Positions 1 to 64,000 of a stretch of 64,000 bases of DNA are shown one piece after another. Location: positions 21,795-85,794 of the forward strand of contig CAYPQV010000007.1 of NCBI GenBank assembly GCA_964412955.1, given 5' to 3'. Each line of letters opens with the position of its first letter. The stretch's first letter is position 1. Source of the stretch: an uncultured Hyphomicrobiales bacterium (GTDB lineage: Bacteria; Pseudomonadota; Alphaproteobacteria; Rhodospirillales; 2-12-FULL-67-15). Under the pieces are notes generated by a model. It was given only the letters and a program-made list of their open reading frames with translations, made no database searches and was not told the DNA's origin. The translations under genes and the position numbers were made by a program.

Positions 1-90
1 GCGCGCGGCGCGCGCTGGGTGATGCGAATCGGCTACGGCATCACCGGCGCGAGCGTGTTCCTGTTCATCGTCGCCGGATTTTTGGCGTAG
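1..90 (+). CDS. 3' end of a probable membrane protein (truncated by window edge)
   Basis: Frame 1 reads ARGARWVMRIGYGITGASVFLFIVAGFLA* with TAG at 88-90. The C-terminal helix is hydrophobic and the gene converges on the LysR gene. Confidence 0.45.
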   Translation, partial: ARGARWVMRIGYGITGASVFLFIVAGFLA

Positions 91-99
91 CGCCCGGCT

Positions 100-1068
100 T
101 CACGCCCCCTTGGCCTGCGTCCGCCGGGCTTCCGCGGGCGCATTCTTGCCGCTCTTGCCGGTCAACTGCTCGGCGAGCGCGCCGGTCGCGATCGCTTCCT
201 TCATCAATTCGACCATGGCGTTGGTCATCGGCCGCATCGGCTGGGCGTCGACCCAGACCAGCCCGACGTTCTGCACCACCTGGGGCTTATCGAGCGCGAT
301 CAGGCGCGTGCGCGGAAACGGCCCGATGAAATGCTGGAAGTGATTGGGAATTATGGTGGCGAGATCGCCCTGCATCACGTGGAACACGAGATTCAGGATC
401 GATTCCGATTCGAGCCGGGGCTTGGGCGTAACCCCGCACTTGACGAACGCCTTGTTCATCGCCTGGCGTTCGTGGGTCGAAGGCGACAGCAGGCACAGCG
501 GCAGGCCGGCGGCCTCCGCCCAGGCCATCGACGAACGGTTGCCCGCCCAGCCGCGATCGGGGATCAGGAGCGCGAATTCCTCCTCGTACAGCGGAAGCGT
601 CTTGAGGCGGCCGAGCGGCTGCTCGCCGAGATAGGTGACGCCGATGTCGAAATGGGAATTGATCAGGCCGTCGATCATCTTGTCGAGGCCGATGAAGTGG
701 GTCTCGATCTGGACGCCGGGATAACGGACGAAGAACAGCCGATCGATCATCGGCAGCACCGGCGAGCTCATCGGCATCGCGCCGATGCGGATGCGGCCCT
801 CGAGGTTGCGATGCATCAGCGCCAGTTCCATCAGCATCGCGTCGCGATCGGCGAGGATGCGCTTGCCCCATTCGAGGACGCGCTTGCCTTCCTCGGTCAA
901 TCCGCTGAAGCGCTGATGGCGCAGCACGATCGGAATGCCGAGCTCCTGCTCAAGTTGCTTGACCGCGCTCGATAAGCTAGGCTGCGAAACGTTGCAGCGC
1001 GCCGCGGCCCGCCCGAAATTCTTCTCCTCGGCGAGAGTGGCCAGGTACTGGAATTGCCGCAGGAACAT
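100..1068 (-). CDS. LysR-family transcriptional regulator
   Basis: N-terminal HTH NFGRAAARCNVSQPSLSSAVKQLE, followed by a LysR substrate-binding domain. Divergent from the TauE gene. Confidence 0.95.
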   Translation of the reverse strand: MFLRQFQYLATLAEEKNFGRAAARCNVSQPSLSSAVKQLEQELGIPIVLRHQRFSGLTEEGKRVLEWGKRILADRDAMLMELALMHRNLEGRIRIGAMPMSSPVLPMIDRLFFVRYPGVQIETHFIGLDKMIDGLINSHFDIGVTYLGEQPLGRLKTLPLYEEEFALLIPDRGWAGNRSSMAWAEAAGLPLCLLSPSTHERQAMNKAFVKCGVTPKPRLESESILNLVFHVMQGDLATIIPNHFQHFIGPFPRTRLIALDKPQVVQNVGLVWVDAQPMRPMTNAMVELMKEAIATGALAEQLTGKSGKNAPAEARRTQAKGA

Positions 1069-1134
1069 GATGATTCAACCCGACGGACGGGCCTCCCTGT
1101 TGTTCGGTTTGCGCGTGCGCGCGCCTCGGCGCGC

Positions 1135-1905
1135 ATGATCCCGGTGCTCGGAATGTCGGTGCTCGGCGCGGCCGGCCTCGCGGGCGCGGTCCTTTTCGTC
1201 GGCGTGTTGATCGGCGCGACCGGCATCGGCGGCGTTCTGCTGGTGCCGACGCTCACCTTTCTCGGCGACGTGCCCGTTCACCTGGCCGTCGCCAGCTGCA
1301 ATTTCAGCTACCTGTTCACCGGCCTGGTCGGCACCGCGCTCTATGCCCGCAAGGGCTCGATTTCCTGGGGCATGGGCCTGTGGCTCGCCCTCGGCGCCAT
1401 GCCCGGCGCGTATCTCGGCGCGTTCATTCTGCCGCACGTGCCGGGCGACGCGCTGCTCGCCCTGATCGCGTGTTTGATCGTGTTTTCCGGGCTCAACGCC
1501 GTTCTTCGCGGCGAGGGCCGTGCGCCGAGGCGCGAAACGCTCGACAAAGGCGCGCTGGCGGGGATCGGGATCGTGGTCGGAATCGGATCGGCGCTTTCCG
1601 GCACCGGCGGACCGCTGGTCCTGGTGCCGATCCTGCTGTGGCTGGAAATGCCGGCGATCGTCGCGATCGGGCTCAGCCAGACCGTCATGGTGCCGATCGC
1701 GCTGTTCTCCACCGCCGGCAACGTGATTCACGGACATGTCGATTTCGTGCTCGGCGGCGCGCTCGCCGCGATCATGATGATCGGCGCGTTCGCCGGCGCC
1801 GAAATCACCCACCGGCTTCCCGCCGCCCTGCTCAAGCGGGCGGTGGCGACCCTGCTGATCGGCGTCGGCGCGATGATGCTGGCCCGGATCGGTTTCGGCG
1901 CCTGA
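1135..1905 (+). CDS. TauE/SafE family sulfite exporter-like membrane protein
   Basis: Two repeated Gly-rich motifs (GATGIGGVLLVP, SGTGGPLVLVP) and about 8 hydrophobic segments. Start moved to ATG 1135 to avoid overlap with the LysR gene. Confidence 0.85.
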   Translation: MIPVLGMSVLGAAGLAGAVLFVGVLIGATGIGGVLLVPTLTFLGDVPVHLAVASCNFSYLFTGLVGTALYARKGSISWGMGLWLALGAMPGAYLGAFILPHVPGDALLALIACLIVFSGLNAVLRGEGRAPRRETLDKGALAGIGIVVGIGSALSGTGGPLVLVPILLWLEMPAIVAIGLSQTVMVPIALFSTAGNVIHGHVDFVLGGALAAIMMIGAFAGAEITHRLPAALLKRAVATLLIGVGAMMLARIGFGA

Positions 1906-1920
1906 GGCGAGGTCGCGGCG

Positions 1921-2979
1921 ATGGCCTTCGACATTGCGCGCGTGATACCGGATTTCGGTGACGTCGAGGGCGAAGCGCGCGCCGTACGCGAAAGCGTGGC
2001 CTTGTTCGATTTTTCGTTCGTTGCCCGCGGGCGCATCATGGGCCGCGATGCGATTGCGATCCTGGAGCGCTTTCAGTCCCGCCCCGTCGGCGACATGGCG
2101 GCGGGTCGGATTCGCTACGCGCTCCGCCTGGGCCCGGGCGGGGCGGTCGAGGTCGACCTGACGATTTGGCGTCTCGACGGCGAAACCTTCGAGGTGATGA
2201 GCGGGCGGCGCGAAGACATCGCGGCGCTGACCGCGCTCGCCGAACCGGATACGGCCGTCGTCGACCTGAGCGACGCGGGCGCGATCTTCGCCGTGCAGGG
2301 GCCGCGCACCCTCGACGCGCTTGCCCCGCTCGGCGATCGGGAACAGCTGGCGGCGATCCCCTATTTCGGCCATGCCGAAACGACGATCGCGGGCATATCG
2401 TGCCGGGTCGGCCGCCTCGGCTACACCGGCGAAAAGGGGTTCGAAATCATCGCCGACAAGACGGATGCCGCGCGGTTGCGCGCGGCCCTTGCCGAACGCG
2501 CGCGGCCGGCGGGCTTCGCCGCCGCCGATATTCTGCGCATCGAGGCGGGATTCATTTTGTTCGCCAACGAATGCCGCCTGGGCGCCGACCCGGCCGCGCT
2601 CGGTCTCGAACGCGCGGCGCCCCATGCCCTGGCCCATTCGCCGCTCCGCCTGGTCGCCTTCACCGCGACGCCCGCTCCGATCCGCTCGCCCTGGCAACCC
2701 GACGGTCTGCATCCCCCGGCCCGGGGCGAGATTGCCGTCACTTCGGCCTCGGCGAGCGTCGCGCTTCGAGGGCAAACGATCGGGCTGGGGTTCGTCCGCG
2801 CCGCCGAGGCCGCGCCGGGCACGCGGGTCCGCGACCACGCGCGCCGGTTCGGCGAGGTCCGCGTCGAGCGGATACCGCTGTACGATCCCGCCAAACAACG
2901 ACCGCGCGGCCCATGGCCGCCGGCTACGGCCGGAACCAAGCCCCAGGCTGAGCCCGAGCATGGCGTTCCCCCTCTCTAA
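1921..2979 (+). CDS. GcvT-like folate-dependent aminomethyltransferase/demethylase family protein
   Basis: AVRESVALFDFS, AVQGP, RLGYTGEKGFEI, LRIEAG and C-terminal PLYDP motifs. No gcvH or gcvP nearby. Confidence 0.85.
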   Translation: MAFDIARVIPDFGDVEGEARAVRESVALFDFSFVARGRIMGRDAIAILERFQSRPVGDMAAGRIRYALRLGPGGAVEVDLTIWRLDGETFEVMSGRREDIAALTALAEPDTAVVDLSDAGAIFAVQGPRTLDALAPLGDREQLAAIPYFGHAETTIAGISCRVGRLGYTGEKGFEIIADKTDAARLRAALAERARPAGFAAADILRIEAGFILFANECRLGADPAALGLERAAPHALAHSPLRLVAFTATPAPIRSPWQPDGLHPPARGEIAVTSASASVALRGQTIGLGFVRAAEAAPGTRVRDHARRFGEVRVERIPLYDPAKQRPRGPWPPATAGTKPQAEPEHGVPPL

Positions 2980-3004
2980 GTCTCCATTCGAATTCATATT
3001 AGCG

Positions 3005-3027
3005 TTTGATTGTGGACGTCTATCAAA
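3005..3027. promoter_or_regulatory. Putative LysR operator (T-N11-A dyad)
   Basis: TTTGATTG-TGGACGT-CTATCAAA imperfect dyad in an AT-rich intergenic region, with a TTGACA at 3075-3080 downstream. Confidence 0.5.
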
Positions 3028-3284
3028 AACCACTTATCTGATGTTTTCATTATCAACTCATAAATGATACCATTTTGACAAGCGTTCTTAAAAAACCGTA
3101 GAAATCCCAGGAAAATCAATCCAATTCGTGCCAAGCGGGGGGATACGTCCATCTAACGAGCGATAAACGGTCTATGTCCATTCCCCTTGGACGATAGCCG
3201 CCTATTCAACTCCGCCGACCGGCTTTCAACCCGCCGGACCCGGCTTCCTACAACCCATCCACAAACCGACAGGGAGAGAGACCA

Positions 3285-4211
3285 ATGGCCAATCCTGGCG
3301 CCGCCGAGCCGAAAAAGCGCAAGAAAGTCACCATCACCGAACTGATGCGCAAGATGCGCGAGGGCGAGCAGATCGTTCAGCTCGCCGTCTACGACTACCG
3401 CAACGCGGTGGTCGCCGACCGTCTCGGCGTCGACATCCTGTGCGTCTCGGACACCGGCGGCATGGTCCTGTTCGGCCACAAGAGCACCGTCACCGTCACC
3501 TTCGACGAGGTGATGATGATGTCCAAGGCGGTCGACCGCGGCTCGCAATACGGCCTACGCATGGTCGACATGCCCTACTGGAGCTTCCACGTGTCGCCCG
3601 AACAGGCGGTCGAAAACGCCGGCCGCTTCGTCGCCGAGGCCAACGCCGAAGTGATGAAGTGCGAAGGCAACCGCCATCACGCCAAGAACATCGAGGCGAT
3701 CGTCAAGGCCGGCATTCCGGTCCAGGGCCATATCGGCATCACGCCGATGCGCATGCCCCAGCTCGGCGGCTTCGTCGCCCAGGGCAAGACCTCGAACCGC
3801 GCCAAGGAACTGATCGACGACGCCAAGGCCATGGTCGACGCCGGCTGCTTCTCGATCCTGTGCGAAGTGACCAGCGAGGAAGTCTGCCAGTATCTGACCG
3901 AAACTCTGCCGGTGCCGGTCATCAGCCTGGGCGCCGGCAACAAGGCCCATGGCGTCCACATCATCGGCTCGGACCTGTTCCATCTCTACGAGGAACACGT
4001 GCCGCGTCACTCCAAGATCTACACCGACCTGATCCCGATCATCGAGGACGTCTACAACCGTTACATGGCCGATGTGCGCAACCACGACTATCCGGGGCCC
4101 GAGCACACCGTCTACATGAAGGACGAAGAGCGGGAAAAGTTCAAAAAGCTCATGAACTGGCAGCCGAAGACCCCGCTCGGTCCCGGCAAGCCCGCTTCCT
4201 ACAAGAAATGA
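3285..4211 (+). CDS. Divergent ketopantoate hydroxymethyltransferase (PanB)-family protein
   Basis: AVYD, VDMPY, KCEG, GHIGITP, LCEV and ISLGAG match the PanB fold. Canonical LVGDSLGM is replaced by CVSDTGGM. Purine-rich RBS GGGAGAGAG. Confidence 0.85.
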   Translation: MANPGAAEPKKRKKVTITELMRKMREGEQIVQLAVYDYRNAVVADRLGVDILCVSDTGGMVLFGHKSTVTVTFDEVMMMSKAVDRGSQYGLRMVDMPYWSFHVSPEQAVENAGRFVAEANAEVMKCEGNRHHAKNIEAIVKAGIPVQGHIGITPMRMPQLGGFVAQGKTSNRAKELIDDAKAMVDAGCFSILCEVTSEEVCQYLTETLPVPVISLGAGNKAHGVHIIGSDLFHLYEEHVPRHSKIYTDLIPIIEDVYNRYMADVRNHDYPGPEHTVYMKDEEREKFKKLMNWQPKTPLGPGKPASYKK

Positions 4212-4385
4212 AGCCCGGGGTTCGCGCCGCCGCCCGTGCGGGTGGGGGAACGCGGACCGCAGGCGTGATATAGCGACCCGCCGGCGCGCACCAATTTCGG
4301 CGCGCGCCGGTCCCGGTCGCGGAGTTGTCAACCGTTCACGGCCCATCGTTTCACGGCATATCGAGCACATCGAAAGGACACCGTC

Positions 4386-6092
4386 ATGGCCGCCGCCAAG
4401 AAAGCCCGCACGCCGGGCAAAGTGAAAAGCGACATCGAGATCGCCCGCGCGGCGACGATGAAGCCGGTCGTCGAGATCGGCCGAAAACTCGGCATTCCTG
4501 AAAAGCACCTGTCGGCCTACGGTCACTACAAGGCCAAGGTCTCCGCCGAGTTCATCGAGAGCCTCAAGAACCGCAAGGACGGGAAGCTGATCCTGGTAAC
4601 GGCGATCACGCCGACTCCGGCCGGCGAAGGCAAAACCACGACCACGGTCGGCCTCGGCGACGGGCTCAACCGCATCGGCAAGAAGGCGATGATCTGCCTG
4701 CGCGAGCCGTCGCTCGGGCCCTGCTTCGGCGTCAAGGGCGGCGCGGCCGGCGGCGGCTATGCCCAGGTGGTGCCGATGGAGGACATCAACCTCCACTTCA
4801 CCGGCGACTTCCACGCCATCACCACGGCCCACAACCTGCTTTCGGCCCTGATCGACAACCACATCTATTGGGGCAACGAACTGGGCTTCGACACCCGCCG
4901 CGTCGCCTGGCGCCGGGTCATGGACATGAACGACCGGGCGTTGCGCCAGATCATCAATTCCCTCGGCGGCGTCGCCAACGGGTTCGCCCGCGAGGACGGC
5001 TTCGACATCACGGTGGCGTCCGAGGTGATGGCGATCTTCTGCCTGTCGCGCGACCTGAAGGACCTGGAGGCGCGCCTGGGAAAGATCGTGATCGGCTACA
5101 CCCGCGACCGCAAGCCGATCCGCGCCGCCGACCTCAAGGCGCCGGGCCCGATGACCGTTCTGCTCAAGGACGCCCTGATGCCGAACCTGGTGCAGACCCT
5201 CGAGCATAGCCCCGCCTTCATCCACGGCGGGCCGTTCGCCAACATCGCGCACGGCTGCAATTCCGTGATCGCCACCAAGGCGGCGCTCAAGCTCGCCGAC
5301 TACGTGGTGACCGAGGCCGGTTTCGGCGCCGATCTCGGCGCCGAAAAGTTCTTCGACATCAAGTGCCGGATGGCGGGCCTGAAGCCGACCGCGGCGGTGA
5401 TCGTCGCGACCATCCGGGCGCTCAAGATGCACGGCGGCGTCGCCAAGGAAGACCTGGGCAAGGAAAACGTCAAGGCGGTCAAGACGGGATGCGCCAACCT
5501 CGCCCGCCACATCCGCAACGTGAAAATGTTCGGCGTGCCGCCGGTGGTCGCCATCAACCGCTTCACCGCCGATACCGACGCCGAGATCGCGGCCGTGCGC
5601 AAGACCGCCGAGGAACTGGGCACCACCGCGATCGAATGCAACCATTGGGCGGAAGGCGGCGCCGGCACCATCGAACTCGCCAAGTACGTGGTCAAGCTGG
5701 CCGACAGCGGCGTGTCCAAGTTCTCGACGCTCTATGACGATTCGATGCCCTTGTGGGAGAAGGTCAAGACTATCGCCACCAAGCTTTACGGCGCCTCCGA
5801 CATCGTCGGCGACTCCCGCGTCCGCCAGTTGTTCAGGGACCTGGAGGCGGGCGGCTACGGCAAGCTTCCGGTGTGCATGGCCAAAACCCAGTACAGCTTT
5901 TCGACCGATCCCGGCCTCAAGGGCGCGCCCTCGAATCACGTGGTGCCGGTCCGCGAGGTGCGTCTCTCGGCCGGCGCCGGGTTCGTGGTGGTGATCACCG
6001 GCGAAATCATGACCATGCCGGGCCTGCCCAGGGTTCCCGCCGCCAACAGCATCCGCCTCGACGCCCAGGGGCGGATCGAGGGCTTGTTCTAG
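4386..6092 (+). CDS. fhs: Formate--tetrahydrofolate ligase
   Basis: [42 protein letters not shown] and TMPGLP motifs. Confidence 0.98.
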
Positions 6093-6362
6093 AGCGCATC
6101 CCGATAATTTGGGATCGGCTGCGTTGCGTCCTGGCGGGCGATCCGGCAGGCGCGCCGCGAAGAGCGATGCCGAAGCATCGGTCGAGCGGCGCAACGAACT
6201 GGGCGCCCCGCCAGGACGCAACCCCTTGGGGCCGGGGACTTTTTCGGCACGGGTTCGTCGCAGGGCTTGCCCGTAGACCCCGCTACGGGCCGCGCCCCGC
6301 TTCTGCCCGTGCCGAAAAATTCCTCCGGCGCAGCGATTCCAAATTATCGGGATACGCTCTAG
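6089..6362. mobile_element. MITE-like non-autonomous palindromic element (274 bp)
   Basis: Imperfect terminal inverted repeats of about 34 bp (CTAGAGCGCATCCCGATAATTTGGGATCGGCTGCG ... CGCAGCGATTCCAAATTATCGGGATACGCTCTAG). Two internal hairpins (TTGCGTCCTGGCGG/CCGCCAGGACGCAA and TTTTCGGCACGGG/CCCGTGCCGAAAA). Confidence 0.8.
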
Positions 6363-6446
6363 GGTCGGCGCTTCCGGCGACCTTGATCCGGCCGGAATAA
6401 AGACGCATCGTTCCCCCGGCTTCGTGCCGGGGGAAGGAGCGCTGAC

Positions 6447-8087
6447 GTGGCCCAGAACGATTCCGCCAAGGGCGACCGCTTCGGCGAATTCGATTACATC
6501 GTGGTCGGCGCCGGTACGGCGGGCTGCCTGCTCGCCAACCGCCTCTCCGCCGATCCCGGGATCCGCGTCCTGCTGCTCGAAGCGGGCGGCGAGGACGATT
6601 ACCTGTGGATCAAGATCCCGGTCGGCTATCTCAAGACCATGAACAACCCGCGCACCGACTGGTGCCTGAAGACCGAATCCGATCCCGGTCTCAACGGCCG
6701 CGCGCTCGATTATCCGCGCGGGCGGGTCTTGGGCGGCTGTTCGGCCATCAACGGCATGATCTACATGCGCGGCCAGGCGCGCGATTACGACCAGTGGCGT
6801 CAGATGGGCAACGCCGGCTGGGGCTGGGACGACGTGTTGCCGTATTTCAAGAAGCACGAGGATTTCGCGCCCGGCGGCGGCCCCGATGCCATGCACGGGA
6901 CCGGCGGCGAATGGCGGATCGAGAACCTCCGGCTACGCTGGGAAATCCTGGAGGCGTTCCGCGACGCCTGCGCCGAAATCGGCATCCCCAAGATCGACGA
7001 CTTCAACCGCGGCAACAACGAAGGCTCCAGTTACTTCCATATCAATCAACGGAGCGGCGTGCGCTGGACCTCCGCGCACGGCTTTTTGCATCCGGTCCGC
7101 CATCGCCCCAACCTCGCCGTCCTCACCCACGCCGAGGCGCGCGTCCTGACGCTCGACGGCAAGCGCGTCACCGGCATCGTCTTCGATCACGGCGGCACGG
7201 TGCGCCACGCCGTCGCCTCGGGCGAGGTGGTGCTCGCGACCGGGTCCATCGGTTCGCCCAAGATTCTTCAGTTGTCCGGCATCGGTCCGGGCGATCTGTT
7301 GCGCGGCCTCGGCATCGAGGTCCGTCACGAATTGCCGGGCGTCGGCGAAAACCTGCAGGACCACCTGCAAATCCGTTGCGCCTTCAAGGTCCGGGGCACG
7401 CGCACGCTCAACGAAATGACCCACAATCCCCTGACCAAGGTCGGCATGGCGCTTCAATACCTGCTGTTCCGCCGGGGACCGATGACCATGGCGCCGTCGC
7501 AACTCGGCGTCTTCGCCAAAAGCGATCCCTCGCGCGAAACGCCCAACATCCAGTACCACGTCCAGCCGTTGACGCTGCCCAAATTCGGCCAGCCGCTCGA
7601 TCCGTTTCCGGCGTTTACCGCCTCGGTATGCAACATTCGCCCGACCAGCCGGGGGACGGTCCGCATCAAGACCCGTGAACCCAGGGATGCCCCCGCCATC
7701 CGCCCGAATTACCTCTCCACGCCCGAGGATCGCCGCGTCGCCGCCGACGCCATCCGGCTCACCCGCCGGATCGTCGCCACCCGGACGATGGCCCGTTTCG
7801 CGCCCGAGGAATTCCGCCCCGGACCCGGGATCGTCGGCGACGAGGAGTTGGCGCGCGCCGCCGGCGACATTGCCACCACCATTTTCCACCCGGTCAGCAC
7901 CTGCAAGATGGGCCCCGACCCGATGGCGGTGGTGGACGAGCGCCTGCGCGTGCGCGGAATCGCGGGGCTCCGCGTGGTCGACGCCTCGATCATGCCCACC
8001 ATCACCTCGGGCAACACCAATTCGCCGACCCTGATGATCGCCGAGAAAGGCGCCGACATGATCCTCCGAGACCGCCGGGCGACCTAG
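6447..8087 (+). CDS. GMC family flavin oxidoreductase (choline dehydrogenase-like)
   Basis: [46 protein letters not shown] and GNTNSP motifs. GTG start after GGAAGGAG. Confidence 0.95.
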
Positions 8088-8130
8088 CGCCGTTCCCGTT
8101 TCAACCGTAAAAGGAAGGCTCGATTTCATC

Positions 8131-8889
8131 ATGGCGCCCATTGTGAAAGTCGCTCTCGTCACCGGCGGCGGCACCGGCATCGGCCGCGCCGCCGCGCTCG
8201 CGCTCGCGCGCGACGGGTTCGCCGTCGTCCTCGCCGGGAGAAGGCGCGAGCCGTTGGATGCGGTTGCCGGGGAGATCAGGACGCTCGGAGAGCGCGCGCT
8301 CGCGGTGCCGACGGACGTGGGCGATCCCGCTTCGGTCAAGGCGCTGTTCGCGAAGACCGTGGAGGCGTTCGACCGCCTCGACGTCTTGTTCAACAACGCC
8401 GGCACCGGAACGCCCGCGGTGCCGATGGAGGAATTGACCTACGAGCAGTGGAAGAAGGTCCTCGACGCCAACCTGAGCGGGGCGTTCCTGTGTTCCCAGG
8501 AAGCGATCCGGATCATGAAGAAGCAGACCCCCCGGGGCGGGCGGATCATCAACAACGGCTCCATTTCCGCCCACGCGCCCCGGCCGTTCTCGGCGCCTTA
8601 TACCGCGACCAAGCACGCGATGACCGGATTGACCAAGTGCATCTCCCTCGACGGACGTCCGTTCGACATCGCCTGCGGCCAGATCGACATCGGCAACGCG
8701 GCGACCGAGTTGACCGAGCGCATGACCAAGGGCGTGCCGCAGGCGAATGGAACGATCGCGGTCGAACCGCGCATGGACGTGGACCACGCCGGACGCGCGG
8801 TCGCCTACATGGCGAGCCTGCCGCTCGAGGCCAATGTCCAGTTCCTGACCGTCATGGCGACCAAGATGCCGTTCGTCGGGCGGGGTTGA
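8131..8889 (+). CDS. Short-chain dehydrogenase/reductase
   Basis: [12 protein letters not shown] and YTATK motifs. Confidence 0.95.
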
Positions 8890-8910
8890 TCGCGGCGGGC
8901 GGGGGTTTAT

Positions 8911-10038
8911 TCAGCTTTCCCAAGTACCCGCCGCGGCTTCGAGCAGCATGCCGCGGAACATGCCGAGCAGCTTCTGGTCGATTTCGCCGGTCATGCCTTC
9001 CATGATCTCCAGGCTCTTTTCCGGCGGCACCGGGGGCTTGTAGACGCGCCGGTCGGTCAACGCGCTGAAGATATCGACGATCCCGGCCATGCGCGCGAGG
9101 TCGTTCAGCTGCGTGCCCGCGAGGCCGTTCGGATACCCCTTGCCGTTCAGCTTTTCGTGGTGCTGTTCGGCGATGGTGATGACGCCCCTGGGAATACCGG
9201 GGCTTTCGCGCAGGTGCCGGCTGGTATGGGTGACGTGGCTGCGCATGACCGCGAATTCCTCGTCGGTCAGTCGGCCGGGCTTGTTGAGCACGTCCTGGGG
9301 AACGTCCATCTTGCCGACATCGTGCAGCAACCCGCCGGTGGCGAGGGTGAGCAGATCGTCGCCGCGAATGCCGATGCGATGACCGAACAGCGACAGCAAG
9401 GTCGCCACCCGCATCGAATGAACGTAGGTGTAGTTGTCGTGACCGCGCACGCCCTTGAGCACGTCCTTGAAGTTGCCCTCGCTCACGGCGCGGGCGAGCG
9501 GCTCGCAACTGTCCTTGACCTTATCGAACGGGATCGGCTTGCCGTCCTCGAGCAATTCGGCGATCTGGTTGAAGGTCGCGACCGACTGCTTGAGCGCGGC
9601 CTGCTGCACCGGTTCGATCTTGTCCCAGGCCGCCTCGATTTCCTTGTTGACGTTGCCGGATATCGCCGCCAGCAGTTGGCTGCGCTTGAACGGAATCGAA
9701 ATCACGGTGCAGTCGCGCGCTTCCTTCGCCGCGGCGGCGAAGGCCGAACCCGCGTCTTCGGCCTTGGCGATGATGGGGATCGCCGCCAGCGACGAATTTT
9801 TGCGGATCAGTTCCAGTACCGCCATGCCGCCGCCGGGCGGCGCCTTCTCGTCGATGATCAGCACCGCCGGCGGGCGCGCGATCAACCCGACCACCGCGTC
9901 CCGCCCGTCGGGAAAAGGAACGACGTCGTAGTATTGCGTGAGAGCCGAAGTGATTTCCGCGCGATAACGGGGGTTACCGTCGATCAGGCCGACCTTCGGA
10001 AGTGCCGGTTTTGCGGCGGCGGCGGGCGTGTCGTTCAT
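8911..10038 (-). CDS. REC + HD-GYP domain protein (probable c-di-GMP phosphodiesterase)
   Basis: N-terminal receiver-like domain; HDNYTYVHS, LLHDVGK and HHEKLNGKGYP motifs. Confidence 0.9.
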   Translation of the reverse strand: MNDTPAAAAKPALPKVGLIDGNPRYRAEITSALTQYYDVVPFPDGRDAVVGLIARPPAVLIIDEKAPPGGGMAVLELIRKNSSLAAIPIIAKAEDAGSAFAAAAKEARDCTVISIPFKRSQLLAAISGNVNKEIEAAWDKIEPVQQAALKQSVATFNQIAELLEDGKPIPFDKVKDSCEPLARAVSEGNFKDVLKGVRGHDNYTYVHSMRVATLLSLFGHRIGIRGDDLLTLATGGLLHDVGKMDVPQDVLNKPGRLTDEEFAVMRSHVTHTSRHLRESPGIPRGVITIAEQHHEKLNGKGYPNGLAGTQLNDLARMAGIVDIFSALTDRRVYKPPVPPEKSLEIMEGMTGEIDQKLLGMFRGMLLEAAAGTWES

Positions 10039-10142
10039 TTCGGTCGGGTCTCGGGCGCGCGGCCATGCGCGGGGTAAGCCGGAAAATGCTAACAGCTTGG
10101 AATTCCTGGAACAATAAGGGATTTTCCGCCGCCGAACTCCCC

Positions 10143-11291
10143 TTAAATGCTGGGCGGAATGCTGTCGACCGGCACCAGAATTTGGCGAACGACGCTGCCC
10201 TCGGCCAGGCGGTCGAAGGCCGCGTTGAGTTGGGCGAACCCGATCCGGCCGCTCATCAATTTATCGACCGGCAACCGGCCCTGGCGGTGGAGCGCGATGT
10301 AGCGCGGCACGTCGCGCAACGGCACGCAGCTTCCGACGTAGCTTCCCTTCACCGTGCGCTCCTCGGCGACCAGGTTGACGTGCGGCAGCGCGAATGTGTG
10401 GTCGGGGTGGGCCAGGCCCGCGCTCACGGTCGTTCCGCCGCGCCGGGTCAGGCGGTAGGCCAGCGCCATCGCCTTGACCGAGCCGACCATCTCGAAGGCG
10501 TAATCGGCGCCGCCCGAGGTCAAATCCCGCACCCGGGCGACCGCATCGGGATCGGCGGCATTGACCGCGTCGGTCGCGCCCAGCTCGCGCGCGAGCGCGA
10601 GCTTGTCGGGAAGAATGTCGAGGGCGACGATGCGCGCCGCGCCGCTGAGACGCGCCGCGAGCAGAGCGTTGAGCCCGACCCCGCCCAGGCCCACCACCGC
10701 GACCGAGGACCCCGCCCGCACGTTCGCGGTATTGATCACCGCCCCGACCCCGGTCAAGACGCCGCAGCCGAACAGGGCCGCCGTCTCGAACGGCAGATCG
10801 GGATCGATCTTGATCAGCGAGTTGCGCGAAACGACGGTGTGCTCGGCGAACGCGGAAACGCCGACATGGTGATGAATGGCCTGGCCGCCGCGCCGGAACC
10901 GGCGCGCGCCCGAAATCAGCGCGCCTTGGCCGTTGGCCGCCGCGCCCGGTTCGCACAACGCGGGCCGTCCCTCGGCGCAGGGCAGGCAATGGCCACAGCT
11001 CGGTACGAACACCATGACTACGTGATCGCCGCGTTTGAGGTCGTTGACGCCGGGACCGATCTCCTCCACTTCGCCCGCGGCTTCGTGGCCGAGGGCCATG
11101 GGCATCGGCCGAGGACGGTCGCCGTTGATGACCGAAAGATCCGAATGGCAGAGGCCGGCCGCGCGCACGCGCACCAGCACCTCCCCCTCGCCCGGCGGGT
11201 CGAGGTCGACCTCGGCAATGCGCAAGGGGCGGCTTTCGGCATAAGGCGCGGAAAGGCCCATGGTTTCCAGTATGGCGGCTTTGGTTTTCAT
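10143..11291 (-). CDS. Zinc-dependent alcohol dehydrogenase (class III-like)
   Basis: LCHSD, LGHE, CGHCLPCAEGRPALC, GCGVLTG and GLGGVG motifs. Start set at MKTKAA, which overlaps the upstream stop (ATGA). Confidence 0.92.
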   Translation of the reverse strand: MKTKAAILETMGLSAPYAESRPLRIAEVDLDPPGEGEVLVRVRAAGLCHSDLSVINGDRPRPMPMALGHEAAGEVEEIGPGVNDLKRGDHVVMVFVPSCGHCLPCAEGRPALCEPGAAANGQGALISGARRFRRGGQAIHHHVGVSAFAEHTVVSRNSLIKIDPDLPFETAALFGCGVLTGVGAVINTANVRAGSSVAVVGLGGVGLNALLAARLSGAARIVALDILPDKLALARELGATDAVNAADPDAVARVRDLTSGGADYAFEMVGSVKAMALAYRLTRRGGTTVSAGLAHPDHTFALPHVNLVAEERTVKGSYVGSCVPLRDVPRYIALHRQGRLPVDKLMSGRIGFAQLNAAFDRLAEGSVVRQILVPVDSIPPSI

Positions 11292-11965
11292 GGCGCGGCC
11301 CATAGACGAAGAAGGTTGTAATACCCCTGAAGCAGCGCCGCGGTTTCGGGCGCGTCCGGGGATTTTTCGACCAGCAGATGATGCGCGCGCTGAAGATCGG
11401 CGAGGATCGCGCGCCGGCTGGGATCGGCGACGACGCTTTGCGCCCACAGGATTCCGGCCAGCCGCGCGCCGCGCGTCACCGGTTCGACCCGGTGCGGCGT
11501 GCCGGTGGTATAGGCGACCGCGTGCCCGCGCGGGAGCTTGATCGCGCGTTCCTCCCCTTCCGCGCCGATGGTCAATTCGCCGCCGTCGTAGGTCGCGGGA
11601 TCGGCGAGGAAAATCGTGACCGAAATGTCGGTGCGCAGCATGTTTTCCACGTTGCCCATCAGCGGATTATCCACGTGCCGGGGGTAGGCCATGCCCGGCT
11701 CGTAGCGGCTGACGATCGGGCGCGAATAACGGCACGGCAGCACGCAATCGTTGAATTCGCGCCGGGCGGCGAGCGCGCGCACCAGCAGCGTTTCGAGTGC
11801 CTGCGCGCCCGGCGTCGCCTTGCGATCCATTTCCAGGTTGCGCTTGGTCCCCCGCGCGGTCCCGCCCGCGCTCCCGGCGCCGTCTCGGAAACACGCCTTG
11901 GCCAGGGTCTCGTCGACGAATTCCAGGTCCTCGGCGTCGAGAACGTTTTCGATGATCACGATCAT
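11288..11965 (-). CDS. PKHD-type Fe(II)/2-oxoglutarate hydroxylase (YbiX/PiuC-like)
   Basis: HVDN, RTDISVTIFL, YDGGEL and HRVEPVTRGAR motifs; C-terminal YYNLLRLWA. Confidence 0.9.
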   Translation of the reverse strand: MIVIIENVLDAEDLEFVDETLAKACFRDGAGSAGGTARGTKRNLEMDRKATPGAQALETLLVRALAARREFNDCVLPCRYSRPIVSRYEPGMAYPRHVDNPLMGNVENMLRTDISVTIFLADPATYDGGELTIGAEGEERAIKLPRGHAVAYTTGTPHRVEPVTRGARLAGILWAQSVVADPSRRAILADLQRAHHLLVEKSPDAPETAALLQGYYNLLRLWAAP

Positions 11966-12054
11966 GGACCGTTCCCTTGCCCGAACCCCTTCCGGTGCCT
12001 ACATATGCTCAATATCCCCCCATGATGGCCTATGTTCAAGAACGGGAACCCGCC

Positions 12055-12441
12055 ATGACGTATTATTTCTCCAAGACCCTCGATCTGCCCTTCGATCAGG
12101 CGGTCGCCAGGACCACCGCCGCCCTCAAGGATCGCGGTTTCGGCGTGCTCACCACCATCGACGTCAAGGACACCCTCAAGAAAAAGATCGGCGCCGAGTT
12201 CCGGCCCTACACCATCCTGGGCGCCTGCAATCCCGGCTTCGCCCATAAGGCCCTCCAGGCCGAACCGATGATCGGCACCATGCTGCCCTGCAACGTCATC
12301 GTTCAGCAGGCGGACGACGGGAAGGTTCAGGTTTCCGCCGTCGACCCGATCGCGTCCATGGCCGCGATCAAGAATCCGTCGCTGGAAGCGATCGCGACCG
12401 AAGTCCGGGGCTTGCTCAAGGGCATGGTCGATTCCCTTTGA
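12055..12441 (+). CDS. DUF302 family protein
   Basis: GFGVLTTIDV, YTILGACNP and MLPCNVIV motifs. Confidence 0.9.
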   Translation: MTYYFSKTLDLPFDQAVARTTAALKDRGFGVLTTIDVKDTLKKKIGAEFRPYTILGACNPGFAHKALQAEPMIGTMLPCNVIVQQADDGKVQVSAVDPIASMAAIKNPSLEAIATEVRGLLKGMVDSL

Positions 12442-12445
12442 GCCT

Positions 12446-13204
12446 CTAGCGGTCGGCTTCGGCCACCCGCGCCAGCACGATGTCGGCGAAGCCGGGGTCG
12501 ACGCCGAGCGGACGCATCAGCCACAGCCTTCGCCCGCGCGTCGGAAACGGGCCCGCGAACGGCGCTTCCGTTCCGTCCGGCTCGACGCCCAGCAGGCGCG
12601 CGACATCGTTGCCGCCGTGGCGCCCCTCGGCCATCAACAGCGGCACCACGGCAACGTCGGCGGCGGAAAGCAATCGGTCCCATTCGGCGATCGACGGCGG
12701 CTCTTCGATGAAGGCGGCCGCCGATTCGCGCGCGGCCCCCGCCGCGAGCAATGCGGCGACGAACGCACGGGCACGCGCCGACGAATCCGGGTTGCGCGGG
12801 GTGCCGTGACCGGCGACAAGAACGCCGAGGCGATCGGCGGAAAGGGCGAAGCGCGCGCATAACTCGGCGAGGCCCCGCGCGGCGATCCGGGCGACGTCGG
12901 GATGGGTGCCGGTCGCCCGGCAGACGACGATGTCCTTGCGCGCGGCGACCGCGCCCGACAACGCTTCGCCGACCACGCCGTCGGCGGCGAGATGGGGGAC
13001 GACATAGGTTTCGCGATCCGACAGGTCGTCGAGAATGTCGGGGAGCCTGGGTCCCGTCCTCAGGAACGCCGCGCGCACGTCGGCGAAAACCTCCCGCGCG
13101 CGCACCGCTTCAACCAGCGCTTCGACCGAACGCCCGCCTTCGGGTTCGCCGGATGAACCGTGCCCGACGATCACCAGCGCCCGCCGGGCCCAGGCTTCAG
13201 CCAT
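12446..13204 (-). CDS. cbiX: CbiX/SirB-type sirohydrochlorin chelatase
   Basis: Duplicated chelatase domains with VGHGS and AGHGT, plus AFIEEPP and GRHG. Overlaps the end of the DsrN-SUMT gene. Confidence 0.75.
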   Translation of the reverse strand: MAEAWARRALVIVGHGSSGEPEGGRSVEALVEAVRAREVFADVRAAFLRTGPRLPDILDDLSDRETYVVPHLAADGVVGEALSGAVAARKDIVVCRATGTHPDVARIAARGLAELCARFALSADRLGVLVAGHGTPRNPDSSARARAFVAALLAAGAARESAAAFIEEPPSIAEWDRLLSAADVAVVPLLMAEGRHGGNDVARLLGVEPDGTEAPFAGPFPTRGRRLWLMRPLGVDPGFADIVLARVAEADR

Positions 13205-15428
13205 GCGCCGTCCGGCCGTCCGGAAGCGGTCCGCAGTCGAGGACTTCCGAGGCCCAGTTGAGGTCCTTGGCCAGCGCCGCCACCTCGCCGATGACGAACA
13301 GGGTCGGCGGTCGGAACTGTTCGCGGACGACGCATTCGGGAAGGTCCGCGAGGGTGGTGAGCACCGTGCGTTGCTCCGGCGTGGTGCCTTTTTCGATCGC
13401 CGCCGCCGGCGTCGACGGGGCCAGGCCGGCCCGGATCAATTCTCGCGCAATCAACGCCGCGTTGGTCAGGCCCATGTAGACGACCAGCGTGGTTTTGGAA
13501 TCGGCCAGCGCCTGCCAGTTGAGATCGACGTCGTGGCCGTCCTGGGCGTGGCCGGTGACGAAAGTCACCGCGCGCGCAAGGCCCCGGTGGGTGAGAGGGA
13601 TGCCGGCGCGGGTCGCGCAGCCGGTCGCGGCCGACACGCCCGGCACCACCTCGAACGCGATGTTGTTGCGGGCGAGTTCGAGCGCCTCTTCGCTGCCGCG
13701 CCCGAAGACGAAGGGATCGCCGCCCTTGAGACGCACCACCCGCTTGCCGCCGCGCGCCAGGCGGACCAGCAACTGATTGATTTCGTCCTGCTGGACGAAG
13801 TGGGTGCGCGCGGCCTTGCCGGCGAAAATCCGGCTGGCGCCGGGCCGCGCCAGCGCCAGCACCTCGGGCGAGACCAGGCGGTCGTAAACGACGATGTCGG
13901 CGTCGGCCAAAATCTCCTTCGCCCGCACCGTCAGCAGGCCGGGATCGCCCGGCCCGGCGCCGACCAGGTGCACCCGCGCCGGCGTCGCCGCGGACCCGCG
14001 CACCGCGCGCCGGATCGGCGTCGCCGCCGGCGCGGGCGCCGTCCGGATTCGGACCGCGCCTTGAGCCTTGCAGCGGCGCACGAACGCCACGAACCGCGCC
14101 GCCCACCGGTTCAGGCCGGTATCGCGCAGATGGGAAAACGACGCGAGCAGATTGCCCTGCACCAACCCGTCGCGGCGGCCGTCGAGCCCGTGGCCGCGCA
14201 GTACTTCGTAGGCGAAAACCGCGTCGGCCGGCAGGGCATCGAGCGCGCCGTGATGGAATTCGTGCGCCGGAATCTCGCGCGGCGCCCCTTCGCCGGGCCA
14301 GGGGCCGGCGCCGGTTTCCTTCAGCCGCACGTAACCGCGTCCCTGGGGCCTGGCGTGCAGCGTCACGTCGGCCGCGATCGCGCCGACCATGTCGTGGATG
14401 TCGCCCTTCCATTTCAGCCGCCGGCAGAGATACATCAGCCCGCCGCATTCGGCGTAGGCCGGAAGCCCGGCCGCCAACGCCGCGCGAATCTCGGCGCGTA
14501 AAGCGACGTTCGCCTCCAGCCCCGCCATGTGGGTTTCGGGAAAGCCGCCGCCGATGAACAGGCCGTCGATATCGGGCAACGCGCGGTCGCGGAGCGTGTC
14601 GAAAAAGACCAGTTCGGCGCCGGCCGCCGCCAGGGCCTCCAGATCGCCCGGGTAATAGAATCCGAAGGCGGAATCGCGCGCGATACCGATGCGGACGTCG
14701 GAAGCGCGCGTCCCGCCGATAGGTGGGCGAACAATAGACGCTTGCGGCGCCGTTTGCGCCAGCGCCAGCACGCGGTCGAGGTCCACCTGCCGGACGACGG
14801 CGGCGGCGATGGTCTCGACGGTCGACTCGGTGGCGGTCCACTCGTTGCTCGGCATCAGGCCGAGATGGCGCTCGACGATTTCCAGCGCCGGATCCTGCTG
14901 CACCGCGCCGAGCACGGGAATGCCGGTGTAATGGTCGATGATCGCGCGCAGTTTCGCCTCGTGGCGCGATCCGCCGATCTTGTTGAGGATCACGCCGCCG
15001 ATCCCGACGTCGGCATCGAACGCGCGGTAGCCGAGCAGCAGCGGCGCGATTCCGCGCGTCATGCCGCGCGCGTCGATCACCAGCACCACCGGCGCGGCCA
15101 GCAGCTTCGCCAGCGCCGCGTTGCTGTTGGAACCGGCGAGGTCGAGACCGTCGTAAAGCCCCTTGTTGCCTTCGATCAGGCCGAGGGCGGCGCCCGCCAT
15201 GCGCGCCGCGAACGTGTCCTCGATTTCGCGGGCGGACATGGTGTGGAAATCGAGGTTGTGGCAGGGCCGCCCGGCGGCGACGCCGAGCCACAGCGGGTCG
15301 ATGTAATCGGGTCCCTTCTTGAACGGCTGCACCGCGAGCCCGCGCCGGGCGAACGCGCGCGCGAGGCCGATGGCCAGCGTGGTCTTGCCCGAGGACTTGT
15401 GCGCGGCGGAGAGGAACAGGTGCGCCAT
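13197..15428 (-). CDS. dsrN: DsrN (siroheme/cobyrinate a,c-diamide synthase family) fused to uroporphyrinogen-III C-methyltransferase (CobA/SUMT)
   Basis: N-part: HKSSGKTT, KKGPDYIDP, IEGNKGLYDG, YAECGGLMY, HEFHH. Ala/Pro linker. C-part: VHLVGAGPGDPGLLT, RLKGGDPFVFGRG, VPGVSA. Confidence 0.88.
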   Translation of the reverse strand: MAHLFLSAAHKSSGKTTLAIGLARAFARRGLAVQPFKKGPDYIDPLWLGVAAGRPCHNLDFHTMSAREIEDTFAARMAGAALGLIEGNKGLYDGLDLAGSNSNAALAKLLAAPVVLVIDARGMTRGIAPLLLGYRAFDADVGIGGVILNKIGGSRHEAKLRAIIDHYTGIPVLGAVQQDPALEIVERHLGLMPSNEWTATESTVETIAAAVVRQVDLDRVLALAQTAPQASIVRPPIGGTRASDVRIGIARDSAFGFYYPGDLEALAAAGAELVFFDTLRDRALPDIDGLFIGGGFPETHMAGLEANVALRAEIRAALAAGLPAYAECGGLMYLCRRLKWKGDIHDMVGAIAADVTLHARPQGRGYVRLKETGAGPWPGEGAPREIPAHEFHHGALDALPADAVFAYEVLRGHGLDGRRDGLVQGNLLASFSHLRDTGLNRWAARFVAFVRRCKAQGAVRIRTAPAPAATPIRRAVRGSAATPARVHLVGAGPGDPGLLTVRAKEILADADIVVYDRLVSPEVLALARPGASRIFAGKAARTHFVQQDEINQLLVRLARGGKRVVRLKGGDPFVFGRGSEEALELARNNIAFEVVPGVSAATGCATRAGIPLTHRGLARAVTFVTGHAQDGHDVDLNWQALADSKTTLVVYMGLTNAALIARELIRAGLAPSTPAAAIEKGTTPEQRTVLTTLADLPECVVREQFRPPTLFVIGEVAALAKDLNWASEVLDCGPLPDGRTAHG

Positions 15429-15448
15429 GGGACGGCCCCGGCCGGGCT

Positions 15449-16543
15449 TCAGGCCGCCCGCGCCGACGCCCGGGGCAGGATCTCGTCCGGACGCGCGTTC
15501 CACAGCCGCCGGGCCTCGGCTTCGGCCGCGCGCGGATCGGCGGCGCGGCCCATCAGGCGGAGCGCGATGGCGGCGGTACCGACCACGACGGCCTCGGCAT
15601 ACGGGTCCTTATCCTGGCCGCGCCACAGGGCCGCGAGCCGGGACAAGTCCATCGTCTCCTCGCCGGGCGCGGACGCGCCAATATCCAAAGACCCGGCGGC
15701 ACTGTCCGCACCCGGTTTTCGATCTTGGCGGCCTGCGCCGCCGGGCGGGCGGGCGACGCCTTCCGTCGCCGGCCACTCCTCGTCCGATTTCGCGCCTTGA
15801 TGAAGATGCTGCACCTCGACCGGCTTTTCCGGGCGGCGTTCGATTTCGCCGCCCTCGCCCTTGAACACGGCCATGTGCGGCTGGCCGAGCCGGAGGCACA
15901 CGTCGCGGTGAATTTCGCGGTAGTTGGGGTGGAAGATGGACTGGATCGAATAAGGCGCGTCGAACGGGTTGATCATGCGCGCGAAGGTGTTGACCGGCGA
16001 GCGCACGCCGATGATCGGCTTCAGTTCGATGATTTCCTGCAGGCGCGGGCTGAACGCTTCGAGCGGCAGGTAGGCGAAGTTGCGTTCGGCGATCTGGCGC
16101 GCGGCGGCCTCAAGCGTGGTTGCGACCGGAACGCCGAGCGCGGCGAGCGTCTCGCGCGCGTATACCCGCCCCGGTGTGTGGCCCTCGGTGCCGTGCATCA
16201 GCACGCGCACCCCCGAACCCGCGAGCAGCAGCGCCGACAGCATGAACCACGGCAACTGGCGTTTCTTGCCGGCGTAGGCCGACCAGTCGAGATCGGCCCG
16301 CGCGCCTTCCGGCGCGCGGATCGTTTCCTTGACCGCGCGCACGAAGCCTTCGCCCTCGCCCGCGTCCTCGGTCCGAACCCGGAGCACGCAAAGGAACGCG
16401 CCCAACTGCATCGGTTCGACCTCGCCCCGCAGAATCATCCGCGTCGCTTCCAGCGCTTCCTCGGCGGTCAGCGGGCGTGAAAGCGTGGGGCCGCGCGCGA
16501 TGGTGCGCACGTACTTGGCGAAGGGGTGCTCCGTGGTGCTCAC
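15449..16543 (-). CDS. YbiB-like / anthranilate phosphoribosyltransferase-fold (glycosyl transferase family 3) protein
   Basis: HPFAKYVRTIARG, QLGAFL, DLDWSAYAGKKRQLPW and FKGEGGEIER motifs. Confidence 0.85.
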   Translation of the reverse strand: MSTTEHPFAKYVRTIARGPTLSRPLTAEEALEATRMILRGEVEPMQLGAFLCVLRVRTEDAGEGEGFVRAVKETIRAPEGARADLDWSAYAGKKRQLPWFMLSALLLAGSGVRVLMHGTEGHTPGRVYARETLAALGVPVATTLEAAARQIAERNFAYLPLEAFSPRLQEIIELKPIIGVRSPVNTFARMINPFDAPYSIQSIFHPNYREIHRDVCLRLGQPHMAVFKGEGGEIERRPEKPVEVQHLHQGAKSDEEWPATEGVARPPGGAGRQDRKPGADSAAGSLDIGASAPGEETMDLSRLAALWRGQDKDPYAEAVVVGTAAIALRLMGRAADPRAAEAEARRLWNARPDEILPRASARAA

Positions 16544-16570
16544 GAATCCGCTCTCACTGTCTTACTTCGC

Positions 16571-17773
16571 TTACTTCGCCGGAACGTCGACAAGCGATTC
16601 CGGCAGGATCGGCAGAACCTTGATCGCGATCGTCGCCAGCAGCAGCGCCAGCCCGACGCCGCCGAGCCCGAGCGCGACTTCGTAGACGCTCGGGACGTAG
16701 GGCGCGATGCCGGCATCGAGCGCCGACCCGGCCATTTCCATCCCCGGCACCAGAACCAACGGATAGGCCTGGCCGCCGATGATGATGACGTAAATCTGGG
16801 CGATTCCCCCGACCACGGCAAGGGCGGCGGCGAGCCCGGCGGCGCCGCGCGACGACGCGGTCGCCGGTGCGAACACCAGCGCGATTGGCGCAAGGCAACC
16901 GATTCCGACATGGCCGACCCAGAACAGGAGCGTGTAAATGCCCCCCTCGGTCAGCAGGAACCGTTCGACCCCCTGGCGCTCGGCGATATAGAGGTTGGTC
17001 AGGTGCTGGACGGCGACGAAATACAGGGTCGCGGCGAGGAAAATGCCGAGCAGGTTCTTGAGCCGGCGCACCGTCTCGTCGCCGAGCGGCCGCCCGGTCC
17101 CGGCCGAGGCCGCCATCACCACCAGCAAGAAGATCGCGTGCCCGAACGCCAGCGACATGGCGATGAACATGGGCGCCATCACCGCCGTATCGTAAGCCTG
17201 GCGCGCGACCAGGAACCCGAAGATCGACCCGGTGCCGGTGGTCAACACCAGGCGCCAGAGGAAAGCGAACGTGCCGACCGGCTTGGAGAAGCGGTTCATG
17301 CGCCGCTCCATCATCATCCACAGATAGACGATCACCACCGCGAAGAAGCCGGTGTAGAGAAATATGTTCCAGGCGAAGATGGATTTGAAGTTGTAGCTGG
17401 TCATGGCGACGATCAGCCGGTCGGGCCGGCCGAGATCGAGCACCAGCACGGCGAGCCCCCCGGCCAGCAGCGACACCGCCAGAACCCCGGAAAGCCGCGC
17501 GAGCGGCTTGTAGAGTTCCCGGCCGAAGACCGAGGAGATGGAAGCGACATTAAGCGCGCCGGACGCCGCGACGATCAAAAACACCGCGAACACGTGGGGC
17601 GTGCCCCACACGATCCGGTTCGACATGCCGGTGATCCAATGACCTTCGCTTTCCATGACGTGCGCGCCGGCGAGCCCGCCGACAACGAGCAGGCCGAGCG
17701 CGCCGGCCAGCGCCAGGAATCCGCGCCCCCAGCCCGGATGTTCGCGGAACTCGATGCGCGCGGCGGCGGTCAT
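16571..17773 (-). CDS. dsrP: DsrP, NrfD/PsrC-family membrane subunit
   Basis: ITGMSNRIVWG and LDLGRPDRL motifs, about 10 TM segments. Start MTAAARIEF overlaps the dsrO stop. Confidence 0.93.
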   Translation of the reverse strand: MTAAARIEFREHPGWGRGFLALAGALGLLVVGGLAGAHVMESEGHWITGMSNRIVWGTPHVFAVFLIVAASGALNVASISSVFGRELYKPLARLSGVLAVSLLAGGLAVLVLDLGRPDRLIVAMTSYNFKSIFAWNIFLYTGFFAVVIVYLWMMMERRMNRFSKPVGTFAFLWRLVLTTGTGSIFGFLVARQAYDTAVMAPMFIAMSLAFGHAIFLLVVMAASAGTGRPLGDETVRRLKNLLGIFLAATLYFVAVQHLTNLYIAERQGVERFLLTEGGIYTLLFWVGHVGIGCLAPIALVFAPATASSRGAAGLAAALAVVGGIAQIYVIIIGGQAYPLVLVPGMEMAGSALDAGIAPYVPSVYEVALGLGGVGLALLLATIAIKVLPILPESLVDVPAK

Positions 17774-18525
17774 CCGTTCAACCCCTTGTAGAGCACGCCC
17801 TGGTCGAGGCCGAGATCGGCGCGCAGCCGCAGCGCGACGTGGCGGCCGACCGCGCGGGCGATCTCGCTGTTCGGATCGTTGAGATCGCCGAAGATCAGGG
17901 CGCCCGGGCTTTTCCGTTCGGCCGCCTCGACGCAGGCGGGTCGGCGCCCGGCGTCGAGACGGTGGACGCAGAGCGTGCACGATTCGACCGTGCCCTTGCC
18001 GCGCGGTGCGTGCGGCTTCTGCCCGGTCGCGTTCTCGTGCACGAAGAACCGCACGCCGAACGGGCACGCCATCATGCAGTAACGGCAGCCGATGCAGATG
18101 TGCTTGTCGACCAGCACGACGCCGTCGGCGCGGCGGAACGACGCCCCGGTCGGGCACACGTCGACGCAGGGTGGGCGTTCGCAATGCTGGCACATCACCG
18201 GCAGCGTGCGCACCGCGCCGGTTCGGGGATCGTTGAGCGTGACGCTGCGGACCCACTGCGGATCGGTGAGCGGCCGGCCGTGGCCGGTCCAGCCGTTTTC
18301 CGCGCGGCAGGCTTCGACCACCGTATCGGCCACTTCCGCGTATTTGGACACGTCCACCAGCAGGCCCCAGCGGGTTTTCGCGGAAACCGACGTGCCGGGG
18401 GCGCGCGCTTCGGCGGGGGCCGGCCCGAGCAGCAGGGTCACGCCCGGCGCCAGCGCCAGCACGCTCGCCGCCGCCCCCTGCAGCAGGCGTCGGCGCGCGA
18501 GATCGACGTCGGCGCGCGCGTTCAT
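17770..18525 (-). CDS. dsrO: DsrO, periplasmic 4Fe-4S protein
   Basis: Tat-like signal ARRRLL; CQHCERPPCVDVCP, CIGCRYCMMACP and CTLC motifs. Confidence 0.93.
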   Translation of the reverse strand: MNARADVDLARRRLLQGAAASVLALAPGVTLLLGPAPAEARAPGTSVSAKTRWGLLVDVSKYAEVADTVVEACRAENGWTGHGRPLTDPQWVRSVTLNDPRTGAVRTLPVMCQHCERPPCVDVCPTGASFRRADGVVLVDKHICIGCRYCMMACPFGVRFFVHENATGQKPHAPRGKGTVESCTLCVHRLDAGRRPACVEAAERKSPGALIFGDLNDPNSEIARAVGRHVALRLRADLGLDQGVLYKGLNG

Positions 18526-18950
18526 GGCGATTTCCCCGGCGCGGACATCGTCGGCGCGGCGGCGGCCCGCGATTCGGGCACCCGCGCGTGGCAGCCGAAA
18601 CAGTCGATGCGCACGGCGGCATAGCGGTGGCATTCAGCGCAGAACGGCCGCACCGTGGCCGCTCCTTTTGCCGCCGGATCGGGCACCGCGTGGCATTCGA
18701 CGCAACCCTTGAGGCTGTGCTTGCGCCCGCGGATGCCCTTGTGCACGGTCTCGTCGCGTTCGTGCTCCAGGTAGATCATGTGGTTGCGGCGCATGTCGGC
18801 GACCGGCTCGACGCACTCGGTCCCCTTCGCGGCCTTGGGCGGCTTCGGCATCGGCGTGCGCGGATTGTCGGCGGCAACGGCCAATCCGGCCACGGCGACC
18901 AACGCCGCCGCCATCAAGATACGAACGAACGCACCTGATTTCCCCGCCAT
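18522..18950 (-). CDS. dsrJ: DsrJ, triheme cytochrome c
   Basis: Signal peptide; CVEPVADMRRNHM; three CxxCH motifs (CVECH, CAECH, CFGCH). Confidence 0.93.
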   Translation of the reverse strand: MAGKSGAFVRILMAAALVAVAGLAVAADNPRTPMPKPPKAAKGTECVEPVADMRRNHMIYLEHERDETVHKGIRGRKHSLKGCVECHAVPDPAAKGAATVRPFCAECHRYAAVRIDCFGCHARVPESRAAAAPTMSAPGKSP

Positions 18951-18958
18951 CGTTTCCT

Positions 18959-20917
18959 TCACAGATCACCGAGGCCCATTTGGATATAGCCGCTCGGGCA
19001 GACATCGGCGCAGATGTGGCAACCGATGCATTTCTTGTAGTCGGTATCGACGTAGCGCCCGACCGCGTGGTCTTTTTTCTTGACGTTGACGATCGCCCCT
19101 TGCGGACAATAGATGACGCAATTGTCGCATTCGAAGCACATGCCGCAACTCATGCAGCGTTCGGCTTCGTCGATGGCGCTCTGCTCCGAAAGCGCGGTAA
19201 AACGCTCGTTGAAATTGCCGAGAACGTTATCGATGCCGATTCTGACTTCTGTCCGCTTATGCCGAGGGGCATAGCCGAAATGGCCGAGAAAAAGCTTGTC
19301 GTGCCGGATGATCTCGTTGGGCGAGCGATCTTCGTAGTTATGGACCGCGAAGCCGGCCTGATCGGTCCCCCACGTCTCCCGGTGGTCGTATCCCTTGGGC
19401 TCCTGATGGTGCGCGCGCAGTTCCTCGAGCAGGCTGAAATGATGTACGTCCACCTTCGGACGCCTGGGCATTTCCAGGCCGGACAGGTAGCAATCGATTC
19501 CCTCGGCGGCGATGCGGGCGTGTCCGATCGCCGTGGTCAGAAGATGCGGCTTGATAACGTCGCCGCCGACGAAATGTCCCTTGCGCCCCTTGAGGCCGTA
19601 ATTTGAATCGGCGTTCATCAGACCGCGGCCGTTGTCGAGGTCTTCGAACCCGGCGAAATCCGCCGCCTGGCCGGTGGCGCCGACGATCAAGTCGCATTCG
19701 ATATCGAACTCCTCGCCGACCCTGCGCTTCATCTTGCCTTCGACCCAATCCACCGGGCAAACCTTCAGCGCCCGGGCGCGGCCATCCGAGCCGCGAATGA
19801 CCTCGAGGGGAACCAGGCTCTCGCGGATGTGAACACCCTCGGCCATCACGGAGTCCAATTCGTGCTTGGTCGCGGGAGCCTGGCTGATCGGCCGGCGGTA
19901 GACGATCCAGACTTCAGCGCCCTGGCGCCGGGCCGCCGTCGCGACATCGTGGGCGGTATGGCCGAGAATCACGTGTTCCGGGCGATCGTCGGGATGGGTG
20001 CTGTGAATGTTACCGATGCGACGAGCCACCGCGGCGACGTCCATAGCCGTGTCGCCGGCACCAATGACTAAAACGCGCCCGGCGAGATATTGCAGGCGAC
20101 CCTCGTTGAAGGCCCGCAGAAACGAAATGCCGTCGATGCAGTTGGAAACCTCGGCGCCGGGAATATCAACCGGCTTTCCCGCCTGCGCGCCGATAGCCCA
20201 AAAAATCGCATCATGGGTCTTTTCCAGCTCGGCCACCGTCATGTCGACGCCGATACGGGTATTGAGGCGAACCTCGACGCCCATGTCGATGATGCGCTTG
20301 ATTTCGCCGTCGAGCACGTCCTTGGGCGTGCGATAGCCGGGAATGCCGAAACGCATCATGCCGCCCAGCGACGAATAGGATTCGAAGATCGTACAGCCGT
20401 GTCCGAGGCGGCGCAGGAAATAGGCGACCGCAAGCCCGGCCGGCCCGCCGCCAATAATGGCGACTTTTTTTCCGCTTTCCCGCTCGGGGCGCGCGAACGC
20501 GGTCCCCTGCCCGAGCGCCCAGTCGCCGACGTATTGCTCGACGGCGTTGATTCCGACCTGTTCTTCCAATTCGTTGCGGTTGCAACCCGCCTCGCACGGG
20601 GCGGGGCAGACGCGGCCCATCACCGCCGGAAATGGATTAGCCTCGACCATGCGGCGGAAGGCGTATTCCTGCCATCGCGTCTCTTTTTCAGCCGGTTTGT
20701 CGAGACCGCGGGTGATGGTCAACCAGCCGCGGATATCGTGACCGGACGGGCAGCTCCCCTGGCACGGCGGCGCGCGATGAACGTAAGTCGGGCACTTGTG
20801 GCTCCAGCCGGCTTGAAAGATGTTGTCCTGAAGCTCGTCCCAGGATGTTTTACCTTCCCGGTAACGAAAATACGTTGGGGCCTTGCCGCCCTTATAGCCG
20901 TCGGTTGGAGATGTCAT
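18959..20917 (-). CDS. dsrL: DsrL paralog 2 (YRR-type, predicted NADP(H)-linked)
   Basis: SHKCPTY, PPCQGSCP, GRVCPAPCE, GGGPAG, GAGDTA and VYRR motifs; C-terminal CMSCGMCFECDNC and CIGCHICADVCP. Confidence 0.92.
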   Translation of the reverse strand: MTSPTDGYKGGKAPTYFRYREGKTSWDELQDNIFQAGWSHKCPTYVHRAPPCQGSCPSGHDIRGWLTITRGLDKPAEKETRWQEYAFRRMVEANPFPAVMGRVCPAPCEAGCNRNELEEQVGINAVEQYVGDWALGQGTAFARPERESGKKVAIIGGGPAGLAVAYFLRRLGHGCTIFESYSSLGGMMRFGIPGYRTPKDVLDGEIKRIIDMGVEVRLNTRIGVDMTVAELEKTHDAIFWAIGAQAGKPVDIPGAEVSNCIDGISFLRAFNEGRLQYLAGRVLVIGAGDTAMDVAAVARRIGNIHSTHPDDRPEHVILGHTAHDVATAARRQGAEVWIVYRRPISQAPATKHELDSVMAEGVHIRESLVPLEVIRGSDGRARALKVCPVDWVEGKMKRRVGEEFDIECDLIVGATGQAADFAGFEDLDNGRGLMNADSNYGLKGRKGHFVGGDVIKPHLLTTAIGHARIAAEGIDCYLSGLEMPRRPKVDVHHFSLLEELRAHHQEPKGYDHRETWGTDQAGFAVHNYEDRSPNEIIRHDKLFLGHFGYAPRHKRTEVRIGIDNVLGNFNERFTALSEQSAIDEAERCMSCGMCFECDNCVIYCPQGAIVNVKKKDHAVGRYVDTDYKKCIGCHICADVCPSGYIQMGLGDL

Positions 20918-20950
20918 GGCATCCTCCCTTGTCTCCCGCGTCACGGCGCA

Positions 20951-20979
20951 AGAATAGTGCCGCGAACATCCGGAGTCAT
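20951..20979 (-). promoter_or_regulatory. Possible internal sigma70 promoter for the second dsrL
   Basis: Minus strand ATGACT-N17-TATTCT between the two dsrL genes, just downstream of a GC hairpin (about 21007-21031) following the first dsrL stop. Confidence 0.3.
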
Positions 20980-21030
20980 CTTTCCAACCCCGTCTATGGC
21001 CTAGCTGGCCGCTCGCCTATTCGCGACGGC

Positions 21031-22983
21031 CTACTCACCGAGCCCCATCTCGATGTACCCGGTCGGGCACACGTCGGCGCAGATGTGGCAACCGATGCAC
21101 TTCTTGTAGTCGGTATCGACGTAACGCCCGAGCGCGCGCTGGTCTTTCTTGACCCTGAACACCGCCGTCTGCGGGCAGAACACCACGCAGTTGTCGCATT
21201 CGAAGCACATGCCGCAGGACATGCAGCGCTTGCCTTCCGCGACCGCCTGTTCCTCGGTGTAATTGACGATGCGTTCCTGGAAATTGCCGATCACCTCTTC
21301 CGCGCCGATGTGGATTTCCTTGCGCTTGGCCCGCTCGACGAAGGGGAAATGTCCGAGAAACATGTCGTCGTGCTTGATGATCTCGACGAACGAGCGGTCC
21401 TCGTAGTTGTGGACCGCGAATTTGGCGTCCGAGGTCCCGCGCGTTTCCTTGTGATCGTATTCGGCCGGCTCCAGCTTGCGCTGGCGCAGTTCGTCGAGCA
21501 GGTCGAAGCGGCGCTTGTCCACCTTCGGCCGCTTGCCGAGATCCTGGCTGGCGAGGAAGCGGTCGATGGATTCGGCCGCGATTCCCGCGTGGCCGATCGC
21601 GGTGGTCAGCAGGTGCGGCCGCACGATGTCGCCGCCGGCGAAGTGCTTCGGCTTGTCCTTGACCTGATAGGTGCTTTCGACCGCCATCAGCCCCTTGCCG
21701 TTGTCGAAGTTTTCCATGCCCTTGAGGTCGCCGCCCTGGCCGATGGCCGAGACGATCAGGTCGCACTCGATCTCGAATTCGGTGCCCGGCGTCGGCACCG
21801 GGGTCATGCCCTTCATGGTGCACCGGCACATCTTGAGCGCGCGCGCGCGGCCGTCAGGCCCCTTGATCACTTCGAGCGGCATGACGCTGCCCTTGATCTC
21901 GACCCCCTCGCGCATGGCGTCCTCGCGCTCGCGCGCCGCCGCGGTCATCTGCTCGACCGGGAACAGCGAGGTCAGCACCGCGGTCACGCCCTCGCGCTGC
22001 ATGATGCCGGCGACGTCCTGGGCGGTGTGGCCGACCACCACCGATTCCGGCGTCGGGATGTCGCGGCCGTGGGAGATGTAGCCGAGGCGGCGGGCGACCG
22101 AGGCGACGTCGATCGAGGTGTCGCCGCCGCCCACCACCACCACGCGTTTGGCCGCGACCTTGAGCCGGCCCTCGTTGAAGGCGCGCAGGAATTCGACGCC
22201 GGCGACGCAGTTGGGCGCGTCCCAGCCGGCGACCGGCAAGGGACGGCCGACTTGCGCGCCGATCGCCCAGAAGATGGCGTCGAAATCGCGCTCCAGTTGT
22301 TCGACCGTCACGTCCTTGCCGACGCGCACGCCGGTCTTGACCACGACGCCGGTGTCGACGATGCGCTTGATCTCGGCGTCGAGCATGTCGCGCGGCGTCC
22401 GGTAGCCGGGAATGCCGTAGCGCATCATGCCGCCGAGTTCGGGCTGCGATTCGAACAGCGTCACGCCGTGGCCGCGCTCGCGCAAATAGAGCGCCGCCGA
22501 CATGCCGGCCGGGCCGCTGCCGATAATGGCGACCTTCTTGCCGGTTTCCTTCGCCGGCTTGGCGAACGACATTTTATTGTCGATCGCCCAGTCGCCGACG
22601 TACTGCTCGACCCCGTTGATGCCGACGAAGTCGTCGACCGCGTTGCGGTTGCAGCCGGTTTCGCACGGCGCCGGACACACCCGGCCCATGACCGAGGGGA
22701 ACGGGTTGGCCTTGGCCATGCGGCGGAACGCGTATTCCTGCCACGTCATGCCCGCGACCGGCGGCTTGTCGATGCCGCGCGCGATCTGAAGCCAGCCGCG
22801 AATGTCGTGGCCGGAGGGACAGCTGCCCTGGCACGGCGGCGTGCGGTGCACGTAGGTCGGGCACTTGTGCGACCAGCCCGCCTGGAAAATCTGATGCTGC
22901 AGGTCGCGCCACTTGCTCTTGCCGTCCTCGTAACGGCGGTAGGTCAGGGCCTTCTCGGTTTTTTTCGGCGTTTCAACGTTCAC
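21031..22983 (-). CDS. dsrL: DsrL paralog 1 (predicted NAD(H)-linked)
   Basis: Same architecture as paralog 2, but with GGGDTS and LTSLF in place of YRR. Ends MGLGE. GTG start. Confidence 0.95.
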   Translation of the reverse strand: MNVETPKKTEKALTYRRYEDGKSKWRDLQHQIFQAGWSHKCPTYVHRTPPCQGSCPSGHDIRGWLQIARGIDKPPVAGMTWQEYAFRRMAKANPFPSVMGRVCPAPCETGCNRNAVDDFVGINGVEQYVGDWAIDNKMSFAKPAKETGKKVAIIGSGPAGMSAALYLRERGHGVTLFESQPELGGMMRYGIPGYRTPRDMLDAEIKRIVDTGVVVKTGVRVGKDVTVEQLERDFDAIFWAIGAQVGRPLPVAGWDAPNCVAGVEFLRAFNEGRLKVAAKRVVVVGGGDTSIDVASVARRLGYISHGRDIPTPESVVVGHTAQDVAGIMQREGVTAVLTSLFPVEQMTAAAREREDAMREGVEIKGSVMPLEVIKGPDGRARALKMCRCTMKGMTPVPTPGTEFEIECDLIVSAIGQGGDLKGMENFDNGKGLMAVESTYQVKDKPKHFAGGDIVRPHLLTTAIGHAGIAAESIDRFLASQDLGKRPKVDKRRFDLLDELRQRKLEPAEYDHKETRGTSDAKFAVHNYEDRSFVEIIKHDDMFLGHFPFVERAKRKEIHIGAEEVIGNFQERIVNYTEEQAVAEGKRCMSCGMCFECDNCVVFCPQTAVFRVKKDQRALGRYVDTDYKKCIGCHICADVCPTGYIEMGLGE

Positions 22984-23010
22984 GGCGCGTCCCTTTCACT
23001 AAATTCCGAA

Positions 23011-24513
23011 TTAGCTCGTCTTCGCCGGTTCGATCCGGATCGCGTTGCCCACCAGCTGATGCACGCTGACGATCATGTCCATGTCCATGCCGTATTCCGG
23101 CAGGACCTTGGTGAACTGGCTCTTGCAGATGGCGCAGATGGCGGCCATGTGGGTGACGCCGCGCCCGGTCACGACTTCCTTCAGCGCCTGCATCCGGGGC
23201 ATCGCGCCCTTGACCCGCAGCTCGATCAGGTCGTCGGTCAGGAGCCCGCCGCCGCCGCCGCAACAGAAGGTTTTTTCGCCGATGGTGTCGGCGCGCATTT
23301 CGACGAAATTGTTGCAGCAGGCCTTGATGACTTCGCGCGGGATGCGGAATTGCCCGCCCGGCTCCGCGCCCATGCGCGAACCGCGCGCGACGTTGCAGGA
23401 ATCGTGGAAGGTGATGACTTTGTCGTCGTTCTTCGACTTGTCGAAGGTGACGACGCCTTTCTGGATCAGGTCGTAGGTCAGTTCGCAGATGTGCTGCGGC
23501 ACCGGGTAGGCGGGATCGAGGAAATCCCATGGGCCCGCGAGCGTGTTAAGGAAGCTGTAGGCGACGCGCCAGGCGTGCCCGCATTCGCCGAAGACGATGC
23601 GCTTGACGCCGAGATCGAGCGCGGCCTGGCGGATGCGGAGCGCGATTTTCTGCATCTGCTCGTAGGAGCCGACGAACAGGGCGAAGTTGGCGGCCTCCGA
23701 CGCGTACGACGACACGGTCCAGCGGATGCCCGCCTGGTGGAACACCTTGGCGTAGCCCATCAGCCCTTCGATGTGGGGCGAGGCGAAAAAATCCGCCGAC
23801 GGCGTCACCAGCAGAACCTCGGCCCCTTTCTCGTTCAGGGGAATCCGGACCCGCACGCCGGTTTCCTCCTCCATGTCGTCCTCGAGGCCTTCGAGGGTCG
23901 CGCGCAGCGCCTTTTCCTGAAGGCCCAGGTTGTTGCCGAATTTGTGGACCTTGCCGATGATTTCATTGCTGTATTTCTGCCCCATGCCGATGTGGTCCAT
24001 GATCTCGCGCCCGGCCATGGAGATTTCGGCGGTATCGATGCCGTAGGGACAGAACACGGCGCAGCGCCGGCATTGCGAACACTGGTGGTAATAGGAGTAC
24101 CAGTCGTCGAGCAGCTCGCGGGTCAGGTCCTTGGCCCCGACCAGCTTGGGGAAAAGCTTTCCGGCGAGCGTGAAATGGCGACGGTAGACCTGGCGCAGCA
24201 GATCCTGGCGCGCGACCGGCATGTTCTTGGGATCGCCGGTGCCGAGGAAGTAGTGGCACTTGTCGGTGCAGGCGCCGCACTTGACGCAACTGTCGAGAAA
24301 GACCCGGAGCGCGCGGGATTTGCCGAGCAACTCGCCCATCTTGGCGATCGCCTTGTCGTGCCAATCCTCGACCAGTTCGCCCGGGAAGCCGAGGGGTTCC
24401 TGGTGTTCCGGTTTGGCGACGAACGGCTTGGAGTGCGCCATCGCCTTTTCCGCGATGGCCGGAATCACGAGATCGTCCGTCAACTCGGGCTTGGCGTATT
24501 GGGGCGCGGCCAT
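23011..24513 (-). CDS. dsrK: DsrK, HdrD-like Fe-S subunit
   Basis: CVKCGACTDKC, CSQCRRCAVFCP, GECGH, HDSCN, CCGGGGG and CAIC motifs. Confidence 0.96.
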   Translation of the reverse strand: MAAPQYAKPELTDDLVIPAIAEKAMAHSKPFVAKPEHQEPLGFPGELVEDWHDKAIAKMGELLGKSRALRVFLDSCVKCGACTDKCHYFLGTGDPKNMPVARQDLLRQVYRRHFTLAGKLFPKLVGAKDLTRELLDDWYSYYHQCSQCRRCAVFCPYGIDTAEISMAGREIMDHIGMGQKYSNEIIGKVHKFGNNLGLQEKALRATLEGLEDDMEEETGVRVRIPLNEKGAEVLLVTPSADFFASPHIEGLMGYAKVFHQAGIRWTVSSYASEAANFALFVGSYEQMQKIALRIRQAALDLGVKRIVFGECGHAWRVAYSFLNTLAGPWDFLDPAYPVPQHICELTYDLIQKGVVTFDKSKNDDKVITFHDSCNVARGSRMGAEPGGQFRIPREVIKACCNNFVEMRADTIGEKTFCCGGGGGLLTDDLIELRVKGAMPRMQALKEVVTGRGVTHMAAICAICKSQFTKVLPEYGMDMDMIVSVHQLVGNAIRIEPAKTS

Positions 24514-24525
24514 GAGCGGGATTCC

Positions 24526-25269
24526 CTAGGACCGGCCCTGGTCGAGCGCCGCCGCCCAGCGCGCGAGATGGCGGCGCGAGCGCGCGTCGTCGACCTGGTT
24601 GCGGGTCGGGCTGAAGAAGACGCCGGGCGCGTGCAGGAGCTTGCTGAACGGAAACACGATCATCAGCAGGGCGACCAGGGCGAGATGGATGAGCAGGAAG
24701 GGTTCCGACGGCAGCGGCTGCCAATCGAACCGCATCAGGCCGAGGATGAACGCCTTGAGGGCGACGATATCGGTCCGCTCCACGTACTTGAGCGCGAGTC
24801 CGGAGAGTCCGATCCCCGCCAGCAGCGCCAGCATCAGGTGATCGGAAGGCGATGAGATGTAGCGCACCCGCTCGACCAGGAACCGGCGCGCCCACAATCC
24901 GGCGAGGCCGGCGATCATGGCGAATGCGGCATAAAGCCCGAAGGGCTGGATCAGCTTGACCCATTCCCAGATCGGCTCCTGGAAATAACGCAGGTGCCGC
25001 AGCAGCACCAACACCAGCGCCGCGTGGAACAGGGCGGCGAACAGCCAGATCCACTTGTTCGACTTGAACAGGCTCTCGAACAGGACGACTTCGCGCGCGA
25101 GGCGGAAAGCGACTCCGCCCTTGGTCAGCGGCGCGGGCGGGGTCGGAATCTTGAGCGGCGCGGGCGTCTTCGCGTAGAGCCAGATCCGGTAGGCGAGGCC
25201 GAGTCCGAACGCCAGCGTCGCCGCATAGAAAAGAAGGGCATAGGTGACGGTCAGCGCGGTCATGTCCAA
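24526..25269 (-). CDS. dsrM: DsrM, NarI-like membrane cytochrome b
   Basis: PAPLKIPTPPAP, FHAAL, LRHLRY and PFSKLLH motifs; 5-6 TM segments. Confidence 0.95.
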   Translation of the reverse strand: MDMTALTVTYALLFYAATLAFGLGLAYRIWLYAKTPAPLKIPTPPAPLTKGGVAFRLAREVVLFESLFKSNKWIWLFAALFHAALVLVLLRHLRYFQEPIWEWVKLIQPFGLYAAFAMIAGLAGLWARRFLVERVRYISSPSDHLMLALLAGIGLSGLALKYVERTDIVALKAFILGLMRFDWQPLPSEPFLLIHLALVALLMIVFPFSKLLHAPGVFFSPTRNQVDDARSRRHLARWAAALDQGRS

Positions 25270-25379
25270 ATTCCTGGCGTGGCCGGATGCGCGTCCTGCG
25301 CCCGCCCGCCTAGCGGCGGGACGCGCTCATGCCCGGACCTTCCGGCCGGAAGCGTCGCGCGCTTCCGGCCCGATCGCGC

Positions 25380-25712
25380 TCAGACGCAACCGGTCGGCTT
25401 GGGCAATCCGGCGATTTTGCACGCCTGCTTCGCCGGTCCGTAGGGGAACAGGTCGTAGAGGTACTTGTTGTTGCCCTTCTCCGGCCCGAACTTTTCCTTC
25501 ATCGCCTTGGTCAGCACGCGGATCGCCGGCGCGATCTGGTATTCGTTGTAGTAATCGCGCAGGAAGTTGACCACTTCCCAGTGCTCGTCGGTCATGTTGA
25601 CGTTCTCGGCCTCGGCGATGGCCGCGGCGACGTCCTTGTTCCAGGCGCCGAGGTCGAGCAGATAGCCTTCTTCATCGGTCTCGTAGGTGTTTCCAGCGAC
25701 GTTGTATGCCAT
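25380..25712 (-). CDS. dsrC: DsrC sulfur-carrier protein
   Basis: TDEEGYL motif; C-terminal CKIAGLPKPTGCV with both cysteines (CX10C). Confidence 0.97.
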   Translation of the reverse strand: MAYNVAGNTYETDEEGYLLDLGAWNKDVAAAIAEAENVNMTDEHWEVVNFLRDYYNEYQIAPAIRVLTKAMKEKFGPEKGNNKYLYDLFPYGPAKQACKIAGLPKPTGCV

Positions 25713-25744
25713 GATTCAAGCTCCTCTCTCTTGGATGGTTCCGT

Positions 25745-26047
25745 TTACAGCCACGAATTGACGGTGCCCTTGTCCACGGCGAGGTCCACGAACCCGCCGT
25801 AGTCGACGACCTTGATTCCGCCGATGATCCGGGATTCCTCGATGCCGCGCGCCTTGAGATCGGGCCCCAAAACGTAGATTTCGTGCGTGCGGGTCGCGGC
25901 TTCGACCTTGGCCGTCTGGGTGGTCCCCTTGAGCGCCCCGTAGACGCCGTCCTCGATCAGCAGGATCGCGCTGCCCGAAGCCGCGAGCCGGAGGCAGGAT
26001 TCGAGGGCGTTCCTCTCGAAGGGCGATTTGTTGACCGTGTGCAGCAT
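25745..26047 (-). CDS. dsrH: DsrH
   Basis: MLHTVNKSP, LLIEDGVY, DLKARGI and VDYGGFVDL motifs. Confidence 0.95.
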   Translation of the reverse strand: MLHTVNKSPFERNALESCLRLAASGSAILLIEDGVYGALKGTTQTAKVEAATRTHEIYVLGPDLKARGIEESRIIGGIKVVDYGGFVDLAVDKGTVNSWL

Positions 26048-26064
26048 GGGCGGTGCGCCTCGAA

Positions 26065-26457
26065 TCAGCCGGTGATCAGAACGTCTTGCCCGGCCATCAG
26101 CTTGCCGAGTTCGGTCGCGGGCACGACCTGAACCTTGACCACGAAATCGTCGGGAGTCAGCCCGCGCGCTTCCATCGATTCCTTCTCGACGTAGAGCTTT
26201 TCGATGTCGTAGCCCGCGAGCGCGCGGAACGTCGGCGAAAAGTTCTTCATGCCGAGTTCCTTGGGATCGTGGCCCTTCTTGATCTGGAATACGCCGTCGT
26301 CGAGAAAGGCGACCGACGTGTCCTGGTCGAACGCGGCCGAAATCAGCACCGACTCCAAAATCTCGAGCGGATAGATGGTGCCGTAGGGCGCCTTGCGGTT
26401 CACGAACATGAACTTCTTGACGACGCCTTCGGTTTCAAAAACGGGTTCTTCGCTCAT
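26065..26457 (-). CDS. dsrF: DsrF
   Basis: KKFMFVNRKAPYGTIY, FLDDGVFQ and SMEARGL motifs. Confidence 0.95.
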   Translation of the reverse strand: MSEEPVFETEGVVKKFMFVNRKAPYGTIYPLEILESVLISAAFDQDTSVAFLDDGVFQIKKGHDPKELGMKNFSPTFRALAGYDIEKLYVEKESMEARGLTPDDFVVKVQVVPATELGKLMAGQDVLITG

Positions 26458-26473
26458 CGCGCGTTTCCTGTCC

Positions 26474-26833
26474 TCAATCGCCGAACACGAGCAGGCGGTC
26501 GGCGGCGATGCCGAGTTCGGTCAACTGGCCGAGGCCCGAAATCCGGAACCCTTCCGCCAGGATCTGGTCCTTGATGCCCCGGCGCAGGCCCGCCGCGACG
26601 CACACCACCAGATCCACCTTGTGCGCCTTCGCCATCTCGCCCCACAGCTTGATCAGGTTGCGGTCGTCCGATTGCGGTTCGGACAGCTTGTTCGCGTTGT
26701 TGACGCCGTCGTAATAGAAGAACACGCGCATCACCTGGTGGCCCTTGGCGATCGCGGCCTTGGCGAACTGATAGGCCGAATCGGACGCCTGGTGGTTGAA
26801 CGGTCCTTCGTTGACCAGAATGCCGAATTTCAT
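26474..26833 (-). CDS. dsrE: DsrE sulfurtransferase subunit
   Basis: MKFGILVNEGP, VFFYYDGV, active-site VVCVAAGLRRG and GFRISGLGQL motifs. Confidence 0.95.
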   Translation of the reverse strand: MKFGILVNEGPFNHQASDSAYQFAKAAIAKGHQVMRVFFYYDGVNNANKLSEPQSDDRNLIKLWGEMAKAHKVDLVVCVAAGLRRGIKDQILAEGFRISGLGQLTELGIAADRLLVFGD

Positions 26834-26922
26834 CGCCGTGGTCTCGATTTTTTCGTTAACGCCCAAGCTTCAGGTCGCGCCCCGACGCCGCGCGGGACCG
26901 GGACGCGATCAGCCCTTTAACC

Positions 26923-28029
26923 TCAGAAGTGCACGTGACTGGAAGCGTTCAGGCTCGCCCGACCGCCGCGCCAATCGTCGATGTGGAACTTGGTGAACGG
27001 CAGGCCGGTCAATTCGAAGAACCGGGGCCAGCCGATGCGGTCGATCCACTCGTTCATCCGCTCCCAGGGCCGGGCGTTTTCCTTGTAGGCGTGGAGGATG
27101 GTCTTGACCACTTGGGCGACCTCGGGCCAGCGCGGCGGGTTGTTGGGCAGCCCCGCCGCCACCAGCTTGTGGAACGAGGGCCGCGAACGGGTGCTCGAAT
27201 GCTTGCCGCCGACCCAGATCGCGAGCTTGGAGTTTTCGGGGTCGTTGATCTGCATCGGCGGGCACGGCGGGTAGCACGCGCCGCAGCAGATGCACTTGCG
27301 CTCGTCGACTTCCAGCGACGGCTTGCCGTTGACCAGGGCCGGACGGATCGCCGCGACCGGGCAGCGCGCGATCACCGCCGGGCGTTCGCACACGTTGGCG
27401 ACCAAGTCGTGATTGATCTTAGGCGGCTTGGTGTGCTGGATGTTGATCGAGATGTCGCCCTGGCCGCCGCAGTTGATCTGGCAGCACGAGGTCGTGATTT
27501 TGACCCGGTTGGGCATTTCCTCTTTCTTGAACTCTTCGTAGAGCTCGTCCATCAGCGCCTTGACCACCCCCGAGGCGTCGGTGGCGGGAATGTCGCAGTG
27601 CAGCCAGCCCTGGGTATGGGAGATCATGGAAACCGAATTGCCGGTGCCGCCGACCGGGAAGCCTTCGGCTTCCAGTTTCGCGATCAGGGGCGCCACCTTC
27701 TTTTCGTCGGCAACGCCGATTTCGATATTGGAACGGGTGGTGAAGCGCATGTGCCCTTCGCCGTACTTATCGACGATGTCGCAGATCTTGCGGATGGTAT
27801 AGACGTCCATCTGCCGCTGGGTGCCCGCCTTCACGGTCCACAGCTGGTCGCCGTTCTTGGCGACGTGATGGAGCACGCCCGGACGCGGCCGGTCGTGCCA
27901 TGCCCATTGGCCGAAGTTCTTGCGCATCAGGGGATGCATCAACGGCACCGGGTCGGGCACCCCGCATTCGTCGGGCATGCGCGGCGGCGGGGCCTTGGGG
28001 GCTTGGATCGGCTGTTGAACCTGGTTCAT
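26923..28029 (-). CDS. dsrB: Reverse dissimilatory sulfite reductase beta subunit
   Basis: HTQGWLHCDIPA, SCCQINCGG, CERP..CP and CICCGACYPPCP motifs. Confidence 0.97.
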   Translation of the reverse strand: MNQVQQPIQAPKAPPPRMPDECGVPDPVPLMHPLMRKNFGQWAWHDRPRPGVLHHVAKNGDQLWTVKAGTQRQMDVYTIRKICDIVDKYGEGHMRFTTRSNIEIGVADEKKVAPLIAKLEAEGFPVGGTGNSVSMISHTQGWLHCDIPATDASGVVKALMDELYEEFKKEEMPNRVKITTSCCQINCGGQGDISINIQHTKPPKINHDLVANVCERPAVIARCPVAAIRPALVNGKPSLEVDERKCICCGACYPPCPPMQINDPENSKLAIWVGGKHSSTRSRPSFHKLVAAGLPNNPPRWPEVAQVVKTILHAYKENARPWERMNEWIDRIGWPRFFELTGLPFTKFHIDDWRGGRASLNASSHVHF

Positions 28030-28057
28030 CGGTTTTGTTCCCTGTCGGAAGCGATCG

Positions 28058-29350
28058 TTATTCGGCGGCGACGGCCTTGGGCGCCTTGGCCGCCTGGCGC
28101 GCCTTCCACTTCTCCACTTCCTCGTCCCAGCCGTCGAGACGGACATAGGAACTGGTGCGCGGATGGATGACCATGTTGGCGTCCGGTTCGAGGCCGATGC
28201 CGTCGAGGAAATTGACCAGGCCGATGCGTTCGATCATTTCGCCCAGGCGTTCGTGGTCGAGGGCGTTTTCCGCCCAGAATTCGAGCACCTTGCGACCGAG
28301 ATCGACGAGTTTCTCATAGTCCTCGTCGGTCTCCAGGCGCATGAACGGCACCAGCACGGTGCCCATCAGGTCGCCGATCTTGAGCGAACGCTTGCCGCCC
28401 GCCAGCACCGTCGCGCCGCGCACCTTGCCCGGCTTCAACGCCTTGGTCAGGACGTTGATGCAGTGCATGCAGCGCACGCAGCTCTTGTTGTCGACGTCGA
28501 TGGTATCGTCGTCGTTCAGGCTCAGCGCCCGGGTCGGGCACATATTGATGACCTGATCGATGATTTCCTTGCGGCCGCGCTGCTTGACCGCCTTCTTGAA
28601 TTCGTCCTGGTCGACCTGCATGTCGTCGGCCCAGGTGCCGAGCACCGCGAAGTCGGAGCGGTGCGAGGCATTGACGCAGTCGTTGGCGCAGCCGGAGAAC
28701 TTGAACTTGAACTTGTAGGGCAGCGCCGGCCGGTGCATCTCCTCCAACAGCGAGTTGATCGTCAGCCGGTGCGCCTTCTGCTCGTTGTAGCAGGACTGCT
28801 CGCAGCGCGCCGCGCCGACGCAGCTCATCGACGTGCGCACGCCCGCGCCCGCGCCGCCGAGATCGAAGCCGATCTCGTTGAACGCGTCGAAGGCGGGCTG
28901 GACGTTTTCGGTCTTGATTCCCTGGAACATGATGTCGCCCGATTGGCCGTGGAAGGCGATCAGGCCGGAGCCGTACTTTTCCCAGATGTCGCACAGCTTG
29001 CGCATGGTGGCGGTGTCGTAGTGCATGCCCGCCGGCGGCTGGACGCGGAAGGTGTGGAATTCGGACGATTCGGGAAATTTTTCGCGCACCTCGGAGAAGC
29101 GGGGAATGATGCCCGCGCCGTAGCCGCGCACGCCGACCGTGCCGCCCTTCCAATAACCCTTGCGCGTTTCGTAGGAGTGCTCGAGCTGGCCGAGCAGGTC
29201 CTTCATCATCGGCGCGTATTGTTTGTCCTCGGATTCGGCCAGGCGCTTCAGGCCGGTGACGAAGCTCGGCCACGGTCCGCTTTCGAGTTGATCGAGCAGC
29301 GGGGTCGCGGGCATCGCCTTGCCGGATTTCGCGGTGGTATCTTGAGCCAT
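28058..29350 (-). CDS. dsrA: Reverse dissimilatory sulfite reductase alpha subunit
   Basis: TPLLDQLESGPWPSFV, YWKGGTVGV, siroheme motif CVGAARC...SGCANDC and CVRCMHC. GGAGG RBS. Confidence 0.97.
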   Translation of the reverse strand: MAQDTTAKSGKAMPATPLLDQLESGPWPSFVTGLKRLAESEDKQYAPMMKDLLGQLEHSYETRKGYWKGGTVGVRGYGAGIIPRFSEVREKFPESSEFHTFRVQPPAGMHYDTATMRKLCDIWEKYGSGLIAFHGQSGDIMFQGIKTENVQPAFDAFNEIGFDLGGAGAGVRTSMSCVGAARCEQSCYNEQKAHRLTINSLLEEMHRPALPYKFKFKFSGCANDCVNASHRSDFAVLGTWADDMQVDQDEFKKAVKQRGRKEIIDQVINMCPTRALSLNDDDTIDVDNKSCVRCMHCINVLTKALKPGKVRGATVLAGGKRSLKIGDLMGTVLVPFMRLETDEDYEKLVDLGRKVLEFWAENALDHERLGEMIERIGLVNFLDGIGLEPDANMVIHPRTSSYVRLDGWDEEVEKWKARQAAKAPKAVAAE

Positions 29351-29459
29351 TGGTTCCTCCCTCTCGGCGCGCGTAAAAAAAACAACGTGCACTTGCTCCG
29401 GGCGCGGTTGACCTGCGAATGTGAATCAGGTGCCCCCGGCTTAACCAATCGAATGATAG

Positions 29460-29515
29460 AGGATGATAGGTGACTAAAATCTAATATGCAATATTCTTAA
29501 TGTGCCTTTGCACAT
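29460..29515. promoter_or_regulatory. AT-rich divergent control region of dsrA / tauD-like gene with short dyads
   Basis: AATAT-GCA-ATATT at 29483-29495 and ATGTGC-CTTT-GCACAT at 29500-29515. Confidence 0.45.
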
Positions 29516-29530
29516 ATGGTTTTCGTTCGC

Positions 29531-30427
29531 ATGGATTCAAACCTACCCACGCAAGGTCCTTTCGCGCTCGCGGAACAAGCGGAATACGCTCGTTGGCGCG
29601 ACTTCAAGATGTCCTCGTATCCGTTTAATAAGGAAAGATTTTTTGTGAGATTTTCCGATCCCATCACCCCCTCGGCGACCGAGCGCGCCGAAGCCGCTGA
29701 AATTGTGCGGTGCACAAATTTTTTTCTCTACCGGACAACCGCGAAGACCGTCCCGGGTCGCGATATCGCCCAGGGTCTTGCCCGGGCGTTCGGCCTGTGT
29801 CGGCTCGATTCCAATCCCATGGCCGACGATGAAGGCCTCAGCCAAGTGACGGTGCGGACGGGCGAGGCGAAGCGCTACATTCCCTACACCGACCGGCCGA
29901 TCCAATGGCACACCGACGGCTACTACAACGCGCCCGACCGCCAGATCCGGGGCTTCCTGCTCCATTGCGAGCAGGACGCGGCCGAAGGCGGCGAAAGCCG
30001 GATCATGGATCACGAGATCGCCTATATCCTGCTGCGCGAGCGCGACCCGGCGCTCGTCGCCGCGCTGTTCCACCCGGAGGCCATGACCGTGCCGGCGAAC
30101 GAGATCGATGGCGCCGAGCTGCGCTCCGTGCGTCCGGGCCCCGTTTTTTCCGTCGATCCGGCGAGCGGCGCGCTGCACATGCGCTATACCGCGCGGACCC
30201 GCAGCATCGTCTGGCGCGACGATCCGGATGTTCGCGCCGCCGCCCAGGCGCTTGAACGCTTGCTCGACGATCCCGCATCGCCTTACGTGGTGCGCCATCG
30301 CCTCGAGCCGGGCGAAGGCGTCGTCTGCAACAACGTGCTGCACGGGCGCGGCGCGTTTCGCGACGACGCGGCGCGCAAGCGGCTGGTGTGGCGGGCGCGC
30401 AGCTACGACCGGATCGCGTTTACCTGA
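29531..30427 (+). CDS. TauD/TfdA-family Fe(II)/2OG dioxygenase-like protein
   Basis: WHTDGYY (HxD), GGES, MRYTAR and NNVLHGR motifs. Alternative start at 29516. Confidence 0.88.
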   Translation: MDSNLPTQGPFALAEQAEYARWRDFKMSSYPFNKERFFVRFSDPITPSATERAEAAEIVRCTNFFLYRTTAKTVPGRDIAQGLARAFGLCRLDSNPMADDEGLSQVTVRTGEAKRYIPYTDRPIQWHTDGYYNAPDRQIRGFLLHCEQDAAEGGESRIMDHEIAYILLRERDPALVAALFHPEAMTVPANEIDGAELRSVRPGPVFSVDPASGALHMRYTARTRSIVWRDDPDVRAAAQALERLLDDPASPYVVRHRLEPGEGVVCNNVLHGRGAFRDDAARKRLVWRARSYDRIAFT

Positions 30428-30447
30428 ATGGCACAGAGGAGATTTTC

Positions 30448-30666
30448 GTGGCGCTTTATACCATTCGCGGCGAGATCGACGCCTTCGACGCGCCCTGGGG
30501 CAAGTCGATCGCGCTCCAGAAGGTCGAGTACGAAGGCGGATTGAATTTGCTCCGGGTCCGGATCAAGGAAGGAAGCCGCTTCACGCTCCTCGACCTCGAT
30601 CCGGCGAGCGCGAAGCGGCTCGCCGGCGCGCTCGCCGCCTGGGCCGACGGGACGTCCGCTCCATGA
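30448..30666 (+). CDS. Small conserved-looking hypothetical protein (72 aa)
   Basis: GAGGAG RBS plus GTG start; APWGKSI..EGGLNLLRVRIKEGSRFTLLDLD. Stop overlaps the next ATG (ATGA). Confidence 0.75.
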   Translation: MALYTIRGEIDAFDAPWGKSIALQKVEYEGGLNLLRVRIKEGSRFTLLDLDPASAKRLAGALAAWADGTSAP

Positions 30667-31280
30667 TCGATCCCGGCCTCTTCCTGGCCTTCGTTCTCGC
30701 CGTCGCGGTCCTCATGCTCACGCCCGGGCCGAACGTTGCGCTGATCGTCGGCAACAGCGTCGCGTTCGGATCGCGCTACGGCCTGCTCACGGTCGCCGGC
30801 ACCAGTTCGGCCATGGCCGCGCAGATCGCGCTCGCCGCATTCGGCATGGCGGAGCTCCTCGCGGGCGCGGGCTCCTGGTTCGACGCGATCCGCTGGGTCG
30901 GCGTCGCTTATCTCGTGTACCTCGGCGTCGTCCAATGGCGGGCGCCGATCCCCGATCTGTCGGGGCCTTCCGCCCGCGCCGTGTCGCGCCGCAGGATTTT
31001 CGGCCGCGCGGTGGTCGTGGCCCTGACCAACCCCAAGGTGCTGTTTTTCCTCGGCGCGTTTTTTCCCCAGTTCGTCGATCCGGATCGCGCCATCGGCCCG
31101 CAAATGGCGATCCTGTCGGCGACCTTTCTCGCCATCGTGTGCACCGTCGACGTCGGCTGGGCCCTGACCGCCGGCCGCGCGCGGCGGCTGTTGGCCGAGC
31201 GCGCCCGCACGCAAAACCGAATCTCCGGCGCCTTGCTGATCGTCGCCGCGATCGGACTCGCTTTCGCGCGCGGCAAATAG
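30663..31280 (+). CDS. LysE/RhtB family exporter
   Basis: LTPGPN, GVAYLVYLG and LTNPKVLFF motifs. Confidence 0.92.
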   Translation: MIDPGLFLAFVLAVAVLMLTPGPNVALIVGNSVAFGSRYGLLTVAGTSSAMAAQIALAAFGMAELLAGAGSWFDAIRWVGVAYLVYLGVVQWRAPIPDLSGPSARAVSRRRIFGRAVVVALTNPKVLFFLGAFFPQFVDPDRAIGPQMAILSATFLAIVCTVDVGWALTAGRARRLLAERARTQNRISGALLIVAAIGLAFARGK

Positions 31281-31305
31281 CGGACAGAAACCGTCCGGCC
31301 GACAC

Positions 31306-32550
31306 ATGGATCGATCGCACGCCCTGACCGTCGCCGTCTTTCTCGCCACCTACGCCGGCATGGCATTCGGGCGGGTGCCGGGCCTCAAGATCGACCGCAC
31401 CGGCATCGCATTGATGGCGGTCGCCGCCCTGCTCGCGTTCGGAGCGACCGACGTCGCGGCGATCGGTCGCGCGATCGACGCGCCGACCCTGCTGCTGCTG
31501 TTCGCCTTGATGCTGCTGTCGGCCCAATTCGCGGGCGCCGGCTTTTACGATCTCTGCGCCGCCGCCACCACCGGCGCGCGCGTCACGCCGACCGTCCTTC
31601 TCGGCCTCACGGTCGCGGTCGCGGGCGCGCTCTCGGCGGTGCTGGCCAACGACATCGTGGTCTACGCCATGACCCCGCTGTTGTGCGCCGGGCTCAAGGC
31701 GCGCGGACTCGATCCCAGGCCCTTTCTCGTCGGCCTTGCGGGCGGCAGCAACGCCGGGTCGGCCGCCACCATCATCGGCAATCCGCAGAACATCCTGATC
31801 GGGCAATTGGGCGGCCTTGATTTCTGGAGCTTCGTCGCCGCGTGCGGCGTTCCGGCGCTGGCGGCGATGGCCATCGTGTTCGTCGTAATCCGCGTCGTCT
31901 GGCGCGATTCCTTCGCGACCGCGGGGAGCGGCGTGTCCGCGACCGCGCCATTGCCCGAATTCGATCGTTGGCAGACGGCGAAGGGCTTGGCCGCCGCCAT
32001 CGCCCTCATCGCCTTGTTTCTCACGCCGGTTCCGCGCGAAATCGGCGCGCTCGCCATCGCCGCGCTCTTGCTCGCGAGCCGGACCATGGCCAGCCGTTCG
32101 ATGATCGGCGCGGTCGATTGGCATCTGCTGCTGCTGTTCGCGTGCCTGTTCACCGTGACCGCCGCGTTCGCCGGCACCGGCCTCGCGGCGGACGGCCTCG
32201 CCTGGCTCGGAACCCGCGCGCTCCTGCCCGACAACATCGCGGTGCTGGCGCCGCTCGCGCTCGTCTTGAGCAACGGTATCGGCAACGTCCCGGCGGTGAT
32301 CCTGCTGATGGCGGTGTGGCCAGACGCAAGTCCGGGCGCGCTCTACGGTCTCGCGCTGCTATCGACCCTCGCCGGCAATTTCCTCCTTGTCGGCAGTCTC
32401 GCCAATCTCATCGTCGCCGAACGGGCGGCGGTCGCGGGCGTGTCGTTGACGTTTCGCGATTTTGCCCGCGCCGGCGTGCCGATGACGCTGTTGTCGATGG
32501 GGTTCGCCGTCCTCTGGCTCGGCATCGGCGGCTGGATGCCCTGGCGCTGA
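31306..32550 (+). CDS. ArsB/NhaD/SLC13-like anion permease
   Basis: IDRTGIAL, LANDIVV, SNAGSAATIIGNPQN, SNGIGNVPA and GSLANLIV motifs. Confidence 0.88.
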   Translation: MDRSHALTVAVFLATYAGMAFGRVPGLKIDRTGIALMAVAALLAFGATDVAAIGRAIDAPTLLLLFALMLLSAQFAGAGFYDLCAAATTGARVTPTVLLGLTVAVAGALSAVLANDIVVYAMTPLLCAGLKARGLDPRPFLVGLAGGSNAGSAATIIGNPQNILIGQLGGLDFWSFVAACGVPALAAMAIVFVVIRVVWRDSFATAGSGVSATAPLPEFDRWQTAKGLAAAIALIALFLTPVPREIGALAIAALLLASRTMASRSMIGAVDWHLLLLFACLFTVTAAFAGTGLAADGLAWLGTRALLPDNIAVLAPLALVLSNGIGNVPAVILLMAVWPDASPGALYGLALLSTLAGNFLLVGSLANLIVAERAAVAGVSLTFRDFARAGVPMTLLSMGFAVLWLGIGGWMPWR

Positions 32551-32573
32551 ACTATCGCGACTCCGACGCCGCG

Positions 32574-34616
32574 CTACATCCGGAACGCGTCCTTGGCCTT
32601 CGCGCCGCCGGCGGGAATCCGGCAGGTGGCGGTGGTGCCGCGGTTGGGCAGCGATTTCAGCTCGAACGTGCCGCCGTGCAGCTCGATCAGGCGGCGCACC
32701 AGGGTCAGCCCCAAGCCGGCGCCGCCGGTCCCGGCGTTACCGATGCCCGCCGGGCGGACGGGTATCACCTTTTCGAACGCCTTCTGCACCCGCTCCAGGT
32801 CCGCGAACGGAATGCCGACGCCGGTGTCGGCGACGGCGAGGACCACCTCGTCCCCTTCGCGCGCGGCGAGCAGGCGCACGCCGCCGCGCGGCGGCGTGAA
32901 CGCGATGGCGTTGCTGAGAAGATGGAAAAGGACGTGCCTGAGGCGCCTTTCGTCCGCCCTGAGCCAGCCGATGTCGTGCGGCGCGTCGAATTCCAGGCGC
33001 AAATCCCGTTTCCGCGCCCGCTCGCGCACCAGGTTCAGCACCGAGACCAGGAGTGCATGAACGTCGACCGCGTCGAGTTCGAGATCCAGCGACCCCGCTT
33101 CGATCGAGGCGAGATCGAGAATGTCGTTCACCACCGCCATCAGGCCGCGCGCGGATTCGTCGATGTGCCGGACGTATTCCGTCTGCCGGGGGGTGAGAGT
33201 CCCGAAATAGCCGGCATCCAGGGTTTCGGCGAAGCCGATCACGCTGGTGAGCGGCGTGCGGATTTCGTGGCTGACGTTGGCGATGAACTGGGATTTCAGA
33301 CGCGCCGCCTCCTCGAAGGCGAGCGCGCGCTCGAGCAGCGTTTCCTCGGTGCGCGCGCGGTCGGTCGCATCGAGATAACCGAGCAGCACGGCGCCGTCCG
33401 GCAACGGCACGGTCGCGTAATCGATCACCGTGTCGTCGGAACGCTCGATCCTTCCTTCGCCCTTGCGCCGCGACAGCAGCCGCCCCGCCAGCCGTTCGGC
33501 GAACCCCGGCCAATCCTCCACGTCGCGGCGGAAGGGTCGCATCGCCTCGATGAAATCGGCGAGCCGCAGGCCGGCGGCGAGGGATTCCGGCTTCAGGTTC
33601 CAAAGCCGCGCGAATTCGCGGTTGGCGAGCTTCAGGCGCCCGTCGGCGCCGAACACGGCGGCGCCCTCATGCAGGTTGTCGAGCGTCGTGTCGTGGACCC
33701 GGGTCGCGGTCTTGAGCGACGATTTCAGCGCCAGTTCGGCGGTCACGTCCTCGTAGACGAACACGGCGCCGCCCTCCCGACGCGGGCTCGCGCGCAGGGA
33801 CAGCACCGTGTCGTCGGGAAGATGGATCAGGGCGGGCGGCGCCGGCTGGGCGAGGCCGAGCAGCGCCAGTTGTTCGGCCTTGTAGGCGTGGAAATCGGGA
33901 ACCTCCGGCAGGCGGCGGCGGGCGCGCAGCGCTTCCAGGATTTCGCCCCAATGCGGCCCGGTTTCCAGCCACCGGCGTTCGAGCCGCCACAGTCCCGCGC
34001 AAGACCCGTTGCACGCGGCGAGCCGTCCGTCGGCGGCGAACACGGCGACCGGCGTCACCAGCGATTCCAGAATGTCGGCGGCGGCGGTTGCGTTCGCCGT
34101 CGCCGGCGCGTCCGCCGGTAACGGCTGGGCTTCGGGCGCGGGCGGGCCCGGCATCGGGCGGAACCAGAGCGAATCGGCGACCGTGCCGCCGCCCGCGTCG
34201 CGCGCGCGGGTGCCCGCGACCGCGATCGGGATGCCGCCCCGCATCACCACCGTGTCGAAAATCGTGCCGTCGCTTCTCAGGCGCTCGGTCGCGCGCGCGA
34301 GCGTTTCGGCGTCGGCGGGAGCAAGCGCGGCCAGCACGTCGGCGAAACGGAGCGCGTGGCCATCCGAGCCGAGCCCGAGTAGCCGCGCGAGCCGGCGCGA
34401 GCAGAATTCGGTGCCGCGCGCGCCCTCGAAGACGAAGCTGGCGTCGGGACAGGCGGCGAGCAGCGCGCGCGCCCGGTCGGCGTCCTCGGCGGCGAGCAGG
34501 GCTTGCGTGGCCGCGCGCCCGGCCGCGCGCTTGTAGTAAAGAACGACGGGCACGCCCAGAAACAGCGCGATCCCCGCCGTCAGCGCCGGATAAAGCAGGC
34601 TTTCGATCCCCGTCAT
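32574..34616 (-). CDS. PAS-domain sensor histidine kinase (DivL-like architecture, His retained)
   Basis: N-terminal TM segment, PAS-like repeats, H-box VSHEIRTPL, LLSNAI, DTGVGI and GAGLGL. Confidence 0.9.
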   Translation of the reverse strand: MTGIESLLYPALTAGIALFLGVPVVLYYKRAAGRAATQALLAAEDADRARALLAACPDASFVFEGARGTEFCSRRLARLLGLGSDGHALRFADVLAALAPADAETLARATERLRSDGTIFDTVVMRGGIPIAVAGTRARDAGGGTVADSLWFRPMPGPPAPEAQPLPADAPATANATAAADILESLVTPVAVFAADGRLAACNGSCAGLWRLERRWLETGPHWGEILEALRARRRLPEVPDFHAYKAEQLALLGLAQPAPPALIHLPDDTVLSLRASPRREGGAVFVYEDVTAELALKSSLKTATRVHDTTLDNLHEGAAVFGADGRLKLANREFARLWNLKPESLAAGLRLADFIEAMRPFRRDVEDWPGFAERLAGRLLSRRKGEGRIERSDDTVIDYATVPLPDGAVLLGYLDATDRARTEETLLERALAFEEAARLKSQFIANVSHEIRTPLTSVIGFAETLDAGYFGTLTPRQTEYVRHIDESARGLMAVVNDILDLASIEAGSLDLELDAVDVHALLVSVLNLVRERARKRDLRLEFDAPHDIGWLRADERRLRHVLFHLLSNAIAFTPPRGGVRLLAAREGDEVVLAVADTGVGIPFADLERVQKAFEKVIPVRPAGIGNAGTGGAGLGLTLVRRLIELHGGTFELKSLPNRGTTATCRIPAGGAKAKDAFRM

Positions 34617-34765
34617 GACAGGGAATCTTAGTGGCAACGCGAATTCCGGGCCAAGTCGCGGGCGGGATCGGGCGTCAACCGGGGCTCCCCGGTCGAATCA
34701 ATGGACGAGCCGCAACAGGGATGGAGGGCGAATCGGACCGGCCTTGCACGCCTTTTCTCGATCGA

Positions 34766-34807
34766 TTGATTTCCATCAAGGCCGTCGGTCGATGCTTTCC
34801 TTATTAT
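34766..34807 (+). promoter_or_regulatory. FNR/FixK box with class II-spaced -10 element
   Basis: Perfect TTGAT-TTCC-ATCAA at 34766-34779 and TATTAT at 34802-34807. This spacing fits a site centred near -41.5. Confidence 0.7.
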
Positions 34808-34904
34808 TTTGTCTACGGCATCTCGATTTCTTCTCGATCCGCACCCTGTGAGTATCCGCGGGAGGGCGGTTTCGCTTTTGCCGTTCAATCGAGGGAGGAA
34901 TCTC

Positions 34905-35891
34905 ATGAGAATCGCATTCGCTTTCGGCGCGATGCTCGCTCTGCTCGCGCAGGATCCGGTCTTGGCCGCAAGCCAGGACAAGTACGAACTGGGCCAGCCC
35001 TACCTCGGCTGGGAACAGGCCTACCTCAAGGAGTTTCCCGACACCCAGAAGGTCATGGACCGCATGATCGAAATTTCGGTCCGCCAGCTTAAGGAACCGG
35101 AACAGGATATTCTGCACAATCGCATCTGTTCGGCGCTCGCCTACAAAATGGCGCTCGACAGCAAGCTCGTTAAAGCCGATCGGCGGCTTGCGGTCGTCAC
35201 CGATATTCTTCACAACATCGACAAGGAAGAGAAGGATGCGGTCCTGACCAACCCCAAGGTATTCGGCGAGACCGCGGCCATGGTGACCCGCCTCAGGCAG
35301 GCTGGTTATTTCAAGGGGGCGCCGCGATTCTGGGCGGACGAGGCGGTGCTCAAGAATCCCAAGGTCGGCGGCAACCGCGCTCTCGTGCACCATTTGACCA
35401 GCGCGTTGACCGCGGGCGAGATTCTGAAAACCGTCGACGGCTTCTCGGCCAAGGACATCGACCGGGTACAGGCCGCGATCGTCGGCCATTCCACCGGTTA
35501 CTGGTATTTCCGTCAATCGATCGATGCCGCCGCTGGACGCAAGGCCGCTTGGGAAACGATTTATCCCGACCCGGAAGGCGACATCGCCCTGTTCGCCCAC
35601 GACGCCGACCTGATCTCGCAATTCGCGCCCGAATCGGTCGTGCCCGAGGGCAGCAAGTGGCGCACGCTCGCCGCCAAGCGTTGGGGCGCCAAGGGAGCGG
35701 TCGAGGAAGCGCACGTGGTCTATTACGTGTTCTTCCGCCTGTTCGAGGAGGCCAAAACCGAACCCGGCAGGGCCCTGGCGCGCGAACAGTGGGAAAAAAT
35801 CCGTCCAGAATTGATCAAGCTGATGCAACTCAAGGCCGATGACGATCCGGTCAAGGTCTTGGGCGTTCCCAAGGTTTTCCAGGGTTCGTAG
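34905..35891 (+). CDS. Exported HD-domain-like hypothetical protein
   Basis: GGAGG RBS; signal peptide MRIAFAFGAMLALLAQDPVLA; H(NRI)...ILHNIDK...HH...GHS...HDAD pattern. Confidence 0.7.
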   Translation: MRIAFAFGAMLALLAQDPVLAASQDKYELGQPYLGWEQAYLKEFPDTQKVMDRMIEISVRQLKEPEQDILHNRICSALAYKMALDSKLVKADRRLAVVTDILHNIDKEEKDAVLTNPKVFGETAAMVTRLRQAGYFKGAPRFWADEAVLKNPKVGGNRALVHHLTSALTAGEILKTVDGFSAKDIDRVQAAIVGHSTGYWYFRQSIDAAAGRKAAWETIYPDPEGDIALFAHDADLISQFAPESVVPEGSKWRTLAAKRWGAKGAVEEAHVVYYVFFRLFEEAKTEPGRALAREQWEKIRPELIKLMQLKADDDPVKVLGVPKVFQGS

Positions 35892-35983
35892 CACCGTCGG
35901 GACTGGACACCCGCGCGCCGATTCGATCCAATACGCGCGGGGGCGTCCTGATCCGTCATTCCGAACGCAGGGAGAAAACCGTC

Positions 35984-37321
35984 ATGTCGAATCATTTTCA
36001 CCGCGCGTTGGCCGGGCTTGCCGCCGCGGCGATGTTCCTGGCCGCGTCCGTTTCCGCCGCCACGCTCGAGGACAAGGTCGTCATCGTGACGTCGTTTTCC
36101 AAGGACCTGACCGCGCCTTACCAGAAAGCGTTCCAGCAGAAATACCCCGGCACCAAGGTCGAGGTGCTCAACAAGCAGACCAATGCCGGCATCAAGTTCC
36201 TCCAGGAAACCGCGTCCAACAACCAGACCGACCTGTTCTGGGCCTCCGCGCCGGACGCGTTCGAGGTGCTCAAGAACGAAAAACTGCTGCAGCCCTACCG
36301 GCCGAAGGCGGCCGGCATCGCCGCCAAGGTCGGCGCGTTCCCGGTCCACAACCCGGACGGGTTCTATTCCGGGTTCGCCGCGTCGGGTTACGGCATCATG
36401 TACAATACCCGTTACATGGCGGCGAAGAAGCTTCCGGCGCCAAAGGAATGGGCGGATCTCGAAAAGGCGGTCTATTTCGATCACGTGGCGATTTCGGCCC
36501 CGTCGCGTTCCGGGACCACGCACCTGACGATCGAAACCATCCTGCAGGGCGAAGGCTGGGACAAGGGTTGGGCCACCGTCAAGGCGATGGCCGGCAACTT
36601 CGCGCAAGTGACCGAGCGCAGCTTCGGCGTGCCCGACGGCGTCAACAGCGGCACGTTCGGCATCGGCATCGTTATCGACTTCTTCGGTTTCTCCTCGGCG
36701 GCGAGCGGATTCCCGGTCGAGTTCGTCTATCCGACGGTGACCACCCTGGTGCCGGCCAACGTCGGCGTCGTCAAGAACGCGCCCCACCCGCGCGCGGCGG
36801 AGACGTTCATCGAATTCCTGCTTTCGCCCGAGGGCCAGGAAATCCTGTTCGACAAGGGCATCATGCGCCTGCCGGTGCTGCCCGCGGCCTACGCCAAGGC
36901 GCCGGCCGGCATGCCCAATCCGTTCAAGGACACCTCGATCGGCGCGAAGGTCCAATTCGATACCGTGATGTCGGAACACCGCTACAATCTGGTGAACTCG
37001 CTGTTCGACCAGACCGTCACCTTCCGCCTGGGCGATCTCAAGGCGGCGACCAAGGCGATCCACGAAGCGGAGGCGGCGTTGGCCAAGAAGCCGAACGCCG
37101 CGGCCAAGGCGATGATCGCGGAAGCTCGCGGGTTGATCGCGGCCATGCCGATCAAGGAAGCGGAAGCCAACGATCCCAAGGTCGCCGGCGCGTTCAAGGC
37201 GCTGAAAAAAGGCGAAAAACCGGCGGAGCGCCAAGCCCAGATCGAGGAACGCTGGGACGCGTTCGCCAAGGCGAACTACGCCAAGGCCAAGGACCTGGCG
37301 GAAAAAGCGCGGAAGATGTAG
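35984..37321 (+). CDS. ABC transporter substrate-binding protein (PgtC/AfuA-like)
   Basis: Signal peptide; VIVTSF, DLFWAS, APSRSGTT and GIGIVIDFF motifs. Confidence 0.88.
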   Translation: MSNHFHRALAGLAAAAMFLAASVSAATLEDKVVIVTSFSKDLTAPYQKAFQQKYPGTKVEVLNKQTNAGIKFLQETASNNQTDLFWASAPDAFEVLKNEKLLQPYRPKAAGIAAKVGAFPVHNPDGFYSGFAASGYGIMYNTRYMAAKKLPAPKEWADLEKAVYFDHVAISAPSRSGTTHLTIETILQGEGWDKGWATVKAMAGNFAQVTERSFGVPDGVNSGTFGIGIVIDFFGFSSAASGFPVEFVYPTVTTLVPANVGVVKNAPHPRAAETFIEFLLSPEGQEILFDKGIMRLPVLPAAYAKAPAGMPNPFKDTSIGAKVQFDTVMSEHRYNLVNSLFDQTVTFRLGDLKAATKAIHEAEAALAKKPNAAAKAMIAEARGLIAAMPIKEAEANDPKVAGAFKALKKGEKPAERQAQIEERWDAFAKANYAKAKDLAEKARKM

Positions 37322-37363
37322 CGCCCCGCCCGCCTGGATTCCCGCGAGCGCGGGGCCCAGCGC

Positions 37364-39076
37364 ATGACCGCCGCCGCCGTCGTCGTCCGCCCGCGCATCC
37401 AGTGGGGACGCGCCGCGGTCGCGCTCGCGGTCGCGGTTTTCCTGCTCGTATTTCTCGTGATTCCGGTCGTGCGCGTGGTGTTCGTCGCGTTTCTCGACCC
37501 GCGCACCGGCGCCTTCACCCTGATCAACTTCGTCGATTTCTTCAACACCTCCCTGTTCCTGGAATCGTTCTGGAATTCGATCTACGTGGCGGGCATGGCG
37601 GTGGTCTGTTCGACGCTGATCGCGCTGCCGCTCGCCTATTTCACCACCCGCTTCAATTTCAGGGGCGCGGTCCTGATCCAGAGCCTCGGCTTCATTCCCC
37701 TGATCATGACGCCCTTCGTCGGCGCGGTGGCGATGCAGATGATCTTCGGGCCGAACGGGACGCTCAACCTGCTGCTCGGCGATTGGCTCGGAATCAACAT
37801 CCCGTTCATGCGCGGGCTCAACGCCGTCATTTTCGTCCAAAGCATCCATTATTTTCCGTTCATCCTGATCAACCTGTCGGCGAGCCTGGTGACCATCGAC
37901 CGCACCATGGAGGAGTCGGCGCAGAACCTCGGCGCCCACGGCTTCCGCCTGTTCCGGCGCGTGGTCTTTCCGCTCGCCATGCCCGGCTATGTCGCCGGCG
38001 CCTCGATCGTGTTTCTCAAGGTGTTCGACGACCTCGGCACGCCGCTGCTGCTCAACGTCAACAACATGCTCGCGCCGCAGGGGTATTTGCGCATCACCAC
38101 CATCGGCATCAACGACCCGATGGGCTACGTGATCTCGGTATTGCTGGTGGTCTTTTCCCTCGCCTCGGTCTGGGGCGCGCTGCTGACATTGCGCGGCAAG
38201 GATTACGCCACCACGCAGAAGGGCGGCGGCGGATTGAGCAAGCGCGACCTGCGCCCGTGGGAACAGGCCGGCTGCTACGCCGTGGTCGGGCTGATCCTGC
38301 TGGTGGTGCTGTCGCCGCACATCGGGCTGCTGCTGCTTTCCTTCGGCACCATCTGGTCGTTCGCGCCGCTGCCGGACGCCTACACCCTCGCCCATTATAC
38401 GGAGGTGTTCCAAACATCGCCCCAGTTCGTCACCAACACCCTTCTCTATTCGTCGGTCGCCGCCCTGATCGACGTCGTGCTCGGCACCGCCATCGCCTAC
38501 ATCGTCATGCGCACCGATCTGGCCGGCCGGCGCTGGCTCGATTACGTCGCCATGTCGGCCATCGCCGTTCCGGGCCTGGTGCTCGGCATCGGCTATCTGC
38601 GCACGTTCTACGACTACCAGTTGCCGTGGAGCGGCGGCCAATCGCTCGCCTCCTGGTGGGTGATCCTGGCGATCGCGCTTTCGGTGCGGCGCCTGCCTTA
38701 CGCGCTCCGCGCCTGCAGCGCGGGCCTTCATCAGGTGAGCGAGGCGCTCGAGGAATCGGCCGAAAACCTGGGCGCCACCAAATGGCGCACGATCAAGCGC
38801 GTGGTCGTGCCCCTGATGCTGGGCGCGATCCTCGCCGGCTTCGTCACCAGTTTCGCGACCGCGGCGGTCGAATTGTCCGCCACCATCATGCTGGTGACGA
38901 GCGAAACCGACGCGCCGCTTTCCTACGGCATCTACGTCTTCATGCAGACCCCGGCGGGCCGGGGCGCGGGCGCCGCGCTCGGCGTGATCGCGGTGGTGAT
39001 CGTCGGCCTGGCGACGTATCTTTCCCACCGCGTCGTCGAGGAAAGCAGCCGATCACACTCCATGACCGCGCCATGA
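37364..39076 (+). CDS. ABC transporter permease (fused double domain, FbpB/AfuB type)
   Basis: Two EAA loops (MEESAQNLGA, LEESAENLGA); about 12 TM segments. Confidence 0.93.
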   Translation: MTAAAVVVRPRIQWGRAAVALAVAVFLLVFLVIPVVRVVFVAFLDPRTGAFTLINFVDFFNTSLFLESFWNSIYVAGMAVVCSTLIALPLAYFTTRFNFRGAVLIQSLGFIPLIMTPFVGAVAMQMIFGPNGTLNLLLGDWLGINIPFMRGLNAVIFVQSIHYFPFILINLSASLVTIDRTMEESAQNLGAHGFRLFRRVVFPLAMPGYVAGASIVFLKVFDDLGTPLLLNVNNMLAPQGYLRITTIGINDPMGYVISVLLVVFSLASVWGALLTLRGKDYATTQKGGGGLSKRDLRPWEQAGCYAVVGLILLVVLSPHIGLLLLSFGTIWSFAPLPDAYTLAHYTEVFQTSPQFVTNTLLYSSVAALIDVVLGTAIAYIVMRTDLAGRRWLDYVAMSAIAVPGLVLGIGYLRTFYDYQLPWSGGQSLASWWVILAIALSVRRLPYALRACSAGLHQVSEALEESAENLGATKWRTIKRVVVPLMLGAILAGFVTSFATAAVELSATIMLVTSETDAPLSYGIYVFMQTPAGRGAGAALGVIAVVIVGLATYLSHRVVEESSRSHSMTAP

Positions 39077-40176
39077 AGCCGGACACCCAACCCCCGCCGC
39101 GCGCCGCCGGAATCACCCTGGACCGGGTGCGGATCGCGTTCGGCAATAACGTCGTCATCAGGGACGTGAGCCTCGAGATCGCGCCGGGCGAGTTTTTCGC
39201 GTTCCTCGGGCCGTCGGGATCGGGCAAGTCGACCCTGCTGCGCGCCATCGCCGGTTTCGGGCCGGAGCCGGAGGGACGCATCCTCATCGGCGACGAGGAC
39301 GTGACCCGTCGGCCGCCCTGGACCCGCAACGTCGGCATGGTGTTCCAGAGCTACGCGCTGTGGCCGCACCTGAACGTGCGCCGGAACGTCGCCTTCGGGC
39401 TGGAGGAACGGCGCCTGCCCGCGGCCGAAATCGGCGAGCGGGTCGACTGGGCGCTCAAGCTGGTCGGCCTCACGGAATTCGGCGAGCGGCGGCCGTCCCA
39501 GCTGTCGGGCGGCCAGCAGCAGCGCGTCGCGCTGGCGCGCACCATCGTCATCCGGCCGCGCGTGCTGCTGCTCGACGAGCCGCTCTCCAACCTGGACGCC
39601 AATCTGCGCGTGACGATGCGCCGCGAAATCCGCGAGCTGCAGCGCCGCCTCAACCTCACCACCGTGTTCGTCACCCACGACCAGGAAGAGGCCAACACCG
39701 TTTCCGACCGCATCGCCGTGCTCGACGCCGGCGTGATCCAGCAGGTCGGCCGTCCGATCGAGCTGTACGACAACCCGGTCAACCGTTTCGTCGCCAGGTT
39801 CCTCGGCACCGCCAACCTGCTCGACGGTACGGTCGAGCGAAGCGCGGGCGAAACCGCCTTCCGTTCGGCCGGCGGGCTGGTCGTGCCGGTCGGCGCCGAC
39901 GCCCCCGCCGCGGGCGCGCCCTGCGCGCTCCTGTTCCGGCCGCAAAGCCTGACCATCGCGGCGCCGGCCCGGGCCGCCGCCGACGGCCGCGTCCGTTTCG
40001 AGGGAACGGTCGCGCACCGCGAATTTCTCGGCAGCCACGTGCGCTACGCGGTGCGCGTCAACGGCCACGACATCCTGGTCGATTCCGGCCACGATCCGGG
40101 CGAGCCGGGCTTCGAGAAAGATGACCGCGTCTCTCTCTTTCTCGACCGCAACCGGACCCGCGTGCTGACCGCTTAA
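39073..40176 (+). CDS. ABC transporter ATP-binding protein (PotA/FbpC type)
   Basis: GPSGSGKS, LSGGQQQR, LLLDEP and VTHDQEEA motifs; TOBE-like C-terminus. ATGA overlap with the permease. Confidence 0.95.
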   Translation: MKPDTQPPPRAAGITLDRVRIAFGNNVVIRDVSLEIAPGEFFAFLGPSGSGKSTLLRAIAGFGPEPEGRILIGDEDVTRRPPWTRNVGMVFQSYALWPHLNVRRNVAFGLEERRLPAAEIGERVDWALKLVGLTEFGERRPSQLSGGQQQRVALARTIVIRPRVLLLDEPLSNLDANLRVTMRREIRELQRRLNLTTVFVTHDQEEANTVSDRIAVLDAGVIQQVGRPIELYDNPVNRFVARFLGTANLLDGTVERSAGETAFRSAGGLVVPVGADAPAAGAPCALLFRPQSLTIAAPARAAADGRVRFEGTVAHREFLGSHVRYAVRVNGHDILVDSGHDPGEPGFEKDDRVSLFLDRNRTRVLTA

Positions 40177-40182
40177 CGGCGA

Positions 40183-41583
<1,401 letters not shown>

Positions 41584-41976
41584 GGGAGAATTCCTGAAGC
41601 GGGAGGGATGGGGCGAAGGGGGCGGATTTAGCAGGGGGGCCTATGCCCGGCAAGGCCGAAAGGATCGGCGGAAACCGGCGCGGGCGCGGGCCCGCGCGCG
41701 GCGCTCGCGGCCCACGCGCGAACAAGCCCGCGCCGAGGTCGCACCGGGGTAACGCCGGGGCTGCGCCAAGCCGGCACGGGGTAAAACCGGCTTAAGACGT
41801 TGATCAGACACGAAACACCTCGATTCCTGTAGACATTTGTAGACCTTTTCGCGGGCGGGCCGCGGGCGGCGGGGTTTTTTCGTATTCGCCATGTCCAAAA
41901 ATCCTCTACCCACCTTTCATCGGCCAAGGCCGACGCGCGCGGCCGGCGAAGGAGGGGGCGGAATCGCGAACGAAAA

Positions 41977-42005
41977 ACTATACCCTATTATAGGAATATT
42001 GTCAA
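41977..42005 (-). promoter_or_regulatory. Near-consensus sigma70 promoter with a dyad in the spacer
   Basis: Minus strand TTGACA-ATATTCCTATAATAGGG(17 nt)-TATAGT. The spacer contains CCTA-TAA-TAGG. Confidence 0.65.
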
Positions 42006-42032
42006 ATAACCGTCTCGGGGAGCCCCTTCCCC

Positions 42033-42203
42033 CTACCCCTGCAACGCGTTGAAGTCGTCGAGCAGCATGGCGATCCGCACCGAATCGACCCGGTCCATCA
42101 TCGGGAGCGCCCGGTGCCGGGCGGCGAGGACATGGTGAGATCGTTGGAGCCGACCGCGAGGAAATCGCACACCTTGGCGAGCGAGTCGGCGGCGAGCGCC
42201 GCG
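42033..42203 (-). pseudogene. Decayed, internally deleted duplicate of the ptsI 3' end
   Basis: 42033-42128 matches 44628-44723 and about 42130-42203 matches about 44975-45048, with scattered substitutions. Ends LQG* versus LQE* in ptsI. Confidence 0.88.
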
Positions 42204-42304
42204 ATGAACGCGGCGTCGGCGCGCTGGCCGAAGCGCACCAATGGGGCCGGGTCTACTTTCCCACGAAATGCGGACCCGGCCCTGGTTGCTCCCTCAACGG
42301 TTTG

Positions 42305-42784
42305 CTACTTCTTCCTCGGATCGTCCGCCGGGTCCAGGTAGGCCAAGCCCCACGGACCGACGCCATGCAACTGGATGACGGTCTCCTCCTTGGTGTAGCC
42401 GAACATCGGCGTGCCAGGCGGCATGATCGCGACGCTGCCCGGCCCGAGCGCCCGGGTCTTCGCCGCGTCGTAGCGGTCCCCGGCAGTGAAGTAGAAGGTG
42501 CCCGAAAGCACCGTCACCCGCTCGTACGCTGGGTGTGTATGGGGCGCGATCTTGGCGTTCTCCGGCAACCTGAGCCGAAAGGTGAACGGAACGGCCTTAT
42601 TGAGCGGGCCCTCGATGACCGCGATCTTGGCGCCCGGCGCGACGGCCGGGGCATCCGTCCATTTGAGCTCGGCCGGCGCCACCATAAGGTGGTCGGTTGG
42701 GGATTCCGCGCGCGCGGCCGAAGGAACGGATGCGCCGAGCGCAACCGTCATCGCGGCCAAGGTCGTAGCAATTGATACTTTCAT
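42305..42784 (-). CDS. Exported cupin-domain protein (DUF4437-like)
   Basis: Signal peptide; IAPHTHPAYERVTVLSG and QLHGVGPW motifs. GGAG RBS. Confidence 0.85.
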   Translation of the reverse strand: MKVSIATTLAAMTVALGASVPSAARAESPTDHLMVAPAELKWTDAPAVAPGAKIAVIEGPLNKAVPFTFRLRLPENAKIAPHTHPAYERVTVLSGTFYFTAGDRYDAAKTRALGPGSVAIMPPGTPMFGYTKEETVIQLHGVGPWGLAYLDPADDPRKK

Positions 42785-42837
42785 GGTTTCTCCTGTGAAG
42801 ATCGGTTGAGATGATCAACGGGGCAGCTCGGACTTCA

Positions 42838-43314
42838 TCAATACGTCTGCTTCCTGGCGACGATGTCGGCCTTCGTCGTGCCGACGATTTCAAACAGCTC
42901 TTTCTGCTCGGCCGCCGGGACCTTGAACTTGTCTAGGGATTTCTTGAACTCCCCGGCCATCACGCCCCACTCCTTCTCACTGATGTTCAGATGGACGTGG
43001 GATTCCGCCATCGCCTTCCCGGTGTACTTGCACGGCCCACCGGTCGCCGCGCAGACCATCTGGGATACCTGGAACTTGAGGTAAGGCGCCGGAGAACTCT
43101 TCCGGCCGGCGTCAATGGCGGGATTCCTGTTCAGCTCCTTGTTCGCCACGAGCCGGTTGATGAAGTCATCGACGACAGCCGTAATGCCTTTCAGGCCGCC
43201 CAACCGGTCATGAAGGGATTTCTGAGCGCCGGACTGTTGCGCGGCGGCGATCGGCGCGGAAGAGATGCCCAACGTCAACGCCGCGGACAGCAGGGCGATT
43301 CGCAAAATATTCAT
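42838..43314 (-). CDS. Exported group 1 truncated hemoglobin (GlbN-like)
   Basis: Signal peptide; SLHDRLGG, VVDDF, ATGGPCKYTG and proximal His in MAESH. Confidence 0.9.
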   Translation of the reverse strand: MNILRIALLSAALTLGISSAPIAAAQQSGAQKSLHDRLGGLKGITAVVDDFINRLVANKELNRNPAIDAGRKSSPAPYLKFQVSQMVCAATGGPCKYTGKAMAESHVHLNISEKEWGVMAGEFKKSLDKFKVPAAEQKELFEIVGTTKADIVARKQTY

Positions 43315-43421
43315 CTGTTCTCCTGGACTGGGTTTTAGGCTCAACGATTCAACGCGCCGCCATGGAGCCCCGAACATGTCAGCCTCATGACCGGTCAGGC
43401 CGTACTCCCGAAGATGGCGTT

Positions 43422-43709
43422 CTATTGGCGTTCGTAAACCCGGACTTCTGGGTCCGCCGAGAGGTAGGGCTTCAACTCCCTCACGACATCGTTACCGAAC
43501 AGCGCGCTCTTCAGGTAGCTTTCCGCCGAGGCTCGCGAATCGAATCCATGAAGCACCTGTACATCCTCCTCGCGCAGGAGGAGCTCTTTGGATTCCGCGC
43601 CGGGAATCGTCGCGAGAAACGAGGGTTTGTACTTCGCGTAAATCGCGCCGGCCTTCGCGCGATCCTTCGCGGGCACCTTCATCGTGATCGCAAGATATGC
43701 CTTGTTCAT
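43422..43709 (-). CDS. Small hypothetical protein (dimeric alpha-beta barrel / DUF1330-like)
   Basis: GGAG RBS; YKPSFLATIPGAESKELL..DVQVLHGF; 95 aa. Confidence 0.75.
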   Translation of the reverse strand: MNKAYLAITMKVPAKDRAKAGAIYAKYKPSFLATIPGAESKELLLREEDVQVLHGFDSRASAESYLKSALFGNDVVRELKPYLSADPEVRVYERQ

Positions 43710-43801
43710 CGTGGTCTCCTGTCAGTTCGCGCGGAAATCGCCGCGCCGAAGCTCCCGCAATGGGGGCGTGCCCACAATCTGACAGGTCGAACCGAGCCGC
43801 G

Positions 43802-43819
43802 CTGTTATCTAGATAACAG
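43802..43819. promoter_or_regulatory. Perfect 18-bp palindrome, Crp/Fnr-type site
   Basis: CTGTTATCTAGATAACAG, i.e. TGTTA-N6-TAACA, the same geometry as CRP TGTGA-N6-TCACA. Lies between the Crp/Fnr gene and the downstream genes. Confidence 0.7.
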
Positions 43820-43832
43820 TTCCGCAGGATTT

Positions 43833-44513
43833 TCAGGATTCGATCAGCTTCGCGATCTCCTCGAACCCGCGAACGCATACGTATTCACGGTTGTATCCGA
43901 GCACTCCCCTGTCACGGAGCTTGTTGAGGATCGTGCTCACAACCGGCCTGCTCGCCCCCACAAGGTCGGCCAACTCCTGTTGCGTGAGGCGAAGGTGCTG
44001 CCCGAAGCCATGGTTGCAGCGGGTCGCGAATCCTCCTGACAAATCCCGAAAAGCCTGGGCGAGCCGTGCCTCGGTTCGTTTGAACGCGAAGCTCTCGAGC
44101 CTGCGTTCCATCTGGCGCTGGCGCTGCGCGAGGAGCGAGACAAACTCCCAGGCGGCCGCAGGGTGGAGCAGCAACAGGCGCCGCCACTCGCCGATCGGCG
44201 CTCGCCATATGGAAACGGCTCCCTTCGCCCTCGCCGTGTCCTCGGCCGCGGTGGCGCCACTCAGGGCGGGACCGAAGAAATCTCCGGCCCCCAATGCCGC
44301 CGTGGTGAGAGTCGCGCCGTCATAGCTGACCCTTGCGATGGTCACCTGGCCATCGAGAACGCAAAAGACAGTTCGCCCGGGATCGCCTTGCCGGTAGATC
44401 GTGCCGCGGTGCCGAATCGCCACAATCCGAGCCGTCGGACAGTCGCGACGGAGGTCTTCCGGTGGAATTCCCGCCAGAAGCGGACATCCCTTCAGCTCAT
44501 TGGGCTTGTTCAT
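43833..44513 (-). CDS. Crp/Fnr family transcriptional regulator
   Basis: IYRQGDPG and GDFFG cNMP-like domain; HTH LTQQELADLVGASRPVVSTILN. Confidence 0.93.
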   Translation of the reverse strand: MNKPNELKGCPLLAGIPPEDLRRDCPTARIVAIRHRGTIYRQGDPGRTVFCVLDGQVTIARVSYDGATLTTAALGAGDFFGPALSGATAAEDTARAKGAVSIWRAPIGEWRRLLLLHPAAAWEFVSLLAQRQRQMERRLESFAFKRTEARLAQAFRDLSGGFATRCNHGFGQHLRLTQQELADLVGASRPVVSTILNKLRDRGVLGYNREYVCVRGFEEIAKLIES

Positions 44514-44627
44514 CGGGCTCGCCGGCTTTTCCTCATGTTTTCCGCTTCGATCGGCGGCCCAACACTAAAACGAACCGATTCCGATCGAAGTTGACGGCCA
44601 TGCTTGTCGCTTTTGAAAGTTCCCTTT

Positions 44628-46403
44628 TCACTCCTGCAGCGCGTTGAAATCGTCGAGCAGCATGGCGATCCGCACCGGATCGACCTGGTCCATCATCAGG
44701 AGCGCGCGATGGCGGGCGGCGAGCGAATCCATGGCGCGGATGCGCTGCTTGACGCGCGGGAGGCTGGCCGCCGCCATCGAGAGCTCGCGGAAGCCCAGGC
44801 CCACCAGCAGGGCGGCGTAGCGCGGATCGCCCGCGATCTCGCCGCAGATGCTGACCGGAATGGCGGCGCGCAGGCCGGCCTCGGACGCGAACTGCATCAG
44901 GCGCAGCACCGCCGGGTGCAGCGGATCGAACAGGTGCGCGACCGTCTCGTTGGCGCGGTCGACGGCGAGCGTGTACATGGTGAGATCGTTGGAGCCGATC
45001 GCGATGAAGTCGCACACCTTGGCGAGCGAATCGGCGGCGAGCGCCGCGCCCGGCACCTCGATCATCGCGCCCACCGGCGGCAACGCGTTCTTTTCCGAAA
45101 GCCGCCGGTGCATGCGGCGCGCGGTCTGTTCCAGGATTTCGCGCGTCTTGCGCACCTCGCCCGCCGTGGTCACCATCGGCAGCAGAATGCGCACCGGCCC
45201 GTGCGCGGACGCGCGCAAGATAGCGCGCAACTGGGTTTCGAGCGTGTCGCGCTTCTGCAGCGAGAGGCGGATGCCGCGCAGGCCGAGCGCCGAGGGCCCG
45301 CCGCCGCCGAGGCCGTCGGTGAGCGCGGCGGCGAGCTTGTCCGCGCCGACGTCGAGGGTGCGGATGGTGACGGGGCGGCCCTCCATGGCGGCGACGACGC
45401 GGGTCAGCTCGCGCGCCTGTTCGTCCTCGCTCGGCACGTCGTCGCGGTTCATGAACATGAATTCGGTGCGCAGCAGCCCGACGCCCGCCGCGCCGGCCTG
45501 GCGGACCGCGTCCATTTCCAGCGGCAGTTCCACGTTCGCCTCGAGGCGAATCTCGACGCCGTCGCGGGTCGCCGCCGGCAGATCGCGCATGCGGGCGAGG
45601 CGGCGGACCTCGCGGTGGCGTTCCTCGCGCCGGCGCTCATAGGCCGCGAGCGTCGCCGGCACGGGATCGAGGATCACCCGACCCGCGTCGCCGTCGATGA
45701 TCGCGACGGTTCCGCTTTCGGCGTATTCCATCAGGCCGGGGACGCCGAGCACCGCCGGCAGGCCCAGGGCGCGCGCCATGATCGCGGTGTGGCTTTCCGC
45801 GCCGCCGATCACGGCGGCGCAACCGACGACGCGGCCGGGATTCAACTGCGCGGCTTCGGCCGGGGTGATCTGGTCGGCGACGATGACCGAGCCCTTGGGC
45901 GCGACCGAGAACGGCTTGACCGGATCGCGCGTCAGGTTGCGGATCAGGCGGGTGCCGATGCCGCGGATGTCCTCCAGCCGCGCGGCGAGATAGGGGTCAT
46001 CCATGGCGGCGAAGGCGCGCGCGATTTCGCCGATCTCGGCGTCGACGGCGGCTTCGGCGTTGACGCGCTCGCGTTCGATCCGCCCGCGCGCCCCGCGCAG
46101 CAGGCGCGAATCGCCGAGCATCTGCCCGTACACGTCGAGCAGGTGGCCCATTTCCTCGCCGGCGGCGCCGCGCAGATCCTTGGCCTTGGTCCTGAGCCGG
46201 CCGAGCTGGCGGCGCGCCGCGCCGACCGAGGCGTCGAGGCGGGCGAGTTCGGCCTCGACCGCGCGCGCGGCGATCGCGTAGGTGGGGACCTCGACCGATC
46301 CGCTCGCGCGCACGTAGGCCGGGCCGACGGCGATGCCCGGGGACACGCCGAGACCCTTGAAGGTCCGCTCCGGCCGCCGTTCCGACGACATGGCCGACGA
46401 CAT
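44628..46403 (-). CDS. ptsI: PEP-protein phosphotransferase (PTS enzyme I, no GAF domain)
   Basis: GVSPGIAVG, SHTAIMAR (phospho-His), GVGLLRTEF, GAMIEVP and IGSNDL motifs. Confidence 0.95.
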   Translation of the reverse strand: MSSAMSSERRPERTFKGLGVSPGIAVGPAYVRASGSVEVPTYAIAARAVEAELARLDASVGAARRQLGRLRTKAKDLRGAAGEEMGHLLDVYGQMLGDSRLLRGARGRIERERVNAEAAVDAEIGEIARAFAAMDDPYLAARLEDIRGIGTRLIRNLTRDPVKPFSVAPKGSVIVADQITPAEAAQLNPGRVVGCAAVIGGAESHTAIMARALGLPAVLGVPGLMEYAESGTVAIIDGDAGRVILDPVPATLAAYERRREERHREVRRLARMRDLPAATRDGVEIRLEANVELPLEMDAVRQAGAAGVGLLRTEFMFMNRDDVPSEDEQARELTRVVAAMEGRPVTIRTLDVGADKLAAALTDGLGGGGPSALGLRGIRLSLQKRDTLETQLRAILRASAHGPVRILLPMVTTAGEVRKTREILEQTARRMHRRLSEKNALPPVGAMIEVPGAALAADSLAKVCDFIAIGSNDLTMYTLAVDRANETVAHLFDPLHPAVLRLMQFASEAGLRAAIPVSICGEIAGDPRYAALLVGLGFRELSMAAASLPRVKQRIRAMDSLAARHRALLMMDQVDPVRIAMLLDDFNALQE

Positions 46404-46409
46404 GGGCGC

Positions 46410-46715
46410 CTAGTCCTTTTCGTCGAATCCGGCTTCGACCAGCGCGACGATCGCCGCCATCGCCGCGGCCGCTTCCGGTCCGCGCGCCTCGATCCCGATG
46501 TCCGTGCCCGGGCCCGCCGCCAGCATCATCAGGCCCATGATCGAGCCGCCCGACACCGTCTGTCCCGCGCGCGAGACCCGGATGTCCGCGTCGAACTGGG
46601 ACGCCAATTTGACGAATTTGGCCGCCGCGCGCGCGTGCAGGCCGCGCTGGTTGCGGATGACGACCGCGCGGCGAAGCGTGTCGCCTTGACGCGCCGGAGA
46701 CCGTTCCTTGTTCAT
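46410..46715 (-). CDS. ptsH: HPr/NPr phosphocarrier
   Basis: NQRGLHARAAAKFV and GGSIMGLMML motifs. Confidence 0.93.
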   Translation of the reverse strand: MNKERSPARQGDTLRRAVVIRNQRGLHARAAAKFVKLASQFDADIRVSRAGQTVSGGSIMGLMMLAAGPGTDIGIEARGPEAAAAMAAIVALVEAGFDEKD

Positions 46716-46725
46716 GGCGACGATT

Positions 46726-47136
46726 TTATGAATCCCGCGCCAACAACTGCGACGCGACGTTGATGTACTTGCGCCCGGCGTCCTGCGCGCTGACCGCCGC
46801 CTGCAGGAGACCCTCGGTCTTGCGCGCGCCGGCCAGCTTGATCAGCATGGGCAGGTTGACGCCGGCGATGACCTCGACCTTCGCCTTGTCCATGATCGAA
46901 ATCGCGAGGTTGGAGGGCGTGCCGCCGAACATGTCGGTCAGCACGACCACGCCGTCGCCGGTATCGGCGCGGGCGACCGCCTGCAGGATTTCGGCCCGCT
47001 TGGCGTCCATGTCGTCGTCGGGGCCGATGCCCACCGCCGTCGCCTGGGTTTGCGCGCCGACGATATGTTCGAGCGCCGCGAGCAGTTCGACGGCCAAGCG
47101 CCCGTGGGTCACCAGCACCATTCCGATCATCGTCAA
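46726..47136 (-). CDS. PTS EIIA, mannose/fructose type (ManX-like)
   Basis: IGMVLVTHG, TDMFGGTPSN and GVNLPML motifs. Confidence 0.93.
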   Translation of the reverse strand: MTMIGMVLVTHGRLAVELLAALEHIVGAQTQATAVGIGPDDDMDAKRAEILQAVARADTGDGVVVLTDMFGGTPSNLAISIMDKAKVEVIAGVNLPMLIKLAGARKTEGLLQAAVSAQDAGRKYINVASQLLARDS

Positions 47137-48092
47137 CGCCTTCCCTTTCGCCGCCTAAGACCTTTACGTTTTCGGAGACGGCGATTTTGCGCCGCCGGGG
47201 CGCCCGGTTCCAGGTCCCTGTGGCGCAATTCGACTCTGACCCCGCGCTTCGCGAATTCGCCCGCCAGTTTCTCGGCCACGCACACCGAGCGATGGCGTCC
47301 GCCGGTGCAACCGACCGCGATGGTGAGATAGCTCTTTCCCTCGGAAGCATAAAGCGGCAGCAGCGGTTCCAGAAGAAGAATCAGGCGGCGGAAAAAGTCG
47401 GGAAAATGACGGTCGCGGCGGACATAGTCGGCGACTTTCCGGTCGCGCCCGGTCAGCGGCTTCAGCTCGGGCACGTAGTGGGGATTGCGCAGGAAGCGCA
47501 CGTCGAAGACCAGGTCGGCCTCGCGCGGCAATCCCTTGCGGTACGCGAACGAGGTCACGAACACCGCCAGGCGCGCGCCCCCGTCGCCGCCGAACCGTCC
47601 GGCCAGCACATGCTTGAGCTCGCCCGGCCCGAACTCGCTCGTGTCCACGATCAGGTCGGCGCGCGCGCGCGCGGCGCGCAGCAGCCTGCGTTCGCGCCGG
47701 ATGCCGTCGAGCAGCGGGCCCGAACCCGCGAGCGGGTGGCGATGGCGCGTTTCGGCGTAACGCCGCTGCAGCACCTCGTCCGCCGCGTCCATGAACACGA
47801 GCGTCGCCTTGCGCCCGGCGCCGCGGGCGAGCGCGCGCGCCTGGGCGAGCAGCGCGCGCGAATCGAACCCCCGGGTGCGCACGTCGATCCCGACCGCGAG
47901 CGGGCGGAGCGGAGAGGACTTGGGGGCCTGCGCCGCCAGCCCCGCGAGGAATCCGAGCGGCACGTTGTCGACCGTCTCGAAGCCCAGGTCCTCCAGCGCC
48001 TTGAGGGCGGAACTCTTGCCCGCGCCGGAAATGCCGGTGACCAGCACCACCGGGCGCGTCGCGGGCTTTCGGGTCATGGAGCGCCTGGTCAT
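47133..48092 (-). CDS. rapZ: RNase adapter RapZ (YhbJ family P-loop protein)
   Basis: TGISGAGKS, VDNVP, DVRFLRNPHY and GCTGGRHRSV motifs. Confidence 0.93.
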   Translation of the reverse strand: MTRRSMTRKPATRPVVLVTGISGAGKSSALKALEDLGFETVDNVPLGFLAGLAAQAPKSSPLRPLAVGIDVRTRGFDSRALLAQARALARGAGRKATLVFMDAADEVLQRRYAETRHRHPLAGSGPLLDGIRRERRLLRAARARADLIVDTSEFGPGELKHVLAGRFGGDGGARLAVFVTSFAYRKGLPREADLVFDVRFLRNPHYVPELKPLTGRDRKVADYVRRDRHFPDFFRRLILLLEPLLPLYASEGKSYLTIAVGCTGGRHRSVCVAEKLAGEFAKRGVRVELRHRDLEPGAPAAQNRRLRKRKGLRRRKGRR

Positions 48093-48562
48093 GGACGACG
48101 TCTTTCCTTCCGCCGGATCGCCGCGAGCGCCCGGGCAAGCGCAAGCCGCAGCTTGATCGGCGCGGAGGCCTCGAACGGCGCCAGGCGCAGGCGCGGCAGC
48201 GAAACGCCGAGCAGGACGCACCGATCCGGCGCCGGCATCCGCTCCACCCGTTCGCGATCCGTCAGATCGGCGACCAGCGCGATCGACGCGCGCGCCAGGC
48301 GCGGCACGGAAACGACGCCGACCCCGCGCGCCTCGATCAGGCCGGCGAGCGTCCGCGGCGCCTGGGCGATGACGCGGCCGCGACGGAGCGCGAGATCGAC
48401 CCGGTCGTCGGCGACCAGCCGTCCGCCGCGTTCGATCAGGCGCAGCGCGAGATCGGACTTGCCCGATCCCGGCCGGCCGCGCAGCAGCACGCCCCGGCCG
48501 GCGAGCGCGACCACGGTTCCATGAATCTGCCGAAGCGGCGGGGACGGCGGCGGCATGGGCAT
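48089..48562 (-). CDS. hprK: HPr kinase/phosphorylase (short alphaproteobacterial type)
   Basis: IHGT, GRPGSGKSDLAL, LVADD and IEARGVG motifs. Confidence 0.9.
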   Translation of the reverse strand: MPMPPPSPPLRQIHGTVVALAGRGVLLRGRPGSGKSDLALRLIERGGRLVADDRVDLALRRGRVIAQAPRTLAGLIEARGVGVVSVPRLARASIALVADLTDRERVERMPAPDRCVLLGVSLPRLRLAPFEASAPIKLRLALARALAAIRRKERRRP

Positions 48563-48605
48563 CAGCGTGAGGGGGGAAAAGAAGCCTTGTCAACGCGGGA
48601 AAGGG

Positions 48606-50225
48606 CTACGCGGCCGGCAGCACGACGACGAAGCGCGCGCCCAGGACCCGGCCGGCGGCGTCGCGGCGGTTTTCGGCGCGAATGGCGCCGCCGTGGGCGA
48701 CGACGATCTGGCGCGAGATGCTGAGGCCGAGGCCCGAATGGATGCCGAACTTCTCGCCTTCGGGGCGGGAACTGTAGAAGCGCTCGAAAATGGCGCTCTC
48801 GGACCCTTCGGGAATGCCCGGGCCTTCGTCCTCGACCGTGGCGACCGCCATCCCGTTTTCCGCCCGCGCGGCCAGCGTGATGGTCCCGCCGGGCGGGCTG
48901 AACGACACCGCATTGGCGATCAGGTTGCGGAACACCTGGACCAATCGGCCTTCCACCCCGCGCACCGCGAGCGGCGCGTCGCCGGCGACATCGAGCGCGA
49001 GCGTGGGCCCGCCCGCGCCCCCGGTTTCGCGATGGACCTCGACCAGCGTCCGCAGCAGCTGGTCGAGGCGCACCGGTTCCAGCTTGGCGCGCGACAATTC
49101 CGCGTCCACGCGCGAGGCGGCGGAAATATCGCTGATCAGGCGATCCAGGCGCTGAATGTCGTCGGCGATGATCGCCATCAGCTTTTCCCGCTGCGCCGGA
49201 TCGTCGATCCGGCGCAGCGTCTCCACGGCGCTGCGGATGGAGGTGAGCGGATTCTTGATTTCGTGGGCGACGTCGGCGGCGAAGCTTTCGATCGCGTCCA
49301 TGCGCTGCCACAACGCTTCGTTCATCTCGCGCAGGCTGGCGGCCAACTCCCCGATCTCGTCGTCGCGCCGCCCGAAATCGGGAATGCCGTGACGTTCGTG
49401 CACCCGGCCGCGCACCCTGCGCGCGGCGGCGGCGAGCAGCAGCAGCGGCCGGGCGATGGTGCCCGCCAAATAGAGCGAGAGCAGGACCGTGACCGCCAAC
49501 GCGACGCCGAACATTCTTAGGATATCGAGGCGCACTTCGTACATGGCGGCGTCGATCTCGGCCGAATCCTTGGTCAACAGCAGCGCTCCCAGCACCTTCT
49601 TGTAGCGCTGCACCGGCACCGCGACGCTGAGGGTCAGGCCGCCGTCCGGCGCGAACCGCACCGCGCGTTCCCCGTCGCCGCCGAGGGCGGCGACCACCTC
49701 GGCGTAATCCTCGGCGCGCGGGTTGGGCGATTCCTGGTAGGCTTCCATCGGCTCCAGGCCGAACAGGCGGCTCAAGGTGCGGTGGTAGAGTTCCAGGGCG
49801 CGGCCCAGGAACCGCGGCGCCGCCTCGCCGGGCTGCGGCAATTCCTCGATAACGACGCGGTTTCCGGCCAAGCCGAGCGCCCGGCTGTCGGCGATGAGTT
49901 CCCCGTCGGCGTCATAGAGGCGCGCGCGCGCGTCGGTGGTTTCGATCACGCGCCGGATGATGCGCGCCGCCATCTCGGGCACCATTTCCTCGCTCGCGAA
50001 TTGATCGACGGTGATCGCGACTTCGGCCACGGCGGCGGCGTAGGTGTCGGCCTGAAGCTGGAGCGCGAATAGTTCGGTCTGCACCAGGCTGCGCTGGTAT
50101 TGGCCGAGAAACAGCAGCCCGCCCACCAGGATCACCAGCGCGAAAACGTTGACGGCGAGAATGCGCCGGGTGATCGGCGAGAGCCGGGAACGCTTGGGCG
50201 AAGGCGACGGCAGGGCGGGATTCAT
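48606..50225 (-). CDS. chvG: Sensor histidine kinase ChvG/ExoS
   Basis: SPITRRILAVN, VAVPVQR, HAMP domain, ADVAHEIKNPLTS, FERFY and SGLGL motifs; synteny with chvI and hprK. Confidence 0.92.
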   Translation of the reverse strand: MNPALPSPSPKRSRLSPITRRILAVNVFALVILVGGLLFLGQYQRSLVQTELFALQLQADTYAAAVAEVAITVDQFASEEMVPEMAARIIRRVIETTDARARLYDADGELIADSRALGLAGNRVVIEELPQPGEAAPRFLGRALELYHRTLSRLFGLEPMEAYQESPNPRAEDYAEVVAALGGDGERAVRFAPDGGLTLSVAVPVQRYKKVLGALLLTKDSAEIDAAMYEVRLDILRMFGVALAVTVLLSLYLAGTIARPLLLLAAAARRVRGRVHERHGIPDFGRRDDEIGELAASLREMNEALWQRMDAIESFAADVAHEIKNPLTSIRSAVETLRRIDDPAQREKLMAIIADDIQRLDRLISDISAASRVDAELSRAKLEPVRLDQLLRTLVEVHRETGGAGGPTLALDVAGDAPLAVRGVEGRLVQVFRNLIANAVSFSPPGGTITLAARAENGMAVATVEDEGPGIPEGSESAIFERFYSSRPEGEKFGIHSGLGLSISRQIVVAHGGAIRAENRRDAAGRVLGARFVVVLPAA

Positions 50226-50239
50226 CCGCGACCGGGGGT

Positions 50240-50932
50240 CTATTCGGCGGTCTTGTAACGGTAGCCGATGCCGTAGAGGGTTTCGACCTCCGCGAACGAC
50301 GGATCGCGTTCGCGGAATTTCCGCCGGATGCGCTTGATGTGGCTGTCGATGGTGCGGTCGTCGACGAAGACGTTCTGCCCGTAGGCCTCGTCGATCAGCT
50401 GATCGCGGTTCTTGACGTGGCCCGGGCGGCGGGCGAGCGCCTGAAGGAGCAGGAATTCGGTCACCGTCAAATCCACTTCCCCGCCCTTCCAATGGCAGGA
50501 ATGGCGCTGAGGATCGAGTTCGAGTTCGCCGCGCTTGAGAATGCCGCTCGACGGGACCGCGCCCTGCGCCTCGCGCCGGCGCAGCACGGCGCGGATGCGC
50601 TCGATCAGCAGGCGCTGCGAGAACGGCTTGGTGATGTAGTCGTCCGCGCCCATGCGCAATCCCATCATTTCGTCGATCTCGTCGTCCTTCGAGGTGAGGA
50701 AGATGACCGGCAGCGCGCTTTTCTGGCGCAGCCGCTTGAGCAGTTCCATCCCGTCGAGGCGCGGCATCTTGATGTCGAGAACCGCGAGGTCCGGCGGCTG
50801 GCGTTCGAGCGCGGTCAGCGCCTCGGCGCCGTCCGTATAGGTGCGGACGCGAAAGCCCTCGGCTTCCAGCGCCATGCTCACGGACGCAAGGATGTTGCGG
50901 TCGTCGTCGACCAGGGCAACGGTATGACTCAT
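50240..50932 (-). CDS. chvI: Response regulator ChvI
   Basis: [24 protein letters not shown] and [11 protein letters not shown] motifs. Confidence 0.95.
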
Positions 50933-51055
50933 GTTGGCGGGGCTCCGGCCGTCCGCTCGATCCGTTCGCAATCGCGCGGCCTGGGCGGGGTGAAGGTTGA
51001 CGCGTCGTTTCGGCGGAAATTATAGTCGCGACGTTGGGGACTCGCCACGCCGGTC

Positions 51056-51943
51056 ATGTCCGAACTGCGCCTCAGATTGGATCTCACGGTCCGCCGGCTG
51101 ATCCGCCGGGCGCGCTCGGGCACGCTCGCGACCGCGTTGGCCGACGCGGACACCGGGACCGGGGCCGCGCACCCCGATAGGGGCGCATTATTTAACGCGC
51201 GCGGGGATTCGCCCGCGCACCCGTACGCGTCCCTGGTCACGGTCGGGTGGGGCGTCGACGCCGGCCCGATTTTTCTGTTTTCCGCCCTCTCCGACCACAC
51301 CCGGAACCTGGCCAGCGATCCCCGGGCGGCGCTGCTGATCGAGGAAGCGAGCCGGCGCGCCAATCCCCAGACCGGGCCCCGGGTCACCTTGATGGGCCGG
51401 ATCGCGCCGTGCGCCGAGGGCGAGGATCAATCGTCCGCCCGGCGGCGCTTTCTCGCCCGGCATCCCGAGGCCGCGCGCTATGCCGGGTTCGGCGATTTCC
51501 GTTTCTTCCGCATGACGGTCGAACGCGCCCATTACGTCGGCGGGTTCGCGCGCGCGGTCTGGGTCGAAGGATCCCGGATCGCGTTGCCGGCCCCATCGGT
51601 CGCCGCCGTCGCCGCGTGCGAGGAAAGCGTGCTTGCCCACATGAACGCGGATCATAACGACGCGGTCGATCTCTACGCCCGGCGTCTTCTCGGCCGGCGG
51701 GAAAAGGGTTGGACGCTCGCCGGGCTCGACCCGGACGGAATCGACCTTCGGCGCGGGGCCCGGTTTGCCCGGCTCGACTTCCCCGAGCCGATCGCCTCCG
51801 CGGGCGAGGCGCGCGAAACCCTGGTTGCCTTCGCGACCGAGGCCCGCATGGGGCGCCGGCGGCGGAGCCGACCGTCAAAGCCCGCCCCAAGCAAGACCCT
51901 TATGAAAAATAAGAAACTACGGGATACCAAAAAACGTAAGTAG
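51056..51943 (+). CDS. HugZ / PNPOx-like FMN-split-barrel protein with DUF2470-like C-terminal domain
   Basis: [32 protein letters not shown] and DPDGIDL motifs. Confidence 0.9.
51172..51218. repeat. 47-bp three-hairpin repeat, copy 1 (inside the hugZ-like CDS)
   Basis: CCCCGATAGGGGCGCATTATTTAACGCGCGCGGGGATTCGCCCGCGC; 45/47 identical to 55875-55921. Confidence 0.85.
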
Positions 51944-52110
51944 AACCGCCGCCCTCCCCGCCTCGACCGGTTACCCGAACGAGGGGTTGCTCCCCGCCCG
52001 AACCGGTGGTTATCGTGCCCTTGGCCCGCTCGGGAGGAAGGGCCGGCCGGATGCGGCGCGACGCCGCGCCGGCTTCGCCGTCAACAATTTCAGGGAAACG
52101 GATTCAATTC

Positions 52111-53718
52111 ATGCGGGAAATCGGCCCGGTCGTCAGCAGTTATGGCCTGGATAAACTCGGCGTGCGCAACCTCGCCGCCGAGCATTGGAACTTGACGCCG
52201 GAGATGCTGATCGAGGAAGCGTTGCGCCGCCATGAAGGCGCGCTGGCCCAAGGCGGCTCCCTGGTGACCCACACCGGCCACCACACCGGCCGTTCCGCCA
52301 ACGACAAGTTCGTGGTCGAGGAACCCTCGACCAGGGCCGACATCTGGTGGGGATCGGTCAACCGTCCGTTCGACCCGGAACGTTTCGACGTCCTTCATCG
52401 CCACATACTCGATCATCTGTCGGGCCGGGACGTGTTCGTGCGCGATTGTTACGCCGGGGCCAATCCGAAATTCCGCCTGCAGGTCCGCATCGTCACCGAA
52501 ACCGCGTGGCACAATCTTTTCGCCTGCAACATGTTCATCCCGCCGAAGCCCGAAGACCTGCGTTCCTTCCGGCCCGAATTCACGGTGATCCAGGCGCCGT
52601 CGTGCCACGCCATCCCGGCCAGGCACGGCACCAATTCCGAGACCTTCATCCTGGTCAATTTCGCCAAGCGCCTGGTCCTGATCGGCGGGTCGTCGTACGC
52701 GGGCGAGATCAAGAAATCGGTCTTCTCGATCCTCAACTTCCTGCTGCCGCCGCAAGGCGTGCTGCCGATGCACTGCTCGGCCAACGTCGGGCCGAAGGGC
52801 GATTCGGCGATCTTTTTCGGGCTTTCCGGAACCGGCAAGACCACGCTCTCGGCCGATGCCTCGCGCACCCTGATCGGCGACGACGAACACGGCTGGGGCG
52901 ACGACGGCGTTTTCAATTTCGAGGGCGGCTGTTACGCGAAAGTGATCAAGCTGAGCCGCGAGGCCGAGCCCGAAATCCACGCCACCACCGGCGCGTTCGG
53001 CACCATCCTCGAAAACGTGGTCATGGACATGGACACCCGCGCGCTCGATCTCGACGACGCGCGGCTGACCGAAAATACCCGCGCGTCCTATCCGCTGGCG
53101 CGCATTCCCAATGCCTCCGCCACCGGCATGGCGGGGCATCCACGCAACATCGTCATGCTGACCTGCGACGCGTTCGGCGTGATGCCGCCGATCAGCAAGT
53201 TGACGCCGGAACAGGCGATGTACCATTTCCTGTCGGGCTATACCGCCAAGGTCGCCGGCACCGAAAAGGGCCTGAAGGAGCCGACCACGACGTTTTCGAC
53301 CTGCTTCGGCGCGCCGTTCATGCCGCGCCATCCGGCGGTTTACGCCAAGCTGCTCGGCGAGAAGATGGCGCGTCACGGCGCCAATTGCTGGCTGGTGAAT
53401 ACCGGCTGGTCGGGCGGCGGCTACGGCGAAGGCCGCCGCATGGCGATCGCCCACACCCGCGCGCTGCTCGGCGCCGCGCTCGACGGCACGCTCGACGGCG
53501 CCGCGTTCCGGCCCGACCCCAACTTCGGCATGCTGGTGCCGGAAGCCTGCCCCGGAGTCCCCGCCGGCGTGCTCGTTCCGCGCGCCACCTGGCGCGACCC
53601 CGCCAAGTACGACGAAAAGGCGCGCGAGATTCGCGGCCGCTTCGAGGCCAACTTCCGCCAGTTCGAGGCCGAGGTGGACGACAAGGTCCGCGCCGCGGCG
53701 ATCCGCGCGGCGGCTTGA
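52111..53718 (+). CDS. pckA: Phosphoenolpyruvate carboxykinase (ATP)
   Basis: [33 protein letters not shown] and NFEGGCYAK motifs. Confidence 0.97.
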
Positions 53719-53824
53719 ACGGCGTCGGACGCGCCCGGCCGGCCCGCGTGATCGCGCCGGGCCCGCCCGTTTTCCTGAAATAAAATCTAATAACCTATTG
53801 TTTCTCATAAGATATTATTGAGAT

Positions 53825-53839
53825 TGAAAGTTATTATCA
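53825..53839. promoter_or_regulatory. Fur-like box
   Basis: TGAAAGT-T-ATTATCA, 12/14 match to the 7-1-7 consensus TGATAAT-N-ATTATCA, within an AT-rich stretch. Confidence 0.55.
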
Positions 53840-53897
53840 TTTAAGTTAAACGGAACGAAAGAGGCAAAACCCCATCCGGATTTCAGGAGACGAAGCC

Positions 53898-54368
53898 ATG
53901 GAACCTGTCGGCGTAAAGTACTTCCCCGGCGTCCAATGCGGCGCCGATTCGCTCGACGCGCCGGAGCGGCTGCTGGTCGGTTCCGTGCGGCGATGGCTCA
54001 AGGCCTCGGCGGACTGGCCGATCATCGCCGACCAATTCCGTCTCGCCTTCGGCGACAACGAATGCCTGTACGCGTTGAACGGTCTCAAGGGGCTGCTCGA
54101 AACGCTCGCGACGGGCGCGCGGCGCACGCTTTATTTTCATCAACCGTGCTGCGGCCACGTCAGCGCCGACGAGCAGAGCCTGCTGACCCTGATCGCCGCC
54201 CTGCAGCACGGCCGCCACGGGCACGTCCACGCGATCCTGCGCTGGCTGTTGCCGATTCCCCATCAAGCCGCCGCCTACAAGCACGCGTTCTGGCTCGCCT
54301 GCGGCATGGCCGAATGCGGCCTGACCCTGAAGCCGCCGACGCCGTCCGACGTTCTGGGAACCTGCTGA
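53898..54368 (+). CDS. Cys/His-rich hypothetical protein
   Basis: GGAG RBS; FHQPCCGHVSADEQSLL and HGRHGHVH motifs. Confidence 0.7.
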   Translation: MEPVGVKYFPGVQCGADSLDAPERLLVGSVRRWLKASADWPIIADQFRLAFGDNECLYALNGLKGLLETLATGARRTLYFHQPCCGHVSADEQSLLTLIAALQHGRHGHVHAILRWLLPIPHQAAAYKHAFWLACGMAECGLTLKPPTPSDVLGTC

Positions 54369-54379
54369 CCCCGGCCGCG

Positions 54380-55894
54380 TCAGGCCCGCCAGAACGCGCG
54401 GCTGAACAGCACCAGGACGGTGAACAACTCGAGTCGCCCGAGCAGCATCGCGAACGACAGCACCCATTTCGCCTCGGGCGGAAGCGTGGTGAACGTCCCC
54501 GCCGGACCGATGACGGGTCCGAGGCCCGGACCGACGTTGCTGACCGCCGTCGCCGCGCCCGAGAGCGCCGTCACCAGATCGAGGCCGAATCCGGCCAGCG
54601 CCAACGCCGCGACCGCGACCGTGCCGATGTAGGCTCCCATGAACAGCAGCACCGAGGCGAAGATATCGTTGCTCAACTTGCGCTCGCCATAGAAAGTCGG
54701 CCGCACGCTGAGCGGCGCGATCAGGCGCCAGCCGTGACTGCGGATGGCGACGGTCAACACCTGGAAACGGAATATTTTTATTCCTCCGGCGGTCGAGCCG
54801 GTGCAGCCGCCGACGAACGTCAGGAAGAAAAACGCCGCGATCGGGAACGCGCCCCAATTCATGTAGTCGGCGGATGCGTATCCGGTGGTAGTGATCACCG
54901 AGGTCACGTTAAAAAGGGCCAAGCGCACGGCTTCGTCGAATGACACGGCGTGGAAATATGAAATCCAGACCGCCAGCGCGCCGCCGAAAACCAAAATCAC
55001 GAGTACCAGGATGCGCGCCTGCGGGTCCTCGATCAACGCCAGGCGATGACCCATCGCCGTGCGCAGGTAAAGCATGAGGGGAACGCTGCCCGCTATCATG
55101 AAAATAACCCCAATCCACTCGATCGCCGGATTCCTGAAATATCCGATCGAATCATCGGATGTGGAAAATCCGCCGGTCGAAATGGTCGTCATGGCGTGCA
55201 GCACCGCCTCGAAACCGCTCATGCCCGCGATCCAATAGGCGAACGCGCAGACGACGTTGAGCGATCCGTAGGCGATGATGATCCCGGTAGCCACTTGCTT
55301 GATCTGAGGCATGATCTTGTCCGAGGTGTCCGAGCTTTCGGTCCGGAACAACTGCATGCCGCCGACCCGGAGAAACGGCAGCAGCGTGATTGCCACGACC
55401 ACGATACCGACGCCGCCCATGAATTGAAGGATCGCCCGCCACAGCAGAATCCCCGGCGGCGCCGAATCGAGGTGAATCAGGACCGTCGAGCCGGTGGTGG
55501 TGAGCCCCGACATCGCCTCGAAATAGGCGTCGGCCCACGGCAGCCGGTATTCCGAGAGCGTCAGCGGCAACGCGGCGAAGGCGCACAACACCACCCAACT
55601 CAGCGAGGTCAGAAGAAAGCCCTGCCGCCGGTCGAGGGTGAACGAAGGCGATCGGCACGCGAACATCAGCGCCCCGCCCGCGAACGCGGTCACGCCGGCG
55701 GAAAACGCGAACGCCTGCCATTCGGGGTGATCCGCGATCCAATCGGCGAGCGTAGGAAAAAGCATCGCGCCCGCCAGCACGATCAGAAGTATGCCGACGA
55801 TGTAGAGGACCTGGCGCAAGGGCGGGATTCCGGACGGCGGGAACAGCGGGCTAATTCTAGCGGTTCGCGCCGCGCCCCGATAGGGGCGCATCAT
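54380..55894 (-). CDS. trkH: TrkH family potassium uptake membrane protein (true start uncertain, may be downstream)
   Basis: FEAMSGLTTTG, ISTGGFS, ITTTGY, GCTGSTAGGIK, NVGPGLG and MLLGRLE motifs. Confidence 0.93.
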   Translation of the reverse strand: MMRPYRGAARTARISPLFPPSGIPPLRQVLYIVGILLIVLAGAMLFPTLADWIADHPEWQAFAFSAGVTAFAGGALMFACRSPSFTLDRRQGFLLTSLSWVVLCAFAALPLTLSEYRLPWADAYFEAMSGLTTTGSTVLIHLDSAPPGILLWRAILQFMGGVGIVVVAITLLPFLRVGGMQLFRTESSDTSDKIMPQIKQVATGIIIAYGSLNVVCAFAYWIAGMSGFEAVLHAMTTISTGGFSTSDDSIGYFRNPAIEWIGVIFMIAGSVPLMLYLRTAMGHRLALIEDPQARILVLVILVFGGALAVWISYFHAVSFDEAVRLALFNVTSVITTTGYASADYMNWGAFPIAAFFFLTFVGGCTGSTAGGIKIFRFQVLTVAIRSHGWRLIAPLSVRPTFYGERKLSNDIFASVLLFMGAYIGTVAVAALALAGFGLDLVTALSGAATAVSNVGPGLGPVIGPAGTFTTLPPEAKWVLSFAMLLGRLELFTVLVLFSRAFWRA

Positions 55895-55921
55895 TTAATG
55901 CGCGCGGGGATTCGCCCGCGC
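55875..55921. repeat. 47-bp three-hairpin repeat, copy 2 (DUF423/trkH junction)
   Basis: CCCCGATAGGGGCGCATCATTTAATGCGCGCGGGGATTCGCCCGCGC. Contains the DUF423 stop codon. Confidence 0.85.
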
Positions 55922-56311
55922 GCGCCCGCCAATCGGGCTCAAGGCGAGCAGCACCCATCCCGCCAGCAACAGGATGCCGCCCGTCGGCGCCGCGCCGCTC
56001 ATCCAGACCGCGCCGGTGAGGCCGAAAACGTAAAGCGTGCCCGAAAAGAACGCGATGCCGAGGACGAAGGCGAGGCCGGCCAGGCGCGGAAGCCAAAGAT
56101 GGCCGCGACCGTTCTCGGCCCGCTCGGCGAGCCAGGCGACGCCGAGCAGCGCGAGCGCGTGCCACATCTGGTAATCGACCCCGGTGGTGAAGGCGTTGGC
56201 CAGGACCGGGTCCTCGGTATCGAGCCAATGGGCGGCGTAGGCCCCCGCGCCCACGGCCGCCAGACCGTTAACGGCGGCCAACGCGACCCATGCTTTCCAG
56301 GTTTGCCGCAT
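55895..56311 (-). CDS. DUF423 (YgdD/TMEM256) membrane protein
   Basis: GAYAAH, YQMWHALAL, FSGTLY and APTGG motifs. Confidence 0.9.
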   Translation of the reverse strand: MRQTWKAWVALAAVNGLAAVGAGAYAAHWLDTEDPVLANAFTTGVDYQMWHALALLGVAWLAERAENGRGHLWLPRLAGLAFVLGIAFFSGTLYVFGLTGAVWMSGAAPTGGILLLAGWVLLALSPIGGRARANPRAH

Positions 56312-56322
56312 CGGGGCCCGTC

Positions 56323-57765
56323 TCAGCGCGGCAGTTCCGAGGCACCCGTCAGGAATGCGTCGACCGCGCGCGCGCATTGGCGGCCTTCGCGGATCGCCCA
56401 CACCACCAGCGACTGGCCGCGGCGCGCGTCGCCGCAGGCGAACACCTTGGCCCGCGACGTGCGGTAGTCGGCGGTATCGGCCCGGACGTTGCCGCGCTCG
56501 TCGAGCGCCAGCTTCATGTCACTCACCAGTCCGTCGTGAACCGGATGAACGAAACCCATCGCCAGCAGGATCAGGTCCGCCGGAACGGTGAACTCGCTGC
56601 CCGGAACTTCGCGCGGAACCGTGCGGCCGCCCGCATCCTTGACCCATTCGGTCCGCGCGCAGACAAGGCCGGTCGCGGCGCCGTTCTTGCCCTCGACCCG
56701 CTTGGTCACCACCGACCAGTCGCGGTCGGTGCCTTCCTCGTGCGAACTGGAGGTACGGAGCTTGAGCGGCCAATCGGGCCAGGTCAGCGCCTTGTTCTCC
56801 TTCGCCGGCGGCTTGGGCATGATCTCGACCTGCATGATCGACTTCGCGCCCTGGCGGTTGGAGGTGCCGATGCAGTCCGATCCGGTGTCGCCGCCGCCGA
56901 TCACCACCACCCGCTTGCCCGACGCCAGGATCGGCCGGTTGTCGGCGATGAACTCGCCGCTGACGCGGCGGTTCTGCTGGCCGAGGAATTCCATGGCGAA
57001 ATGAACGCCGTCGAAGTCGCGGCCCGGGACCGGAAGATCGCGCGGCGCTTCCGAACCGATCGCCAGCACCACCGCGTCGTAGTCTTTTTCCAGTTCGCGC
57101 ACCGGGAGCGTCGCGCCGACGTGCACGTTGGGGTGGAACTCCACCCCTTCCGCCTGCATCTGGGCCATGCGCCGGTCGATCAGGCGCTTTTCCAGCTTGA
57201 AGTCGGGAATGCCGTAGCGCAGCAGGCCGCCGACGCGGGCGTTCTTCTCGAACACCGCGACGTCGTGCCCGGCGCGCGCGAGCTGCTGGGCGCACGCCAG
57301 CCCGGATGGGCCGGAACCGACGACCGCGACCCGCTTGAAGGAGCGATGGCGGGGAATGTCGGGCTCGATCCAGCCCTCGGCCCAGGCGCGGTCGACGATC
57401 TGGCATTCGATCGTCTTGATGGTGACCGGAACGTCGCCGATGTTGAGGGTGCAGGACGCCTCGCACGGCGCCGGACAGATGCGGCCGGTGAATTCGGGAA
57501 AATTGTTGGTCGAATGCAGCACCTGGATCGCCTGGCGCCAGTCGCCGCGATAGACCAGGTCGTTCCAGTCCGGGATGATGTTGTTGACCGGACAGCCTTC
57601 GTGGCAGTAGGGCACGCCGCAATCCATGCAGCGCGCGCCCTGGCGCTTGAGTTCGTCCTCGGCGAGCGGCAGGACGAACTCGCGGTAATGCTTGAGCCGT
57701 TCCTCGACCGGCGCGTACGCGCGGTCGTGCCGCTCGATTTCCAGAAACCCGGTCGGCTTGCCCAT
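56323..57765 (-). CDS. gltD: Glutamate synthase small subunit
   Basis: [43 protein letters not shown] and [11 protein letters not shown] motifs. Confidence 0.97.
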
Positions 57766-57773
57766 GGCACGCC

Positions 57774-62429
<4,656 letters not shown>

Positions 62430-62591
62430 CGTTCCCAAATCACGGTCAAGCGTTGACGGGCAAGTTCCTTGCATAGCAGCGCCGGGCGCCCCGCGCCAGC
62501 GGGATTCGCGGCCCATGCCCGGGAAAGCGCCCGTCTTGGGCCGTCCCCTGAATGGGTGATATAAGGGAACCTCTATCCGGGGGGCGAGCGC

Positions 62592-63395
62592 GTGGCCACC
62601 ATCCATATCGTGATTCTCGCCCTGGTCCAGGGAATTACCGAGTTCCTGCCGATCTCGTCCTCGGGGCATCTCATCATGCTGCCCCATCTGTTCCGATGGC
62701 CGGACCAGGGGTTGATCGTGGACGTGGCGGTGCACGTCGGCACCTTGGGCGCGGTCGTCCTCTATCTCCGGCGCGACGTGTGGCGCATGACCGCCGGCTT
62801 CGGGCGCCTGCTCCAGGGCCGCCGGAACCCGGACGCGACGCTCGCGCTTTTCGTTGTCGCCGCGACCGTTCCGGTGGTGATCGCGGGCTTCGCCCTCAAG
62901 CGCTACTACCCGGACGGCATCCGCGATCTCGCCGTGGTCGGCTGGGCGACGCTCGGCTTCGGGGTCGTGCTGTGGATCGCCGACCGGATCGGCATGACCG
63001 TGCGGCGCATCGAGCACATCGGGTTTGGGGACGCGCTGCTCATCGGCCTCGCCCAGGTGCTGGCGCTGGTGCCGGGCACCAGCCGTTCCGGCATCACCAT
63101 GACGGCGGCGCGCCTTTTGGGCATGGAACGGCCGGACGCGGCGCGGTTTTCCATGATCCTCTCGATTCCGACCATCGTCGGCGCGGGCGTGCTGGAAGGC
63201 TGGGAGCTGTACAAGCTCGGCGACGCGCGATTGACCGCGGACGTCTTCCTCGCCGCGGCGCTCGCCTTCGTCGCCGCGCTCGTCGCCATCGTCCTGATGA
63301 TGGCGTGGCTCCGGCGCGCGAGCTTCACGCCGTTCGTGATCTACCGGATCGCGCTCGGCATTTTCCTCGTCGCCTTCGCCTACGGCTACGTCTGA
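62592..63395 (+). CDS. uppP: Undecaprenyl-diphosphatase
   Basis: [15 protein letters not shown] and PGTSRSG motifs. Confidence 0.95.
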
Positions 63396-63399
63396 GCGC

Positions 63400-64000
63400 T
63401 CAATACCCCCGCGCCTTGTCGACCAGGCCGTTGGGCGCGAGCCCGGCGCGAATTTTATGGATATTGTCGGCGGCTTCGCGCGCCGCCGGCCCGGGGAGGG
63501 TGATGGCCGCGATATGCGGCGTGACGACGACATTGGGGTGCGCCCAGAACGGACTTTCGGGCGGAAGCGGTTCCTCGTGGAACACATCGAGCCACGCTCC
63601 GGCGAGTTGCCCGGTTGAGAGCGCGGCCAGGACGTCCGCCTCGATGGCGAGCCCGCCGCGCCCGGCGTTGATCAGGTAGGCGCCCTTCGGTAAGCGAGCG
63701 AGCGTTTTCGCGTTGACGATCCCTTCGGTGTCGCGGGTGAACGGCGCGAGGCAGACGAGAATGTCGCTCTGACCGAGAAACGCATCCAGTTCGCCCGGCC
63801 CGGCGCCCATGCCCACGAACGAGCGCGCGCCGGGAAGTTGTTTCTTGGTCCGGCTCCAACCCGAAACCGGAAACCCGAGCGCCAGCAGGTGGCGCGCCGC
63901 CGACTGGCCCAAGTGGCCGAAACCGAGAATCCCGATCCGCCGGTCGGCCGCCGCCGCCTGCGGAATTTCCTTCCAGTCCTTGCGGCCCTGCAGGGCGCGG
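63400..64000 (-). CDS. ghrA: Glyoxylate/hydroxypyruvate reductase A-like D-2-hydroxyacid dehydrogenase (5' part outside window)
   Basis: Open to the window edge; [25 protein letters not shown] and TPHIA motifs. Confidence 0.88.

Follow-up and report, generated by a model that had tools for sequence, protein, structure and literature searches.

Near one end of a 64,000-nucleotide stretch of DNA from an uncultured Hyphomicrobiales bacterium (the window) lies a group of genes that is probably the C1- and sulfite-handling arm of an island for the utilization of methanesulfonate (MSA), a common sulfur compound that is formed in the atmosphere and is used by bacteria as food. The original prediction took the group for a pathway without a name. 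The start of the window, however, lies about 2 kb past an MSA gene set on the same contig (C7), so that the group is not a stand-alone pathway, and a publication of 2015 already lists such a block next to msm genes (gene listing in PMC4433239). The combination of genes for a LysR regulator, TauE, a "GcvT" and a "PanB" next to msm is therefore already known, and the open part is the PanB-like protein, an unusually conserved copy of a vitamin-pathway enzyme that may perform the missing step.

Gene content of the block and of the adjoining msm island

All seven genes of the prediction, from LysR to SDR, were found where it had placed them and with the Pfam domains it had named. A gene for a LysR-family regulator (100–1068, minus strand; HTH_1, 64.4 bits; LysR_substrate, 98.2 bits) is divergent from the TauE operon, and all of the following genes are on the plus strand. 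The first of them encodes a predicted TauE/SafE-family anion (sulfite) exporter (1135–1905; TauE, PF01925, 144 bits against a cut-off of 32.6). Its open reading frame opens at 1054, but translation probably begins at the ATG at 1135, in line with homologues of about 250 residues. No NCBIfam model matched the protein, and sulfite is its putative anion. Next comes a stand-alone GcvT-like, THF-binding protein (1921–2979; GCV_T, 167.3 bits over residues 17–231) and then, after an AT-rich spacer of 305 nucleotides (2980–3284), the PanB-like enzyme (3285–4211). The spacer coincides with a dip in GC content (0.589 in the bin 3001–4000, against 0.65–0.71 around it), had no Rfam match, is conserved only among close relatives, and is replaced by other letters in one related contig; it is probably a promoter or regulatory region. 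Because it separates the GcvT-like and PanB-like genes, a single six-gene operon is not demonstrated. The PanB-like gene is followed by that for Fhs, formate–tetrahydrofolate ligase (4386–6092; FTHFS, 901.4 bits), which satisfies the equivalog profile NF010030 (928.4 bits, above the cut-off of 652) and gave a single tblastn match in the genome, making it the sole copy found. The last two genes encode a choline-dehydrogenase-like GMC oxidoreductase (6447–8087; PRK02106, 565.1 bits against a cut-off of 605), which has a paralogue of 49% identity on contig C14, and an SDR oxidoreductase (8131–8889; adh_short, 170.5 bits). Farther into the window, at about 13.2–29.4 kb, are the dsr genes.

The MSA gene set consists of msmABCD, genes for an msmEFGH-like transporter, an embedded extra folD, and a gene for a SoxC-type sulfite dehydrogenase. 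Within 14 kb upstream of the window, C7 carries msmB, msmC, the inserted folD (between msmC and msmD), msmD, and genes for a cNMP-binding protein, SoxC, a cytochrome c, and an SsuA-type ABC transporter; the sulfite dehydrogenase that accompanies the cytochrome scored 591.6 bits with TIGR04555 (cut-off 420). MsmA, with the Rieske motif CXH-X26-CXXH, is encoded together with the beta subunit, a Rieske ferredoxin, and a reductase 6–10 kb before the start of the window. This motif is described as the MsmA-type signature in the relevant section of PMC4433239, and we found its 26-residue spacer in 50 of the 51 MsmA-like proteins encoded at PanB-like loci as well as in the MsmA of the genome under study. 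Homologues of MsmA at 69–91% identity are labeled "methanesulfonate monooxygenase large subunit" by their sources. The msmEFGH-like SsuA-type transporter, which is divergent from msmA (locus L096, 15023–19872), comprises a substrate-binding protein (SsuA_fam and NMT1_2 matches), two permeases, and an ATPase; another ATPase gene is expected at about L096 17300–18100. Thus, the proposed link of the block to C1 organosulfur compounds is borne out by its position next to MSA monooxygenase and transporter genes.

Conservation of the neighborhood and the role of the GcvT-like protein

We counted co-occurrence at 80 public loci centered on the PanB-like gene and at 80 metagenome loci centered on MsmA, with LysR homologues scored at an identity of at least 40%. 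Around the PanB-like gene, a divergent LysR gene was present at 63 loci, MsmA at 55 (and at 31 of 39 when loci shorter than 18 kb are set aside), TauE at 45, the GcvT-like gene, which among the genes of the block is most often missing, at 31, and SoxC at 22, as compared to 9 for Fhs, two for FolD, one for GMC, and none for SDR. Homologues therefore do co-occur elsewhere, but far above chance only for LysR, TauE, GcvT-like, and PanB-like, and not for GMC and SDR. The six co-oriented genes of the original prediction are arranged as described, but Fhs goes with the block only at some loci, and the GMC and SDR genes are probably bystanders rather than parts of it.

The MsmA-centered loci gave counts of 21 for LysR, 21 for the PanB-like gene, five each for Fhs and FolD, and zero for GMC and SDR. 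The PanB-like gene was present at 14 of the 32 loci of at least 12 kb and at seven of the 13 of at least 18 kb. It was absent from the fetched flanks of 59 of the 80 loci, including six of the 13 long ones, and so MSA use either does not require it or draws on a copy in another part of the genome. Meanwhile, the PanB-like gene lay away from msm in five genomes tested, four of which carry MsmA elsewhere (71%–72% identity); MsmA was not found in one PanB-like-bearing genome (G045), whose completeness is unknown. Some of the PanB-like loci that lack msm hold genes for sulfite dehydrogenase, TauE, FMN reductase, or MTHFR.

Could the block owe its place beside msm genes to chance, its panB, gcvT, and fhs being no more than surplus housekeeping genes? 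The sources do give all of these genes their housekeeping names, and the Fhs gene is the only copy found in the genome. Nonetheless, we consider this explanation most improbable: the PanB-like neighborhood recurs in both Alpha- and Gammaproteobacteria, the PanB-like clade is isolated and has changed pocket motifs in all of its 69 members (see below), and canonical panB–panC and gcvT–gcvH pairs are present elsewhere in the genome, a metagenome-type assembly of 51 contigs that is 98.2% complete. The window's copy is one of three panB genes rather than the only one. The canonical panB (C1:229864–230622) adjoins panC (C1:228989–229810), whereas the copy on C7 adjoins msm genes instead of pantothenate genes and is the weakest of the three in the PanB profile ranking (273.8 bits, against 321.7 and 317.5). 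The canonical gcvT–gcvH pair is likewise on contig C1. In line with what the prediction noted for the window, neither gcvH nor panC was found on C7; gcvH gave matches on C1 and C24 of this genome, and panC gave one on C1.

The GcvT-like protein fell below the equivalog cut-offs for GcvT (TIGR00528, 103.7 bits against 235.85; NF001567, 124.7 against 300). These scores, the lack of gcvH on C7, and the canonical pair on C1 led us to reject a glycine-cleavage T-protein. A demethylase of the DmdA, LigM, or DesA kind is also unlikely, as the scores fell far short of the cut-offs (43.2 against 410, 23.8 against 580, and 29.4 against 800 bits, respectively). It is most likely the Rieske monooxygenase MsmABCD that frees the C1 unit, and not a DmdA/LigM-type protein. 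A fuller version of the demethylase idea would have the GcvT-like protein act in this way on a methylated organosulfur compound other than MSA, with PanB-like, Fhs, GMC, and SDR proteins completing an undescribed, msm-independent pathway. The GCV_T domain in the absence of a nearby gcvH, the adjoining TauE gene, and the gene content of the msm-less loci mentioned above speak for such a pathway. It is improbable, however, in view not only of the demethylase scores but also of the lower frequency of the GcvT-like gene than of MsmA at PanB-like loci, the poor conservation of GMC and SDR, and the presence of MsmA elsewhere in four of the five tested genomes with msm-less PanB-like loci.

Among solved structures, the GcvT-like protein is best matched by T-proteins and by the THF domain of TMAO demethylase, whose C-terminal domain (9q5a) aligns with residues 14–330 (E = 6.5e-19); the THF domains of DMGO (dimethylglycine oxidase) and SoxA (sarcosine oxidase alpha) also align. 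The THF domains of TMAO demethylase, DMGO, and SoxA convert nascent formaldehyde to methylene-THF. Unlike them, the GcvT-like protein is free-standing (about 340 residues), is not fused to an oxidizing enzyme, scores under all of the curated family cut-offs, and is a part that the island can lack.

A distinct clade of PanB-like proteins

The PanB-like protein scored 273.5 bits with Pantoate_transf (PF02548; cut-off 28.7), was barely over the cut-off of TIGR00222 (210.8 against 207.55), and was under that of NF001452 (253.6 against 272). It is about 35% identical to canonical PanBs and belongs to a clade that is about 82% identical across classes, which is more conserved than MsmA. The clade constitutes a single cluster at 50% identity, with the next full-length relatives at 47% and 45%, and was monophyletic in a quick tree (SH-aLRT 99). 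The best PDB matches of an AF2 model (pLDDT 93.1) were all KPHMT, with a TM score of 0.95 and an rmsd of 2.4 to 1oy0_A, and the protein is thus predicted to share with KPHMT (EC 2.1.2.11; PDB 1M3U and 1OY0) its fold as well as its Pfam family.

The two also share six charged residues. The section of PMC13488298 on the active site gives these as conserved in KPHMT within 5 Å of the ligand, printed as D46 (Asp45 in our 1m3u alignment), D84, K112, E114, H136, and E181. Their counterparts as mapped via the 1m3u alignment are D56, D95, K125, E127, H149, and E194, none of which varies among the 69 clade members. In contrast, the four pocket motifs listed in that section for the Escherichia coli enzyme, LVGDS, HLGLTPQS, IPVIGIGAG, and DGQILVMHD, are altered in every one of the 69, to CVSDT, HIGITPMR, VPVISLGAG, and HGVHII(T/S)SD. 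The changes common to all members are L42C, G44S, S46T, Q142M, S143R, G201S, I202L, Q211V, His at 212, and Ser at 216; D209H is found in 63. In comparison to KPHMT, therefore, the clade has gained an arginine, at E. coli position 143, together with a histidine at 212 and, in most members, another at 209. Its C-terminal helix is conserved and includes a Trp292 that never varies, and its genomic partners are msm and sulfite genes rather than panC. By these sequence features the protein is no ordinary PanB, and it may turn hydroxymethanesulfonate or formaldehyde into methylene-THF.

All of the residues for enolization of a 2-oxo acid are retained, which would also fit an ordinary 2-oxo-acid hydroxymethylase with another substrate. 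Such an enzyme would use methylene-THF, or free formaldehyde from MSA, to modify a new acceptor, a small polar 2-oxo acid (for example, converting pyruvate to 4-hydroxy-2-oxobutanoate), and would serve formaldehyde fixation or detoxification rather than the formation of methylene-THF. The invariance of the six metal-binding and enolization residues and the predicted KPHMT fold are in its favor. So is precedent: the E. coli enzyme adds free formaldehyde to many 2-oxo acids, with I202 and I212 tuning the acceptor range (acceptor results in PMC7611260), and these positions are Leu and His in the PanB-like clade. We nevertheless think it unlikely, as none of the 80 loci revealed a conserved product-using gene beside the PanB-like gene, the recurrent THF partners FolD and Fhs point to oxidation, and the host, which has RuBisCO, has no recognizable need for assimilation of this kind.

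A more specific, and rather doubtful, version of methylene-THF formation casts the PanB-like protein as a sulfite-releasing hydroxymethanesulfonate:tetrahydrofolate hydroxymethyltransferase. Hydroxymethanesulfonate (HO-CH2-SO3-) would replace the 2-oxo-carboxylate at the Mg2+ site, the conserved glutamate (E. coli E181) would accept the proton of the hydroxyl, the clade-specific Arg and His residues would hold the departing sulfite, and the C1 unit would move to THF as methylene-THF. The optional GcvT-like protein would then be a second catcher of free formaldehyde. If so, the product of the monooxygenase would be broken down enzymatically rather than spontaneously, and MSA catabolism would have in the PanB-like protein its missing second enzyme, and the KPHMT family its first C–S-cleaving member.

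A proposed route and its relation to known systems

Assigning functions in the island from family names and neighborhoods, we suggest the following route. MSA would be imported by the SsuA-type (msmEFGH-like) ABC system and hydroxylated by MsmABCD to hydroxymethanesulfonate, that is, formaldehyde plus sulfite, with which the LysR-controlled TauE, GcvT-like, and PanB-like genes would deal. TauE would hand sulfite to the periplasmic SoxC-type sulfite dehydrogenase and its cytochrome c. The PanB-like enzyme, assisted in some genomes by the GcvT-like protein, would load the C1 unit onto THF to give 5,10-methylene-THF, and the msm-embedded extra FolD and the adjoining Fhs would convert this to 10-formyl-THF and then to formate and ATP. 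In this route, the genes present, their order, their co-occurrence, and the separate standing of the PanB-like clade are observations, whereas what the PanB-like and GcvT-like proteins act on, which way Fhs runs, and whether TauE exports sulfite are inferences. The outline of the original prediction, in which C1 passes to formate via THF enzymes and sulfur is exported, thus remains plausible, with sulfur leaving as sulfite; what has changed is the releasing enzyme, most likely MsmABCD. Two more FolD paralogues are encoded on contigs C3 and C1. An alternative route was not found in the 98.2%-complete genome, in which we detected neither Fae nor MCH, nor a glutathione-dependent formaldehyde dehydrogenase above its cut-off.

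The window's TauE protein resembles the TauE/SafE exporters of sulfite or sulfoacetate that accompany a periplasmic sulfite dehydrogenase in sulfonate degraders: it matches their Pfam family, and its gene lies near those for a sulfite dehydrogenase and a cytochrome c in a sulfonate-degrading set. The family is broad, and sulfite is the presumed anion. The H4MPT-dependent enzyme Fae resembles our proposal in that formaldehyde is loaded enzymatically onto a pterin carrier, which then feeds a dehydrogenase/cyclohydrolase route to formate, although its fold is unrelated to that of the PanB-like protein and its carrier is different. We know of no THF-specific counterpart of Fae.

A close parallel is the msm island of Methylosulfonomonas methylovora M2 and "Candidatus Filomicrobium marinum" strain Y (PMC4424283 and the msm sections of PMC4433239), which has the same monooxygenase architecture, including the 26-residue Rieske spacer of MsmA, and also has in common with the window's genome the SsuA-type ABC transporter and a SoxC/SoxD-type sulfite dehydrogenase. 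Filomicrobium sp. Y grows on MSA, and its 20.3-kb msm segment, as listed in PMC4433239, places LysR, TauE/SafE, "glycine cleavage T," "3-methyl-2-oxobutanoate hydroxymethyltransferase," SoxC, and SoxD beside msmEFGH and msmABCD; the listing gives this LysR/TauE/"GcvT"/"PanB" block without functional tests, and we compared it with the window's block by the names and the order of the genes. Filomicrobium, a methylotroph that uses the serine cycle, has both THF and H4MPT routes (PMC4424283), whereas the window's host, with its dsr genes and RuBisCO, looks like a sulfur-oxidizing autotroph without an H4MPT pathway. Finally, the order of genes differs from that in M2 and strain Y, and two placements are particular to the window's genome: that of folD, which interrupts msmABCD between msmC and msmD, and that of Fhs, which immediately follows the PanB-like gene.

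Genes at the window start and the island upstream

The start of the window had been read as six co-oriented genes opposite a LysR regulator, and this seven-gene list was borne out by the ORF list and by profile scans. The LysR gene (100-1068, minus strand; HTH_1 and LysR_substrate) is followed on the plus strand by genes for a TauE-type exporter (ORF 1054-1905, probable start ATG at 1135; TauE, 144 bits), a GcvT-like protein (1921-2979; GCV_T, 167.3 bits), a PanB-like protein (3285-4211; Pantoate_transf, 273.5 bits), Fhs (4386-6092; NF010030, 928.4 bits against a cut-off of 652), a GMC oxidoreductase (6447-8087; GMC_oxred_N and GMC_oxred_C) and an SDR (8131-8889; adh_short, 170.5 bits).

The 20 kb that precede the window (locus L096, upstream of G000:C7:21795-85794) carry on the minus strand genes for a cytochrome c, a SoxC-type sulfite dehydrogenase (TIGR04555, 591.6 bits against a cut-off of 420), a small cNMP-binding protein, a Fer2-FAD-NAD reductase, FolD, a Rieske ferredoxin, and the beta and alpha subunits of a ring-hydroxylating-type oxygenase. 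Divergent from the alpha-subunit gene are those for an SsuA-type binding protein, two permeases and one ATPase. The Rieske motif of the alpha subunit is spaced CXH-X26-CXXH, which is described as the constant signature of MsmA, the spacing in other oxygenases being 16-18 residues (Henriques and De Marco, PMC4433239). Homologues of the subunit, at 69-91% identity, are labelled "methanesulfonate monooxygenase large subunit" in their sources. From this spacing and these names we conclude that the window starts just past an island for methanesulfonate (MSA), composed of msmABCD (monooxygenase) and msmEFGH (transporter). The folD gene (L096:11103-12077, minus strand, or G000:C7:12902-13876) sits between msmC and msmD. 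The same insertion is found in a metagenome locus (L097), and in three further loci (L106, L107 and L110) folD lies divergently beside msmA.

An AT-rich spacer of 305 nt (2980-3284) lies 5' of the PanB-like gene. Rfam gave no match at gathering threshold in the whole window, and a search of 2950-3320 for a riboswitch or known RNA at E values up to 1 gave none. Among 98 regions upstream of PanB-like genes no DNA element was conserved beyond close relatives, and the window's own upstream sequence was common to only three loci, all close relatives (L097, L016 and L017; four segments). A scan of 900-9100 for promoters and terminators yielded no more sites than shuffled sequence. In a related contig from a sludge metagenome (run X11) the letters of window 2918-3267, between the GcvT-like and PanB-like genes, are replaced by others while both genes are retained, and hence the spacer varies among close relatives. 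The stretch, or part of it, was found in 20 of the 24 runs listed, mostly biofilter, sludge and wastewater metagenomes; the sole RNA run contained just a few short contigs of it, at low depth. All four runs aligned with the window consist of contigs, which carry no signal of transcription or operon structure.

Linkage of the block to msm genes

Two sets of loci, 80 centred on PanB-like genes and 80 metagenome loci centred on MsmA, were scored by tblastn with the proteins of the window and of its genome (coverage at least 40%; identity threshold 30-65%, depending on the protein). In the PanB-like set we found MsmA in 55 loci, MsmE in 48, LysR in 63, TauE in 45, the GcvT-like gene in 31 and SoxC in 22; of the 39 PanB-like loci that span 18 kb or more, 31 hold MsmA. 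The commonest order was LysR opposite TauE, the GcvT-like gene (when present), the PanB-like gene, msmABCD and msmEFGH. The 26-residue Rieske spacer was found in 50 of 51 MsmA-like proteins of these loci. In the MsmA set the corresponding numbers were 21 for the PanB-like gene, 23 for MsmE, 21 for LysR, 24 for TauE, 15 for the GcvT-like gene and 4 for SoxC, the PanB-like gene being found in 14 of the 32 MsmA loci spanning 12 kb or more and in 7 of the 13 spanning 18 kb or more. In five soil-type MsmA loci (L132, L133, L137, L139 and L148) the LysR/TauE/GcvT-like block lies at the extreme edge of the 10-kb flank, so that a PanB-like gene may have been cut off.

Fhs was scored in 9 PanB-like and 5 MsmA loci, and FolD in 2 and 5. 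The GMC oxidoreductase (1/80 and 0/80) and the SDR (0/80 in both sets) are neighbours in the closest relatives only, and we do not count them as members of the block. The small cNMP-binding protein, a stand-alone cyclic-nucleotide-binding domain of 152 aa encoded after msmD (L096:9551-10009, minus strand), is present in 12 PanB-like and 22 MsmA loci, and L035 encodes a relative joined to a Rieske domain. The small protein may serve the monooxygenase as a regulatory or redox partner.

Some PanB-like loci have no msm genes. One (L025) holds TauE and an FMN reductase, another (L043) the GcvT-like gene and MTHFR, and two (L050 and L070) a sulfite dehydrogenase and cytochrome c, with FolD as well in L070. 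Four of five genomes with such loci have MsmA elsewhere, at 71-72% identity; in the fifth, G045, a search for MsmA found none. A HAD-family hydrolase is encoded in three loci without msm genes (L025:9006-9851, L050:4754-5506 and L080:3754-4719), adjoining the PanB-like gene in L025 and L080 and lying upstream of it in L050, at a distance of about 3.5 kb; its cluster (cluster 21, four loci) includes a member in L028. Four alphaproteobacterial genomes (G041-G044, with loci L025, L028, L029 and L036) encode, besides MsmA at 71-72%, several MsmA-like Rieske oxygenases at 38-50%, some in tandem, which may be a related family for other small sulfonates or methylated compounds.

The PanB-like and GcvT-like proteins

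In a protein search with the PanB-like sequence the best 120 of 3909 matches were all at least 82% identical to it. Relatives are encoded in 265 stretches of one-genome-per-species contigs, and the best 80 (75-94% identity) come from Rhodospirillales, Hyphomicrobiales, Granulosicoccaceae, Arenicellales, the sponge-associated "Poriferihabitaceae", Magnetovibrio, Njordibacter and others. Within the window's own order the gene was found only in three of four genomes of the same genus and in one of the same family; the remaining 35 genomes gave matches of at most 40% identity, and none of 400 other genomes sampled evenly from the class carried it. In a library clustered at 50% identity the clade was reduced to one representative (81% identical) and some fragments; beyond it, the nearest full-length relatives stood at 47% and 45% and the rest at 41% or less. 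In a maximum-likelihood tree from a quick rather than a careful finished search, 25 of 69 clade members were included and grouped together (SH-aLRT 99), with tip branches of about 0.05 against a median end branch of 0.65 overall. The PanB-like gene is also the slowest-evolving of the island: across loci the median identity to the window's protein was 82%, as against 70% for MsmA, 57% for MsmB, 55% for MsmE, 53% for LysR, 50% for SoxC, 47% for TauE, 46% for MsmC, 45% for MsmD and 44% for the GcvT-like protein.

The AF2 model of the PanB-like protein (pLDDT 93.1) has as its best structural matches the PanB enzyme KPHMT (TM 0.95, rmsd 2.4 to 1oy0_A), followed by members of the PEP-mutase/isocitrate-lyase superfamily. 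Six charged residues placed within 5 A of the ligand in KPHMT (PMC13488298) are invariant in the clade. Differences appear in the pocket motifs reported for the E. coli enzyme (PMC13488298; numbering by alignment to 1m3u): where KPHMT has LVGDS (42-46), HLGLTPQS (136-143), IPVIGIGAG (197-205) and DGQILVMHD (209-217), the clade reads CVSDT, HIGITPMR, VPVISLGAG and HGVHII(T/S)SD. S143R, Q142M, Q211V, His at 212 and Ser at 216 occur in 69/69 members and D209H in 63/69, and alanine variants at positions 202 and 212 are reported to alter the 2-oxo-acid range of the E. coli enzyme (PMC7611260). Judged from the alignment, the catalytic machinery is kept, and basic and polar side chains have been added to the pocket for the isopropyl group of 2-oxoisovalerate, from which we infer a substrate shifted towards something small and anionic. 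The residues for enolisation, which the clade retains, would fit a conventional 2-oxo-acid hydroxymethylase equally well.

The GcvT-like protein, free-standing and about 340 aa in length, belongs to the aminomethyltransferase family and scores under every curated cut-off. Among solved structures its closest relatives are T-proteins (E 3e-23). A match covering nearly the whole protein links it to the THF-binding C-terminal domain of trimethylamine N-oxide (TMAO) demethylase (E 6.5e-19), and dimethylglycine oxidase and sarcosine oxidase match it with their THF domains. In such domains newly formed formaldehyde is trapped as methylene-THF. Identity to homologues of the GcvT-like protein declines smoothly from 89% to 46%, and these bear generic names only.

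C1 routes of the genome and a proposed route for methanesulfonate

The genome, 98.2% complete, encodes three PanB homologues. The canonical panB (C1:229864-230622) adjoins panC (C1:228989-229810), and the canonical gcvT (C1:8224) adjoins gcvH (C1:9327). The FolD of the msm operon has two paralogues in the genome, on contigs C3 (42% identity) and C1 (38%). The PanB-like and GcvT-like proteins and this FolD are dedicated extra copies, and Fhs is the sole copy found. The remaining PanB homologue (G000:C13:19786-20679, locus L002) carries about 60 additional, Pro/Ser-rich residues at its N terminus. The quick tree pairs it with P0237 (SH-aLRT 99) and joins the pair to P0211 (100), apart from the panC-linked copy.

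A search of the genome for Fae and MCH found neither, which argues that it has no H4MPT route. Nor did any protein in the genome score above cut-off as a glutathione-dependent formaldehyde dehydrogenase, the best match (304 bits against 544) being a class-III-like zinc alcohol dehydrogenase encoded 1.3 kb past the SDR (10143-11447, minus strand). Its scores as an NDMA-dependent alcohol dehydrogenase (321.9), an S-(hydroxymethyl)glutathione dehydrogenase (303.6) and the mycothiol-dependent form (293.9) are all below cut-off. The THF route is the only recognisable way for this organism to oxidise formaldehyde derived from MSA. The genome also encodes RuBisCO, and dsr genes occupy 13.2-29.4 kb of the window. 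The dsr set includes DsrC, DsrE-family proteins, NrfD-type and NarI-type membrane subunits, two NIR_SIR sulfite-reductase subunits, and two adjacent paralogous Fer4_20 plus Pyr_redox_2 proteins (18959-20944 and 21031-22983, both minus strand), which we take to be DsrL-like.

From the gene content and linkage observed we propose the following route. MSA would be imported by MsmEFGH and hydroxylated by MsmABCD to hydroxymethanesulfonate, which the PanB-like enzyme would convert to 5,10-methylene-THF and sulfite; the GcvT-like protein would act as a second, optional catcher. FolD and Fhs would then yield formate, with NAD(P)H and ATP, and sulfite would leave via TauE to the SoxC-type dehydrogenase. 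Like a 2-oxo-carboxylate, HO-CH2-SO3- could bind Mg2+ as a chelator, using its hydroxyl and one oxygen of the sulfonate; the conserved Glu could accept the proton of the hydroxyl, and sulfite could be held by the new Arg and His. Counting against this model are the absence of the PanB-like gene from most MsmA flanks fetched, the optional presence of the GcvT-like gene, and the one PanB-like genome without MsmA.

In the accepted MSA pathway everything past hydroxylation is treated as spontaneous. For hydroxymethanesulfonate, the bisulfite adduct of formaldehyde, a prebiotic-chemistry paper gives a dissociation constant of about 2x10^-4 M above the pKa of bisulfite and a unimolecular breakdown of about 43 s^-1 at high pH only, formaldehyde release being slow (PMC6459274). 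If breakdown proceeds via the alkoxide, the pKa of which is near 11.7, our own rough estimate is of the order of 10^-3 s^-1 at pH 7.5. The resulting half-life of minutes seems too slow for a growth substrate, and an enzyme may therefore be needed.

MSA is described as a major product of atmospheric dimethylsulfide oxidation, with msmA as its only catabolic marker in use (PMC4433239, PMC5068391). Should the PanB-like step transfer formaldehyde, or the adduct with bisulfite, onto THF, the protein would be the first enzyme dedicated to activating formaldehyde with THF, and its gene would offer a second, sharper marker by which to follow the turnover of MSA in oceans, sponges, soils and biofilters.

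The block itself has been in print beside msm genes. Table 1 for the 20.3-kb msm segment of Filomicrobium sp. [quoted passage not shown] The sole remark on the two folate-type ORFs in the sections of that paper covered here is that they are "linked to methylotrophic pathways", and a genome note on the same Filomicrobium strains leaves them unmentioned (PMC4424283). In the main texts of literature outside subscription journals we found no functional work on the PanB-like or GcvT-like genes of msm islands. The original prediction, an undescribed folate-linked C1 pathway, thus stands as to a C1 sulfonate substrate, a THF route to formate and sulfite export, and gives way on novelty, the pathway being the known one for MSA. 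What appears new is the recognition of the PanB paralogue as a distinct, rare and exceptionally conserved clade with a putatively remodelled pocket; its conservation above that of MsmA, its rarity elsewhere and the apparent rebuilding of the substrate pocket suggest an enzymatic step that has gone unrecognised. With the Filomicrobium segment the block shares, at the level of annotation, LysR, TauE, "GcvT" and "PanB".
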